A DNA stretch of 51,168 bases from positions 1 through 51,168 of the IMG/VR virus record IMGVR_UViG_3300006853_000005, one strand, 5' to 3'. Source of the stretch: a virus. Its lineage: Duplodnaviria; Caudoviricetes. The number at the start of each line of letters is the position of its first letter. The stretch's first letter is position 1. This document shows, one piece after another, positions 1 to 51,168 of this stretch. Both the position numbers and the translations under genes were made by a program. Below the pieces are notes generated by a model. That model was not told the DNA's origin. It did not search any database and saw nothing but the letters and a program-made list of their open reading frames with translations.

Positions 1-29
1 CGACGGGCTCCAGGCCACGTCACCCGGAC
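1..29. repeat. 29-bp terminal direct repeat, left copy (circular assembly overlap)
   Basis: cgacgggctccaggccacgtcacccggac at 1-29 is identical to 51140-51168. Confidence 0.95.
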
Positions 30-63
30 CCTTCGCCACCCAAACTTTTCGCCGCGTAACGGC

Positions 64-624
64 GTGATCTCGAATTCGACTACGGAGGGTGTTGTGCCTG
101 CACCGAAGGCCAAGCACGCCCTCAGCCCCAGGGCGAAGCCGAGGACCCAGGAGTTCGGGGTCGTAGCCCGCACGTCGCTTCATGACCCGCCGGCGTGTCC
201 CGCCCGTCTGGCTGGCTTGGCTCCGCTCGGCTCGACGGTCGAGGCGTGGGATCGCCTGTGGCGGTCGGACGTGGTGTCGGTTGTCGACCTCGGGTCGGAC
301 ATGGAGGCAGTGGTGCGGTGGGCGTCGCTGCTCGACGAGCGGGAGCGTGCGCTTCGGGCGTTCCGCCGGAAGCGGCTGGTGGAGGGCTCGCAGGGTCAGG
401 CGGTCCTGAACCCGCTGTGGAACGTGGTGCGTGGCTGTGACGGTGAGCTGCGGGCGCTCGAGGACCGGATCGGGTTGTCGCCCAAGGCCCGGCTGCAGCT
501 GGGGATCACTTACGCCGAGGCGGGGAAGTCGCTCGACGAGCTGAACCGGCTCATGGACGAGGAGGGCGATGCCGATGACGTCGACGACCCTCGTCTCCGA
601 GCCATCGACGCCTCCGCTTCGTGA
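64..624 (+). CDS. terS: terminase small subunit (P27-like); exact start uncertain
   Basis: GSQGQAVLNPLW...LEDRIGLSPKARLQLGI motif typical of P27-family TerS; directly upstream of TerL. Confidence 0.85.
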   Translation: MISNSTTEGVVPAPKAKHALSPRAKPRTQEFGVVARTSLHDPPACPARLAGLAPLGSTVEAWDRLWRSDVVSVVDLGSDMEAVVRWASLLDERERALRAFRRKRLVEGSQGQAVLNPLWNVVRGCDGELRALEDRIGLSPKARLQLGITYAEAGKSLDELNRLMDEEGDADDVDDPRLRAIDASAS

Positions 625-2104
625 CTCCCTGGGGGCTCGTTCGATCAGGTGGATCGAGCGGTTCATGGTCCACGGCGAGGGCGACCTCGATGGCCAGCGT
701 GCCCGGTTGCGTGAGGACCAGAAGCTGTTCCTGTTCCAGTGGCAGGAGGTCGATGACGACGGCGGCTGGTGGTACGACGAGGGCTACTTCGAGGCTCCGT
801 CGGGTGTGGGCAAGACCCAGGAGATGGCGTGGCTCGCTGCTGAGGCGTTCGCTGGTCCGACGTCGAAGGCGACGAAGGCTCCGCCGAACATCGTGGTGCA
901 GGCGAACAGTCGGGAGCAGGCGGGGGAGAAGAAGGGCGACGATGTCGCGGAGGGGATCTTCGGGCGGGTCGCGCAGGTCTTGACGCATCGGAAGTGCCCG
1001 CTGCGGGATCACGTGTCGGTGCTGGAGGACCGGATCGTGTTCGCTGATGGCCGGCCGGGGCGGATCCGGTTGATCCCGGCGAAGGGGTCGACGACTGATG
1101 GCGGGTTGCCGACGCTGTACCTGGGTGACGAGGTCCAGGACTGGATGGGCCAGGCCTACGACGCGTACGTGCGGAACTCGAAGTCGACGACGAAGACCCG
1201 GATGGGACGGGTGCTCTCCGCATCGACACCGGGTGCGTACGCCGGGCAGGCGTGTGTGGGCTGGGACCTTCACCAGCGGGGCGAGCGGGGCGACGACCCG
1301 CGGTTCCTGTACCGCAAGCTCGCGGTCCCGGAGAACCTGAACTTCAAGGACGAGGCGGCGCTGAGGGCGGCGCTGGTGGCAGCCAACCCGGGTATCGAGC
1401 CCCGGCGTCTGGAGCGGCTGGTGCGCCGGGTGGGGCAGATCCCGTTGTCGCACTTCAAGCGCTTCCACGGTGGGCTGTGGGTCGAGGCCGACAAGGAGTC
1501 GTGGCTGCACGACTTCCCCGGTGCCTGGGAGGCTTGCGCTCAACCCGACCTGGTGATCCCGCCTGGCGCCGAGGTGACCGCCGGTGTGGACGTGGGGTTG
1601 AACAGGGATTCGATGTCGGTCGCCTGGTGCTGGAGGCACGAGGACTTGCGGGTGGTGCGGGCGAGGATCTGGGCCCCCGAACCGGACCGTGCCGTCGATG
1701 TGACCCAGGCGCGGGTGTTCATCCAGAACGAGCTGTCCCGGGATCACGAGGTGGTGTCGGTCGCGTACGACCCGAGACAGTTCGAGGAGTCGGCGTCGCT
1801 GCTCGAGGACGCCGGCGTGCCGATGTTGGAGACGCCGCAGGTGATCGAGCGTCTGGCCCCGGCCGACAGCCACCTGTTCACGCTGATCCTCGACAAGGCG
1901 GTGGCCCATGACGGCGATCACGACGTGGCGATGCAGGTGAACGCTGCGGTGAAGCGGGACACCGAGCGGGGCTGGTATCTGTCGAAGAACCGGTCGAAGC
2001 GTCATATGGACGCCTGCCGGGCGATCTCGCTCGCGGTCGCCGCGAGCGACCTGTGGCCCAAGCCGGACCGGACCGGGCCTGTCCCGTTGGTCGCCTGGCG
2101 GTGA
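569..2104 (+). CDS. terL: terminase large subunit
   Basis: Walker A APSGVGKT, Walker B LYLGDE, RNase H-like nuclease motifs AGVDVG, VAYDP, HMDACRA. Confidence 0.93.
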   Translation: MPMTSTTLVSEPSTPPLRDSLGARSIRWIERFMVHGEGDLDGQRARLREDQKLFLFQWQEVDDDGGWWYDEGYFEAPSGVGKTQEMAWLAAEAFAGPTSKATKAPPNIVVQANSREQAGEKKGDDVAEGIFGRVAQVLTHRKCPLRDHVSVLEDRIVFADGRPGRIRLIPAKGSTTDGGLPTLYLGDEVQDWMGQAYDAYVRNSKSTTKTRMGRVLSASTPGAYAGQACVGWDLHQRGERGDDPRFLYRKLAVPENLNFKDEAALRAALVAANPGIEPRRLERLVRRVGQIPLSHFKRFHGGLWVEADKESWLHDFPGAWEACAQPDLVIPPGAEVTAGVDVGLNRDSMSVAWCWRHEDLRVVRARIWAPEPDRAVDVTQARVFIQNELSRDHEVVSVAYDPRQFEESASLLEDAGVPMLETPQVIERLAPADSHLFTLILDKAVAHDGDHDVAMQVNAAVKRDTERGWYLSKNRSKRHMDACRAISLAVAASDLWPKPDRTGPVPLVAWR

Positions 2105-2262
2105 TCGTCATCATCCTCGCCGTCGCTGGGGCGGTGCTGTTCTCGGTCGGCGCAGGGGTCGAGTGGGGCGCGGGGGCAGGGCTGATGTACGCGGGCGTGT
2201 TCTGCGTCACCGGCGCCTGGATCACCGAGACGGTGCTGCGGAAACGGAAGGAGGCGCGGTGA
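2101..2262 (+). CDS. small membrane protein between terL and portal
   Basis: GTGA overlaps at both ends; two hydrophobic segments followed by a basic tail. Confidence 0.75.
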   Translation: MIVIILAVAGAVLFSVGAGVEWGAGAGLMYAGVFCVTGAWITETVLRKRKEAR

Positions 2263-3677
2263 GACTGTTCGAGCCCCTGATCAGCCGCACCGACGGGCCT
2301 CCGGCGGACCAGTACCCGGCGATGAGCTTCGACCAGTGGGTGCAGTTCACCGTCGGTGGGAACTCGTACCGGTTGCCGGTCGACACGACCCTGCCCGGCC
2401 AGCAGGCGGAGCCGATCGGGAACAGCTTCGAGGGTTACGCCGCTGGTGGGTTGTTCGGCAACGGTGTGATCTTCGGGCTCGTGTCGAAGCGGGTCGAGGT
2501 GTTCTCCCAGGCCCGGTTCCAGTTCCAGAACTTCAACAAGGGCCGGCCCTCCACGTTCTTCGGCGGCCCTGATCTGGGGATCCTGGAACGGCCGTGGCCG
2601 GGTGGGACGACCGCTGACCTGCTGGCGTTGATGCTGCTCCACGTCGACCTGGCCGGGAACTCCTACGTCACCACCCTCGACGGGCAGCTGGTGGTGATGC
2701 GTCCCGACTGGGTCGACATCTTGCTGCGGGAACGCATCTATGTGGATCCGTCGGGGGCGACGTCGGGGGTCGTCGGGTGGGAGAAGGCCGGGTACGCCTA
2801 CTACCACGGCGGCAAGGGGCAGACGTCCCGGCCGGTGCTGTTCCTTCCCGACGAGGTCGCGCACTTCATCGACAAGCCCGACCCGCTCGCGTCGTACCGG
2901 GGGATGTCGTGGCTCACCCCTGTGGTCCGGGAGATTCAGACCGACAGTGAGCTGACCCGCTACAAGCTGCGGTACCTGGAGAACTCGGCGACCCCGAACC
3001 TCGCTGTGTCGTTGGCGAAGGAAGTCACCCCCGAGCAGTTCTCCAAGTTCGTCGAGCTGATGGACGCCAAGCACGAGGGTGTGGACAAGGCCGGCAAGAC
3101 GCTCTACACGGGCGGCGGCGCCGATGTGACGGTGATCGGTGCGTCGCTCAAAGACCTCGACCTCAAGTCCGTGCAGGGCGCCGGTGAGACCCGTCTCGCC
3201 CAGGCGGCGGGGGTGCCGCCGGTGGTGGCGGACATGTCGGAGGGGATGCAGGGCTCGTCGCTGAACGCCGGGAACTTCGGGCAGGCCCGCCGCAAGTTCG
3301 CTGACACGACTCTCGCTCACCTGTGGGGCGCTGTTGCCGGGTCGCTCGAGGTCCTCGTTCCTGCGCCTCAGTCGGGCACCCGGCTGTGGACGGACTCCCG
3401 GGACATTCCGTTCCTCCACGAGGACCAGAAGGACCGAGCCGAGATCCTCGCCACGCAACTCAACGCGATCGAGGCCGGCGTGCGGGCTGGGTACGTGCCA
3501 GACACCGTCGTCGCAGCAGTGGACGCCAACGATCTGACCCTTCTCGAGCACACGGGCCTGTTCAGCGTCCAGCTCCAACCCCCGATGACCGAACAGCAGC
3601 AGGCCGACGCCACCGGGGACGTCGCCGCAGAACCGTCCCCAGACGACGAGGTGGCCGATGAGCCAGCAACTGTTTGA
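2259..3677 (+). CDS. HK97-family portal protein
   Basis: Synteny; LAGNSY, DEVAHF..PDPL..YRGMSWL, YLENSATP and LAQAAGVPP motifs; GTG at 2259 coupled to the upstream stop. Confidence 0.92.
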   Translation: MRLFEPLISRTDGPPADQYPAMSFDQWVQFTVGGNSYRLPVDTTLPGQQAEPIGNSFEGYAAGGLFGNGVIFGLVSKRVEVFSQARFQFQNFNKGRPSTFFGGPDLGILERPWPGGTTADLLALMLLHVDLAGNSYVTTLDGQLVVMRPDWVDILLRERIYVDPSGATSGVVGWEKAGYAYYHGGKGQTSRPVLFLPDEVAHFIDKPDPLASYRGMSWLTPVVREIQTDSELTRYKLRYLENSATPNLAVSLAKEVTPEQFSKFVELMDAKHEGVDKAGKTLYTGGGADVTVIGASLKDLDLKSVQGAGETRLAQAAGVPPVVADMSEGMQGSSLNAGNFGQARRKFADTTLAHLWGAVAGSLEVLVPAPQSGTRLWTDSRDIPFLHEDQKDRAEILATQLNAIEAGVRAGYVPDTVVAAVDANDLTLLEHTGLFSVQLQPPMTEQQQADATGDVAAEPSPDDEVADEPATV

Positions 3678-4434
3678 GCGCTCCTACCGGCTCGAGGACA
3701 TCGCCATCCGGGCCGGCGGCGACGGGCGCACCGTGACCGCCTACGCGGCGGTGTTCGACACCCCGGCCGAGGTCCGGGACTTCGACGGTCACTACATGGA
3801 GACCATCACCCGTACCGCGTTCGACAAGACCCTCGCCGAACGTTCCTCACGGGTGCAGGTGTTCTACAACCACGGCAAGACCCTCTACGGGACCCCGTCG
3901 GAGCGGTTCTCGCTCCCCATCGGCGTCCCCGAGGAGATCCGGGCCGACGACCGCGGGCTCCTCACCGTCACCCGCTACAACCGCACCGAGCTCGCGGACG
4001 AGGTCCTCGAGGCGATCCGCAACGGCGACATCACCTCGCAGTCGTTCTCCGGCCGGATCTTCACCTCGAAGCGCCCGCCGGAGAAGCTGAACGGTCTCAA
4101 GCAGATCGTCCGCACCGAGTTGGGCCTGACCGAGTACGGCCCCACCCCGATCCCCTCCTACGACGATGCCGCCGTGGTCGGGGTCCGTTTCCAGCAGCTG
4201 GTCGAGTCGCTCGACCAGCTCGACGAGGAGCAGCGCCTCGAGGTGCTCTCCCGCTACGGCACGCTTCCCACGATCGAGGAAGCGCCGCCTGAGTCCGATG
4301 TCGCCGGAGCCGAACAGGCCACCACGACCGAGGACAGCGACTCGCCGGTCTCCGGGGACCACGTGTCGGGACCCAGCCACGCAGAGCGCCAACAGCGCAT
4401 GCGTGCCCTCACTCTTCAAAGGAAGTTCACATGA
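3658..4434 (+). CDS. HK97-family prohead maturation protease
   Basis: AYAAVF, ETITRTAFDKTL, FYNHG, DDRGL, SQSFSG, EYGPTPIPSY motifs. Confidence 0.92.
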   Translation: MSQQLFERSYRLEDIAIRAGGDGRTVTAYAAVFDTPAEVRDFDGHYMETITRTAFDKTLAERSSRVQVFYNHGKTLYGTPSERFSLPIGVPEEIRADDRGLLTVTRYNRTELADEVLEAIRNGDITSQSFSGRIFTSKRPPEKLNGLKQIVRTELGLTEYGPTPIPSYDDAAVVGVRFQQLVESLDQLDEEQRLEVLSRYGTLPTIEEAPPESDVAGAEQATTTEDSDSPVSGDHVSGPSHAERQQRMRALTLQRKFT

Positions 4435-5924
4435 ACACCCTCGAAGAGGTTCTGGCCCGGCTCTCCGAGATCCGGACCGACCTCGAGAACATCGCCGCCA
4501 TCGAAGGCGACCTGGACGAGGCCCAGCGCTCCGACTGGGACGCCCTCAACACCGAGTGGGACACCCTCGACGCCAAGCGCGTCGAGCTGGAGGGCCGGGC
4601 CGAGCGCCTCCGCGCCCTGCGCTCCACCAACCTCATGCCCGCCACCGGCGACGGCGCCGAAGGGGCCGACGTCGAGCGGTCACGCGTGACCGACGAGTTC
4701 AACGCCCAGCGGTCGACCACTGACGACATCTACGAGCTCGGCGAGCTGGCCACGATCTCGCGTTCGTCGGGCGCGTACGGCACCGCGGTCCGGGATCGGG
4801 CCATGCGCTCGATCGAGGACTGGGAGGGTGTCACCCCCGAGATGCAGGCGTCGGCCGAGCGGCTGATCGCCAACGCCGGCCGAGCCGCCCGCCGGGGCAA
4901 GCACGACCACGCGCAGGAGATCGCCGAGCACATCCTGCGCACGGCCCAACCCGACTACGTCGAGGGCTTCTACAACCTCCTGGAGTCCCCTCAACTCGGC
5001 GTGGCGGGCCTCGACATCGACCAGGCCAAGGCGTTCCGCGCCGCGATGAACGAGGGCACCACAACCCAGGGTGGGTTCATGGTGCCCCCGATGCTCGACC
5101 CGTCGATCATCCTGACCAACGCGGGGATCTCGAACCCGTTCCGGCAGCGGTCGACGATCAAGAGCATCACGACCCAGACCTGGAAGGGTGTCACCTCCGC
5201 CGGTGTCACCGCCGAGTGGACCGCTGAGGCGGCCGAGGCGGCCGACGCTTCGCCGACGGTCGCGCAGCCCTCGATCACCCCGGTCCGTGCCGACGCCTAC
5301 GTGCAGGCCAGCTTCGAGATGGTCGAGGACACCTCGATCTCCGGTGAACTGGCGATGCTGTTCGCCGACGCCCGCGACCGGCTCGAAGGCACCGCGTTCG
5401 CTGTCGGCACCGGTTCGACCCAGCCTCACGGCATCGTGACCGAGCTGGGCCTCGTCACCGCTTCGCGGGTGTCGGCGAACACCAACGGCACCTACGGCGC
5501 CGTGGACGTGTACGCCGTCGACAACGCCCTGCCCCAGCGGTGGCGGGCCAACGCCACCTGGGTCGCGAACAAGTCGATCTACAACCTGACCCGCCAGTTC
5601 GCCTCGGGCTCGGGCCCGCAGCACGCGTTCTGGACGGACCTCGGTGGTGGTCGTCCGCCGATCCTGATCGGCTACGACGCCGACGAGTCCTCGGCGATGT
5701 TCAACGCCCCACTGTCCACGGCGACGGCGTCGAACGACGACATCCTGGTGCTGGGCGACTTCCGCCAGTACTACATCGTCGACCGGGTCGGCATGCAGGT
5801 CGCGTACAACCCGCTCGTGATCGGCTCCAACCGCCGGCCCACGGGCGAGGTCGGCTGGTTCGCGTTCTGGCGTGTCGGCGGTCGCACCGTCAACGCCGAC
5901 GCGTTCCGCATGCTCCGCGTCTGA
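4431..5924 (+). CDS. HK97-fold major capsid protein with N-terminal delta/scaffold domain
   Basis: N-terminal coiled coil, GGFMVPP, AEWTAEA, GTGSTQPHGI, LGDFRQYYIVDRVG, RVGGRTVNADAFRML. Confidence 0.95.
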   Translation: MNTLEEVLARLSEIRTDLENIAAIEGDLDEAQRSDWDALNTEWDTLDAKRVELEGRAERLRALRSTNLMPATGDGAEGADVERSRVTDEFNAQRSTTDDIYELGELATISRSSGAYGTAVRDRAMRSIEDWEGVTPEMQASAERLIANAGRAARRGKHDHAQEIAEHILRTAQPDYVEGFYNLLESPQLGVAGLDIDQAKAFRAAMNEGTTTQGGFMVPPMLDPSIILTNAGISNPFRQRSTIKSITTQTWKGVTSAGVTAEWTAEAAEAADASPTVAQPSITPVRADAYVQASFEMVEDTSISGELAMLFADARDRLEGTAFAVGTGSTQPHGIVTELGLVTASRVSANTNGTYGAVDVYAVDNALPQRWRANATWVANKSIYNLTRQFASGSGPQHAFWTDLGGGRPPILIGYDADESSAMFNAPLSTATASNDDILVLGDFRQYYIVDRVGMQVAYNPLVIGSNRRPTGEVGWFAFWRVGGRTVNADAFRMLRV

Positions 5925-5933
5925 CCCTCAGCT

Positions 5934-5978
5934 CGTCCCCAGCCCGCCGCGCCCCGGATCGCCGGCGGGCTGGGGACG
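5934..5978 (+). terminator. 16-bp perfect stem-loop after the capsid gene (terminator, attenuator or stability hairpin)
   Basis: cgtccccagcccgccg (5934-5949) / cggcgggctggggacg (5963-5978); no U-tract. Confidence 0.7.
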
Positions 5979-5999
5979 GAACCTATCCGGGAGGTTCTG

Positions 6000-7475
6000 T
6001 TGCCCAACCCCACCAAACGCGCCAGCGACAAGGTCGTGGTCGCCTACGCAACCACAGGCACCCACGACCATCGCTTCACCGCGTCGCTGCTCGACCTGTG
6101 GCGCTTCGACGCCATCGGCGGACGCGTCGACGGGAAACGCGTCGGCGGCCACCACCGGATCCTCCGCGGCGGCGGCCGGTTCGAGCGGGTCGGTTCGTCG
6201 ATCAGCCGGAACCGCAACCAGCTCGCGTCGCTGTTCCTCGAGGAGCACGACGCGCCGTGGCTGTTCACGGTCGACGACGACATGGACTTCGAGCCCGACA
6301 TCGTCGAACAGCTCCTCGCCGCTGCTGATCCGGTCGAGCGGCCGGTGATGGGCGGGCTGTGCTTCCAGTACCGGTTCGACGACCCGGTGCGCAAGCTGTG
6401 GCCCACCCTGTTCGCGCACATCCCCGGGACCACGAAGCTCGCCCGGCTCCAGCAGTACCCGGCGGATTCGGTGATCCAGGTCGCGGCGACGGGCGCCGCG
6501 TGCATGCTCGTCCACCGGTCGGTGCTCGAGGCGATGGCCGCCAAGTTCCCGAAGCCGAGACCCTGGTACGACCGGACCCCGTTCTACGACCACGACGCCG
6601 ACGGGAAGGCGATCCCCGAGACCGGCGACGAGTACTCCGAGGACATCACGTTCTGCCTGCGGGCCCAGGCGTGCGGCTTCCCGATCCACGTCCACACGGG
6701 AGCGAAGACCGGGCACGTGAAGTCGTTCGTCGCCGACGAGGAGCTGTTCATCAACGAGTCCGCGCAGCTCGCTGTGTCAACCCACTCCCCGGCGACGCAG
6801 GCCCCGACGTATGTGGTGGTGGCGTCGAAGTCCCGTCGGGGGATGCTCACCCGGCTCCTCGAGCAACTGAAGCCGCAGGTCGCGGGGTGCTTCGTGTACG
6901 ACAACGGCTACACCCCGCCGTTGCGTGACTCGATCGAGGCGCACGGCTGGCCGTTGCACCGCATGTGGAACGACGGCCTCGCCCAAGCCGAGAAGGCCGC
7001 GGGCGGGAAACCCCACAACGTCCTGATCATCAACGACGACGTCGAGGTCGAAGGGCACTGCGCTGCGCTTCTCGACGGTGCGCTCCGAGCGAGCGACGAC
7101 CACTGGGTCGCCTACCCGAACTGGCACGGCGCCGACATCCCCCTCGGCGCTGCGGTCGAGACCAGCAACCCGGAGATGGCCGGCCAGACCATGTCGGGCT
7201 GGTGCTTCATGCTCCGCGGGGAGACCGGTCTTCGCTTCGACGAGCAGTTCGAGTGGTGGTACGGCGACTCCGACCTACAGCGCAAGGTCGAGCAGGGCGG
7301 CGGGAAGGTCGTGTGCGTCGGTGGCTGCCACGCCATCCACCATGACCCGCTGCGGTCCACAGTCGACGACCCGGACCGTCTCGCTCAGGCGAGGGCCGAC
7401 GAGGCCCGGTTCGCTGCCAAGTGGGGGATCGACCCCGAGACGCTGTGGCTCGCCCAGAACCTGGTGTCCGCATGA
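6000..7475 (+). CDS. two-domain GT-A/GT2-like glycosyltransferase
   Basis: N-domain ISRNRNQL..WLFTVDDDMDF..ATGAACMLVHRSV..SEDITFC; C-domain LIINDDV..SGWCFML..FDEQFEWWYGDSDL; TTG start with GGAGG RBS. Confidence 0.85.
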   Translation: MPNPTKRASDKVVVAYATTGTHDHRFTASLLDLWRFDAIGGRVDGKRVGGHHRILRGGGRFERVGSSISRNRNQLASLFLEEHDAPWLFTVDDDMDFEPDIVEQLLAAADPVERPVMGGLCFQYRFDDPVRKLWPTLFAHIPGTTKLARLQQYPADSVIQVAATGAACMLVHRSVLEAMAAKFPKPRPWYDRTPFYDHDADGKAIPETGDEYSEDITFCLRAQACGFPIHVHTGAKTGHVKSFVADEELFINESAQLAVSTHSPATQAPTYVVVASKSRRGMLTRLLEQLKPQVAGCFVYDNGYTPPLRDSIEAHGWPLHRMWNDGLAQAEKAAGGKPHNVLIINDDVEVEGHCAALLDGALRASDDHWVAYPNWHGADIPLGAAVETSNPEMAGQTMSGWCFMLRGETGLRFDEQFEWWYGDSDLQRKVEQGGGKVVCVGGCHAIHHDPLRSTVDDPDRLAQARADEARFAAKWGIDPETLWLAQNLVSA

Positions 7476-8095
7476 TCGGCGTCGCGTTCATCTCCGACCG
7501 TGGCGCCACCTGCCCCGCCCTCCTGCCGGCGTGCTGCGACTCCCTCTACGAGCAGATCCCCGACGCCCCCCAGATCGGTCACGTCATCGACGACCGCGAC
7601 CATCAGCTAGGCCTCGCCGGCGCCGTCCAAGCCGCGTGGACGTGGGCGCTCGACACCGGGGTCGACCACCTCCTGCACGTCGAGGAGGACTTCCTGTTCA
7701 CCTCACCCGTGCGGCTCGCCGACCTGGTGTGGATCCTCGACCACGCCCCCCATCTCGCGCAGGTCGTCCTCAAGCGCCAGGCGTGGTCCGTCGAGGAGAA
7801 GCAGGCCGGCGGGATCATCGAGCTCAACCCTGACGTCTACACGCAGTGCGGGGGGATGCGTCACTCGACGTCGTGGGTGGAGCACACGAAGGTGTTCTCC
7901 CTCAACCCCTGCCTGATCCCTCGTCGTGTCCTCGAGTTGGGGTGGCCATCCGGTCCCCTGGGCGTGGGGAACGAGGCAGGGTTCACGCAACGGTGCCTCA
8001 TCGAGGGCTACCGGTTCGCCTTCTACGGCCAGGCTGGTGACCCCCCGGTCGTCGAGCACGTCGGCCATCAGCGGGGCGAGGGGTGGCGGCTGTGA
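7472..8095 (+). CDS. GT-A-like glycosyltransferase
   Basis: GLAGAVQAAW, HLLHVEEDFLF (DxD-like), FSLNPCL, VEHVG; ATGA coupling. Confidence 0.72.
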   Translation: MIGVAFISDRGATCPALLPACCDSLYEQIPDAPQIGHVIDDRDHQLGLAGAVQAAWTWALDTGVDHLLHVEEDFLFTSPVRLADLVWILDHAPHLAQVVLKRQAWSVEEKQAGGIIELNPDVYTQCGGMRHSTSWVEHTKVFSLNPCLIPRRVLELGWPSGPLGVGNEAGFTQRCLIEGYRFAFYGQAGDPPVVEHVGHQRGEGWRL

Positions 8096-8601
8096 TCGCC
8101 GTCCTCGGTGCCGGTCCCCACGGCCGCCAGCTCGCTTCGCTGCTTTATCCCGCCGCGCTCTACGACGACCTCCTCGACGGGTACGCACCGACCGTTGAGG
8201 GCGCCCGGAACCATCCGTGGGTGCTGGGCGCCGCGTGGCCCCACGTACGCCGCCAGATCGCCGCACAGTCGCTGTCTCGGTCCCCGAAGGACAACGGGAT
8301 CGTGATCTTCCCCGGCGCCCGGATCGGGACCGACACGACGATCGGGACTCACACCCATGTCCTGTTCAACGCCGTCGTCTCCCACGGGTGCCGGGTGGGG
8401 GAGTTCGTCACCATCTGCGCCGGGGCGGTCCTCTCCGGCGACGTCCATGTCGGTGACGACGTGATCATCGGATCGAACGCGACGGTCATCCACGGCGGCA
8501 TCACCATCGGTGCCGGTGCGGTGATCGGCGCCGGCGCCGTCGTGACCGGCGATATCGAGCCCGGCGAAGTTGTCGCCGGTGTCCCGGCGAGGCCGCTGTG
8601 A
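8092..8601 (+). CDS. NeuD/PglD-like sugar acetyltransferase (left-handed beta-helix)
   Basis: AVLGAGPHG N-terminus, hexapeptide repeats (VVSHGCRVGEFVTICAGAVLSGDVHVGDDVIIG), terminal VAGVPARP. Confidence 0.9.
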   Translation: MIAVLGAGPHGRQLASLLYPAALYDDLLDGYAPTVEGARNHPWVLGAAWPHVRRQIAAQSLSRSPKDNGIVIFPGARIGTDTTIGTHTHVLFNAVVSHGCRVGEFVTICAGAVLSGDVHVGDDVIIGSNATVIHGGITIGAGAVIGAGAVVTGDIEPGEVVAGVPARPL

Positions 8602-9185
8602 CCTGGCGTGAAGTGGCCGATCAGGCGAAGGGGTGGCTGTTCCCCGACGAAGCCGAAGCCCTCCACGCTTTCGCGCTCCTGGCCGCCGAGTCCCTCCCGG
8701 GGCTGCCGCTCGTCGAGATCGGCGGGTACTGCGGCAAGTCCGCCTGCTGGATCGGCGCCGCCGCCCAGGAACACGGCACGGTTCTCTACTCGATCGACCA
8801 CCACCGGGGGTCGCCGGAGATGGCCCCCGGACGGGAGTGCCACGACCCCGATCTGATCATCGACGGGGCACACGACTCGCTACCCCAGTTCCGGGCCACC
8901 ATCCGCCAGGCCGGCCTCGACGACACCGTGATTCCCGTCGTCGGCCCGTCACAGACCGTCGGCGCCCACTGGGACACGGCGGTGTCGTTCCTGTTCGTCG
9001 ACGGAGGGCACGACACCCGCACCGTCACCGGCGACTACAAGCTGTGGTCCCCCCACCTCGCGTCGGGTGGGGTGCTGGCGTTCCACGACACCACCGACCG
9101 CAGCATCGCCCCCCTCATGGACCAGGTTCGTGCCGACGGGTGGACCCTCACCGCCGAGATCGAGTCGCTGAAGGTGTTCCGGTGA
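8598..9185 (+). CDS. class I SAM-dependent methyltransferase (Methyltransf_24-like)
   Basis: LVEIGGYCGKS, SIDHH, FLFVDGGHD, GGVLAFHD. Confidence 0.9.
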   Translation: MTWREVADQAKGWLFPDEAEALHAFALLAAESLPGLPLVEIGGYCGKSACWIGAAAQEHGTVLYSIDHHRGSPEMAPGRECHDPDLIIDGAHDSLPQFRATIRQAGLDDTVIPVVGPSQTVGAHWDTAVSFLFVDGGHDTRTVTGDYKLWSPHLASGGVLAFHDTTDRSIAPLMDQVRADGWTLTAEIESLKVFR

Positions 9186-9895
9186 TCGTCGCGATCACGA
9201 TGGTCCGCGACGAGATCGACATCCTCCCTTGGACCCTCGCCCACATGCTCGACCAGGTCGACTACGTGATCGTCGCCGACAACGGGTCGGTCGACGGGAC
9301 CCGCGAGCACCTCGCGGACATGGCCGCCGCCTCACCGTCCCGGTTGCTTGTCCAGGACGACCCCGAGCCCGGCTACTACCAGGCCGACAAGATGACCCGC
9401 CTCGCCCACCAGGCCGGCGACATGGGCGCCACATGGGTCGTCCCGTTCGACGCCGACGAAGCATGGGACCTCCCCGACCTCGCCACGCTCGACGCGGACG
9501 TGATCACCGTCCGCCCGTGGTGGCACGTCCCCCACAACGACGACCCGGTCGACCCCAACCCCCTCGTCCGGATCCGGTGGCGGCTCTCGCAACGACAGGC
9601 CATGCCCAAGGTCGCGTTCCGCTACCACCCCCACGCCCAGCTCCACATGGGCAACCACGCCGTCAGGCGCCCGATCGGCTCGACGATCGCCGCCGCGGGG
9701 GAGATGCGGCACTATCCGTTCCGGTCCCTCGACCAGACCCGCAGGAAGGTCACCAACGGCGCCCAGGCGTACCGTGCCGCCCCCGACCTCGACGCCGGCT
9801 ACGGCGCCCACTGGCGCCAGCTCGATTCCTTCGACGACGACGCGCTCGAAGCGTGGTGGCGGGACCTCCAAGCCCGGGCGACTGACCGTGCATGA
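9182..9895 (+). CDS. GT2-like glycosyltransferase (Glyco_tranf_2_4 type)
   Basis: TMVRDEIDIL, VIVADNGSVDGTREHL, WVVPFDADE, GNH, RHYPFRS; GTGA coupling at 9182. Confidence 0.9.
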   Translation: MIVAITMVRDEIDILPWTLAHMLDQVDYVIVADNGSVDGTREHLADMAAASPSRLLVQDDPEPGYYQADKMTRLAHQAGDMGATWVVPFDADEAWDLPDLATLDADVITVRPWWHVPHNDDPVDPNPLVRIRWRLSQRQAMPKVAFRYHPHAQLHMGNHAVRRPIGSTIAAAGEMRHYPFRSLDQTRRKVTNGAQAYRAAPDLDAGYGAHWRQLDSFDDDALEAWWRDLQARATDRA

Positions 9896-10421
9896 CCACG
9901 CCCGCCGCTGGGTCACCGCCCACGCTGCCCTCGGCCACGACGAGAACATCGCCGACATCGGCGGCCGGAACGTCAACGGGTCGATCCGCGATCTGTTCCC
10001 CACCGCCCGCGACTACGTCACCGTCGACCGGCTCGACGGTCCCGGCGTCGACGTCGTCGACGACTTCCTCGAATGGCAACCAGCCGCCATCTTCGGACTC
10101 GTGTTGCACCTGGAGGTCGCCGAGCACACTCCCGACTGGCGGGCCCACATCGCCAAGGCCGCCGAGATCCTCCGTCCCGGCGGGGCGCTGATCTGGACGT
10201 GCGCCGGTCCCGACCGGCTACCGCACTCCGCGATCGACGGCGGACCCCTACGCGACGGGGAGCACTACCAGAACATCCACCCCAGGGAACTCGCCGCCGA
10301 GCTGCGCAGCGCCTTCCCGTCCGTCGTGACCCAGGTCGGGATCGGCCACCCGCTCGCGCTGCGCCACGACCATCCCGACACACCCGTAGGCGACCTGTAC
10401 GCGGTCGCCTGGACCGCCTGA
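9888..10421 (+). CDS. class I SAM-dependent methyltransferase
   Basis: IADIGGRNVNG, YVTVD..GPGVDVV, LEVAEH, ILRPGG. Confidence 0.82.
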   Translation: MHDHARRWVTAHAALGHDENIADIGGRNVNGSIRDLFPTARDYVTVDRLDGPGVDVVDDFLEWQPAAIFGLVLHLEVAEHTPDWRAHIAKAAEILRPGGALIWTCAGPDRLPHSAIDGGPLRDGEHYQNIHPRELAAELRSAFPSVVTQVGIGHPLALRHDHPDTPVGDLYAVAWTA

Positions 10422-10437
10422 TCCGGAGGCGCACCCC

Positions 10438-11016
10438 ATGTCCATCGCCGCTCTCGTCGTGTCCCTCCCGGAACGCCGCGGTCTGCTCTACGAGGCGATC
10501 GAGTCGATCTCCGACCAGACCCGCCAACCCGACCACCTCCTCATCGGCGTCGACTACGCCCACGTCGGAGAGGTCGCGAACCAGAACCGGCTCATCACCG
10601 CCGCCCTCGAGTCCGGCGCCGACTGGCTGGCGTTCCTCCACGACGACGACCTGTGGCTCCCCGACCACCTCGCCGCCGCCGAGAAGCACTTCGACACCGC
10701 CGACGTCATCGTCTCCCGGGTCACCACCATCGGCCGTCCCCAGTCGACCCTCGAACCCCAACACGACGACTTCGGCGACCTCCTCTACACCAACTGGTTC
10801 CCGCCCTCAGCGGTCGTCGTGCGGGCTGAGACGTTCGGCCGGTGGACCGACGGCGAAGCGCCCGCCGAACACCCCCAACTCCACTCGCGGACCCCGTGGA
10901 TCGACTGGACCAACTGGCGGCGCCTCTACACCTCCGGCGCCCGGATGGTCCACACCAACCAGGCCACCTGCCTCTACCGCTTCGGCGACTGGGACAACGG
11001 CTCCTGGAGGTCGTAG
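10438..11016 (+). CDS. GT2-like glycosyltransferase
   Basis: LLYEAIESISDQT, ANQNRLI, WLAFLHDDDLWLPDHL; GGAGG RBS. Confidence 0.85.
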   Translation: MSIAALVVSLPERRGLLYEAIESISDQTRQPDHLLIGVDYAHVGEVANQNRLITAALESGADWLAFLHDDDLWLPDHLAAAEKHFDTADVIVSRVTTIGRPQSTLEPQHDDFGDLLYTNWFPPSAVVVRAETFGRWTDGEAPAEHPQLHSRTPWIDWTNWRRLYTSGARMVHTNQATCLYRFGDWDNGSWRS

Positions 11017-11646
11017 ATGACCATCACGAACGGCTACTGCACCCTCGCCGAGTTGCAGGACTGGTCCGACTTCGCGGTCCCGTCGCAGCAGAACAACCAG
11101 GAAGCCGTGGTCACTGCCGTGTCCCGGTGGATCGAGCAGTACACCCAACGCCACTTCTGGCAGGACGGCGATGATTCACCCGTCGCCAGGGTGTTCGACA
11201 CCTGCGACCCCTACGTGGTCGACCTCGGGCCGTTCAACGACCTCGTGTCGATCACCGCCCTCAAGACCGACCAGGGCAACGACGGCACCTACGAGACCAC
11301 CTGGGACACCACCGACTACCAGCCGGCACCGGTCAACACCACCGGGCCCGAGCAGCGCCCCTACACCCAGGTCCGTGCGGTCCTCGGCCGCACCTTCCCC
11401 AGCCCCGACCGGCGGGCCGGGCGGATCCAGATCACCGGGGTCTGGGGTTGGCCGGCGGTCCCCCAGGCCGTGACACAAGCGTGCCTCATCCAGACAGCCC
11501 GGGTCCTCAAGCGTCGCCAAGCCCCCGAAGGTGTCGTCGGGTTCGCCGACCTCGGCGTCGTCCGCATGCAACCACGCCTCGACGCCGACGTGCAGGCGCT
11601 CCTCGACCCCTACCGGCACCCCAACACCGCCGTCCTCGTCGGATGA
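11017..11646 (+). CDS. head-to-tail adaptor (gp6/gp15-like)
   Basis: YCTLAEL, SRWIEQYTQRHF, ITGVWGWPAVPQAVTQACLI, DVQALLDPYR. Confidence 0.85.
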   Translation: MTITNGYCTLAELQDWSDFAVPSQQNNQEAVVTAVSRWIEQYTQRHFWQDGDDSPVARVFDTCDPYVVDLGPFNDLVSITALKTDQGNDGTYETTWDTTDYQPAPVNTTGPEQRPYTQVRAVLGRTFPSPDRRAGRIQITGVWGWPAVPQAVTQACLIQTARVLKRRQAPEGVVGFADLGVVRMQPRLDADVQALLDPYRHPNTAVLVG

Positions 11647-12053
11647 CCACCCTCACCCAGGTCATCGAAGCGCTCACCGCGAAGCTCGAAACGATCGGCG
11701 GGCTCAAAGGCTACGACTACGCCGCCGCCGCCGAGTTCCCCTCCGTCACCGTGATGCCCCCCGACATCAACTACCGGGAGACCATGGGCCGCGGGTGCAT
11801 CGGACTCAACCTCGAACTGCTCCTGTTCGTGTCTGCCGCCGACGCCATGAAGGTCAAGGACCTCTACCCGTACATGGACTGGGAAGGCGACCAGTCGATC
11901 GTCAAGCTCATCGACGACGACATCGACCTCGGCTTCGACGACCTCAACTGCCACGTCGTCGCCGCCCGCCCCCTCGGTCTCGAAGAGGTCGCCCTCTACA
12001 GCGCTTACGGCGCCGCGTTCACCGTCCAGCTCTACGCGACGAACCCCAGCTAG
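11643..12053 (+). CDS. probable tail terminator/neck protein
   Basis: Size, position before the tail-tube genes, ATGA coupling. Confidence 0.6.
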   Translation: MTTLTQVIEALTAKLETIGGLKGYDYAAAAEFPSVTVMPPDINYRETMGRGCIGLNLELLLFVSAADAMKVKDLYPYMDWEGDQSIVKLIDDDIDLGFDDLNCHVVAARPLGLEEVALYSAYGAAFTVQLYATNPS

Positions 12054-12062
12054 GGAGGCCCC

Positions 12063-12797
12063 GTGGCGACCACCGCTCTCACCGACGTGTTCTCGTACGT
12101 CTCCGAGTACGACTTCACGTGCGACACCAACAACGCCATGCTCGACCTCGCCGCCGCCGAGCTCGACGCCACCACGTTCTGCTCGAGCGGGTGGACCACG
12201 AAGATCGCCGGGCTCAAGTCGGTCAAGTACGACATGGCCGGGTTCTGGCAGTCCGCCGCGAACCAGGCCGTCGACCCCCAAGCGTTCCCGAGGCTGGGGA
12301 CGGTCGATGAGGTGTTCACCGTCGGCCCGGTCCGCACCGAAGCGACGGGGGTGACCTCGAGCGGCTGCTACTTGTTCAAGGCCGGGAAGTTCAGCTACGA
12401 GCAGTTCGGGCAGGTCGGGACGGTCGCCCCGTTCAAGCTGTCGTCGATGGGCACCAACGGGGTCGGTGTCCGTCGGGGCTGGCTCCTCAAGGCCAAGGGC
12501 TCGGTCTCCGCGACGGGACAGTTGGGTCAGACGTTCGACACCGCTCTCGGGTCCGCGTCGTCGACCCTGTACGCGACGGTCCACATCTTCACCGTCGGGA
12601 CGACGATCACGATCCAGCTCCAGTCCGACGACAACACCGGGTTCACGACCCCCACGACCCTGGCGACGATCGGTCCGCTCACCGCTGTCGGCGGGACGTG
12701 GATGACCCCGGTGGCAGGGAACTCCGACCGCTACCTCCGTTTCAACGTTTCCGCCAACACCGGCACACATTCGGTCGCAGCGGCCCTGGCCACCTGA
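12063..12797 (+). CDS. tail-tube-like protein with C-terminal beta-rich extension
   Basis: N-half similar to the next gene (ELDATTFCSSGWTTKIAGLKS vs ALDSTAMGDSWTEQTPGLKS); Thr/Gly-rich. Confidence 0.7.
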   Translation: MATTALTDVFSYVSEYDFTCDTNNAMLDLAAAELDATTFCSSGWTTKIAGLKSVKYDMAGFWQSAANQAVDPQAFPRLGTVDEVFTVGPVRTEATGVTSSGCYLFKAGKFSYEQFGQVGTVAPFKLSSMGTNGVGVRRGWLLKAKGSVSATGQLGQTFDTALGSASSTLYATVHIFTVGTTITIQLQSDDNTGFTTPTTLATIGPLTAVGGTWMTPVAGNSDRYLRFNVSANTGTHSVAAALAT

Positions 12798-12807
12798 AGG
12801 AGAAGCA

Positions 12808-13218
12808 ATGGCTGCTTTCGCTCTCACCAACGAGTACTTCGCGCTCAACGCCGTCGACATGTCGTCGTTCGTGAAGTCCGCGACCCTGACCCTCGACGCC
12901 GCCGCGTTGGACTCCACGGCGATGGGGGACTCGTGGACCGAGCAGACCCCCGGGCTCAAGTCCGGGACCCTCGCTCTCACGTTCAACGACGACTACGCGG
13001 CGACGACCGTCGATGACCGGCTGTTCCCGCTGTTCGGGACGGTCGTGACGTTCGAGGTCCGGCCGGTCGCCGGGATCGCCGTGTCGGCGACGAACCCCCG
13101 CTACACCGGGTCGGTGCTCGTCACCCAGCACACCATCGGCGGTGACGTCGGGTCGCTCGCAGCGAAGCAGCTGTCGTTCCCCACGTCGGGGACCGTCACC
13201 CGGGCCACCTCGACCTGA
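12808..13218 (+). CDS. major tail (tube) protein
   Basis: 136 aa, strong AAGGAG RBS, SATNPRYTGSVLV motif typical of actinophage tube proteins. Confidence 0.8.
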   Translation: MAAFALTNEYFALNAVDMSSFVKSATLTLDAAALDSTAMGDSWTEQTPGLKSGTLALTFNDDYAATTVDDRLFPLFGTVVTFEVRPVAGIAVSATNPRYTGSVLVTQHTIGGDVGSLAAKQLSFPTSGTVTRATST

Positions 13219-13239
13219 CCCGCCGCTCCAAGATCCGGG

Positions 13240-13875
13240 ATGGAGGACTTGATGGGTACATCCACGTCGGGCGCTCAGGTCGCCCGCAAGTTCATGCGGC
13301 TCGCCGAGGGGCTGTCGGACCAGAAGGTCCCGTTGAACCGCACCGCGCTCGAGGTGAAGCGGATCATGGAACGTTCCGCCGCGTCCGCTGGGGCGTTGGG
13401 GAACCGGCCGTCGGGGAAACGCAAGACGATCGGGGTCCGCTACAACCTGCGGAACCTCGCGGAGGGGTCGGGTGTGGCGATCGTGTCGTACACGGGCGCC
13501 GCTCACCTGCTCAACAACCCAACCTCGGAGCACTTCATCGCCCCGTCCGCGTACGGGTCGGTGGGTGCCCTGTCGGAGATCAGCCGCGGGCTGGGCGCGG
13601 TCACCGCGTTCGGCGGGTCGACCCGCGGGATGCTGTCGGCGGGGAAGGGCCGGCGGTTCCAGCTCTCCAAGTCCGGCAATCTGGTCCGCCGTAAGACCCG
13701 CGGTGGTGCGAGGGCGTTGACGATCGGCCCCGATCTCCGGGCCCACGCGTTCCACCCGGGCACCGCGGGCCAGGGGTTCTTCCAGGAAGCGAAGACTCGG
13801 GCTCTGGTGGTGGCGCCGAGGACCTACGCCCGGGCCGGGCTGACCGAGCCCCTCAAGCAGGCGTTCGCCGCGTGA
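13240..13875 (+). CDS. HK97 gp10-like tail completion protein
   Basis: Basic protein with HPGTAGQGFF C-terminal motif; lies in the tail module. Confidence 0.65.
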   Translation: MEDLMGTSTSGAQVARKFMRLAEGLSDQKVPLNRTALEVKRIMERSAASAGALGNRPSGKRKTIGVRYNLRNLAEGSGVAIVSYTGAAHLLNNPTSEHFIAPSAYGSVGALSEISRGLGAVTAFGGSTRGMLSAGKGRRFQLSKSGNLVRRKTRGGARALTIGPDLRAHAFHPGTAGQGFFQEAKTRALVVAPRTYARAGLTEPLKQAFAA

Positions 13876-14282
13876 GCACAGCGAAGCCGACGACCGACAA
13901 GGTCGTCACCGAGATCCTCGCCGGCCGACATGACGGCCGCCTCGTCGACATCGCCCAGGCGATCGAGCGGCGGGTCACGTCCGACGCCACCGGGTGGCTG
14001 TGGCGCATCACGCTCCCCGATGGTGAGGCGTGGGATTCCGAGACGGTCACGGTCGGGGAGCTGACGTTCGTCGAGCAGACCACCGGGGTGTCGTATCTGC
14101 TGATCGACCCGAACAAGTCGATGGCCCAGTTCCGGGCGCTGGTCACCGCCCACCACGTAGCCGCCGGGCTCGAACGCGACGCAGCGATCGCGAAAGCTTC
14201 GGCCCTCACCCAGTCCGAAGCGGTCAAGGCTGTTACCCACTACGAGGGCACCCTGGGAAAAGGATCAGGCTCGACCAGTTGA
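13872..14282 (+). CDS. tail assembly chaperone G
   Basis: Upstream of tape measure; ends at slippery G GGA AAA. Confidence 0.8.
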   Translation: MSTAKPTTDKVVTEILAGRHDGRLVDIAQAIERRVTSDATGWLWRITLPDGEAWDSETVTVGELTFVEQTTGVSYLLIDPNKSMAQFRALVTAHHVAAGLERDAAIAKASALTQSEAVKAVTHYEGTLGKGSGSTS

Positions 14283-14383
14283 TCAGCCTGTGCATCCAGG
14301 CGTGGCGCTGGCCGCCGACGGTCACCGCCGATCAGCCGGTCGGCCCGGTCGTGCGAGCCCTGATCCCGCTGCTCAAGGACTAG
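14255..14383 (+). other. -1 programmed ribosomal frameshift (GGGAAAA, 14255-14261) and GT extension
   Basis: CTG GGA AAA GGA; the -1 frame reads GKRIRLDQLISLCIQAWRWPP...LKD* to 14383. Confidence 0.85.
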
Positions 14384-14615
14384 GGGAGTCTCGGCGCATC
14401 GAGGCTCCCACGGTCACGAGCACGAACCCAGCGACGGCCGATATGCCGGCCAGTCCGCTCGACCCTCCGCCGACGGCTACCGCCGCGGCGAGCATGAGCA
14501 CGAACAGCCCCGCTGTCCGCAGGTTGACGCCGGTCTGCGTGAGCTGTGTCCGCCTCATATCGCCCTGCTGCTGATGCATCCGCCTGTTCATTAGGCCGAC
14601 GGTAGCTGCCAACAC
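14373..14615 (-). CDS. small two-TM membrane protein on the opposite strand (start uncertain)
   Basis: GLFVLMLAAAVAVGG..GLAGISAVAGFVLVTVGAS hydrophobic hairpin; fills the gap between GT and TMP. Confidence 0.6.
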   Translation of the reverse strand: MLAATVGLMNRRMHQQQGDMRRTQLTQTGVNLRTAGLFVLMLAAAVAVGGGSSGLAGISAVAGFVLVTVGASMRRDSPSP

Positions 14616-14643
14616 ACGCTATGTGCGTAGAGGAGGCGCCTCG

Positions 14644-17067
14644 ATGGGCTTCACCGAGACTCTGCGGCTGCTGGTCGAGGCGGACGCGAAGGGCGCGATC
14701 TCCGAGGTCGAGAAGCTCGGGTCCACTGCCGAGCGGGAGGCCAACCGCTCGGAGAAGGCCCTGGACCGGTGGGGCAACCGGATGCAGTCGGTGGGCACCG
14801 GGATGATGGTCTTCGGTGCCGCCGCCCTGGTCGGGCTGAAGTCGGCGGGTGACGCGGCCAGTGATCTGAACGAGGTGGCGTCGAAGTCGGCGACCGTGTT
14901 CGGCGAGGCCGCTGGTGAGGTTGACGAGTTCGCGTCGAACGCTGCGGACATCGGTCTGTCGAAGCGTGCTGCTCTCGAGGCGGCGTCGGGGTTCGGGAAC
15001 CTCTTCGATCAGCTGGGGTTCGCTAACGAGGCGTCGGCGGACATGTCGATGTCGTTGACGCAGCTCGCGTCGGACTTCGCGTCGTTCCACAACGCGGACA
15101 TCACCGAGGTGATCGAGGCGCAGACGGCTGCGTTTCGGGGCGAGTACGACTCGCTGCAGCGGTTCGTGCCGACGATCAACGCGGCTGCGGTGCAGCAGCA
15201 GGCGATGGCCGAGACCGGCAAGGACAACGCCGACGCCCTCACTGAGGCCGAGAAGGCCGCGGCGACCTACACGTTGATGATCGAGGGCGCCGGCGCGGCG
15301 ACGGGTGACTTCGCCCGGACCGGTGACTCCGCTGCGAATCAGCAGCGGAAGCTGAACGCCAACTGGGAGAACCTCAAGGCGCAGCTCGGCCAGGGTGTCC
15401 TGCCCGCGATGCAGACGATGCTGGGTGTCACCAATGACGTCGTGGGCGGCCTGTCCGACCTCAACGCGGTGACCGACGGAACGCTCGGGAAGATCGCCAC
15501 CTTCGGTGCCGTCGGGCTCGTCGCCGCCGGTGGCGTGTCGACCCTGGTCGGCAAGGTCATCACCATGCGGGAGAACTTCAAGACCGCATGGGACGCGGTC
15601 CAGAAGCTGAGGGGCGGGATGAGCGGTCTCTCCGGATCCGCCACCCGGGCCGGCCTCGCTTTCGGCGCCCTGGCGATCGTCGGCCAGACGATCGACGAGA
15701 TCTCCGGGGGGATCGAGCACATCGACCTCGCGAAATTGGAGAACGATCTGCTGCGGCTCGGTGAGACCGGGCGAGCGTCGGGCGACCTACTCGCTGCCGC
15801 GGGTGGAGATCTCGACAAGCTCCGCGATGCCATCGAGATGATCGCGGCGCCGTCGACCGCCACCCAGGTCAAGAACGTGATGGAAGAGATCTCGACTGGC
15901 GGCGGACTCCTGGGCGAGACCGGTCACGACCTCGAAGAGGCAAAGGCCCTCGTCGACGACTTCGATAAGGCCCTCGCCCAACTTGCCACCCGCGACCCCC
16001 AGCTTGCTGCTGACGCGCTCAAGCAGCTGACCGACCAGATGAACCCGGAGGAAGCCGGCCGGTTCGTCGGGCTCCTCGACGACTACGACTCGGCGCTCGC
16101 CGAGATCGATACGACTGAGGCGACGTCGGGGACCGATGAGCTCGGCGGCGCTATGGGCGAACAGTCCGAAGAGACCGCCGCTGCCGAGGACGCCCTGAAG
16201 GACTACCAGGACCAGCTGAAGGGGATGTTCGACCCGCTGTTCGCTATGTCCGACGCGTTGGACAAGAACAGCGAGGCGCACGCCAACCTCCAGGCCAAGC
16301 AGCTCGAAGCGTTCGTGGCGCAGGATGAGTACAACGAGGCGGTCCGCCGGTACGGCGAGAACTCTGACGCTGCCCGGGACGCGGCGGCGAACAACATGGA
16401 GGCCCAGGAAGCGCTCGCTGATGCGCAGCGCGACGCCCGCAACGCGGTGATCGATCTCGACTCTGCGGCGGCTGACCTGCGGTTCGAGATGGACGAGAAC
16501 GGGCTGACCGCCGAGCAGGCCCGGGCCCGGTTCGTGGAGATGGCCACCCAGATGGGCTACACGGAAGCCCAGGCGAACCAGCTGGCCGACGAGTTCGGGT
16601 TCGTGACCCGCAAGGCCCAGGAGGTCGGCCGGCAGCATCCCCGCCCGACGATCAGTGCCAGGGACCTCGCCACGGGGGTCATCAACTCGGTGGGCGCCGG
16701 GCTGGGGGCGATCGACGGGCGCTCGGCGACGGTCACGATCAACGCCAACACGATCATCCGGTCCGTGGTCGAGGGCTTCGGGTTCGGTGGTGGCCGAGCG
16801 CGTGGCGGCTCGGTGTCGGGGTCCAAGTTCTACGAGGTGGTCGAGGACGGCGCACCGGAGCTGTTCAAGACCGGGGGCCGGACCTTCATGATCCCCGGCG
16901 CTGACGGTGAAGTCGTCCCGACCTCCGACGTGTCGCTCGGCTCGGGCGTCGGGATGGGCGGGACGACGATCATCAACCACGTCCACGTCGCCGGGTCGGT
17001 GCTTTCCGACCGGGACCTGGTGCAGACGATCAACCGGCTCACCGCCCGGGGCAGGGGGCTCAACTAG
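14644..17067 (+). CDS. tape measure protein (807 aa)
   Basis: AGGAGG RBS; long Ala-rich helical protein; ASDLNEVASK, LASDFASFHN, C-terminal RARGGSV..YEVVEDGAPELF. Confidence 0.93.
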   Translation: MGFTETLRLLVEADAKGAISEVEKLGSTAEREANRSEKALDRWGNRMQSVGTGMMVFGAAALVGLKSAGDAASDLNEVASKSATVFGEAAGEVDEFASNAADIGLSKRAALEAASGFGNLFDQLGFANEASADMSMSLTQLASDFASFHNADITEVIEAQTAAFRGEYDSLQRFVPTINAAAVQQQAMAETGKDNADALTEAEKAAATYTLMIEGAGAATGDFARTGDSAANQQRKLNANWENLKAQLGQGVLPAMQTMLGVTNDVVGGLSDLNAVTDGTLGKIATFGAVGLVAAGGVSTLVGKVITMRENFKTAWDAVQKLRGGMSGLSGSATRAGLAFGALAIVGQTIDEISGGIEHIDLAKLENDLLRLGETGRASGDLLAAAGGDLDKLRDAIEMIAAPSTATQVKNVMEEISTGGGLLGETGHDLEEAKALVDDFDKALAQLATRDPQLAADALKQLTDQMNPEEAGRFVGLLDDYDSALAEIDTTEATSGTDELGGAMGEQSEETAAAEDALKDYQDQLKGMFDPLFAMSDALDKNSEAHANLQAKQLEAFVAQDEYNEAVRRYGENSDAARDAAANNMEAQEALADAQRDARNAVIDLDSAAADLRFEMDENGLTAEQARARFVEMATQMGYTEAQANQLADEFGFVTRKAQEVGRQHPRPTISARDLATGVINSVGAGLGAIDGRSATVTINANTIIRSVVEGFGFGGGRARGGSVSGSKFYEVVEDGAPELFKTGGRTFMIPGADGEVVPTSDVSLGSGVGMGGTTIINHVHVAGSVLSDRDLVQTINRLTARGRGLN

Positions 17068-20000
17068 GTGGCGACCCCGGCGCTTCCGATCACCGGACTG
17101 ATCGAGGCCGCGCTGGGCGCGGACCTCGACGGCGATGAGCGCACCTGGACCTACACGGCACTCACCCGCTCGGGGAAGACAAGGCTGCTCGACCGGACCT
17201 CGGCGGTGATCACCCGCGGCCAGGCCGACGAGCGCAACGGGATCGAACCGGCCACGTTCAGTGCGCTGCTCGACAACCGCGACGGCGAGCTCACCCCCGG
17301 ACGCGCGACGTCGACGCTCTACCCGTTCTTCGACCTGGGCTGCCAGATCCGCTACAGCCTGACCAACGTCGGGGTTCCGCACCTGCTCACGACCGGGGCG
17401 GCGACGTCGCGGGCGGGGACCGTCGACCACGCCGACTTCCCCACCGGCGACTGGTTCGTCGGCGTCGAGGTCGAAGCGCCGTTCTACTTCCCGCCCACCG
17501 GGTCCGCGTACGAGATCGCCGGGAAGTTCAACGTCACCGGCGGGCAACGATCGCTGCTGCTCTACATGCTCGACGATGGGACGCTTCGGATCCGGTCGTC
17601 GCCCGACGGGACCGCCGAGGTCAACAACGCCTCGACGATCCCACTGCCTCGACCCATCGCCGGGACGTTTGCGTTCGCCACCTGGTACGACGTCGCCAAC
17701 GGCGGCAACCGGGTCATGACGGTCTACGCCGCACGCACGCTCGACGCGATCCTGGCCGACCCGGCCGGCACGGTCCACGAGACCGTCACCACCGCCGGGA
17801 CCACCTCGGTGTTCAACAGCACCGCGACCTTCGACGTCGGCGACGTGACCGGGTCGGGGTTCGCGCCGTTCCCCGGCCACTACCGCCGCGTCGAGGTGCG
17901 GGCCGGCGACTCCACCGGCACGGTCGTGACGAACCCCGACTTCACCATCCAGACCCCCGGTGCGACCAGCTTCGCCGACACGGCCCCCAACCCCAAGACC
18001 TGGACCGTCGGCGCCCTCGGGCTGATCGAGCGCAAGCAGGTCCGGTTCGTCGGCCAGATCACCTCCATCACCCCCGAGTGGCCCGACGGTGACGGCGCCG
18101 AGACCGCAGCGGTCAAGATCGAGGCGTCGGGTGAGCTGGAGCGGTTCCAGCGCGACGAGACCCCGCTGCGCTCCGCGATCTACCGGACCGTCACCGCCCC
18201 CCGTTACGCCGCCAACATCCACGACTACTTCCCGCTCGAGGACGGACGGGACGCCACCTCGGCGTTCGCGGCGATCGGCGGCGGCCCGGGCGGGGTGGCC
18301 ATGAACCTCGCGTCGGACGACTCGCTGGTGTCGTCGGGTCCGCTCCCGTCGATCGGGGGTGGCCAGCCCTACGGCTGGAACCTCACCCTGTCGGGGACAG
18401 CCCCGACGTCGGGCTGGTCGGCGCACTGGTTCCTGAACCTCGCGACGGTCCCGGCCGGTGGCGAGTTCCTCGACCAGCGCCTCGACACGACCGGCGGGAC
18501 GACCACGCAGTGGATCGTCCGCATGGACTCCGGCGGTTACACGCTCTACGCCAAGGACGAAGCCGAGACCAACGTGCTGGTCGACCCGATCGCCCTCGGC
18601 TCCGACGTCTACGGCGACTGGCTGATGGTCACGCTGACGGTCGCCCAGGACGGCGCCGACATCGACTACGGGGTCACGTTCACCCACCTCGGCGGTGGCG
18701 GGGGCGGCGCGGGCGGGACCCTGGCCGGCTACACCCTCGGCTCACCGGTCCGTGCCCGGAGCCTCGACGACCAGGCGCCCAGCGACGGGTTCTCGTGGGG
18801 GCACCTGGTGATCTCCTCCGGGCTCACCACCAGCTTCCTGGTCCCGGCGGACACCGGCTACCTCGGCGAGACCGCAGCAGCGAGGATCGCCCGGCTCTGC
18901 GACGAGGCCGGCATCCCCTACGTGGTCGAAGGCGACGACTCGGCGCCGGTGGGCCCACAGCGGCCGGTGAAGCTCACCCAGCTCCTCACCGACGCCGCCG
19001 AAGCGGACGGCGGGGTGCTCGTCGAACTGCCCAACACCCGGGGGATCGGCTACCGCACCCGGGCGTCGCTCCTCAACCAGACCCCGGTCTTCGCGGTCGC
19101 CGCCGACCTGAACCTCGGGCTCGACCTGAAACCGGTCCGGGACAACCAGCGGACGGTCAACGACTTCACCGCCTCCCGCACCGACGGGTCGAGCTTCCAC
19201 GCCACCGACCCCGACCACATCGCCAAGATGCGCCGCTACCCCGACGGCACCGAGGTCAACGTCGCCTACGACTGGCAGCTCCCCTACGTCGCCGGCCGGC
19301 ACCTCGCCGCGGGGACCGTCGCCGAGCTCCGCTACCCGCGGGTCCCCGTCAACCTGGTCGCCGACTCGGCGATGCACGACGCGTGGCTGGGCGCCGGCCC
19401 GGGCGACATCTTCGAGATCACCGGTCTCGCCGCCGGGACCCACCCCGCAGCGACGGTGCCGCTCATCTTGGAGGGGAGCACCGAGACGATCTCGTCGACG
19501 GGCTGGGACCTCGGGCTCGACAACAGCCCCGGCTCCCTGTGGGACGCCGGCGTGGTCGACGAGGACCGGGCCGACACCGCTGGCTCCGAGCTCGCCGTCG
19601 CGATCGACGACAACGACACGTCCCTGTCGGTGGCGACCACCGTGTGGCCGCCGTGGCGGTCCGTTGCAGGGGGCGCGTCGCTGCCTTTTGGTATCGCCGC
19701 CGGTGGCGAGGAGATGTCGGTCACCGACCTCGACGACATCGTCGCCACGTTCGGTGCCGTCGGCACGGCCAGCCACGCCGTCAACGCGTCGGTCACCCCC
19801 GGCGCCCCCGCGAGCGTGGCCGCGGGGAACCTGCTGATCCTGTTCGCCGCGATCCGCAACACCGGCGCCGGGACAGTCAACACCCCATCGGGCTGGGAGC
19901 GGTGGCCGGTGTTCACCGAGACCGACAACGTCGCCGTGTTCGCCCGGATCGCCCAGTCGGGTGGCGAGGCCATGCCGACCGTGACATTCAGCGGGGGCAT

Positions 20001-20466
20001 CGCCAACGCCGACACCACCGCGCAGGTCGCCCGGTTCGCCGGCACCTACCACGACGTGACCAACCTTCCCGTGCGCTGGGGCCGCTACATCTCGCTCTCA
20101 GCGCAAGACATCGCCTACCCCGCCACCAAGGTCCCCTACGACGACTCGGTGGCGATGTACTTCGGATGGAAGCAAGACGACTGGACCAGCGTGGCCAGCC
20201 CGGGGACCGAGATCGGCGAGCCCGACACGACGACCGGCGACGATCAGGGCCTGGTGTGGGGCTACACCATCCAGACCACCGCCACCGACATCGCCGCCGG
20301 GTCGTTCGTCGTCACCGGGGGGGCCGCAGCGGTCACGGTCGGCGGGGTGCTCGTGTTCCACCCCGACGTGCAGACCTTCACCGTCACGCGCTCGGCCAAT
20401 GGCGTCACCAAGTCCCACGCCGCCGGCACCGCCGTCGCGCTCGCCGACCCCATGACCGCGGCCTGA
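17068..20466 (+). CDS. large minor tail/baseplate protein (1132 aa) with lectin-like beta domains
   Basis: Follows TMP; ITRG..LDNRDGELTP N-terminus, YFPLED LamG-like start, FTVTRSANGVTKSHAAG C-terminus. Confidence 0.8.
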   Translation: MATPALPITGLIEAALGADLDGDERTWTYTALTRSGKTRLLDRTSAVITRGQADERNGIEPATFSALLDNRDGELTPGRATSTLYPFFDLGCQIRYSLTNVGVPHLLTTGAATSRAGTVDHADFPTGDWFVGVEVEAPFYFPPTGSAYEIAGKFNVTGGQRSLLLYMLDDGTLRIRSSPDGTAEVNNASTIPLPRPIAGTFAFATWYDVANGGNRVMTVYAARTLDAILADPAGTVHETVTTAGTTSVFNSTATFDVGDVTGSGFAPFPGHYRRVEVRAGDSTGTVVTNPDFTIQTPGATSFADTAPNPKTWTVGALGLIERKQVRFVGQITSITPEWPDGDGAETAAVKIEASGELERFQRDETPLRSAIYRTVTAPRYAANIHDYFPLEDGRDATSAFAAIGGGPGGVAMNLASDDSLVSSGPLPSIGGGQPYGWNLTLSGTAPTSGWSAHWFLNLATVPAGGEFLDQRLDTTGGTTTQWIVRMDSGGYTLYAKDEAETNVLVDPIALGSDVYGDWLMVTLTVAQDGADIDYGVTFTHLGGGGGGAGGTLAGYTLGSPVRARSLDDQAPSDGFSWGHLVISSGLTTSFLVPADTGYLGETAAARIARLCDEAGIPYVVEGDDSAPVGPQRPVKLTQLLTDAAEADGGVLVELPNTRGIGYRTRASLLNQTPVFAVAADLNLGLDLKPVRDNQRTVNDFTASRTDGSSFHATDPDHIAKMRRYPDGTEVNVAYDWQLPYVAGRHLAAGTVAELRYPRVPVNLVADSAMHDAWLGAGPGDIFEITGLAAGTHPAATVPLILEGSTETISSTGWDLGLDNSPGSLWDAGVVDEDRADTAGSELAVAIDDNDTSLSVATTVWPPWRSVAGGASLPFGIAAGGEEMSVTDLDDIVATFGAVGTASHAVNASVTPGAPASVAAGNLLILFAAIRNTGAGTVNTPSGWERWPVFTETDNVAVFARIAQSGGEAMPTVTFSGGIANADTTAQVARFAGTYHDVTNLPVRWGRYISLSAQDIAYPATKVPYDDSVAMYFGWKQDDWTSVASPGTEIGEPDTTTGDDQGLVWGYTIQTTATDIAAGSFVVTGGAAAVTVGGVLVFHPDVQTFTVTRSANGVTKSHAAGTAVALADPMTAA

Positions 20467-20475
20467 GGAGGAACC

Positions 20476-20916
20476 GTGCCCATCCTGTCCGGTGACATCG
20501 TCACCGCCGCGACCCTCAACCGGCTGCAGACCAAGAGCTACCACGCCGACGCCACGTCGGCGGTGGGCCCGTCGGTGACCGACACCGACGTGCCCGGCGC
20601 GACGATCACGTTCAACACCGAGACCGACGGCGCCACGTTCGTCGCGACCGGCGACTACGACTTCGACTACTCGGGCGCCGCGACGGCGCTCGAGCAGGGA
20701 AAGCTCGTCGTCGACGGCGCCATCCAGGCCGGCACAGCGAACTGCCAGGACAACAGCTCAGGTGCCAACGACCGCCGCACCCACTCCCGGACATGGCACG
20801 GGACGCTCGCCACCGCGGGGTCCCACACGATCAAGCTGACCGTCACCCTCGGGTCGGGCATCACGGTCAACGCCACCCACACCGGCATCACGGTGCGGAT
20901 CGACGAGGTGGTCTGA
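20476..20916 (+). CDS. minor tail protein
   Basis: SGDIVTAATLN N-terminal motif; beta-rich; GAGGAG RBS. Confidence 0.75.
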   Translation: MPILSGDIVTAATLNRLQTKSYHADATSAVGPSVTDTDVPGATITFNTETDGATFVATGDYDFDYSGAATALEQGKLVVDGAIQAGTANCQDNSSGANDRRTHSRTWHGTLATAGSHTIKLTVTLGSGITVNATHTGITVRIDEVV

Positions 20917-21893
20917 TGCCCACTGTCTCGGAGAACGTCGACCTCCCAGGCAGTGTCGACCCCACCCGCTGTGTCGTCGAGCTCCAGCTCTACCAGGCCG
21001 ACAACACGCCCCTGCTCGAGGCGCGGCGCACATCGGACGGAGCGACGATCGCCGGCCGCCGGGTCGTCGCCCTCGACGCGACCGGATCGTGGTCGCAGGT
21101 TCTCGACGGGAACGCCGGGCTCACCCCATCGGGCACGGTGTGGGGCCGGCGGCTGAGCGCCCCGAGCGTCGGGCCCACCCTCTCCTACGCGACCGTGCCG
21201 ACCTCGGGCGGGCCGTTCAGCTGGAAGGCGATCGAGACCGACCCGCCCGGAGCACTCACGTCCTCGGCGCTCGAGGTCGGGCTGGCGACCAAGGTCGACC
21301 GGGACGGCGACACCATGACCGGCCCACTCGTCGTCAACGCCGACGTCACGATCACCGGCGAGATCCTCACCGGTGCCCTCCCGAACCCGGCCACGTTCGG
21401 TGGGATCGAGCGCGAGGGCCGGGTGTGGACGTCGGGGATGATGACCAGCCCGACGGCGGTCATGAACTTCGGGGACGGATTCCCCCGGGTCAACATGCCC
21501 GCCGACGTCACGACCGACGTCTACACGATCTTCGAGGTGGAGGAGTGGTGGCTCGACTCGACGATCGGCGTCTACTTCGAGTGGTGCAATGACCATTCGG
21601 CGACCGGTGACGTGCGGTTCGACTGCCAGATCAAGGAGTGCGACATCGCCACCGAAACACTCGCCGCTGCGGGTGTGATCGCCACGAGGACGTTCACGGC
21701 GACGACCTTGGCGGCGAACACGCCGACGACGAGCATCGTGGGCTCGGTAGCCAACGGGAACCCGATCACGTTCGACCCGGGCCTGTTCGCCAGCTTCTAC
21801 GTGCTGCGCATCTCCCGTCTCGGCGCGGATGCGGCCGACACGCTCCCGGGACCGGTCGGGTTGATCGCCGCGTCGATGACGAGGGGGCAGTGA
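20916..21893 (+). CDS. minor tail/receptor-binding protein
   Basis: TGATG coupling; KVDRDGDTMTGPL tail-fibre motif. Confidence 0.75.
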   Translation: MPTVSENVDLPGSVDPTRCVVELQLYQADNTPLLEARRTSDGATIAGRRVVALDATGSWSQVLDGNAGLTPSGTVWGRRLSAPSVGPTLSYATVPTSGGPFSWKAIETDPPGALTSSALEVGLATKVDRDGDTMTGPLVVNADVTITGEILTGALPNPATFGGIEREGRVWTSGMMTSPTAVMNFGDGFPRVNMPADVTTDVYTIFEVEEWWLDSTIGVYFEWCNDHSATGDVRFDCQIKECDIATETLAAAGVIATRTFTATTLAANTPTTSIVGSVANGNPITFDPGLFASFYVLRISRLGADAADTLPGPVGLIAASMTRGQ

Positions 21894-21894
21894 C

Positions 21895-22425
21895 ATGACG
21901 GTCTCACTGGCCGGACCGGCTACCGGTTCGACGCTCACGGGTCACGACGCCCTCTACGTCTATCCGGCAGACATGCAGCACAACGGCACGCTGATATCTG
22001 GGAGCGGAGCGGACACGGGGCTCCCGCGGATAACTCTCGCTGACGCCGCGACACAGCGGGTCAAGTGGGTGTGGGCCATCCCCGTCCGGTGGGCGGCCAT
22101 CGCCGTGCGCTGGTCGGCCATCCCCGAGGTCGGCACCGGCGGAAACGTCAAATGGCAGTTCGCGTACAAGCTCATCCACCTCGGCGAGGGCAACGTCGAC
22201 GGTGCTGTCACCACCGTGTCGATAGCGGCGCAGGACGCGACGGGCGCCGCCGACTGGAAGTACCTGACCCCCTCGGAGGTCGCGTCGATCGACACACCGG
22301 CCGGCTTCTTCGGCGACGCCCCGTTCATGTTGTGCTCGCTGTCCCGCCTCGGAGCCGACGGTACCGACACCCTGGCCGGCGGTGTGTCGGTGGGCGTGGC
22401 GACAGCGACCAGAGCAGACCTTTGA
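21895..22425 (+). CDS. minor tail protein paralogous to the C-terminal domain of the previous gene
   Basis: SRLGADGTDTLAG vs SRLGADAADTLPG; GLPRITL vs GFPRVNM. Confidence 0.7.
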   Translation: MTVSLAGPATGSTLTGHDALYVYPADMQHNGTLISGSGADTGLPRITLADAATQRVKWVWAIPVRWAAIAVRWSAIPEVGTGGNVKWQFAYKLIHLGEGNVDGAVTTVSIAAQDATGAADWKYLTPSEVASIDTPAGFFGDAPFMLCSLSRLGADGTDTLAGGVSVGVATATRADL

Positions 22426-22451
22426 GGACACCCCCCGATGGCGAGGAACCG

Positions 22452-22595
22452 ATGACCCACGAGCACACCCCCGGTGGCGAAGCCGACGGCGGACCGGAGA
22501 ACGACGACGCGCTCCCCGACGCCCGGTCTATCCCTGTCGCGGAGGGGCCCGACGACCTCGACCCCGTCGAGCACCCCGACGAGTGGGAGGGCTGA
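22452..22595 (+). CDS. small acidic protein (47 aa)
   Basis: GAGGA RBS; stop overlaps the endolysin ATG (TGATG). Confidence 0.55.
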   Translation: MTHEHTPGGEADGGPENDDALPDARSIPVAEGPDDLDPVEHPDEWEG

Positions 22596-23401
22596 TGGCG
22601 CGCATCGTCATCCAGGCCGGCCACTACCCCCGCACCTCCGGGGCCACAGGCACGGGCGGCCGTGACGGCGACCCGACCGAGCAGGAGTTCAACATCGCCG
22701 CCGCGAGGGCCTGCGCTCGCCGGCTCGCCGAGGTCGGCCACCAAGGCGTGGTGATCAACGCCGACGTGCCCGACGCCAGCTACCGCGGCGACGCGTTCGT
22801 GGCGATCCACTGCGACGGCTCGACGAGCTCGTCGGCACGTGGCGCGTCTGTCGGGTACCGCACCGCCGAGGGCCAGGCGTTCGCTGGGGCGTTCAAGCGG
22901 GCGTACCAGGCCGCGGGCTGGTCGGGTGGGTGGCGGCCGGACAACTACACCGCCGCGCTCGCCGGGTACTACGGCACCAAGCGGGCCGTCGCCCAGGGTG
23001 TCCGGCGGGCGTTCGTCGCCGAGGCCGGGTTCCTCACCAACCCCGCCGACGAGGCCCAGCTCTCGCTGCCGGGCGGACCCGACCGGTTCGCCCGTGCTCT
23101 CACCGCCGCGGTCGTCGCGACCTTCGGCGTGCCCCACCAGGAGGACGACTTCGACATGACCCCAGCCGAGCGCACCAAGCTCATCGACGACATCGCCAAG
23201 AAGGTCCACCAGCGCCTCGACGCCGAGGGCTTCGACCCCGCCACGGCCCGCGGGTCGGTGATCCGCAAGGCCACCGTGGGGCTCGTCGCCCAGGGGATCG
23301 ACGCTCAGCTCGAAGAAGACGGGGAGCTGCACGCGCGTCTCGCCCGGCTCGAGGCCAAGATCGACGCTCTCGCGGGTCCCGATGCCAGCCCCACGGTGTG
23401 A
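22595..23401 (+). CDS. endolysin, N-acetylmuramoyl-L-alanine amidase (Amidase_3)
   Basis: IVIQAGH, EQEFN, FVAIHCDG, FVAEAGFLTN zinc-binding/catalytic motifs. Confidence 0.9.
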   Translation: MARIVIQAGHYPRTSGATGTGGRDGDPTEQEFNIAAARACARRLAEVGHQGVVINADVPDASYRGDAFVAIHCDGSTSSSARGASVGYRTAEGQAFAGAFKRAYQAAGWSGGWRPDNYTAALAGYYGTKRAVAQGVRRAFVAEAGFLTNPADEAQLSLPGGPDRFARALTAAVVATFGVPHQEDDFDMTPAERTKLIDDIAKKVHQRLDAEGFDPATARGSVIRKATVGLVAQGIDAQLEEDGELHARLARLEAKIDALAGPDASPTV

Positions 23402-23419
23402 GGCCCCGGCCGGTGAGAT

Positions 23420-23635
23420 GTGAACTGGGATCGCCTGGCGGCAGCGTGGCCGCTCCTGCGCGACGTGGCGTGCGTGGTGGTCGCCCTCGGCGGGCTGATC
23501 TACGAGGCCACCCGCAGCGGCGACGTGCGCCCCGAGCTGATCCTCGCATGGGTCGGTCTGCTGGGGTCGCCGGTGTTCCTGCGCAAGGACGCCCAGGAAC
23601 GCGACGAGCCCGAGGCCCGGGAGGCTGACCGGTGA
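23420..23635 (+). CDS. membrane protein, holin candidate
   Basis: Two hydrophobic segments and a charged tail; follows the endolysin. Confidence 0.65.
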   Translation: MNWDRLAAAWPLLRDVACVVVALGGLIYEATRSGDVRPELILAWVGLLGSPVFLRKDAQERDEPEAREADR

Positions 23636-23712
23636 TCCTGGCCCGGAACCGGTACCTCATCGCCTGGTGGGCGGCCGTCCTCTACGGGATCGCGGTGGTG
23701 GCGTGGCGGTGA
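23632..23712 (+). CDS. 26-aa single-TM peptide (not in the ORF track)
   Basis: VILARNRYLIAWWAAVLYGIAVVAWR*; GTGA overlaps at both ends. Confidence 0.6.
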   Translation: MILARNRYLIAWWAAVLYGIAVVAWR

Positions 23713-23984
23713 ACCGTCTCGCCACGTGGGTGCGGGCCCGCCTGGCGTGGCTGCGGTTCGCTGCGTGGGTCGGTGCGGTCGGCACCGCCGCCCTGCTGTT
23801 CCGCAACGACCAGGACCAGGACACCGAACGCTGCCAGGCCCGCAACGACTCGATCCGGGTGGCGGCGCTGACTGTCGCCGGCTGGCTGGTCGACCAGTCC
23901 CCTGACGCCCCGCCCGCCCGGGTCGAAGCCGCGCTCGCTGACCTGAACGAGCGGCTCGATGCCGCCGACCTCGACTGCACGTGA
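23709..23984 (+). CDS. single-TM membrane protein of the lysis cassette
   Basis: GTGA coupling; TM FAAWVGAVGTAALLF; two Cys in the soluble part. Confidence 0.65.
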   Translation: MNRLATWVRARLAWLRFAAWVGAVGTAALLFRNDQDQDTERCQARNDSIRVAALTVAGWLVDQSPDAPPARVEAALADLNERLDAADLDCT

Positions 23985-24193
23985 CGGACAACGAGGAGGA
24001 CAACATGCGTGAGCTGATCTCCCGGGCCGGTGCCCGGATCGGCAACTGGAACGACCGACGGTTCCCCTACGCCAGCGAGAACGCCGACACCTACCGTCGG
24101 TGGAAGCGGGTGGACCGGATCGTGAGCTGGCTCTACACACTGCCCGACCGGCGCCGGGGTGACGGGCTGTTCAGGAAGATCGGGGCGGCGTGA
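23981..24193 (+). CDS. hypothetical protein
   Basis: Coupled ORF with high GC3. Confidence 0.6.
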   Translation: MTDNEEDNMRELISRAGARIGNWNDRRFPYASENADTYRRWKRVDRIVSWLYTLPDRRRGDGLFRKIGAA

Positions 24194-24429
24194 TGTTCTG
24201 GACCAAGGTTCGTGTGCTGCTGGCCGCGCTGCCGGCGCAGCTCGCTGCGGTCCAGTCGCTGCTGACCGTGTTGGCGGTGGAGGTGATCCCGTTGCTGCCC
24301 GAGCACCTGGCCGTCCGTGCCGGCGCGATCGTCGCTGTCGCTGCCGGGTGGATCGCCACCGCAGCCGCCGTGGTGTCCCGTGTGACCCCGGTGTCGCCGG
24401 CGAGACAGGGACTGCTACCCCCGCCGTAG
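24190..24429 (+). CDS. holin-like two-TM protein
   Basis: Two hydrophobic helices, SRVTPV C-terminal motif; last gene of the late operon. Confidence 0.7.
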   Translation: MMFWTKVRVLLAALPAQLAAVQSLLTVLAVEVIPLLPEHLAVRAGAIVAVAAGWIATAAAVVSRVTPVSPARQGLLPPP

Positions 24430-24440
24430 ACCCCCCCCAG

Positions 24441-24484
24441 CGGCGTTCGCCCCCGGCCTCAGGGTCGGGGGCGTTCGTCGTTTT
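24441..24484 (+). terminator. intrinsic terminator at the end of the late operon
   Basis: cgcccccggcc-tcag-ggtcgggggcg stem with outer cggcg/cgtcg, followed by TTTT; lies where the late and leftward operons converge. Confidence 0.8.
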
Positions 24485-24488
24485 CTAC

Positions 24489-24794
24489 CTAAGGGCCTGG
24501 TTCGGCGGATCCTCGCGAGGAACCCGGCGGCCGGGTGCCGAAGAGGCGTTGGGCGTTCTCCACCGGGTCGCCCGGGTGGGCCATGACCCACTCGACCGCT
24601 CGACGGTGAGGGCACCTATCGTCATGGGTGACCGGTTCGCTGACCGACTCGCCCGTGCAGAGGGTGCAGTACGGGTCGCCCGACGTCTCGCCGGCGGCGA
24701 TCGGGTACTGGGCGGCCAGGTCCCGGACGATGGCCTCCAGCGGGCCGAGCCGCTCGACCTCGGCCTCTAGCCAGCGCTGCTGCTCCACCCTCAT
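24489..24794 (-). CDS. hypothetical protein (CxxC..H..C..H)
   Basis: ATGA-coupled leftward operon; PYCTLC...HDDRCPH. Confidence 0.65.
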   Translation of the reverse strand: MRVEQQRWLEAEVERLGPLEAIVRDLAAQYPIAAGETSGDPYCTLCTGESVSEPVTHDDRCPHRRAVEWVMAHPGDPVENAQRLFGTRPPGSSRGSAEPGP

Positions 24795-25096
24795 CGGTCT
24801 GTCTCCGGGGCTTGGAGGCTCCGCAGGTAGGTCAGCTCATCTGCGGTGAGGTGGTCGAGGTGCATGTCGAGCACCCCGCCGTCGAGGTCCGCGTACCACT
24901 GCATGCCGTTGTGCTCGGCCGCCGGCTCGTTGACCAGCTTGCGCAGGATGGCCTCCTGCCGCTCGACGACGTCGGCGGCCTCGACTAGCAGCGAGGCGGG
25001 GCTGTCGGGGCCGAACGTCTTGCCGGGGGCGTCCCACCACCACGGCTGGTCGTCCCAGTCGGCGGCGCCGCGCAGTCGACTCGGCAGGTCGCTCAT
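24791..25096 (-). CDS. hypothetical protein
   Basis: MSDLPSRLR..LLVEAADVVE, a common phage small-protein pattern; coupled. Confidence 0.7.
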   Translation of the reverse strand: MSDLPSRLRGAADWDDQPWWWDAPGKTFGPDSPASLLVEAADVVERQEAILRKLVNEPAAEHNGMQWYADLDGGVLDMHLDHLTADELTYLRSLQAPETDR

Positions 25097-25311
25097 CGGT
25101 CTGTTGCCCCGGCGGGATCGGCGGCAGGCCAGAGGGTGACCGTTGCCTCGTAGCGGCCGATCACGGGCGCCACCTGCACGCTGATCGTGTGGTTGATGTC
25201 GCTGCGGATGAACCGCCGCACCACTGCGTCGACGTCCTCGACGTCGAGGACGTCGGGTGCCGGGCCCTTGATGGTCATGGTCACCGACGTCAGCTCGTCG
25301 TAGCTGCCCAT
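25093..25311 (-). CDS. hypothetical protein
   Basis: GGAG RBS, high GC3, coupled. Confidence 0.6.
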   Translation of the reverse strand: MGSYDELTSVTMTIKGPAPDVLDVEDVDAVVRRFIRSDINHTISVQVAPVIGRYEATVTLWPAADPAGATDR

Positions 25312-25354
25312 CACTCCGCCTCCGTGGTGTTGGTGCCCCCGGGGGATACGGCGG

Positions 25355-25861
25355 TCATGCTGCGACGGTCCCGACATCGATGCCCTCGGCGTCGAACCCT
25401 TCGGCAGCGGTGGCGACCTTGTGCTTGCGGGCCAGCTCCAGTCCGCAGCGCATCGCGAGCGCCCGGTCCGAGAGGGTCCCGGCCTTCACCTCCATCTCGT
25501 CGATCAGCATGACGAGCGCCCCGAGGTCGACGTGCAGCCACAGGCTCATCTGCTGGGCGCCGTCCTTGCGCCGCAGCGAGTACGCGGACGGCATCGTGAC
25601 CGTGCCCTCGGGCGCGGGGATGGTGACGACCGTGTTCTTGAGCCGGCGCGAGATCGCCTTGCGGTGCCCGACCGCCTCGGCGGCGTCGCGGACGCTCGCC
25701 GCCCACATCTGACCGCCGGCTTCGAGCGCCGCGAGCTCGTCCTGACGACGACCCGCGGCGGCAACATGATCGACCCGCCCGTCAGGCAGCCGGCACCGGG
25801 CGATCGCCTCGTCCTCGATGGCACGGACGATCTCCTGCTCGACCCGTCCGAGCCGGCTCAC
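25355..25861 (-). CDS. hypothetical protein
   Basis: GTG at 25861 overlaps the stop of the ParB-like gene; GGAG RBS. Confidence 0.7.
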   Translation of the reverse strand: MSRLGRVEQEIVRAIEDEAIARCRLPDGRVDHVAAAGRRQDELAALEAGGQMWAASVRDAAEAVGHRKAISRRLKNTVVTIPAPEGTVTMPSAYSLRRKDGAQQMSLWLHVDLGALVMLIDEMEVKAGTLSDRALAMRCGLELARKHKVATAAEGFDAEGIDVGTVAA

Positions 25862-26640
25862 GACTCCACCACCTTCAGGTGGCGCCGACCCTGGCGGAAC
25901 GAGGACAGCCAGGCGACGATCTCGTCGACCTTCTCCATGGTCAGGTCCGAATGGGGATGACGCTGGGCGCCGTCCCACGCGACCTCCGGGTCGATGTCCT
26001 TGAGCGTCCGCCACACCTCGCGCAGCGCCTTCGAGACGTCCCGGTAGGCGGGCCCGTTGGTCAGCTCGGGCACGTTCTCGGCCAAGTGCTGGCCGACCGC
26101 ATCGAGGTCCGGGTCGGCCTCGTTGGCGATCTCGCCGGCCTGCGGGTCGACGCCAACGAGAGGGGCTTCTCGCGCCAGGGCAGGGCGTCGCGTCGGCTCG
26201 GGGCGCGTGGCAGGACGGGCCTTGCCGTCGAGGCCTCGCACCGTCTCGGGCTGCTTCAACTGTCCGGCTCCGGACAGTTGGGTGAGGTCGTCCTGGATCG
26301 TCGACTTCGAGACACCGAGGGCGCCACCGATCGCTCGGACGCTGTGCCCCTCGCTCCGCAGGTCGGCGACGACCTCTCGCCGCTGGTCGAGCGGTAGCTG
26401 ACGTCTGTCCTCGTTGAGGGTGCGGGCCAGCTCAAGCGCCTCGTCCTCGCTGCGGACCCGGCGCACTTCGATCTTGGGGCGCTGGCCCAGCTCTTGGGCG
26501 ATGCGCTGCCGATGGTGGCCGTCGATGACCCGGCCGGCCTGGTCGGTGACGATCGGGTAGATCACACCCCACCGGCGGATGCTGGATCGGAGCGCCGCTT
26601 CGACGGCAGGTTCGAGGTCGGGATAGAGCTGGTAGCTCAC
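25858..26640 (-). CDS. ParB/Srx N-terminal domain protein with HTH
   Basis: LRSSIRRWGVIYPIV..VIDGHHR, LNEDRRQL, SVRAIGGALGVSKSTIQDD. Confidence 0.85.
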   Translation of the reverse strand: MSYQLYPDLEPAVEAALRSSIRRWGVIYPIVTDQAGRVIDGHHRQRIAQELGQRPKIEVRRVRSEDEALELARTLNEDRRQLPLDQRREVVADLRSEGHSVRAIGGALGVSKSTIQDDLTQLSGAGQLKQPETVRGLDGKARPATRPEPTRRPALAREAPLVGVDPQAGEIANEADPDLDAVGQHLAENVPELTNGPAYRDVSKALREVWRTLKDIDPEVAWDGAQRHPHSDLTMEKVDEIVAWLSSFRQGRRHLKVVES

Positions 26641-26849
26641 GACGCGACCTCTTCGACAAACAGGTCGCCGGGTTCGATGTCGAGCCGGTCGGCGAGCCTC
26701 GACAGGATCTCGACGGTGGGGCCGTTCATCCCGCGCTCGTAGTTGATGATGCTGTTGAAGCTGCGCCCGATGTCGAGGGCGAGCTGCTCTCGGGAGACGC
26801 CTGCACGTTCGCGTGCGGCTCGGAGAGCGGGGCCGGAGAAACGCTGCAT
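26637..26849 (-). CDS. XRE-family HTH regulator
   Basis: LRAARERAGVSREQLALDIGRSFNSIINYERG. Confidence 0.9.
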   Translation of the reverse strand: MQRFSGPALRAARERAGVSREQLALDIGRSFNSIINYERGMNGPTVEILSRLADRLDIEPGDLFVEEVAS

Positions 26850-26888
26850 CGCGTACCTCTGATTCCTGTTCAGGTTCCGCCCTGCCTA

Positions 26889-26911
26889 TGTGACCTCCGC
26901 CGGTAGTCACA
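26889..26911. promoter_or_regulatory. palindromic operator candidate TGTGAC-N11-GTCACA upstream of the XRE-ParB operon
   Basis: Perfect 6-bp inverted repeat in the intergenic region. Confidence 0.45.
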
Positions 26912-26937
26912 CTACTACAGCGAACGTGGGTTCGGCG

Positions 26938-27096
26938 TCAGCGCTTTCGCCGCTGTTCCTCGGCCGCTTCCTCGATCGCTACCTCAGCCTCGATCGCAGC
27001 TTCGAGCCACGCCTTGAACGTGACCCCCTTGCGTGCCGCCGCGGCCTTGGCCCGGCGGTGCAGCTCGTCGTCGATCACGTAGGCGATGTGCCCCAC
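26938..27096 (-). CDS. ribbon-helix-helix/HicB-like DNA-binding protein
   Basis: HIAYVIDDELHRRAKAAAARKGVTFKAWLEAAI. Confidence 0.8.
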   Translation of the reverse strand: MGHIAYVIDDELHRRAKAAAARKGVTFKAWLEAAIEAEVAIEEAAEEQRRKR

Positions 27097-27257
27097 GTCC
27101 GGTGGTCTATCGGCGGATCGCACCGCGAGCGAGTATCGCACTGCTCACACCGCGAACAGTGCGGGCACTGTGATGGCGAGGTACCGTCGCCAGAACGATC
27201 AGTGCCCCGGCCGGCGCCGAACACGCTGACCGGGGCTGACCACCCCGGGAGGTGGCC

Positions 27258-27431
27258 ATGCCCAAACCCTACGAGCCCCCGTCCGACGCCGAGACCGAAG
27301 CGCAGCTCCTCGACCAGCTCCCCCGCATCCGGGCGAAGGTCGACCGGCTCGACCAGTTCGCCGACGCCGACTGCATGCAGGCCGCCCACGACCTGTACGT
27401 GTCCCTCCGCGAGACCCTGGGGTTGTCGTGA
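27258..27431 (+). CDS. hypothetical protein, 57 aa (not in the ORF track)
   Basis: GGAGG RBS, ATG 27258, high GC3, GTGA overlap with the next gene. Confidence 0.7.
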   Translation: MPKPYEPPSDAETEAQLLDQLPRIRAKVDRLDQFADADCMQAAHDLYVSLRETLGLS

Positions 27432-27829
27432 CCGGGCCCGTCGACCTTGTCCACCGGGCCACCCGGGCCCAGGGCTGGCGCTACGACGGCGACGCCGACC
27501 GCGAGCAGCTGTTCAAGTGGGTGATCTCCGCCGGCGGCGAAGCGGCGACCACGCATGACGGGCTGCTGGTGAAGACCCCGGTGAAGTGGGCGCCCGTCCA
27601 ACCCGGCTGGTGGGTCGTCCGCGGGGTGATCGGCCAGTTCTTCGTGATCCAACCCGAGGTGTACACCGGCTCCTACGACCGGGCCGAGCCGCTCGGGTTC
27701 GGGGCCGACCTGTCCCTGTCGGACGGTCAGGTCCGGGCGTTGCGCACCGCCGCCCACGAGACCGCGGATGTGCGCAAGCTCCGCGAGATCGTCGACCAGA
27801 TCGCCGCCGCTGCGCTCGAGCGCGGGTGA
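27428..27829 (+). CDS. hypothetical phage protein
   Basis: VQPGWWVVRGVIGQFFVIQPEVYTGSYD resembles the common phage PGDWI..GE.YP.KPD.F..TY motif. Confidence 0.75.
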   Translation: MTGPVDLVHRATRAQGWRYDGDADREQLFKWVISAGGEAATTHDGLLVKTPVKWAPVQPGWWVVRGVIGQFFVIQPEVYTGSYDRAEPLGFGADLSLSDGQVRALRTAAHETADVRKLREIVDQIAAAALERG

Positions 27830-27841
27830 GAGGATGGACGG

Positions 27842-28021
27842 GTGGTGAAGCGCCGGATCGTGGACGGCTTGGAGTGGGCGTGCACCCTGTCGCACCCGCT
27901 CTTGCATCGGCGCCCGTTCCTGTGGTGCGGCCGGGTCTGTTGGCTCTCGTTGTGGTCCTACAGCCTCGACCAGCGCTGGCACACCGGCCGCTGGGTCGAG
28001 AACGTCACACCCCGCTCGTAG
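27842..28021 (+). CDS. Trp/Cys-rich hypothetical protein, 59 aa (not in the ORF track)
   Basis: AGGA upstream; VVKRRIVDGLEWAC...DQRWHTGRWVENVTPRS*. Confidence 0.5.
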   Translation: MVKRRIVDGLEWACTLSHPLLHRRPFLWCGRVCWLSLWSYSLDQRWHTGRWVENVTPRS

Positions 28022-28046
28022 GCTGTCCCCCAGCACAGATGGTGCC

Positions 28047-28394
28047 GTGAGCCGACGCCACAACGCCCGCCGCCTCGACGGACACGCCCGTCGTGGACGG
28101 GTGGCCGAGCTGGGCGGGCGCGACGGCTGGGCCTGCCACTACTGCGGGATCGGTCTCGCTCCCGGCCGGCGGTCGACGACGATCGATGAGGTGCGTCCAC
28201 TCGTCCGCGGTGGCCACCCGAGCGCCGACAACCAGGTGCTCGCCTGCTCGCCTTGCAATCAGCGCAAGGCCGACATGACCGCCGAGGAGTTCGCCCACGT
28301 GCTCGCTCGGGGCGGCCCGCCCGCGTCGTACTTCGCATGGCGCCGTGAGCTGAAGCAACGCCAGCGACGGCTCGCTGTCACACCCGGCTCGTAG
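28047..28394 (+). CDS. HNH endonuclease-fold protein (DH replaced by DE)
   Basis: RDGWACHYCG..TIDEVRPLVRGG..DNQVLACSPCNQRK. Confidence 0.85.
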   Translation: MSRRHNARRLDGHARRGRVAELGGRDGWACHYCGIGLAPGRRSTTIDEVRPLVRGGHPSADNQVLACSPCNQRKADMTAEEFAHVLARGGPPASYFAWRRELKQRQRRLAVTPGS

Positions 28395-28414
28395 GCTGCC
28401 ACTGGTCGTGCAGC

Positions 28415-28456
28415 CACGGCGCGGTCGGCTACCAACCGGGGGCCGACCGCGCCGTG
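28415..28456 (+). other. 15-bp perfect stem-loop
   Basis: cacggcgcggtcggc / gccgaccgcgccgtg with loop taccaaccgggg. Confidence 0.75.
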
Positions 28457-28463
28457 ACGCAGG

Positions 28464-28632
28464 CGTTGGCTCACACGTTGGGCTCACATCGGGCCTCCCG
28501 GCCCTGGTCAGAGCGTTTTCAGCGGAAGGTATGGGATTCCCCCAACCAGCCCTCGCACACGGGTTGAGCAGCCATAACGACCCATAGGAGACCATCGCAA
28601 CCTATGGTCTATGGCTCACGTTGGCTCACACG
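28464..28632. mobile_element. attP: tRNA(Ser)-like 3'-end core (28521-28539) flanked by GGCTCAC arm-type repeats
   Basis: Reverse complement GAATCCCATACCTTCCGCT resembles a tRNA T-loop-to-3' end; cgttggctcacacg is identical at 28464 and 28619; further ggctcac at 28481 and 28613; adjacent to the integrase. Confidence 0.8.
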
Positions 28633-28647
28633 GACAGGGGCAGGCGG

Positions 28648-29727
28648 ATGGCCTCCAAGACACGCGGCAAGGGCGAAGGCTCGGTCTACCAACGGGCCGA
28701 CGGGTACTGGGTCGGACAGGTCGACCTCGGCCGCGACGCCAACGGCCGGCGACGACGGCCCAGGGTGGTGCGCAAACGCAAGGACGACGTCCTGGCCGAG
28801 CTCGGCCGCCTCGCCGCGGGCACCGCGGTGGACCGCAACACCACCGTCGCCGCGTACCTCGAGTTCTGGCTGACCCAGGTCGCGGCGACCCAGGTGGGCA
28901 CGTCGTCGCTCGCCGAATACACCAAGCGCATCGACCGCGTCACCGGGCTCATCGGTCACGTGCGCCTGGCGAAGCTGGGCAAGGCGCAGATCCAGACGCT
29001 CGTGAACCGCCTCGCCGAGACCTACGCCCCCAAGACGGTCCAGACCACCATGGCGACCGTCCGCCAGGCGCTCGCCTGGGGGGTCCCCGACTACCTCGAC
29101 CGCAACCCCGCCGTCGGGGTGCGGGCGCCGAGGAAGGTCACGGCCCGCGTCGACGACGCCCTCACCGGCCCGGAGACGGCCGCTGTGCTCGCGGCGGCGA
29201 CCGGTGACCGCTACGAGGCCCTGTACTGGCTGGCGCTCACCTACGGGCTGCGCATCGGTGAACTGCTCGCGCTCGACTGGGGCGACGTGGACCTCGACGC
29301 CGCCACGGTCACCGTGGTCCGGTCCAAGACCGCCGCAGGGGAACGGACCCTCCCGCTCACCCCCGGCGCCGTGGCGCAACTGCGGTCGCACCGCAGGCGC
29401 TGGCCGGCGATCACCGGGCCCGTGTTCACCGGACCCCAGGGCGGGACGCTCAAGGCCCAGCGGGTACGCGAGTGGTGGTCGCAGCTCCTCAAGAGAGCGG
29501 GGGTCGAGCACCGTTGCCGCAACTGCGGGACCGGCACCGAGTGCTCGACATCGACGCGGCGTTTCCACGCGTCGCGCCACACCGCCGCCACCCTGCTGCT
29601 GGAGGCCGGCCTGGAGCTGGAGGTCGTATCGAAGATCCTCGGCCACTCGAACATCGGGGTGACGGCGGACATCTACGTGAAGGTCCGGGCCGACCTGATG
29701 CGCAAGGGCCTGTCGAAGCTCGGCTAG
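28648..29727 (+). CDS. int: tyrosine integrase
   Basis: RGKGEGSVYQ arm-binding N-terminus; catalytic GLRIGE, SKT, FHASRH, LGHS, DIY. Confidence 0.95.
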   Translation: MASKTRGKGEGSVYQRADGYWVGQVDLGRDANGRRRRPRVVRKRKDDVLAELGRLAAGTAVDRNTTVAAYLEFWLTQVAATQVGTSSLAEYTKRIDRVTGLIGHVRLAKLGKAQIQTLVNRLAETYAPKTVQTTMATVRQALAWGVPDYLDRNPAVGVRAPRKVTARVDDALTGPETAAVLAAATGDRYEALYWLALTYGLRIGELLALDWGDVDLDAATVTVVRSKTAAGERTLPLTPGAVAQLRSHRRRWPAITGPVFTGPQGGTLKAQRVREWWSQLLKRAGVEHRCRNCGTGTECSTSTRRFHASRHTAATLLLEAGLELEVVSKILGHSNIGVTADIYVKVRADLMRKGLSKLG

Positions 29728-29903
29728 GGGTTACCGGCACGTAGCGGACGGCGGTTCGCGCTCGGGGCGGCGGTTCTTTGCTGGTCGCTTACATCGGGCA
29801 CTCCAGGTGGCGGCACCCTTGCGATGTCCTGTCGCCGGCACTATCAGTGATGCCTCGGCGGAACGAGCGGCCCCTGACCGTGGTCGCAGCGAGGGGGTAG
29901 ACG

Positions 29904-30059
29904 ATGCCCGCACCCGACGACCGGATCGCGGAGCTAGAGGCCGAGAACGCCCGGCTACGTCAGCGTGTCGCCGACCTGGAACGGTTCCGGTCCCTAGTGG
30001 TCGACGTCATCGAGCCGCTCGTGTCCGCCGCCGTGCGGGCGGGTCAGTCTCGGCCCTGA
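29904..30059 (+). CDS. 51-aa coiled-coil protein (not in the ORF track)
   Basis: GAGGGGG RBS; MPAPDDRIAELEAENARLRQRVADLERFRSLVV..; converges on the 3' end of the repressor gene. Confidence 0.6.
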   Translation: MPAPDDRIAELEAENARLRQRVADLERFRSLVVDVIEPLVSAAVRAGQSRP

Positions 30060-30403
30060 GCCTTCTCGCGACTCCGCTGGTAGACCTCGATGATGACCTC
30101 GCGCCGGTCGTCGCTGATGGAGGTGTCTCGGCGGATCAGGTCGAGCACGTCCACGTCGGACGGGACATAGCCAGCGTCGATCAGTAGGGCCCCGCGCCCG
30201 AGGTTGAGAGCGTCCTCTACGGCGACGACGTCGTCGAGGCTGTCGAGATCGCCGTTCTCGTAGCGGCTGATCGTCTGCTGCGTGGTGTCGAGTCGCTCGG
30301 CGAGAAGGTCCTGGTTGCGCAGGCCGGCGCCGAGGCGAGCGTCTCGTAGCGCTCGGCCAAGGGCGCGGCGTAGCCGGCGTGCAGCCTCGGTGGGTTCGCC
30401 CAC
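30044..30403 (-). CDS. immunity repressor (cI-like XRE HTH)
   Basis: LRDARLGAGLRNQDLLAERLDTTQQTISRYENG; divergent from cro, next to int. Confidence 0.85.
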   Translation of the reverse strand: MGEPTEAARRLRRALGRALRDARLGAGLRNQDLLAERLDTTQQTISRYENGDLDSLDDVVAVEDALNLGRGALLIDAGYVPSDVDVLDLIRRDTSISDDRREVIIEVYQRSREKAQGRD

Positions 30404-30411
30404 TCACACGC

Positions 30412-30440
30412 ATTATGCGTACTCACAGTGCGAGTAGCAA
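30412..30440 (-). promoter_or_regulatory. leftward repressor promoter TTGCTA-17-CATAAT
   Basis: tagcaa 30435-30440 and attatg 30412-30417; 8 nt from the GTG start, so near-leaderless. Confidence 0.75.
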
Positions 30441-30484
30441 GAACTACTAGGACACCCTTGACGTGTACTCATACCGTGTGTAGC
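30419..30484. promoter_or_regulatory. two operator candidates GTACTCA-N6-G(A/T)GTAGC in the promoter spacers
   Basis: gtactcacagtgcgagtagc (30419-30438) and gtactcataccgtgtgtagc (30465-30484). Confidence 0.7.
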
Positions 30485-30486
30485 TT
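30458..30486 (+). promoter_or_regulatory. rightward early promoter TTGACG-17-TAGCTT
   Basis: Canonical spacing; 5 nt upstream of the cro GTG with no RBS (leaderless). Confidence 0.8.
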
Positions 30487-30491
30487 CACTC

Positions 30492-30734
30492 GTGATGGAA
30501 GTGCCCCCCGAGATCATCGAGATCAGGAAGCGCCGGGGCCGCCGCGTGTACGAGGCCCGCCAGGGTCGGATGACACAGGAGGAACTGGCCGCCGCGGCTG
30601 GATGCACCCAGCAGACGGTGTCCCGGATCGAAGCCGGCCAGCACGATGTGAGCCTCAAGGTGGGTTTGGCGCTCGCTGAGGCGCTGGGCAAGACCTTTGA
30701 CGAGCTGTTCTCAACGACCGAGTCGGTGGCCTGA
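30492..30734 (+). CDS. Cro-like XRE HTH regulator
   Basis: MTQEELAAAAGCTQQTVSRIEAG. Confidence 0.88.
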   Translation: MMEVPPEIIEIRKRRGRRVYEARQGRMTQEELAAAAGCTQQTVSRIEAGQHDVSLKVGLALAEALGKTFDELFSTTESVA

Positions 30735-31021
30735 TGCGCCCCGGACCGCTCGCCGAGCTGATCGGCGACACCGCTGCGATCTGCCGGGAGACCGACCCGA
30801 CCGGCTGGACCGACGTCGAGCGCGACGACGTGCTCGCCGCTCTCGGTCCCGCCGCCGTCGAGATCGTCGGTCTGTCGGCCCGCATCCGGGCCGCGCGGGT
30901 CAACGGCACACCCGTGCCCCGGCCCGAGCCCAAGCGGGTCGAGCCGACGACCCCGCCCAGCCAGGACCCTCCGCCCGAACCGCCGGCTCCGCCCGCCGAG
31001 GGCACCGGGGAGGGACGGTGA
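30734..31021 (+). CDS. hypothetical protein with Pro-rich tail
   Basis: TGATG coupling, high GC3. Confidence 0.7.
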   Translation: MRPGPLAELIGDTAAICRETDPTGWTDVERDDVLAALGPAAVEIVGLSARIRAARVNGTPVPRPEPKRVEPTTPPSQDPPPEPPAPPAEGTGEGR

Positions 31022-31218
31022 CCGCCGCCCCCGTCGCCGACCAGCTCGCCTACCGGCCCAAGCAGGCCGCGCAGGTGCTCGGGCTGTCGGTGGCGCAGGT
31101 GACCGAGCTGCTCGCCCAGGGGCGCATCGAGTCGTTCAAGCTCGGCGCCGCCCGCCTGATCCGACGCGAGGCCCTGGTCGCGTTCCTCGACGACCTCGAG
31201 CGCAGGGCAGCCTCATGA
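31018..31218 (+). CDS. xis: excisionase/HTH_17 DNA-binding protein
   Basis: AYRPKQAAQVLGLS..GRIESFKLGAARLIRREALVAFL. Confidence 0.85.
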   Translation: MTAAPVADQLAYRPKQAAQVLGLSVAQVTELLAQGRIESFKLGAARLIRREALVAFLDDLERRAAS

Positions 31219-31303
31219 TCGTCACGCCGTCCGCCTGGCGTGACGCCCCGACCGGTGCCGGTAACCGCCTCCGGCCCGGTCGGGGCCCCCTCGGGGAGGC
31301 GTC

Positions 31304-31573
31304 GTGAGCATCGTCTACGCCGCCACGGTCAACTCGACCGACACCGATGACGGGCTCGACTCCAGTGAGACCGTCGAGTTCACCAGGCTGGCGCCGGCCG
31401 AGCGGTGGATCGACACCCACGCCGACCGGTACCTCGGTGCCAGCATCGACGTGCTCGAGCGTCGCAAGGTGCGTGGCCGCCCGGTCGACACGCTCACGGC
31501 TCAGCGGATCTACCAGCTCACAGATGCCCGCACCGGCTTCGTCCTCGACGAGGTCGTGGAGGTGGCGTCGTGA
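31304..31573 (+). CDS. hypothetical protein
   Basis: GGAGG RBS, coupled. Confidence 0.7.
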   Translation: MSIVYAATVNSTDTDDGLDSSETVEFTRLAPAERWIDTHADRYLGASIDVLERRKVRGRPVDTLTAQRIYQLTDARTGFVLDEVVEVAS

Positions 31574-31836
31574 CCCCGGTCCCTGTTGTTCGACCCGCCA
31601 GGGGGCGCCGACTCAGCAGCGGCGTTGGCGGGTCGTGCCCGGTGTTCCCGGTCCCCCAGTGCCGTAGCGAACCCGGGTCGACGGTGGAGGACCCTCGGAC
31701 CCTGGGGGTCCTCCACCGCATCCCCACCGGCCTGCTGGTCGCGTTGTTGATGGCGGCGCTGGCCGTGTTGTTGCTGTTGGCGATGCGGTTCGACCCGATG
31801 GTCGACCGGCCCGTCACCACCGAGGAGGACCGGTGA
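31570..31836 (+). CDS. hypothetical protein with C-terminal TM (start uncertain)
   Basis: GLLVALLMAALAVLLLLAM; GTGA coupling. Confidence 0.55.
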   Translation: MTPVPVVRPARGRRLSSGVGGSCPVFPVPQCRSEPGSTVEDPRTLGVLHRIPTGLLVALLMAALAVLLLLAMRFDPMVDRPVTTEEDR

Positions 31837-32207
31837 TGGCCCTTGCCCGCAGCGACGTCGCCCTGGTCACCCACTGGTTGGCCAACGGCGTCCCCGCCGA
31901 CCGCGGCACCCGGGACTTCATCTGCGACGTGCTCTTGCCCCGGCTGTGGGCGGACCGTCAGACGTGGGTCGACGTCGCCACCGAAGCCGTCGATCGGTTG
32001 TGTCAGGAAGCCCCGCACGCCGGGCCGGGTGGTTCGACCGCCTTGGCCGCTCGGTCTGGCGTGCAGGACGGCCTGGCAGACCGAGGCGCACAGCGTCCCG
32101 CTGTTCCCAACTCCAGCGGCGTACAGGCCGTCCGACATCCCGAAAACGACACCGCCCGGGCGACCCCTTCCACAGAGCGCCCGGGCGAACCGACCCCAGG
32201 AGTATAG
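31833..32207 (+). CDS. hypothetical protein; the 3' half overlaps a predicted structured RNA
   Basis: 5' half has good codon bias, 3' half is hairpin-rich. Confidence 0.55.
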   Translation: MMALARSDVALVTHWLANGVPADRGTRDFICDVLLPRLWADRQTWVDVATEAVDRLCQEAPHAGPGGSTALAARSGVQDGLADRGAQRPAVPNSSGVQAVRHPENDTARATPSTERPGEPTPGV

Positions 32208-32591
32208 ATGGACCCCGATCGGCTCGACCAGGACCACATCGACAAGGCGGCCGACTTCGCCGCCGAGCACCTCGCCACCGACGGCGTCGCCCGCATCCGT
32301 CTCGCCCCCGGGGACATGACCGAGTACCGGTTCGTGATCGCCCGGCCCGGGATCGAGTGGGCCTACGGCGAGCCCCGCGAGGGCCGCTACTACTGGGTGA
32401 CGCTCTGCGCCGACTTCGGTGGCGGCTACGAGTGGCACGGCGGAGGAGTCGACGGCGGGTACGCCACCGAGAAGTGGACGAACCGATCGAGCGGCGATGC
32501 CACCCGCCGCCACACGGGTGAGGTCGTCGCCCGGTTCCTGACCGCCGTCGCTGAGGCCATGCGGCACCTCGCGATCGAGACGGCCGAGTGA
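32208..32591 (+). CDS. hypothetical protein
   Basis: AGGAG RBS, high GC3. Confidence 0.75.
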   Translation: MDPDRLDQDHIDKAADFAAEHLATDGVARIRLAPGDMTEYRFVIARPGIEWAYGEPREGRYYWVTLCADFGGGYEWHGGGVDGGYATEKWTNRSSGDATRRHTGEVVARFLTAVAEAMRHLAIETAE

Positions 32592-32852
32592 TCAGCGACC
32601 CGATCCCCGTCGAGGACGCCACCTCGGTCAGCTTCCTGCCCGGCGGCTCCCTGGTCTGCGCCGACCCGATCCTGGCCGGCTCGACCAACTGCGCCGAGTG
32701 GACGTTCCCCACGTGGGATCCCCCGGCTCGGCCACCGCGACAACCGCATCAGCGCCGAGGTCATCAAGAACCTCTACCGCGCCGGCTACGCCCTGGTGAA
32801 GGTGCTGCCCGACCACGCCGAGGTCACGGTCTACCCGCAGGACGGCGAGTGA
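32588..32852 (+). pseudogene. small gene with an apparent frameshift at ~32714-32724
   Basis: Codon bias switches frame at TGGGATCCCCC; the +1 frame ends in TGA overlapping ATG 32852. Confidence 0.55.
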
Positions 32853-33238
32853 TGGCCGACGCCGAATGGGCGGACCTCTGCTGTCCGCTGCCCGTCATCC
32901 GCTTCACCTGGTCCGACGACGGCGAACGTGGCCCGGCCGCCGTGCACCACTGCGGGTCGAACCTCCATGTGGAGCACACCCGCTACAACACCCTCCTCGC
33001 CGGCGGTGAGATGGAGATCTCTGCCGCCTGGCGCGTGATCTGCGAGGGCGGACACACCCTGCTGGTGCCCGACGACCAGGGCAACGACGACGTCGAGGAC
33101 CTGACGTTCGACGTGGCTCTGGTCCAGGAGGCGCTGGTCGGCGTCGGGGTCGTGGCGCAAGGGCCCGGCGGCATCAACTTCCGGGAGTCGCCGTCCCCGT
33201 CGAGGTCGGGGTTCCACGACGGGGTGGCGTGCGAATGA
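32852..33238 (+). CDS. hypothetical Cys/His protein
   Basis: TGATG start MADAEWADLCC; HHCGSNL..ICEGGH. Confidence 0.65.
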   Translation: MADAEWADLCCPLPVIRFTWSDDGERGPAAVHHCGSNLHVEHTRYNTLLAGGEMEISAAWRVICEGGHTLLVPDDQGNDDVEDLTFDVALVQEALVGVGVVAQGPGGINFRESPSPSRSGFHDGVACE

Positions 33239-33600
33239 CCCTGATCGCTTTCCCCTTCGGCGACGGCTGCCCCGACGGTGGACGTCTCGTCGACTCCGAC
33301 GTGGTCAACGGTCACGGCGTCGTCTGGTGCGCCACCTGCGGCCGCTACGCCTGCGCCGAACCCACCACCACCGACGGGTCGGTGTGGCAGGTCGAACGCC
33401 ACCGCCGCAAGCCCCTCACCGTGACCACCGTCGCCCCCTCGACCGACCCGCTGCCGCACCACGTGCGCCTCCCCCGGGCCGACGGGCGGTTGACCCGCGA
33501 CGAACTGCGCGAGCTCTCCGCCCAGTGCCTCGGGGTCCTCGCCGCCACCCATCCCCTCGACCACGACGGCGCCCACCCCGTCGACTCGGAGCCGTTCTGA
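33235..33600 (+). CDS. hypothetical protein (zinc-ribbon-like)
   Basis: GCPDGG..WCATCG..ERH; ATGA coupling. Confidence 0.65.
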   Translation: MTLIAFPFGDGCPDGGRLVDSDVVNGHGVVWCATCGRYACAEPTTTDGSVWQVERHRRKPLTVTTVAPSTDPLPHHVRLPRADGRLTRDELRELSAQCLGVLAATHPLDHDGAHPVDSEPF

Positions 33601-33602
33601 GC

Positions 33603-34166
33603 ATGGACCTCCACCACGACCTCGACGACCAGCTCGCCCAGATCGGCGACGAAGCCGAGTCGTCGTTCATCATCGACGACCTGTCGAAGGCCAACTGGGC
33701 CGTCCGCAAGCTCGGGGTCTACGCCGCCCGCCTCGCCGAAGCCGAAGCGTTCGCCCAGCGCGAGCGCGACAACCTCGACGTGTGGCTCGCCGGCGAACGC
33801 GAGCGGGCCGAGCAGTCGTCGAGCTTCCTCGCCGGACTGCTGCGCCGCTACCACGAGGACCGCCTCGAGGCAGACCCGAAGGCCAAGACGATCCACCTCC
33901 CCGCCGGGGACCTGACGGCCCGCAAGACCCCCGATCGGTGGGAGGTCGACAGCGACGAGGACCTGATCGCCTGGGCGGAGCAGTCCGGGTGGGCCGAGGT
34001 CGTTCGTCGGCGTGACCCCGAGGTCGACCGCAACGCCCTGAAGCGCACGTTCCACGTGGCGCCCGGCGGGACGGTCCTGGCGCCGGATGGCGAGGTGGTC
34101 CCCGGGGTCTCCGTCGTCGAGGGCGAGGTCTCGTTCAAGGTCAAGCCCAGGGTGGCCGAGCAGTGA
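33603..34166 (+). CDS. Mu Gam-like host-nuclease inhibitor
   Basis: FIIDDLSKANWAVRKL coiled coil, LLRRYH, KTIHLPAGDLTARK, EVDRNALK, GEVVPGV. Confidence 0.8.
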   Translation: MDLHHDLDDQLAQIGDEAESSFIIDDLSKANWAVRKLGVYAARLAEAEAFAQRERDNLDVWLAGERERAEQSSSFLAGLLRRYHEDRLEADPKAKTIHLPAGDLTARKTPDRWEVDSDEDLIAWAEQSGWAEVVRRRDPEVDRNALKRTFHVAPGGTVLAPDGEVVPGVSVVEGEVSFKVKPRVAEQ

Positions 34167-35299
34167 CCGGGCTCCGAACCCGCAAGCCGACTGGTGAGGT
34201 GGCGTGGCCGCTGATCCTCGTCGAGGGCGGGGAGAAGGTCGGCAAGTCGTGCACGGCGTTCGGGTTCTCCACCGACGGACGGGTGGGCCGGACGTTCGTG
34301 TTCGAGCTGGGCGAGGCCAAGGCCGACGAGTACGCCCGCCTCGGCCCCTACGAGATCGTTGACCACAACGGCACGTTCTCCGACATCTACGACCAGCTCG
34401 AAGCCGCGTGTGCCGAACCCCGCACCGAGGGCCGCCCGAACGTCGTGGTGTTCGACCAGATCACCTCGCTGTGGGAGCTGATCAAGGACTGGACCGAGAC
34501 CCGGGCCCGCAGCTCCAAGACGGCCCGGAAGATCCTCGCCGAGGACCCCGACGCCGAGATCGACATCTCGATGAACCTGTGGAACGACGCCAAGGCCCGC
34601 TGGTACAAGGTCATCAACCTCCTACGCCGCTCCGACGTGATCGGCGTGCTCGTGGCTCGAGCCAGCGAGGTGGCCAAGGTGCAGGGCGGCCGGCCGGTCT
34701 CAGGGCAGACCGACTACCGGGTCGAGGCCGAGAAGTCGACGGTGTTCGCCGTGACCGCGCAGGTGCGGATCGGGGCCGATCACCGGGCGACGCTCGTCGC
34801 GGTCAACTCGCTCGATGCCCAGGTCCCAGCGAAGGGACTTCTGCTCCCCGAGGATCTGCCGCTCGGGCATCTGGTGTTCGAGGTGCTGGGCTGCACAGCG
34901 ACGACCGGCCCGCAGCGGATCACCCACGGCGCCGTCGAGATCCCACGGGCCGAGGCGATGCGACGGCTGCTCGGCTACCTGACGCCCAACGTCCCCGATC
35001 CCCAGTCAGCGGCACGGGTGATCTGGGACGCCGACCCGAAGTCGGGTGCCGAGGAGTTCGCCCCGGATGATCTCGTGCGGATCCTCGACGCGGCGGGCGA
35101 GTACGTCGAGCGCCACGCCCAAGCGACGCAGACGATCGTCGCCGCCATGTCCGCGTTGACCAACGCGGATGACCGGACGGCGGGTCAGGCCCAAGCGTGG
35201 ATGTTGCAGCGTGGGTTCCCCGAGGACCCGCACCAGCTCGACCAGGACCAGGCCGCTCAGCTCCTCGCCCATCTGGCGACGCTCACGGACGCCGCGTGA
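34163..35299 (+). CDS. AAA_24/Sak4-like ATPase (recombination)
   Basis: Walker A GGEKVGKS, Walker B VVVFDQITSLW; follows the Gam-like gene. Confidence 0.8.
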   Translation: MTGLRTRKPTGEVAWPLILVEGGEKVGKSCTAFGFSTDGRVGRTFVFELGEAKADEYARLGPYEIVDHNGTFSDIYDQLEAACAEPRTEGRPNVVVFDQITSLWELIKDWTETRARSSKTARKILAEDPDAEIDISMNLWNDAKARWYKVINLLRRSDVIGVLVARASEVAKVQGGRPVSGQTDYRVEAEKSTVFAVTAQVRIGADHRATLVAVNSLDAQVPAKGLLLPEDLPLGHLVFEVLGCTATTGPQRITHGAVEIPRAEAMRRLLGYLTPNVPDPQSAARVIWDADPKSGAEEFAPDDLVRILDAAGEYVERHAQATQTIVAAMSALTNADDRTAGQAQAWMLQRGFPEDPHQLDQDQAAQLLAHLATLTDAA

Positions 35300-35667
35300 T
35301 GAACACCTCGACCGAGTTCTACGAGGAGTTCAAGCGGCTCGGTGTCCTGCTCGAAGCCGGGCTCGATGCGCTCAAGCGCCACGTCGTGGCGTACGCCGAC
35401 GCTGAGGCTGCGTACCGCAAGGCCAAGGCCGAGGCGTGGCTGATCGCTCCCCGGTTCACCGAGGAGATCAAGGTCACCGCCGGCGAGCGCGAGGCGTGGG
35501 TCGAGGGCCAGACGTCCAAGGTCCGCCACGCCCGCGACATCGCTGACGGGATGAAGCAGGCGGCGCTCGAGGCGGTCCGTTCGCGGCGGGCGCAGATCAG
35601 TGCGCTGCAAACGCTGCTGAACGCCCACCAGGAGGAGGCGAAGTTCGCACGGATGGGACCGTCGTGA
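35296..35667 (+). CDS. helical hypothetical protein (possible recombination mediator)
   Basis: YRKAKAEAWL..TAGEREAWVE..LEAVRSRRAQISALQTL; coupled to the ATPase. Confidence 0.65.
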   Translation: MMNTSTEFYEEFKRLGVLLEAGLDALKRHVVAYADAEAAYRKAKAEAWLIAPRFTEEIKVTAGEREAWVEGQTSKVRHARDIADGMKQAALEAVRSRRAQISALQTLLNAHQEEAKFARMGPS

Positions 35668-35885
35668 CGCTCACGCCGTTCCAGACCACGGTCCTGCTCG
35701 CCCTGGTGCGCATCGGTCGACCGGCGACGGTCCGGGAGGTCGTGGTCGAGGCGGGCATCCACTCGCTGGGCGATGTGAACCGGACCCTCACGGAGCTGTG
35801 GCGGCTCGGGGTGGTTGCTGACGACGGCGGGTTTGTCCGACCGCTCGATCTGGGCGCCTGGTCGCTGGTCGAGGTGGCGTCGTGA
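35664..35885 (+). CDS. winged-HTH protein
   Basis: LTPFQTTVL..PATVREVV..GI.SLGDVNRTLTEL (LexA-N-like pattern). Confidence 0.65.
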   Translation: MTLTPFQTTVLLALVRIGRPATVREVVVEAGIHSLGDVNRTLTELWRLGVVADDGGFVRPLDLGAWSLVEVAS

Positions 35886-36349
35886 CCGCCCAGTTGCCTC
35901 TCCCTGGCCCGCAGAAGGTGATGTGCCCGTGCGGATGCGGGACCTTCGGTACACCCCGCAAGAAGGCTTGGGGCGACGGTCTGCGCCACGTCCGTGGCTG
36001 CGGTCCGTGCAACCGCTGCGCCGGGTCGAGGCACTCGAAGAACGCGTCGCGTCGCGAGCGCCGGATCGCCGCCGATCTGGGCGGTGCCCGTGAGGTGATG
36101 TCCGGTGCCCTGTCGGGTGCGGACGTGAAGGCCGGGGGCTGGTCGTTCGAGGAGACCTCCAATGAGGCGGTTGTGCGTGGGTTCCGCCGTTGGTGGACGT
36201 CGAAGACGGTGCGCTCGAAGACGGCCCGCCTGTTGGCCCGCCACGGCGAGGCGCACGCCCTGATCCTCTCGTGGGACGGCCGCCCTCAGTGCGTGGTCGT
36301 CCCTTACGCCGATTTCGTCGGCCAGTTCGATGAAGGGAAGACAGCGTGA
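35882..36349 (+). CDS. Zn-binding protein with degenerate Hjc-like PD-(D/E)xK region
   Basis: CPCGCG..HVRGCGPCNRC; RERRIA..SGA..ADV..FEET. Confidence 0.55.
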   Translation: MTAQLPLPGPQKVMCPCGCGTFGTPRKKAWGDGLRHVRGCGPCNRCAGSRHSKNASRRERRIAADLGGAREVMSGALSGADVKAGGWSFEETSNEAVVRGFRRWWTSKTVRSKTARLLARHGEAHALILSWDGRPQCVVVPYADFVGQFDEGKTA

Positions 36350-36690
36350 GCGACACCCACCCCCGCTACATCGTGGCCCCGGACCGGTTGGCCGAGCCGC
36401 CGGCCTACGCCGTGGTCGACACGCAGGGCGACAACGGCGACAACCCCCAGATCCTGTGCGCCACCACCGACGCCTTTGCCTCCCGGATCGCTGCCGCCCT
36501 GAACGACTGGGGCAAGTGCGACCGACTGCACCACGAGCTGCACCGGATGGGGGTGGCGAGGGAGGAACTGCGTCAGCGCACGGCTGACGAGATGGCGTCG
36601 CTTCGTTCGGAGCTGCACGCCGCTCTGACCCGGCTGGCCGACATTGACCCCGCACCCAAGGGTGAGGCCCCGAAGGCGGTCGACCGGTGA
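36346..36690 (+). CDS. hypothetical coiled-coil protein
   Basis: Coupled ORF. Confidence 0.65.
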   Translation: MSDTHPRYIVAPDRLAEPPAYAVVDTQGDNGDNPQILCATTDAFASRIAAALNDWGKCDRLHHELHRMGVAREELRQRTADEMASLRSELHAALTRLADIDPAPKGEAPKAVDR

Positions 36691-36857
36691 GGACGTTCGC
36701 ACCGTACGCGGTGGCGATCGGGGCTCTGTTGGTGTCGCCGTCGATCGATGGCTGGGCGTTCCTCGCCGCCATGGTCGTGTTCGCGGTCGCGGTGTGCGTC
36801 GCTCTCGTCGACGCTGCGGTCGCTGATCGGGTCGGCCCACGGGGAGACCAGCGATGA
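36687..36857 (+). CDS. two-TM small membrane protein (not in the ORF track)
   Basis: VRTFAPYAVAIGALLVSPSIDGWAFLAAMVVFAVAVCVALVDAAV..; coupled at both ends. Confidence 0.65.
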   Translation: MRTFAPYAVAIGALLVSPSIDGWAFLAAMVVFAVAVCVALVDAAVADRVGPRGDQR

Positions 36858-37087
36858 GCTATGCCCGCTTCGGAGCGAACGGCTCCAACGTCTACGTCTT
36901 CCAGAACACCGACCTGATGATCGAGTGCTGTGGCTGCGCCCTGCGTGCCGGTCGGGAACGGATCGAGTTCGCCACCGTCGACGAGATGGTCGAGCACCTC
37001 CGCTACCACGAGGCCGCCGGCCACTGCGTCCCGGGCGAGACCTACGAGGCCATGTTGGCCGACCGGGCGATCGGCGAGCTGCGATGA
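36854..37087 (+). CDS. hypothetical phage protein
   Basis: MSYARF..SNVYVF..IECCGC..HL..H..AGH. Confidence 0.75.
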   Translation: MSYARFGANGSNVYVFQNTDLMIECCGCALRAGRERIEFATVDEMVEHLRYHEAAGHCVPGETYEAMLADRAIGELR

Positions 37088-37557
37088 GCCGGTTCGCTGA
37101 GAACACGACGGTCCCGGCCGACAAGTCGAGGGCCGAGATCGAGCGGACGTTGCAGCGCTACGGCGCAGACCAGTTCGCCTACGGCTGGGAGACCAACCGG
37201 GCGATGATCCAGTTCCGGGTGGACGACCGGCTGGTGCGCTTCGTGCTGCCCCTCCCGGACCGGGCCGACCCGCTGTTCACCCGCACACCGACCAAGGGCG
37301 ACGTGCGTTCCCCGGAGGCGGCTGAGCGGGCGTGGGAGCAGGCGACCCGCCAGAAGTGGCGGGCGCTGCTGCTGATGGTCAAGGCGATGCTCGAAGCGGT
37401 CGAGTCCGGGATCGTCGCCTTCGAGGACGTGTTCCTCGCCCAGACGGTCCTGCCCGACAACTCGACGGTCGCCGACTTCATGCACCCCCAGATCGAGGTC
37501 GCCGCACGGACCGGGCAGATGCCCCACGCCATGCCCGCGTTGGAGGCCGGGTCATGA
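37084..37557 (+). CDS. conserved hypothetical phage protein
   Basis: FAENTTVPADKSRAEIERTLQRYGA..WRALLLMVKAMLEAVESGI. Confidence 0.8.
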   Translation: MSRFAENTTVPADKSRAEIERTLQRYGADQFAYGWETNRAMIQFRVDDRLVRFVLPLPDRADPLFTRTPTKGDVRSPEAAERAWEQATRQKWRALLLMVKAMLEAVESGIVAFEDVFLAQTVLPDNSTVADFMHPQIEVAARTGQMPHAMPALEAGS

Positions 37558-37790
37558 ACACCACTGCTCGGAGCTGTCGGGCAAACACGTCGGGTCACGT
37601 GCTCTACCGATGGACGGACGGCGGGGGCAACGAGTGGGCGTGCGCTGCCTATGACCACGGGCCGTTCTGTCGCCTGTGCTCGTTGGTTGATCCGTCAATG
37701 GCTGCACAGCTCGCTGACGTCGAGGTCGGAGCAGCTGAGGTGTGGACTGAGGCAGACGGTGCTCTGACGTTCACGAAGGCAGAGTCATGA
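37554..37790 (+). CDS. hypothetical protein
   Basis: ATGA coupling at both ends; atypical codon usage. Confidence 0.55.
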   Translation: MNTTARSCRANTSGHVLYRWTDGGGNEWACAAYDHGPFCRLCSLVDPSMAAQLADVEVGAAEVWTEADGALTFTKAES

Positions 37791-38119
37791 CCCCCGGTCT
37801 TGCTCGTGTCATGGAGTCTGCCCGTGGGGCGGTAGCGCTCGGACAGGCAGTCCCCGCCGACCACGCACGGGTCCTACTCGACGCCCTCCCTTCTGGTCCG
37901 GCTCATCCGCCGCACCTGCTGTTCGCCCTGTGGACGGACAACGAGACCGGCGAGCTGGTCCTGACCAACCAGCGGGGCGAGGTGTTCCACCTGCCCGCCG
38001 TCGAGTCCCCGCATCTGGCGGTCATGTTGGCCGACCACTGCGACGACAACGACGAGCGTTGGCACGTCCGGTCCGAGTGGGCCGACCTCGAAGACGACGA
38101 CGAGGAGGGCGAGCTGTGA
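37787..38119 (+). CDS. hypothetical protein
   Basis: Coupled ORF. Confidence 0.65.
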   Translation: MTPGLARVMESARGAVALGQAVPADHARVLLDALPSGPAHPPHLLFALWTDNETGELVLTNQRGEVFHLPAVESPHLAVMLADHCDDNDERWHVRSEWADLEDDDEEGEL

Positions 38120-38610
38120 TCCCGGTCTCGTTGGGTCTCGCTGTCGGTGTGGTCCTGGGTCTGCTGGTCGGGGCGAAGGCCCGTCGGACCTTGCGTCAGG
38201 AACGCAACGAGGCGGCGGCGCTGGTGGTGATGTTCAACAGCTCGGCGGTGTCCGATGACCGTGCCGAGGTCGGGCCGATCACCCCCGCCCGCGGGACCGT
38301 GGTCGGTGACGACCTCGACCCCGAACCGTTCATGGCCGACAGCGGCTACCGGGCGCCGATCTTCCGTCGCCCTGCGGGTTCTGGTCTGCACGTTTCGCGT
38401 GGCTGGCACGCCGACCCGTTCGCCCCGGGGTGCGGATGTGTTCTCGCTCACTGCGGGCTGGTCATCCCCCAGTCGGGATGCGCCCAGCACGACAACGGCA
38501 AGACGTTCCGCCTAGCCCACCGGGTTGAGGACTGTCCGGTCTACGCCGACCCGGTCGAGGACGACTCCTCTGATGGGCCCCGTACGGTCCCCGGAAAGGT
38601 CACGGACTGA
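38116..38610 (+). CDS. hypothetical protein with N-terminal TM and Cys/His cluster
   Basis: LGLAVGVVLGLLVG; CGCVLAHCGLV..C..H..H..DCP. Confidence 0.65.
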   Translation: MIPVSLGLAVGVVLGLLVGAKARRTLRQERNEAAALVVMFNSSAVSDDRAEVGPITPARGTVVGDDLDPEPFMADSGYRAPIFRRPAGSGLHVSRGWHADPFAPGCGCVLAHCGLVIPQSGCAQHDNGKTFRLAHRVEDCPVYADPVEDDSSDGPRTVPGKVTD

Positions 38611-38978
38611 TGCGGGTCATCGTGTGCGGCTCCCGCACCTTCACCAACAAGCGGCTTCCGCACGCCCTGCTCGACGGCCTCCACGTCAGCACGCCAGATC
38701 GGCTCACTCTCATCGAGGGCGGGGCCAGAGGCGCCGATGAGATCGCCGCCCGCTGGGCCGCCACCACCCCGACCGTCGAACACCTGACCTTCTTCGCCGG
38801 GTGGGACGAGCACGGCAAGGCCGCGGGTCCGATCCGCAACCAGCAGATGCTCGACGAAGGGCGACCCGACCTCGTCATCGCCTTTGTCGACAAGCCCCTC
38901 GCCCAGTCGAAGGGCACCGCCGACATGGTCACCCGTGCCCGCAAGGCCAACGTGCCCACCTGGGTGGTCGAGCTGTGA
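38610..38978 (+). CDS. SLOG-family (YspA/DUF2493-like) protein
   Basis: MRVIVCGSR, IEGGARGAD, AAGPIRNQQML, SKGTADM. Confidence 0.88.
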   Translation: MRVIVCGSRTFTNKRLPHALLDGLHVSTPDRLTLIEGGARGADEIAARWAATTPTVEHLTFFAGWDEHGKAAGPIRNQQMLDEGRPDLVIAFVDKPLAQSKGTADMVTRARKANVPTWVVEL

Positions 38979-39202
38979 CGGTCCTCGCTGTGATCGCCGT
39001 GGCCCTCACCCTCACCGCCGCCGTTCTGGTGGCGGGGTGTGCGTGGCACCGGATCGATCAGCTCACCGTCGACTGCCGGCGGCTCACCCGGACCAACCAC
39101 CGCCAGGCCCGGACGATCGACCGGCTCGCCCGGCAGCTCGACCCCCACCGGCCCCGGCGCCGGGCGGGCTGCGCACGCAAGGAGAACGCACGTGGCCGAT
39201 GA
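38975..39202 (+). CDS. small TM protein
   Basis: VLAVIAVALTLTAAVLVAGCAW followed by a coiled coil. Confidence 0.6.
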   Translation: MTVLAVIAVALTLTAAVLVAGCAWHRIDQLTVDCRRLTRTNHRQARTIDRLARQLDPHRPRRRAGCARKENARGR

Positions 39203-39449
39203 CCGCACCAAGAAAGACGGGGTGACCTACCCGACCCAGCTGGCCGCCGAAGCCATGGCCTCCCACGACAGCCACTCCTGGTCGACCCTCGCCCCCCGGG
39301 ACAAGCGGGCGTATCTCGACGCGGCCGTGGCCGTGTGCGAGGCGATCGTGGCCAGCGAAGAGGGCTGGCAGATCGTCCGTGTCGCCGACTCGTGGGCCAG
39401 TGACAACGGCGGGCATTGCATCCTCGCCGACGAGGTGTGGCGGCCATGA
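39192..39449 (+). CDS. hypothetical protein
   Basis: AAGGAG RBS before GTG 39192. Confidence 0.65.
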   Translation: MADDRTKKDGVTYPTQLAAEAMASHDSHSWSTLAPRDKRAYLDAAVAVCEAIVASEEGWQIVRVADSWASDNGGHCILADEVWRP

Positions 39450-39664
39450 CCGACCCGATGGAACGCCCGATGAACGCCTGGGTACGCCCCGGCCCGAGGG
39501 GCCGCTGGCACCAGGCCGAGCAGGACACCCGCACCGACACGGCGGTCCTGTGCTGCTCCGGACAGACCGTGAGAACCACCCGGGCCGAGGTCATGGACTA
39601 CCGGTGGCGACCGTCGTCGGGCCAGTGCTACCACCCGCCCTGCAATCGGGAGGTCGGGCCATGA
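39446..39664 (+). CDS. hypothetical Cys/His protein
   Basis: ATGA coupling. Confidence 0.6.
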   Translation: MTDPMERPMNAWVRPGPRGRWHQAEQDTRTDTAVLCCSGQTVRTTRAEVMDYRWRPSSGQCYHPPCNREVGP

Positions 39665-39867
39665 CCGACCCGGTCCACGACGCCGCCCAAGCACTCCTCG
39701 ACGCCGTCAGCCCGCCTGGGCAGCCCCACGGTGTTTGCGCCGCCTGCAAGCGGGCGTTCATCGAGAACCATGCGCCGGACTGCGCGTGGGAGGCCCTGCG
39801 TGAGGCCCTGGGCACCCGTGTGCGTGTCGTCCGGGCCATCGACCAGGAGGAACCGTGGCCACACTGA
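39661..39867 (+). CDS. hypothetical protein (CxxC..H..C)
   Basis: GGAGG RBS; VCAACK..HAPDCAW. Confidence 0.6.
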   Translation: MTDPVHDAAQALLDAVSPPGQPHGVCAACKRAFIENHAPDCAWEALREALGTRVRVVRAIDQEEPWPH

Positions 39868-40241
39868 CGCCCCCGACGGGCTGGCGCTTCGCCTGGCTCG
39901 ATGAGATCCCCGATGGCGCAGCTTTCCGCTTCCACGCTGAGGACAAGGACCGGGCCGCCGAAGACCGAAAGGCCCAGCGTCCCCACAGCCTGGTGATCAT
40001 CCCCTTGCCGTGCCCCACGTGCGGCGGGACTGGCCGGGCCACCGACCAGCCGAATGAGGACCTCCTTGATGCCGAGCGCATCGAAGGCACAGTCCTCGAC
40101 GCAGTGCACAAGGTCGACGGGACGTGCGAGCTGGTCATCGAAGTCCCTGAGGCCGAGTATGGCGATCACCTCGGCATGCCCGTAGCCGTGCTGCCCATGG
40201 TGGCGGCCGACCAGCCGACGGAGGTGGCCGGCGATGGCTGA
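39855..40241 (+). CDS. hypothetical protein
   Basis: AGGAGG RBS; CPTCGGTG. Confidence 0.65.
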   Translation: MATLTPPTGWRFAWLDEIPDGAAFRFHAEDKDRAAEDRKAQRPHSLVIIPLPCPTCGGTGRATDQPNEDLLDAERIEGTVLDAVHKVDGTCELVIEVPEAEYGDHLGMPVAVLPMVAADQPTEVAGDG

Positions 40242-40485
40242 CCGCACGCTGGACAAGCGGCTCGCCGAGCTGGCCGAGCTGCCCGAGGACTGGAACGGCT
40301 ACGGCGCCAAGCGCATCACCCCTGAGGCCATCGACACGGCCGAGCGGCTGATCTTCACACCGATGTCGCAGGGCGGATTGCAGATCGAGCTGCACGTCAA
40401 GGGTGCCAGCGTCGAGGTTGAGGTTGGCGCCGACGGTCGCATCCTCTGCTGCGACTTCGACGTGCGGGGAGGTGGCCGGCGATGA
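40234..40485 (+). CDS. hypothetical protein
   Basis: LAELPEDWNGYGA..P..GGLQIE motif; GGAGG RBS. Confidence 0.7.
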   Translation: MADRTLDKRLAELAELPEDWNGYGAKRITPEAIDTAERLIFTPMSQGGLQIELHVKGASVEVEVGADGRILCCDFDVRGGGRR

Positions 40486-40730
40486 GTGACCCCGTGACCA
40501 AACGCGAGCGGCGAGCGATGGACCTCAGCCCCGGAGGATGGGGCCAGGTCGGCGCCGCCACCATGACCCGCTACTCCAAACCGGCCCGCAGCTCGAGCCG
40601 CCGCCGCTGCCCGTGGTGCCACCGTCGGGCGACGCACGTGGGCATGGCCAACGGCGTGGCCCTGACGTCCGGGTGCGAGTGGCACGTGGCCGTCTGGGTG
40701 CGTGTCGGTTGGGTGGCCGGCGATGAGTGA
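40482..40730 (+). CDS. hypothetical protein
   Basis: RRRCPWCHRRATHVGMANGVALTSGCE. Confidence 0.65.
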   Translation: MSDPVTKRERRAMDLSPGGWGQVGAATMTRYSKPARSSSRRRCPWCHRRATHVGMANGVALTSGCEWHVAVWVRVGWVAGDE

Positions 40731-40929
40731 CCGCACCGACAGCCGAGCCATCTCCCGGGCGTCGAACGACCTGAACAACGACGTGCAGCTCATGGCGGCC
40801 CGCTTCGACCAGGCGCTCGACCTGCTGGAGCAGTGGATGCTCACGTACCTCGACGACCAGTTCTTGGTGATCAGCACCCGGTCGTTGCTGACCCGTGGTG
40901 GGCGGGAGGTGGCCGATGGCCAGCCCTGA
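40723..40929 (+). CDS. hypothetical protein
   Basis: Overlapping coupled ORF. Confidence 0.6.
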   Translation: MSDRTDSRAISRASNDLNNDVQLMAARFDQALDLLEQWMLTYLDDQFLVISTRSLLTRGGREVADGQP

Positions 40930-41200
40930 GCCGAGCCGCACAGCGATCGCCGTCAGTCTCTTCGATGGAGCCGAGAGCCCCGAGGCACTGAACGCAGAGA
41001 TGGCGGAATACGTGTCGGACCTCATCGTCAAGCAACTGGGACTCACCATGCACCTCGCTCCCCAGAGCCGCGATGAGGACGGCGAGGTCTGGTGCTGCTC
41101 ATGCCACAGCCGCGACGGCCTCGCACTCGTTGCGCCCGGCTGGGGCGGCGTCTACGCCTGCCGCGACTGCCACCCCCGAGCAGCGAGGCCCACACGATGA
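40916..41200 (+). CDS. hypothetical protein (CxxC..CxxC)
   Basis: GGAGG RBS; WCCSCH..YACRDCH. Confidence 0.6.
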   Translation: MASPEPSRTAIAVSLFDGAESPEALNAEMAEYVSDLIVKQLGLTMHLAPQSRDEDGEVWCCSCHSRDGLALVAPGWGGVYACRDCHPRAARPTR

Positions 41201-41520
41201 CCTGCACGGCCGCGGACTGCACCCGACCCCCGCGCACCCATGGGCTGTGCGCGGCGCACCGCTGGCGGCAACGGACATGGGGTGACGCGATGGCCGAACG
41301 CCCCCTGCGGCCAGGTAACCCGCCCGGCCTCGACCCCACGCCAGCGCTCGCCCATGTCAGAGACGAGTCGTCAGCGACGATCGCCCGCATCTTCGCAGTC
41401 AGCTCAACGACAGTCCGATGCTGGCGCACGGGCCGACGACTCGTCTCCCGGAGCCTCGCCGATCGCATGGCCATCACGCTCGGGCTCCACCCGTCGAACC
41501 TGTGGCCAGAGGAGTGGTGA
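41197..41520 (+). CDS. zinc-finger plus HTH protein
   Basis: CTAADC..HGLCAAH; IARIFAVSSTTVRCW..ADRMAITLGLHPSNLWPEEW. Confidence 0.7.
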   Translation: MTCTAADCTRPPRTHGLCAAHRWRQRTWGDAMAERPLRPGNPPGLDPTPALAHVRDESSATIARIFAVSSTTVRCWRTGRRLVSRSLADRMAITLGLHPSNLWPEEW

Positions 41521-42809
41521 TGACCACCTCGGTCCGCCGCTGTGTGCTCTACGCCCGGCTCAGCGTCACCAAGGAAGAGTCCGTCTCGATCGACCGTCAG
41601 CTCGACGCCTGCCGACGCTACGCCGAGAGCCGCGGTTGGGAGATCATCGGCAAGTTCGTCGACGATGGCGTGTCCGCGACCGCCAACCGGCCGGAGGACC
41701 GCCGCGGCTGGGCGGCCCTCCTCGCCACGAGCGGGTTCGACGCCGTGGTCATCTGGAAGGTGGATCGGCTCGCTCGGCGGGTGCTCGATTTCCTGCACGT
41801 CGACGAGGTGTTGCAGGCCCGGGGTGCTGGGCTGGTCGCGGTCGAGGACCCGATCGACATGACAACCCCGATGGGCCGGGCCTTCGCAACGATCCTCGCC
41901 GTGTTCGGGGAGATGGAAGCCGCGGCGATCTCGGCCCGCATCCGTGCGGCCCGGGCGCACCTGCTCAAAGAGGGCCGCTGGGTGGGCGGCGGGATCCCCT
42001 ACGGCTACCAGTCGGCCCCCAACCCCGACGGCCCCGGCCACATCCTGGTCAAAGACCCGAAGCGCGCGCCGTGGCTCACGGAAGCGGTTGGGATGGCCAT
42101 GGCCGGTTCCACGGTCAACGGGATCACCCGCTGGCTAGACGCCCAAGGGGCGCCGCTTCCTGCGGGCCCGAACGCGCGGCGGAGGTCAGGCAGCGTGACC
42201 TGGAACCGACAGACCGTCGACGGGCTCCTGCGCAACCCGATCCTCGCTGGCATGACACCCCGCAACCCTGGGCGGAAGCGAAGCGCCAAACGAGCTGACC
42301 CATCAGCGGTCGTTCGCGACGAGGCCGGCAACCCGGTGATCGACGAGTCGCTGGCGATCCTCACCAGTGACGAGTTCGCTGCGTTGCAGCACATCCTCGA
42401 TTCCCGTGCCACTCCTCAGGCCCGGAAGCGAAGCGAAAGGGAGAAGACGAGCCCGTTGCTCTCTCGCGTCGCCCGCTGTGACGACTGCGCCGTGTACATG
42501 TGTCGTGGGACGAACCAGAAGCGCCCTGTCCTCTACTGCCCTCGCTGCAGACAGACCATCGGTCGCGAACGCCTCGACGCGTACCTGATCCGGCGGCTCC
42601 TGCGCGAGCGCGGAGGCCAACCACTAGGGGCGACCACGGTCCGCGACCACTGGCGTGTCGCCGGCACCGACGACCTCGCTCGCCGAGAGGTGCTCGTCAG
42701 TCAGATCGCCAGCCTCCGCATCCGCCGCGGTTTGGTCGGCCGGGCCTTCGACAAGACCCGGGTCCTGCTCACCTGGGCCCCGTTCTCATCAGCCGAGGAG
42801 GCAGCGTGA
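41520..42809 (+). CDS. large serine recombinase (compact, 429 aa)
   Basis: YARLS nucleophile, SIDRQ, DDGVSA, WKVDRLAR, GGGIPYGY, LLRNPILAG, zinc ribbon CDDC..YCPRC. Confidence 0.93.
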   Translation: MTTSVRRCVLYARLSVTKEESVSIDRQLDACRRYAESRGWEIIGKFVDDGVSATANRPEDRRGWAALLATSGFDAVVIWKVDRLARRVLDFLHVDEVLQARGAGLVAVEDPIDMTTPMGRAFATILAVFGEMEAAAISARIRAARAHLLKEGRWVGGGIPYGYQSAPNPDGPGHILVKDPKRAPWLTEAVGMAMAGSTVNGITRWLDAQGAPLPAGPNARRRSGSVTWNRQTVDGLLRNPILAGMTPRNPGRKRSAKRADPSAVVRDEAGNPVIDESLAILTSDEFAALQHILDSRATPQARKRSEREKTSPLLSRVARCDDCAVYMCRGTNQKRPVLYCPRCRQTIGRERLDAYLIRRLLRERGGQPLGATTVRDHWRVAGTDDLARREVLVSQIASLRIRRGLVGRAFDKTRVLLTWAPFSSAEEAA

Positions 42810-42927
42810 GCGCCACCCAGCCGGTACCCGGCCCCACCTCCCGGTGCCAGCGACATCGAGCACGAACCGATGACCGACGCCGAGCAGACCGCCATCTACG
42901 GGACGGTCATCACCGAGGGAGAGCCCG

Positions 42928-43371
42928 ATGCCTGCTGACCCGCTCGTCGCCTACTGCGTGATCACCCTCGTCGGCCTGCTGCTCACCGCCGCGATCGCCT
43001 ACGACCGGCCCGCCCGCCCCACACCCCGCATCGTCGGCCGACCACGGACCACCTGGTCAGGCAGGTCGAGCAGCATCGACACGACACCCCGGCCCGCGTG
43101 GCTCGACCGCCCCGACGACACCGTGACCTGGACCTACCGGGCAGGACAGGGAGACCCGCGACGAATGCGACGCCTCCGCACATACAACGCGTTCGCCGGG
43201 ACCACCTTCGGTGACCCCCCGCCGGCCGTGTTCGCCCGCCAAGCCCGACCGACCCTCACCGGCTCGGTCGCCGCAGCGTGGGACCAGTGGCACCACCGCA
43301 CCACCTGGCACGCCACCACCCCCGTCGTCCTACCCCCCGTCGACCCCGACCCCATCGAGGTGGCCGCGTGA
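42928..43371 (+). CDS. hypothetical protein with N-terminal TM
   Basis: LVAYCVITLVGLLLTAAIAY; GGAG RBS. Confidence 0.6.
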   Translation: MPADPLVAYCVITLVGLLLTAAIAYDRPARPTPRIVGRPRTTWSGRSSSIDTTPRPAWLDRPDDTVTWTYRAGQGDPRRMRRLRTYNAFAGTTFGDPPPAVFARQARPTLTGSVAAAWDQWHHRTTWHATTPVVLPPVDPDPIEVAA

Positions 43372-43571
43372 CCAAGCACCTCAACGACCGCGACCGGTCA
43401 CGCCACTGCGACGTGTGCGTCTGCGACACCCCCCGCTTCACCGGGCCCTGCAACTGCGACCAGAAACGCCACGCCCCCGGCGAATGCCGCGCCTGCCACC
43501 GCCCCTACGGGCCCACCTTCACCCACATCCGTGACGCCTGGCGGGCCCGGCTCCTCCAGGAGGTGTCGTGA
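43368..43571 (+). CDS. Cys-rich hypothetical protein
   Basis: HCDVCVC..CNC..ECRACHRP; coupled at both ends. Confidence 0.65.
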   Translation: MTKHLNDRDRSRHCDVCVCDTPRFTGPCNCDQKRHAPGECRACHRPYGPTFTHIRDAWRARLLQEVS

Positions 43572-43984
43572 TGCCCCAGCGAATCCAGCTCCGTCGCACC
43601 AAGGGATGGCGCAAGCCCAAGGACTCCATCATCGTCGCCCGCCCAAGTCGATGGGGCAACTGGTACGTCGTCGGCACCGCCAGCGAGTACCGCCACGGCA
43701 AATACGGCCTCGGCGATGACCTCATGGTCTGGACCGTCGACAAGTGGGGCCACCGCGACGGCAACCGCTGGGCCGGGTTCACCGACCGGCTGGAGGCCGT
43801 GACCTTCGCCGTCGACCTGTACCGCCGGTCCCTGGAGGCGACCTACGTGGACGTCGACGGGCCGCTCAACCGGGAGTTCTACCTCGGCGAGTTGACCGGG
43901 CACGACCTCGCCTGCTGGTGCCCGCTCGACCAGCCTTGCCACGCCGACGTCCTCCTCGACCTCGCCAACCGGGAGGCGCAGTGA
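43568..43984 (+). CDS. DUF4326-family protein
   Basis: RIQLRRTKGWRKP..RPSRWGN..ELTGHDLACWCPLDQPCHADVLL. Confidence 0.9.
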   Translation: MMPQRIQLRRTKGWRKPKDSIIVARPSRWGNWYVVGTASEYRHGKYGLGDDLMVWTVDKWGHRDGNRWAGFTDRLEAVTFAVDLYRRSLEATYVDVDGPLNREFYLGELTGHDLACWCPLDQPCHADVLLDLANREAQ

Positions 43985-44346
43985 ACGACGTCGACACGGT
44001 CCTCGACGCCCTCCGCACCCACGCCAACGGAGGCACCCCCACACCCCGCCTCGTCGCCGCGTGGGCCGCCGACCTCATCGACCACTACCGCACCGCCACA
44101 CCCGACGACCAGATCTGCGGGTGCGGTGACGGGCTCTCCGCCCGCCAGAACGCCCGCTGCGCCAACTGCCAACTCACCGACCGGACGAACCTCGAGGTCC
44201 ACTACGAGGCCATGCGCTCGGTCGCCCGCCGCTACCGGGGCGGGTGGTCGATCGTCGAGGGGGAGTGGTGGCTCGCGTTCGACGTCGACCCCGAACCCAT
44301 CACCCCCGCTGAGCGTCGCGCTCTCGACGACCTGGGGCCGGCATGA
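43981..44346 (+). CDS. hypothetical protein
   Basis: GGAGG RBS, coupled; CGCG..CANC. Confidence 0.65.
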   Translation: MNDVDTVLDALRTHANGGTPTPRLVAAWAADLIDHYRTATPDDQICGCGDGLSARQNARCANCQLTDRTNLEVHYEAMRSVARRYRGGWSIVEGEWWLAFDVDPEPITPAERRALDDLGPA

Positions 44347-45005
44347 CCATCGGCTCCAGCACCCAGCAGTACGGCTCCAGCGTCCTACGCACCCAGGGAC
44401 GCGGCCACGACGGCATCGAGCCACGTGCCCTCGCTCTGCGGTTCATGGCCCACGACGGACACCTCGGTGCCTCCGACCACGACGACGTCCTCTCCGACGC
44501 CATGTACGGCATCGCCCGGGCCATCGCGACCTGGGAGCCCCGGGAGGACGGCGTAGCGCTGACCACCTGGTGCTGGTGGACCATGCGCTCGACCGTCAGC
44601 CATGGCCGACGCCACCGCTCCCGCTTCACCCGGGAGGACCCGATCGACTGGGCACTCGCTCCGGGCGAGTGGCACCCGGAACTGATCGACCCCGGTTACA
44701 AGCGGGTCGAGGACCGGGTCACCCTCCAGCGTTGGGCCGACATGGCACACCTGACCGACGCCCAGGCCGACGTGCTCGGGTGGCTTGCTGTATACGGCGG
44801 CCAGCATGGCACCGCTCCCGGCGGGCACAGCGTCCCCAACCCCACCCGAGGCCGCGGGTCTCTCGGGGTGTCGGCTATCGCCCGGCTGCGGCGCGTTGCC
44901 GTCACCGGGAAGCCGTTCGTCCGTTGGGGCTCCACCGCGGAGACCGCCGGGGTGCCTCGCCCCGATGATCGTCCCGAGGCCGTCCGCAGGGTCGTGGACC
45001 CATGA
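44343..45005 (+). CDS. sigma-70-like factor (region 2 recognisable)
   Basis: DDVLSDAMYGIARAIATWEPREDGVALTTWCWWTMRSTV aligns by eye to sigma region 2.2-2.4; LTDAQADVL resembles the start of region 4. Confidence 0.6.
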   Translation: MTIGSSTQQYGSSVLRTQGRGHDGIEPRALALRFMAHDGHLGASDHDDVLSDAMYGIARAIATWEPREDGVALTTWCWWTMRSTVSHGRRHRSRFTREDPIDWALAPGEWHPELIDPGYKRVEDRVTLQRWADMAHLTDAQADVLGWLAVYGGQHGTAPGGHSVPNPTRGRGSLGVSAIARLRRVAVTGKPFVRWGSTAETAGVPRPDDRPEAVRRVVDP

Positions 45006-45373
45006 GCGTCGCCGCGGGACTCATCGACTGGGCCGAGCAGGGCCCGCAGGCCGACCTGTTGCGCATGGCCCTCATCCTGGCCGTCCCGTTGTGGATCGAC
45101 CGGCACATCGACACGGGCTACGACGACGAGACCCTGATCGCCCACGCCCAGTTCATATGGAACGTCAAGGCCGCTCGTCAGCACGAAGCCCTCCTCTACA
45201 AGGTCAAGGCGCACAAGAGCGGCGGGGAGCGGATCCCGGGTACCGCCGAGGTCTTCAACTGGTTCGCTGAGGCCGTCGCCTGCTGCGCCATCGTCACCGC
45301 TGGCGGCATCGACGTCCTCGGCCTCCACTTCTGCCCCGGCGACTGCGAACGCTGCACCAGGGGGCCGGCATGA
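45002..45373 (+). CDS. hypothetical protein
   Basis: ATGA coupling, high GC3. Confidence 0.7.
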   Translation: MSVAAGLIDWAEQGPQADLLRMALILAVPLWIDRHIDTGYDDETLIAHAQFIWNVKAARQHEALLYKVKAHKSGGERIPGTAEVFNWFAEAVACCAIVTAGGIDVLGLHFCPGDCERCTRGPA

Positions 45374-45431
45374 CCCAGCTCTCCCTCGCCCTCCCGCTCC
45401 CCGACGCCCACACGCTCCCCAAAGGCCACCG

Positions 45432-46688
45432 ATGAGCACCGCCACCTACCTCGTCGGCGACGTCCGGGAGCGGATGGCGCGGCTACCTGATCGGTCGGTC
45501 GACCTCGTCGTCACCTCGCCGCCGTTCCTCGCGCTTCGCTCCTACCTGCCTGTCGACCACCCCGACAAGGCCAAGGAGATCGGCTCCGAACCCACCCCCG
45601 CCGAGTTCCTTCAGACCCTCCTCGAGCTGACCGCCGAGTGGGGACGGCTCCTCGCCCCGCACGGGTCGATCGCTGTCGAGCTGGGCGACACGTACGCCGG
45701 GAGCGGGGGAGCGGGCGGGGACTACAACCCCGACGGGCTCAGGGACGGCCAACCGTCGTTCGGTGGCTCAGCGAAGGCGCGGCGCACCAGCGGCGACTAC
45801 CCGATCAGGGACGACATGCCCCGCCCCAGCCGGCATCAGCGCGATCAGTCGGGGTGGCCAATGGAGAAGTCGCTGTGCGGGATACCCACCCTCTACGCCT
45901 GGTCGCTCGCCTACGGCCGCAACCTCCTCACCGGCGAACCCTCACCGGCGGGGATGTGGCGCATCCGCAACGTCGTCGCCTGGGTCCGCCCCAACCCACC
46001 CGTGGGTGCGCTGGCCGACAAGTACCGGCCCGCCACCAGCTACATCACGATCGCCACTCGGGCCCGTGACCGCTGGTTCGACCTCGACGCCGTCCGCCAG
46101 CCCCTCGCAGCGAAGACACTCACCGTCGCCGACGGCACCCCGCCGAGCGCCAAGAACAACGGCTCACCGTCCGGCCACCACCGACAGGACCGGCTCAACA
46201 ATCTCTCAGGCGCCCCGCCGCTCGACTGGTGGGAGATCACCCCCGGCGGCTACTCCGGCGCCCACTACGCCGTCTTCCCGGCCGAGCTACCGAAGCGGCT
46301 CATCGACTCCATGTGCCCCCGCAAGGTCTGCACCACCTGCGGGCAGCCCTCGAGGCGCATTGTGAAGGCCGAGACGGAGCAGCAGGGCCGGTGGACCGCA
46401 GCGCGTGTGCGCCCCGAGCCCTACACGGCCGGTAACGGCTCGGCCACCGGCCAGCCGTCGTACCGCACGACTCACACAACCCTCGGCTGGACCGACTGCG
46501 GCCACAACACCTGGCGCCCCGGGCTCGTGCTCGACCCCTTCGCCGGCAGCGGCACCACCCTGGCTGTCGCCTCCGGGATGGGCCGCGACTCCATCGGCAT
46601 CGACCTCGACAGCAGGAACGCCGACCTCGCCCGCAACCGGGTCGGCATGTTCCTCGCCGTCGACGACCCAACGGTGGTCGTGTCGTGA
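45432..46688 (+). CDS. N4-C/N6-A DNA methyltransferase (beta order) with CxxC insertion
   Basis: DLVVTSPPF catalytic motif, HYAVFP, VLDPFAGSGTT SAM-binding motif; no cognate restriction enzyme. Confidence 0.92.
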   Translation: MSTATYLVGDVRERMARLPDRSVDLVVTSPPFLALRSYLPVDHPDKAKEIGSEPTPAEFLQTLLELTAEWGRLLAPHGSIAVELGDTYAGSGGAGGDYNPDGLRDGQPSFGGSAKARRTSGDYPIRDDMPRPSRHQRDQSGWPMEKSLCGIPTLYAWSLAYGRNLLTGEPSPAGMWRIRNVVAWVRPNPPVGALADKYRPATSYITIATRARDRWFDLDAVRQPLAAKTLTVADGTPPSAKNNGSPSGHHRQDRLNNLSGAPPLDWWEITPGGYSGAHYAVFPAELPKRLIDSMCPRKVCTTCGQPSRRIVKAETEQQGRWTAARVRPEPYTAGNGSATGQPSYRTTHTTLGWTDCGHNTWRPGLVLDPFAGSGTTLAVASGMGRDSIGIDLDSRNADLARNRVGMFLAVDDPTVVVS

Positions 46689-46790
46689 GCCACTACCGGC
46701 CCGAGACCATCACCAACCACCACGGGACGGCGACGTGAGGTTCGTCCCCACCGACGCCCGGCACCCGCTCGACGACAAGGAGATGTTCTA

Positions 46791-47336
46791 GTGACCTCGG
46801 GTCGGCTGGCTGCCCGCAAGACCATCTACAAGGGCATCGAGATGCGTTCCCGCCTCGAAGCCGGCTACGCGATGTGGCTCGACCAGCGGCGCTGGGACTG
46901 GTCCTACGAGCCCCGTGCCCTCGCCAACGAGGACGGCCTTTACCTGCCCGACTTCCTCATCGAAGGCGTCCGCGACCTGACCTCCGGCCGCACCGGCACC
47001 GCGTACGTGGACGTCAAGCCGCACTACGAGACCGACACGACCGCGCTGCTGCGCCGCATGGAGGCCATCTGGGACAGCGACCCCGACGGTCACCTCCTCA
47101 TCCAGGCCCCCGCGCCTGAAGGATCACAGGTTGCCCTGGTCCGTTGCTTGTGGCGCTTCGAGACCGCCCGAGGCGACGGCAGCAACTCCGAGCACCGCGC
47201 CGAGGGCTGGACCTGCTGGATGGCCGCCTGCCCCCAGATGCCCGGACCCACGCTCGGGAACCCGCTAGCGATCGAATCGAGCCCCTGGCACGGCGAGTGG
47301 TGGAAGGCCGCCACCGACATGGCCCCGACCCAGTGA
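46791..47336 (+). CDS. PD-(D/E)xK endonuclease (T7 endonuclease I-like)
   Basis: YKGIEMRSRLEA..WSYEP..YLPDF..YVDVK. Confidence 0.8.
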   Translation: MTSGRLAARKTIYKGIEMRSRLEAGYAMWLDQRRWDWSYEPRALANEDGLYLPDFLIEGVRDLTSGRTGTAYVDVKPHYETDTTALLRRMEAIWDSDPDGHLLIQAPAPEGSQVALVRCLWRFETARGDGSNSEHRAEGWTCWMAACPQMPGPTLGNPLAIESSPWHGEWWKAATDMAPTQ

Positions 47337-47382
47337 CCTGTCTCCGGGCACCGGCCCCGCGGCTGCGGGGTGAAGGAGCGCC

Positions 47383-48702
47383 GTGAGCGGGACAGCCGAC
47401 GAGCCGTCCCGCTCGGCCGCGCTCGCCAACGTCGACCTCGAACGGGCCCTCATCGGCGCCGCGCTCATCGACTCGGCTGCGGCGGGCCTCGTCGCCGCCA
47501 TGCCCCTCGACGCGTTCTGGGGGCCGGCCAACAACCGTGTCGCGTCGGTGATCGCCGAGCTCGACCGGGACGGCCAGGCGCCCGACGCCCACCTCGTCCA
47601 CGACCGGCTGTCGGCGACTGGTCAGCTCGACGCCGTGGGAGGCCTCGAGGGGGTCCTGGCGATCGCGACGGAGGGAGGTGTGCCCGAGTCGGCCGACCGG
47701 TACCGGGCCGAGCTGCTCGGCCTGCACCGGCTGCGGGTCGATCTGTCCCGTATCGAAGCGGCCCGCCAAGCGATCCTTGGCCGCAACCACGACCTCGCCG
47801 TCGCCTGCCTCGCCACCGTGATCGACGAAGCCCCCGACGACGACACGGTCGCCGATGTCGCCAAGCTCGCCAACGACTACCTCGAGCTGCTCACCGCACG
47901 CGAGAGCGGCGACGTAGGCGGACTCGCGACGGGGATGCGTGACCTCGACGAGATCATCGGTGGCGTCCACCCGGGCAACCTGGTGGTGATCGGGGCACGT
48001 ACCGGGGTCGGCAAGACAGCCGTGCTCTGCCAGCTCGCCACCAACGTGGCCCGTAGCGGCAACCGGGTCCTCGTGGTGTCCCTCGAGATGCCGTGGCCCG
48101 AGCTGTTCGACCGGTGGGTCGGCAACCTCGGCTGGATCGACACCCGCCGGCTACGGCGGGGCGAGATGGGCGACGACGGCTGGAACCGGGCCACGACCGG
48201 GCTCACGTCGCTCGCCAAGATGGCGATCCGGGTCGCCAAGCCCACCACGATGACCGTCCCGGCCATCCGGGCCGAGGCCCGCCAGCACAGCGCCGACCTG
48301 GTGCTCGTCGACTACCTGCAGCTCGTCCACGCCGTCGGCCGGCGCAACACCAACCGGGAGAACGACGTCGGCGAGGTGTCCCGCACGCTCAAGGGCATGG
48401 CCCTCGCCCTCGGCGTCCCCGTCGTCGCCGCGGCGCAACTGAACCGCAACCTCGAAGGCCGGTTCACCAAGAAGCCCGAGCTGTCGGACCTGCGGGACTC
48501 GGGGCAGATCGAACAGGACGCCGACGTCGTGATCATGCCCTACCGGGCCGCCCAGCACGACGACGAAGCCGACCCCTCCGAGATCGAGCTTCTCGTGCGC
48601 AAGAACCGCCACGGCGAGACCGGCGTGGCCTACATGACCTTCCTCGGCCCCACCCAGCACGTGGTCGACCGAGCCACCGAACGTCACCTGAGGAGTGTCT
48701 GA
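47383..48702 (+). CDS. dnaB: DnaB-like replicative helicase
   Basis: GARTGVGKT, SLEM, LVDYLQL, AQLNR, LSDLRDSGQIEQDAD, KNRHG. Confidence 0.95.
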   Translation: MSGTADEPSRSAALANVDLERALIGAALIDSAAAGLVAAMPLDAFWGPANNRVASVIAELDRDGQAPDAHLVHDRLSATGQLDAVGGLEGVLAIATEGGVPESADRYRAELLGLHRLRVDLSRIEAARQAILGRNHDLAVACLATVIDEAPDDDTVADVAKLANDYLELLTARESGDVGGLATGMRDLDEIIGGVHPGNLVVIGARTGVGKTAVLCQLATNVARSGNRVLVVSLEMPWPELFDRWVGNLGWIDTRRLRRGEMGDDGWNRATTGLTSLAKMAIRVAKPTTMTVPAIRAEARQHSADLVLVDYLQLVHAVGRRNTNRENDVGEVSRTLKGMALALGVPVVAAAQLNRNLEGRFTKKPELSDLRDSGQIEQDADVVIMPYRAAQHDDEADPSEIELLVRKNRHGETGVAYMTFLGPTQHVVDRATERHLRSV

Positions 48703-49679
48703 TGCAACCAGTCGACCGCTTCACGTGGGAACGAGGCCTCAGGAACGACCCCGGTGCCAGAGGGGTCCGCCTGGCCGTGCTGTTGACCCTCGGGACCTAC
48801 ATGGACGCCGACGGCACCAACGCCCGACCGACCCAGAAGGCCCTCGCCGAGGCGTGCGGGCTCAGGGAACGGGCCGTGCGCAGCCACCTGACGTGGGCCG
48901 TCGACAACGGGTGGCTCGAGGTCGTCCAGCGCGGCCACCACATCGTCAACACGGGCCGTTCGGTGGCGTCCCTGTACCGGGCCAGCACTCCACAACCGGC
49001 ACCCACCGACCGGTTGTACGACCCTCCTACTACCGGCACCCAGGAGCCGGTTGTGGAGGACACAACCGGCGTCACCGTGCCGGTTGTGAACCCCCCCGAG
49101 GCCCCACAACCGGCACGAAACGTCCCCACAACCGGCACCGGGGTGCCGCCTACCACGAACCAAAAACCCCCTACCTCAAGTACCGCGGTAACTCACGAGG
49201 GCCCCGAAGCGGTCGAAGAGGCGGCGAAGGGCAGGATCACCCCCAGCCGCATCCTCACCGAGATGGCCCGCCGGCGGCTCGTCGTCCTCAGACAACAACG
49301 GCTACCGACCGCCCCGCCCGAAGGATGCGACCCGCGGCGGGTCGAAGGGTTCCTCCGGGTCGAGGTCGACGCGCTCCGGGCCCAGCACGGGTTCGCCCTC
49401 GACGCGCTCATCGCCCGCAACCACCCCGAGCACCCCGCCAAACCACGCCACGCGGATCCCGACTGGTACGTCTGGCGGCTCGACCCCGACCTCGCCCGCC
49501 GCGACTGGTCCCTACCCACCGCAGCCGAGACCCGAGCCCGCCACGACGCCGAACGAGCCGCCTGGGCGCTCGACACCCCCGAGAAGGTCGCAGCCAACCG
49601 CGCCGGCCGCGAGGCCGCCATGGCCCTGCGCGACGAGCTTCGTGAATCCCGCAGACAACGAGAGCAGGTCCCAGCATGA
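48702..49679 (+). CDS. replication initiator (N-terminal winged HTH) containing the origin
   Basis: VLLTLGTYMD..ARPTQKALAEACGLRERAVRSHL..GWLEV; internal iterons. Confidence 0.8.
   Translation: MQPVDRFTWERGLRNDPGARGVRLAVLLTLGTYMDADGTNARPTQKALAEACGLRERAVRSHLTWAVDNGWLEVVQRGHHIVNTGRSVASLYRASTPQPAPTDRLYDPPTTGTQEPVVEDTTGVTVPVVNPPEAPQPARNVPTTGTGVPPTTNQKPPTSSTAVTHEGPEAVEEAAKGRITPSRILTEMARRRLVVLRQQRLPTAPPEGCDPRRVEGFLRVEVDALRAQHGFALDALIARNHPEHPAKPRHADPDWYVWRLDPDLARRDWSLPTAAETRARHDAERAAWALDTPEKVAANRAGREAAMALRDELRESRRQREQVPA
48991..49147. repeat. iteron array CACAACCGGC (probable origin of replication)
   Basis: Direct copies at 48991, 49061, 49105, 49127 (variant ~49028); inverted copies ~49010, 49046, 49079. 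Confidence 0.85.
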
Positions 49680-50005
49680 TCAACCAGAAACCGATGCTCT
49701 TCGGCGTCCACGCCGAGGGCCGTGGTGACACCGCCCATGGCAGTCAGCACTGGTGCGTCGGACTACCGGACGGACGCGAAGCGCACGTTCTCGTAGACAG
49801 CGTCGAGGTGCTCCCCAACGGTGCCCTCCGCTGCGTCGGGGCGTACCGACCAAACCCGACCGCCCCGCCCGACGGGGACGAGCAGACCACGCTGCTGCTG
49901 GCCCCCGGCGCCTGGGTCCACGCGTACGCCCACGGCTTCGACGGCGCACCCGTCGCGGTCACCTACCTGCCGGACCCGACGGCACCCCGAAAGGACCAGC
50001 CGTGA
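49676..50005 (+). CDS. hypothetical protein
   Basis: ATGA coupling. Confidence 0.7.
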   Translation: MINQKPMLFGVHAEGRGDTAHGSQHWCVGLPDGREAHVLVDSVEVLPNGALRCVGAYRPNPTAPPDGDEQTTLLLAPGAWVHAYAHGFDGAPVAVTYLPDPTAPRKDQP

Positions 50006-50625
50006 CCGTCACGGTTAACGCAGCGAAGAACCTCTTCGACCAGCTCCGGGCCCTCCACCAGAACAAGGACGCCAACGTCAAGATCCCCACCCGCCTCGTC
50101 GACTGGCTCGAGACCCGGATGCTCGCCGCCCTCGAACGAGACCGAACCGGAGCGCTCACGGTCGACGGGTGGCCAGCCTCCACAACCGGAAGCGGCGCGA
50201 CCGGCCTCCCGACATCCAGCGTCGAAGCTGCTGTCGTCTCGCTCGTCGACCACCGCCAACCGAGGGACTACCACCACGAGCTCACCCTCCGAGCGGCACG
50301 AGCCCTCGAAGACGCCGTCATCGCGCTCAACACGTGCCGGTCGGCGCTCAACTCGATCGACGACCTCACCAAGACCCGGGTCGACCCCGAGGAACCGCAG
50401 ACCTGCGCCCACTGCACCGGCAAGCGGGGCAGCAACGCCGACCGGCCCGTGTACGCCACGAGCACCGTCGCCGACCGCCTCGAGCGATCCCTGGCTCTGT
50501 GCTCTGCGTGCTGGCACTTCGTCGAGCAGACCGCACCCGCCGCCTCACGGGCCGGCTACCTCCCGTCCGACGAACAGATCCGGGACCACGAAGACCGCGG
50601 TCGCTGGCGCATCCGCGTCGCGTGA
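50002..50625 (+). CDS. zinc-finger protein, possible late transcription regulator
   Basis: CAHC..LCSACW; last early gene before a non-coding gap. Confidence 0.6.
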   Translation: MTVTVNAAKNLFDQLRALHQNKDANVKIPTRLVDWLETRMLAALERDRTGALTVDGWPASTTGSGATGLPTSSVEAAVVSLVDHRQPRDYHHELTLRAARALEDAVIALNTCRSALNSIDDLTKTRVDPEEPQTCAHCTGKRGSNADRPVYATSTVADRLERSLALCSACWHFVEQTAPAASRAGYLPSDEQIRDHEDRGRWRIRVA

Positions 50626-50722
50626 AGTCGGAACCCGGAACCACCGATGACGTGCACATCTACAGCCGGTATGTACTATGTGCGCTAAGTGGCAGGGCGT
50701 GTCACTGAACGGGGCGGGCTGA

Positions 50723-51085
50723 GTGCCCCGCCGCCCCTGCCTCGGTCCCCCCGGCATCCCCTGCCCCACCCAGTCCCTGGCCCAACCAGGCAAACCACGC
50801 TGCACCACCTGTGAAGCCGCACACCAGCGGCAACGCAACACCACACGCCCCCAGTACCGAGGCGACTGGCCGGCCCAGGCACGGGCAGCCATCGCCACAC
50901 ACCGAGCCCAACACGGCGACGTGTGCCCAGGCTGGAACCGCCAGCCACATCGGATAGACCCTGCCGACTGGACCTGCGACCACGACATCGGTCCGCTGTG
51001 CCGGCCGTGCAACGGCAGCAAGGGTGGCAGCGAGGATCGACGGCGAGCCGAGACTCGCCGGACCGGACTCGACCAACAAGCCTGA
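50723..51085 (+). CDS. terminase-associated HNH endonuclease
   Basis: MPRRPCL..RC..YRGDW..CPGW..TCDH..LCRPCNGSKG; upstream of terS on the circle. Confidence 0.85.
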   Translation: MPRRPCLGPPGIPCPTQSLAQPGKPRCTTCEAAHQRQRNTTRPQYRGDWPAQARAAIATHRAQHGDVCPGWNRQPHRIDPADWTCDHDIGPLCRPCNGSKGGSEDRRRAETRRTGLDQQA

Positions 51086-51139
51086 TCCGCCACGCAACGT
51101 GCCCCCAACAGGTACCCCCAGGGGTAGGGGGAGGGGGTC

Positions 51140-51168
51140 CGACGGGCTCCAGGCCACGTCACCCGGAC
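51140..51168. repeat. 29-bp terminal direct repeat, right copy
   Basis: Identical to 1-29. Confidence 0.95.

Follow-up and report, generated by a model that had tools for sequence, protein, structure and literature searches.

Introduction

The reference case for virion O-glycosylation is the mycobacteriophage Che8 (cluster F), for which Freeman and colleagues reportedly placed the glycans, in 2023, at the C-termini of the capsid and tail tube. The genes concerned, gp108-gp110, are located outside the head operon, close to the right end of the 59472-nt genome (56171-58673). For Che8, Corndog and Myrna, later papers cite Freeman et al. (2023) as the source for glycosylation of capsid and tail tube. 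For Corndog (cluster O), the published account (PMC4351075) describes an O-methyltransferase and three glycosyltransferases in the portal-protease interval of the head operon, and enzymes that are produced in infected cells but are not in virions; the phage is described as having no lysogeny genes (PMC11600133). Pfam assigns Corndog gp35 to TylF/Methyltransf_24, Che8 gp108 to a GT2 plus Methyltransf_24 architecture and the remaining cassette enzymes of both phages to GT-A type glycosyltransferases, so methyl tailoring genes are already present in the validated systems.

In this work we analyze a seven-gene island of a soil phage. The window, i.e. the whole 51168-nt stretch analyzed, is a record classed as complete with terminal repeats, from a temperate, high-GC and probably actinobacterial siphophage. 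Seven plus-strand genes are flanked upstream by an HK97-type capsid gene (MCP) and downstream by a head-tail adaptor gene, and their predicted enzyme families support the sugar-chemistry (glycan-building) cassette proposed in the initial annotation, for which a virion glycan is a plausible product. We consider it somewhat better than an even bet (probability of roughly 0.55) that this is a late-expressed cytoplasmic island whose enzymes most likely attach sugars to structural proteins of the phage itself, in the capsid, the tail tube or both, as virions assemble. The arrangement is shared by many related uncultivated phages and prophages, and glycosylated particles may therefore be commoner, and chemically more diverse, than the handful of mycobacteriophage examples suggests.

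The island resembles Corndog, likewise an actinobacterial siphophage, in placing a multi-gene glycosyltransferase and O-methyltransferase cassette among the head genes of one operon, and in combining a Methyltransf_24/TylF-type O-methyltransferase with GT-A type enzymes. It differs in occupying the MCP-adaptor instead of the portal-protease interval, in having seven genes where Corndog has four, without acetyltransferase or second methyltransferase, in containing no counterpart of the GT25-type gp38, and in belonging to a phage with an integrase. Che8 likewise combines GT-A enzymes with a Methyltransf_24 domain and is also a temperate actinobacteriophage. The cassette is not orthologous to Corndog gp35-38 or Che8 gp108-110; blastp comparison of g1-g7 with these proteins returned no significant similarity (all E > 0.07), and no protein in the window matched GT25, the family to which Che8 gp110 and Corndog gp38 belong. 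The initial statement that no characterised tailed phage is known to carry such a tailoring set was overstated in view of the Che8 gp108 fusion and the Corndog O-methyltransferase and glycosyltransferases; the differences from the validated systems are the acetyltransferase, the second methyltransferase and other glycosyltransferase families.

Gene layout and expression

Gene calls based on GC3 frame analysis and start-codon inspection, together with profile matches, confirm the seven-gene glycan cassette between the capsid and adaptor genes (Table 1), and its composition of four glycosyltransferases with five GT-A domains and two methyltransferases is borne out by domain, PHROGs and structure matches. 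The cassette spans 5017 nt (9.8% of the record), with a GC content of 0.695 versus 0.697 for the genome and with GC and GC3 close to those of the structural genes. The start codon of g1 is TTG with GGGAGG upstream, g2 overlaps g1 via ATGA, g3 has an alternative start at 8083, and the g6 start at 9888 is backed by alignments from residue 1 in three relatives (L008-L010).

Table 1. Coordinates of the island, its neighbors and other genes of the window
Feature	Position	Strand	Size and evidence
MCP	4431-5924	+	PF05065 3.8e-36 (residues 214-495); phrog_10 1.4e-38
Hairpin	5933-5979	+	GC-rich, directly 3' of MCP stop; -51.9 kcal/mol
g1, two-domain glycosyltransferase	6000-7475	+	491 aa; phrog_34859 1.7e-21
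g2, single-domain GT-A glycosyltransferase	7472-8095	+	207 aa; phrog_3047 2e-7
g3, left-handed beta-helix acetyltransferase	8092-8601	+	169 aa; Hexapep 9.1e-15
g4, MeT1-family (Methyltransf_24) sugar O-methyltransferase	8598-9185	+	195 aa; PF13578 1.4e-26
g5, GT2 glycosyltransferase	9182-9895	+	237 aa; PF13704 4.3e-12, PF00535 1.5e-5
g6, class I SAM methyltransferase (Methyltransf_23/11 type)	9888-10421	+	177 aa; phrog_32762 9.4e-16
g7, GT2-like glycosyltransferase	10438-11016	+	192 aa; phrog_14775 7.9e-13
Head-tail adaptor	11017-11646	+	phrog_442 2.3e-19; ATG abuts g7 stop
Two major-tail-protein paralogs	12063-12797, 12808-13218	+	phrog_9522 5.2e-33, phrog_4574 1.5e-30
Tyrosine integrase	28621-29727		
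Serine recombinase	41418-42809		
N6/N4 DNA methylase, among replication genes	45432-46688		

From g1/g2 to g7/adaptor, the junctions measure -4, -4, -4, -4, -8, +16 and 0 nt. Because the genes overlap and the adaptor ATG follows the g7 stop without a gap, the island must share its transcript with the late head-tail genes, and these junctions support the co-expression with structural genes that had been proposed. One correction to the initial description concerns the boundary between MCP and g1, where a 75-nt gap contains a strong hairpin (z -3.62; 0 of 200 shuffles fold equally well), shortly after which the island begins. This element is probably an attenuator or RNA-stabilising structure. 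Similar hairpins follow the MCP gene both in island-bearing relatives (L020, L027, L030, L046) and in Eyre, Babsiella and Mycofy1, which have no island. A scan of positions 3500-15000 for sigma-70-like promoters, without a model for actinobacterial promoters, returned none.

The cassette proteins look soluble, as initially annotated: a crude Kyte-Doolittle scan (19-residue window) detected no transmembrane-like segment in them, with maxima below 1.6 except in the hexapeptide repeat of g3 (1.66). Searches of the genome with PF01370, PF00483, PF01041 and PF01943 gave 0 matches, with 13-14 of 14 control genomes positive, in support of the earlier statement that the phage has neither flippase nor NDP-sugar genes.

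Recurrence in related phages

The signature gene of the island is g1, whose profile matched at least 598 IMG/VR stretches, with a relative encoded in at least 569. Glycosyltransferases recur after capsid genes in many diverged phages: of the 80 loci kept, 76 have an MCP-homolog ORF upstream of the g1 relative, at a distance of at most 1.5 kb in 66 and at most 2.5 kb in 75. This makes the association with the capsid gene much tighter than the first reading could have revealed. In an MCP-anchored scan of 80 loci, a glycosyltransferase precedes the adaptor in 55, a count that is biased upward because the underlying capsid alignment (A4) comes almost entirely from island-bearing phages and retains near-identical contigs; the adaptor follows directly in 13 loci, 5 loci were too short and 7 fell into the class "other". 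Named genomes and MAGs contributed a further set of 79 loci; a glycosyltransferase ORF was called in 69 of them, and in 43 of these an MCP lies no more than four ORFs upstream. Gordonia phage Eyre, Mycobacterium phage Babsiella and Mycofy1 have no island, and their connector genes directly follow MCP, confirming that capsid and adaptor genes are normally adjacent and arguing that the island is an insertion at the MCP-connector junction.

The gene content of the island varies between relatives, in which it also appears devoted to sugar chemistry. A Pfam run on 55 unlabelled ORFs between MCP and adaptor in relatives identified methyltransferases (Methyltransf_23 in 8, Methyltransf_24 in 3, FkbM in 2, TylF in 1), sugar C-methyltransferases (PF08484/PF08421; 5), a CmcI rhamnosyl O-methyltransferase (1), GDP-mannose 4,6-dehydratases (2; 4e-110), Epimerase (2) and RmlD (2). 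Uncharacterised clusters outside the MCP-adaptor interval are found in three further phages. Caudovirales GX15bay (MK557849) carries six annotated glycosyltransferases and a methyltransferase in one block upstream of the terminase, including a GT2 enzyme 39% identical to g5; in Streptomyces phage KimJongPhill, gp109 adjoins a methyltransferase in a cluster near the genome end; and Streptomyces phage Zuko has a glycosyltransferase cluster.

These observations bear on whether the enzymes instead modify the envelope of the actinobacterial host, using its cell-wall glycopolymers as substrates while these are lipid-linked or nascent. Such activity could serve conversion or superinfection exclusion in the lysogen, or mask receptors on debris at a late stage of infection. 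The tyrosine integrase and serine recombinase indicate a temperate phage, whose island may also be expressed in the lysogen, and g1 C-domain homologs are also encoded on Lentzea chromosomes, at loci (L155-L162, L171) that have no neighboring capsid gene. Envelope precursors can be substrates of soluble GT-A enzymes, as shown by TarP, a prophage-encoded wall teichoic acid glycosyltransferase of Staphylococcus aureus, so the absence of transmembrane segments is compatible with such a role. We nevertheless judge envelope modification unlikely. The post-MCP hairpin could insulate the island, but the same hairpin is present in relatives without it; late transcripts must cross the island because the adaptor translationally abuts g7; the composition of the island is that of the structural genes; and its post-capsid position in diverged loci is unexpected for a conversion moron. 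Neither a flippase, nor a polyprenyl-phosphate transferase-like transmembrane protein, nor a promoter-sized gap was found. The gtr systems are lysogen-expressed and consist of membrane proteins, one of them a flippase; gtrABC-type serotype-converting cassettes of enterobacterial phages are also glycan-modifying genes in temperate phages, whereas the present island sits in a late operon with no transmembrane segments or flippase detected.

Enzyme families

Five GT-A/GT2-type domains are predicted, corresponding to the g1 N-domain (approximately residues 1-262), the g1 C-domain (approximately residues 265-491), g2, g5 and g7. The phrog_34859 glycosyltransferase match of g1 covers residues 65-252; PF00535 and PF13641 were detected in 29 and 18 of 61 N-domain relatives, respectively, and PF00535 in 32 of 50 C-domain relatives. 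The C-domain profile matched chondroitin synthase 2z87 (2.3e-8), and this domain resembles the glycosyltransferase gp109 of KimJongPhill. There are 123 g1 homologs at E<=1e-5, GT2-Methyltransf_24 fusions (P0106) among them; eight residues (D92, D94, E214, D215, N345, D347, D423 and D467) are invariant across 60 sequences, and the Atlas clusters of g1 are 95-100% viral. For g2, Pfam gave no match, its PHROGs family is labelled "galactosyl transferase", and its Atlas model (pTM 0.87) is similar to viral GT2 clusters (TM 0.87-0.88). Both Glyco_tranf_2_4 (PF13704) and PF00535 matched g5 above cut-off; g7 fell just below it for PF00535 (1.3e-4, 22.4 versus 23.3 bits) and matched a PHROGs glycosyltransferase family.

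Among the tailoring enzymes, g3 is a relative of the NeuD/PglB/VioB acetyltransferases and has a short domain at its N-terminus. Its match to TIGR03570 (1.1e-32, 113 bits, cut-off 160.8) is confined to profile positions 103-202, so that the "NeuD/PglD-like" label stands for the C-terminal beta-helix half while the remainder of the model is unmatched. Its closest PDB entries are VioB (7txp, 2.2e-15) and then PglB/PglD/PerB-type N-acetyltransferases, and its best solved relatives N-acetylate nucleotide-linked amino sugars. The methyltransferase g6 matches Methyltransf_23 (PF13489) marginally (4.6e-6, 26.9 bits, cut-off 27) and a PHROGs SAM methyltransferase family; 15 of the 80 viral loci have a g6 homolog adjoining their g1 relative, and its enzyme type is the most frequent partner of g1 among relatives. 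No g4 homolog was found in the 80 related viral loci.

Phage DNA glycosyltransferases are well known (T4), and the nearest PHROGs family of g4 is labelled "DNA methyltransferase" (phrog_2675, 2.2e-12). That the island's glycosyltransferases and methyltransferases hypermodify phage DNA against restriction is nonetheless highly improbable: g4 is much closer to a sugar O-methyltransferase (PDB 6g7d, residues 6-165, 5.2e-33), a search for a thymidylate-synthase-like hydroxymethylase yielded 0 matches in the genome (PF00303; 10 of 14 controls positive), the phage has a separate DNA methylase, the island is placed in the head operon, and related islands contain the GDP-mannose dehydratase, epimerases, sugar C-methyltransferases and TylF/CmcI O-methyltransferases listed above.

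Methyl and acyl tailoring is a hallmark of polymethylated polysaccharides (MMP, MGLP), and the product might be a soluble methylated, acylated oligosaccharide of this mycobacterial type, or a small-molecule decoration, that alters host metabolism or helps assembly. The enzymes all look soluble, with no carrier or flippase, and g4 falls in the MeT1 sequence family of soluble sugar methylation, its homologs bearing the JGI names "MMP 1-O-methyltransferase" or "O-methyltransferase YrrM". MeT1, its closest characterised relative, methylates the 1-OH of free methylmannosides, a reducing-end capping of a free oligosaccharide (PMC9883506), and a protein-linked glycan would not fit g4 if this regiochemistry were conserved, although an identity of ~50% is too low for reading regiospecificity. 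The MMP mannosyltransferase ManT is GT-B and its product a free cytoplasmic polysaccharide (PMC9883506), whereas the domains here are of GT-A/GT2 type and linked to virion genes; Methyltransf_24 also occurs in Corndog and Che8, and a free glycan would not explain why so many phages keep the island next to their capsid gene. We consider such a product quite improbable.

Proposed pathway and candidate acceptors

Glycosylation of virion proteins is favored by the enzyme families, late co-expression, the capsid-gene link, the sugar genes in relatives, the Corndog/Che8 composition and the insertion at an MCP junction that is uninterrupted in isolated relatives; the missing Ser/Thr tail on MCP, the lack of similarity to the Che8/Corndog enzymes and the temperate lifestyle argue against it. 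Under this reading, in which the acceptor and sugars as well as the sequence and regiochemistry of the reactions are inferred, read-through beyond the post-MCP hairpin would give low, enzyme-level expression of the seven translationally coupled genes. The five GT-A domains would begin and lengthen an oligosaccharide on Ser/Thr of structural proteins using host nucleotide sugars; g4 and g6 would O-methylate its sugars, and g3 would transfer acetyl onto the glycan, or onto a host-made nucleotide amino sugar prior to transfer.

The candidate acceptors are MCP and the two major-tail-protein paralogs. MCP carries an N-terminal scaffold-like region and ends in ...AFRMLRV, with no C-terminal Ser/Thr-rich tail, unlike the Che8 proteins, which are reportedly glycosylated at their C-termini. 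C-terminal tails do not distinguish MCPs followed by a glycosyltransferase (n=40) from those without (n=16), and the mature proteins show a small excess of Ser+Thr (16.7% versus 14.3%) that is confounded by relatedness. The two tail paralogs contain 23.4% and 24.3% Ser+Thr, respectively, and the second ends in ...TSGTVTRATST.

Genomic context and insertion site

The window corresponds to an IMG/VR virus record that is complete at 51168 bases, with terminal repeats, a 29-base direct repeat at both ends and a GC content of 0.697. The sequencing runs listed as containing it are two DNA runs from rhizosphere metagenomes, possibly its source, with no RNA run among them. Because the DNA is 70% GC, genes were chosen by third-position GC and start-codon context. 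The left arm constitutes a standard HK97-type late operon with terminase-sized and portal-sized ORFs, and genes for an amidase and a DnaB helicase also lie to the right of this operon. The presence of a tyrosine integrase and a large serine recombinase, which coexist in one 51-kb genome, indicates that the phage is temperate. Judged by the capsid protein, the nearest isolated phages are Gordonia phage Eyre, Rhodococcus phages and the Che9c and Brujita groups of mycobacteriophages, whose identity is only 32-35% across the full length and reaches at most 40% when three quarters of the protein are aligned, and a near-identity DNA search with positions 4400-11700 returned no match among 50,697 phage records.

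Coordinates and supporting evidence of features in the window
Feature	Position	Context	Evidence
S78 prohead protease	3658-4434	left arm, HK97-type late operon	
Major capsid protein (MCP)	4431-5924		PF05065, 3.8e-36
Island genes g1-g7	6000-11016	interval filled by seven plus-strand genes	
Head-tail adaptor	11017-11646	directly 3′ of g7	phrog_442, 2.3e-19
Tail-terminator-like ORF, longest form	11448-12053	Arg/Pro-rich 65-residue N-terminus overlaps adaptor gene	tail-terminator PHROG match from residue 66
Major-tail-protein paralog, 244 aa	12063-12797	adjacent to second paralog	tail-tube PHROG match
Major-tail-protein paralog, 136 aa	12808-13218	adjacent to first paralog	tail-tube PHROG match
Tyrosine integrase	28621-29727		
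Mu Gam-like protein	33327-34166	right arm	
Large serine recombinase	41418-42809		
Protein with weak sigma-70 region-2 match	44343-45005	right arm	23.9 bits (cut-off 24)
N6/N4 DNA methylase	45432-46688	right arm	

Successive junctions from g1 to the adaptor measure -4, -4, -4, -4, -8, +16 and 0 nt; at the final junction the stop codon of g7 abuts the adaptor ATG. Two weak terminators inside g2 and g4 were dismissed, since the terminator scan is expected to yield 3.5 by chance. Further downstream, the point at which the tail-terminator match begins indicates that the ORF overlapping the adaptor probably starts at ATG 11643, so that it would overlap the stop codon of the adaptor by 4 nt.

In a departure from the initial annotation, the MCP gene is followed by a 75-nt gap that contains a very stable hairpin. 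This hairpin is a trait of the lineage, not of the island: comparable structures follow the capsid gene in four island-bearing relatives (loci L020, L027, L030 and L046) and also in Eyre, Babsiella and Mycofy1, all of which lack the island. In these three isolates the connector genes come directly after the capsid gene, and the island is therefore best described as an insertion just 3′ of the hairpin. It would sit there in a lower-expression part of the late operon, a placement that would suit enzymes.

Enzymatic content of the island

The proposed content of four glycosyltransferase genes with five GT-A domains (two in g1, one each in g2, g5 and g7), two methyltransferases (g4 and g6) and one beta-helix acetyltransferase (g3) stands, with support graded by gene. 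Pfam cut-offs are exceeded by g5 (PF13704, PF00535), g4 (PF13578, 1.4e-26, 93.8 bits against a cut-off of 26.3) and g3 (Hexapep). The g6 product falls just below its Pfam cut-off and matches a PHROG methyltransferase family (9e-16), while g7 reaches 22.4 bits for PF00535, against a cut-off of 23.3, and matches a PHROG glycosyltransferase family (8e-13). No Pfam hit was obtained for g2, whose Atlas model resembles viral GT2 clusters (TM 0.87). The window's own g1 sequence lies below the Pfam threshold in both domains; PF00535 is matched by 29 of 61 relatives for the N-domain and 32 of 50 for the C-domain, and 60 homologs preserve the acidic motifs D92/D94 and N345/D347 without exception. Taken as a set, the five predicted GT-A domains fit the GT2 clan by model matches and an acidic DxD-type motif. 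GT2 matches in the genome are confined to the island in six-frame family searches.

Searches of the PDB with single sequences of g1, g5 and g6 found nothing. A profile of the g1 C-domain recovered the GT-A domains of chondroitin synthase (2z87, 2.3e-8), and the N-domain profile found nothing below 0.098. With the whole-g1 profile the PDB matches were weak (GmaR, 0.005; DPM synthase, 0.016), and GmaR was not taken as evidence.

The g4 protein matches PDB entry 6g7d at 5.2e-33 over 160 residues, which we take to be MeT1 of Mycobacterium hassiacum, the 1-O-methyltransferase of methylmannose polysaccharide. JGI names of g4 homologs ('MMP 1-O-methyltransferase', 'O-methyltransferase YrrM') agree with this identity. 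MeT1 is described as methylating the 1-OH of methylmannosides (PMC9883506). We classify g4 as a predicted MeT1-family sugar O-methyltransferase despite its PHROG label of 'DNA methyltransferase'. Modification of the phage DNA as the function of the island is hardly to be expected, given that the complete genome has 0 hits for hydroxymethyl-pyrimidine synthesis (thymidylate-synthase-like PF00303).

For g3, the proposed NeuD/PglD-like identity is upheld in the C-terminal half, which aligns to TIGR03570 positions 103-202, and does not extend to the full length, the score of 113 bits staying under the cut-off of 160.8; relative to VioB, about 34 residues are lacking from the N-terminal part. Its best solved relatives, namely VioB, PglB/PglD-like and perosamine N-acetyltransferases, work on nucleotide-linked amino sugars. 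A six-frame family search detected no DegT aminotransferase in the genome, and g3 would therefore either need a host amino sugar or O-acetylate the glycan. The same type of search bears out the suggested lack of NDP-sugar synthesis genes and of a flippase, with Epimerase, NTP_transferase, DegT and Wzx-type (PF01943) families absent genome-wide. The seven enzymes had also been described as soluble, and a crude hydropathy scan supports this to the extent that no TM-like segment appears, with maximum KD19 values below 1.6 except in the g3 beta-helix repeat.

Distribution of the capsid-linked island

Single-sequence scans of IMG/VR yielded 11 loci with g1 and four with the capsid protein as query, and none with g4. 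In nine of these 15 loci the gene right after the capsid gene is a g1 relative; the remaining six comprise one locus without an island (L004), one that ends at the capsid gene and four that match only the g1 C-domain, in other contexts. Scanning IMG/VR with a 60-sequence g1 profile (A1) matched at least 598 stretches, at least 569 of which encode a g1 relative, and 80 loci were kept. Using locally built profiles, a capsid-homolog ORF was located upstream of the glycosyltransferase in 76 of the 80, no further than 1.5 kb away in 66 and no further than 2.5 kb in 75; the four exceptions include two in which fewer than 800 nt separate the match from the contig start, and one in which gene picking failed. 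The capsid-adaptor insert spans 0.8-9.1 kb in the 30 loci where both genes were recognised, so that the 5.1 kb of the window is large and not the largest.

Scanning from the capsid side with a capsid alignment (A4), a glycosyltransferase precedes the adaptor in 55 of 80 kept loci, a count that retains near-identical contigs and stems from an alignment built almost entirely from island-bearing phages. The adaptor follows directly in 13 of the 80, the arrangement is unclear in seven, and five loci are too short.

Among the 50,697 phage records, tblastn with g1 matched eight, none covering at least 80% of the query, and g4 and g5 matched three each; the isolated phages in this collection hold no near-full-length g1 relative. 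With g1 matched in 8 of 50,697 records and none near full length, the island represents a large group without an isolated member. Contigs of named genomes and MAGs yielded no relative with g1 as a single sequence and 95 with the g1 profile, from which 79 loci were kept. A capsid homolog lies within four ORFs upstream in 43 of the 69 named-genome loci with a called glycosyltransferase ORF. Cultured-strain prophages with the island occur in Actinoplanes, Streptomyces, Kribbella, Spongiactinospora, Amycolatopsis, Nonomuraea, Acrocarpospora and Actinocorallia, and the island is also carried by many Actinomycetota MAGs and by the genome of an uncultured Candidatus Frankia. Culture-collection strains with such a prophage include Actinocorallia aurantiaca JCM 8201 (L163), Spongiactinospora rosea LHW63015 (L125), Streptomyces speibonae NRRL B-24240 (L120) and Actinoplanes campanulatus JCM 3059 (L116). 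The carriers among named genomes thus identify the hosts of island-bearing phages as mainly Actinomycetota. Lentzea chromosomes (L155-L162, L171) carry homologs of the g1 C-terminal domain only, with no recognisable capsid gene nearby, and could be a bacterial source of that domain or a different mobile context.

Comparison with known phage glycosylation systems

Virion glycosylation in phages so far rests on a handful of mycobacteriophages, and Freeman and colleagues reportedly found little evidence for it in the broader phage population. In the published description of Corndog, an O-methyltransferase (gp35) and three glycosyltransferases (gp36-38) lie between portal and protease (PMC4351075). 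Later papers credit Freeman et al. 2023 with finding capsid and tail-tube proteins to be glycosylated in Che8, Corndog and Myrna. In Pfam terms, Corndog gp35 is a TylF/Methyltransf_24 protein (PF13578/PF05711), Che8 gp108 a GT2-Methyltransf_24 fusion, and Corndog gp38 and Che8 gp110 are GT25 enzymes. The window resembles both phages in composition class, pairing phage GT-A enzymes with a Methyltransf_24 O-methyltransferase, and resembles Corndog in placing its cassette within the head operon. Beyond what they carry, it has an acetyltransferase, one further methyltransferase and a larger number of glycosyltransferase domains. Comparison of all window proteins by blastp with seven reference enzymes (Che8 gp108-gp110, Corndog gp35-gp38) gave nothing significant (best E 0.078), and none of the window proteins matched GT25 (PF01755). 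Judging from gene content, the window would work like the Che8 and Corndog systems while not being a member by descent. Unlike gtr-type systems, it encodes no flippase and no integral-membrane glycosyltransferase, as judged by the absence of PF01943 and by the KD19 scan.

Phages GX15bay and KimJongPhill carry large uncharacterised clusters of glycosyltransferases and methyltransferases at positions other than that of the window. The cluster of GX15bay, a mangrove-soil phage (MK557849, L019), holds six annotated glycosyltransferases and one methyltransferase at 4678-9801, upstream of the terminase, with endoglucanase and mannanase genes nearby. A literature search turned up no earlier case of a phage virion glycan tailored by acetyl and methyl groups, nor of a glycosyltransferase island next to the capsid gene, which is weak evidence given that many subscription papers lay outside it. 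Phage glycan cassettes that decorate virions are known; what is new here are the enzyme families, the insertion site and the extra tailoring.

Acceptor of the putative glycan

The initial annotation proposed that the island builds a methylated, acetylated glycan on capsid or tail proteins, and glycosylation of the phage's own virion proteins remains our preferred reading, with a probability of roughly 55%. The strongest argument in its favour is that the island keeps its place next to the capsid gene with capsids down to about 30% identity, together with the forced late co-transcription with the adaptor. The acceptor is its weakest point. Freeman and colleagues are said to have placed a C-terminal acceptor region on the capsid or tail tube; the MCP of the window ends in ...AFRMLRV, with no Ser/Thr tail, and C-terminal tails do not track the glycosyltransferase in a comparison of 40 capsids with the island and 16 without. 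An excess of Ser/Thr in the MCP, strongest near residues 424-438 of the window protein, was dismissed as an acceptor signature because it is weak and confounded by relatedness. The two tail-tube paralogs contain 23-24% Ser+Thr, a richness common for tail-tube proteins, and the second ends in ...TSGTVTRATST. Such a pair of long and short tail proteins (MTPa/MTPb) recurs in many related loci.

Modification of a host wall polymer would be in keeping with the temperate nature of the phage and with soluble GT-A enzymes, which can act on wall precursors, and the kinship of g4 with MeT1 would fit a free methylated or acylated oligosaccharide. With the host wall or a free glycan as acceptor, the capsid-linked location in the late operon would itself lack an explanation; we regard the former as unlikely and the latter as decidedly improbable. 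Should the virion be the acceptor, sugar-coated particles would be common among the actinobacterial phages of soil, the chemistry of their glycans would vary widely, taking in methyl, acetyl, deoxy and C-methyl sugars, and the selective reason for them in soil, where antibody shielding is ruled out, would be open to study in tractable strains. In that case, phage surfaces could also be engineered with a new set of tools, namely soluble GT-A enzymes directed at proteins, along with tailoring enzymes. The window alone would not astonish a specialist; what makes the case worth pursuing is that the arrangement recurs so broadly, in hundreds of IMG/VR stretches and in prophages of cultured genera, that the capsid-linked island is modular, and that cultured lysogens are available for study.

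Modular composition of related islands

Genes of the relatives were picked with a home-made GC3 filter that misses some, making the counts per gene type lower bounds; the filter missed g3 in L011 and L023, and tblastn recovered g3 in L011 and L012. In the 80 viral loci, g1 is accompanied by a g6-type methyltransferase in at least 15, by g2 in at least 11, by g3 and g5 in at least nine each and by g7 in at least seven, while g4 was found in none. The closest relatives (L006 and L020, the latter the same contig as L183) present g1-g2-g3-g5-g7 ahead of the adaptor, and the window adds two methyltransferases to this core. Between g3 and g5 lies a slot that is occupied by Methyltransf_24 in the window and by an FkbM methyltransferase in L012, where g7 is also replaced by an unrelated GT2, and is empty in L020. 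In L006 it holds a 187-aa ORF without a Pfam hit (12919-13482).

Pfam annotation of 55 unlabelled ORFs between capsid and adaptor identified Methyltransf_23 in eight, sugar C-methyltransferases in five, Methyltransf_24 in three, FkbM in two, and TylF and the CmcI rhamnosyl O-methyltransferase in one each, in addition to two GDP-mannose 4,6-dehydratases (best 4e-110), two epimerase/RmlD-type reductases and 2OG oxygenases. Some g1 homologs, such as P0106, are fused to Methyltransf_24, and a prophage of Actinocorallia aurantiaca shows the order capsid, glycosyltransferase, methyltransferase, epimerase-like gene, adaptor. The prevalence of sugar chemistry throughout related islands argues that the methyltransferases of the window act on sugars.

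We tentatively propose, at somewhat less than even odds, that the capsid-adaptor junction is a hypervariable virion glycan locus, a phage counterpart of the O-antigen locus, in a very large uncultivated clade of temperate Actinomycetota phages. It would combine a conserved g1 with plug-in slots for Methyltransf_24, Methyltransf_23, FkbM, TylF, CmcI, sugar C-methyltransferases, a beta-helix acetyltransferase, extra GT2 and sometimes its own GDP-sugar dehydratase or epimerase. The methylated or acetylated glycans on the virions of relatives would then differ chemically and be subject to diversifying selection, with the window among the most heavily tailored.

Islands aligned among the relatives (A2) also contain HNH endonuclease genes (three of the 55 ORFs) and an Endonuclease VII gene, a hint that elements of the homing type take part in turnover at the junction. 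Laminin_G_3 (concanavalin-like lectin) proteins, which may serve in capsid decoration or glycan binding, are encoded in the islands of prophages of Spongiactinospora rosea (L125, 12587-13792) and Amycolatopsis pretoriensis (L128, 11530-12429). On a 54.7-kb viral contig (L013, 8495-11178), the genes for a 575-aa glycosyltransferase composed of a GT2 and a g1-C-like domain and for a methyltransferase come after a tail-fibre-like gene, not after a capsid gene.
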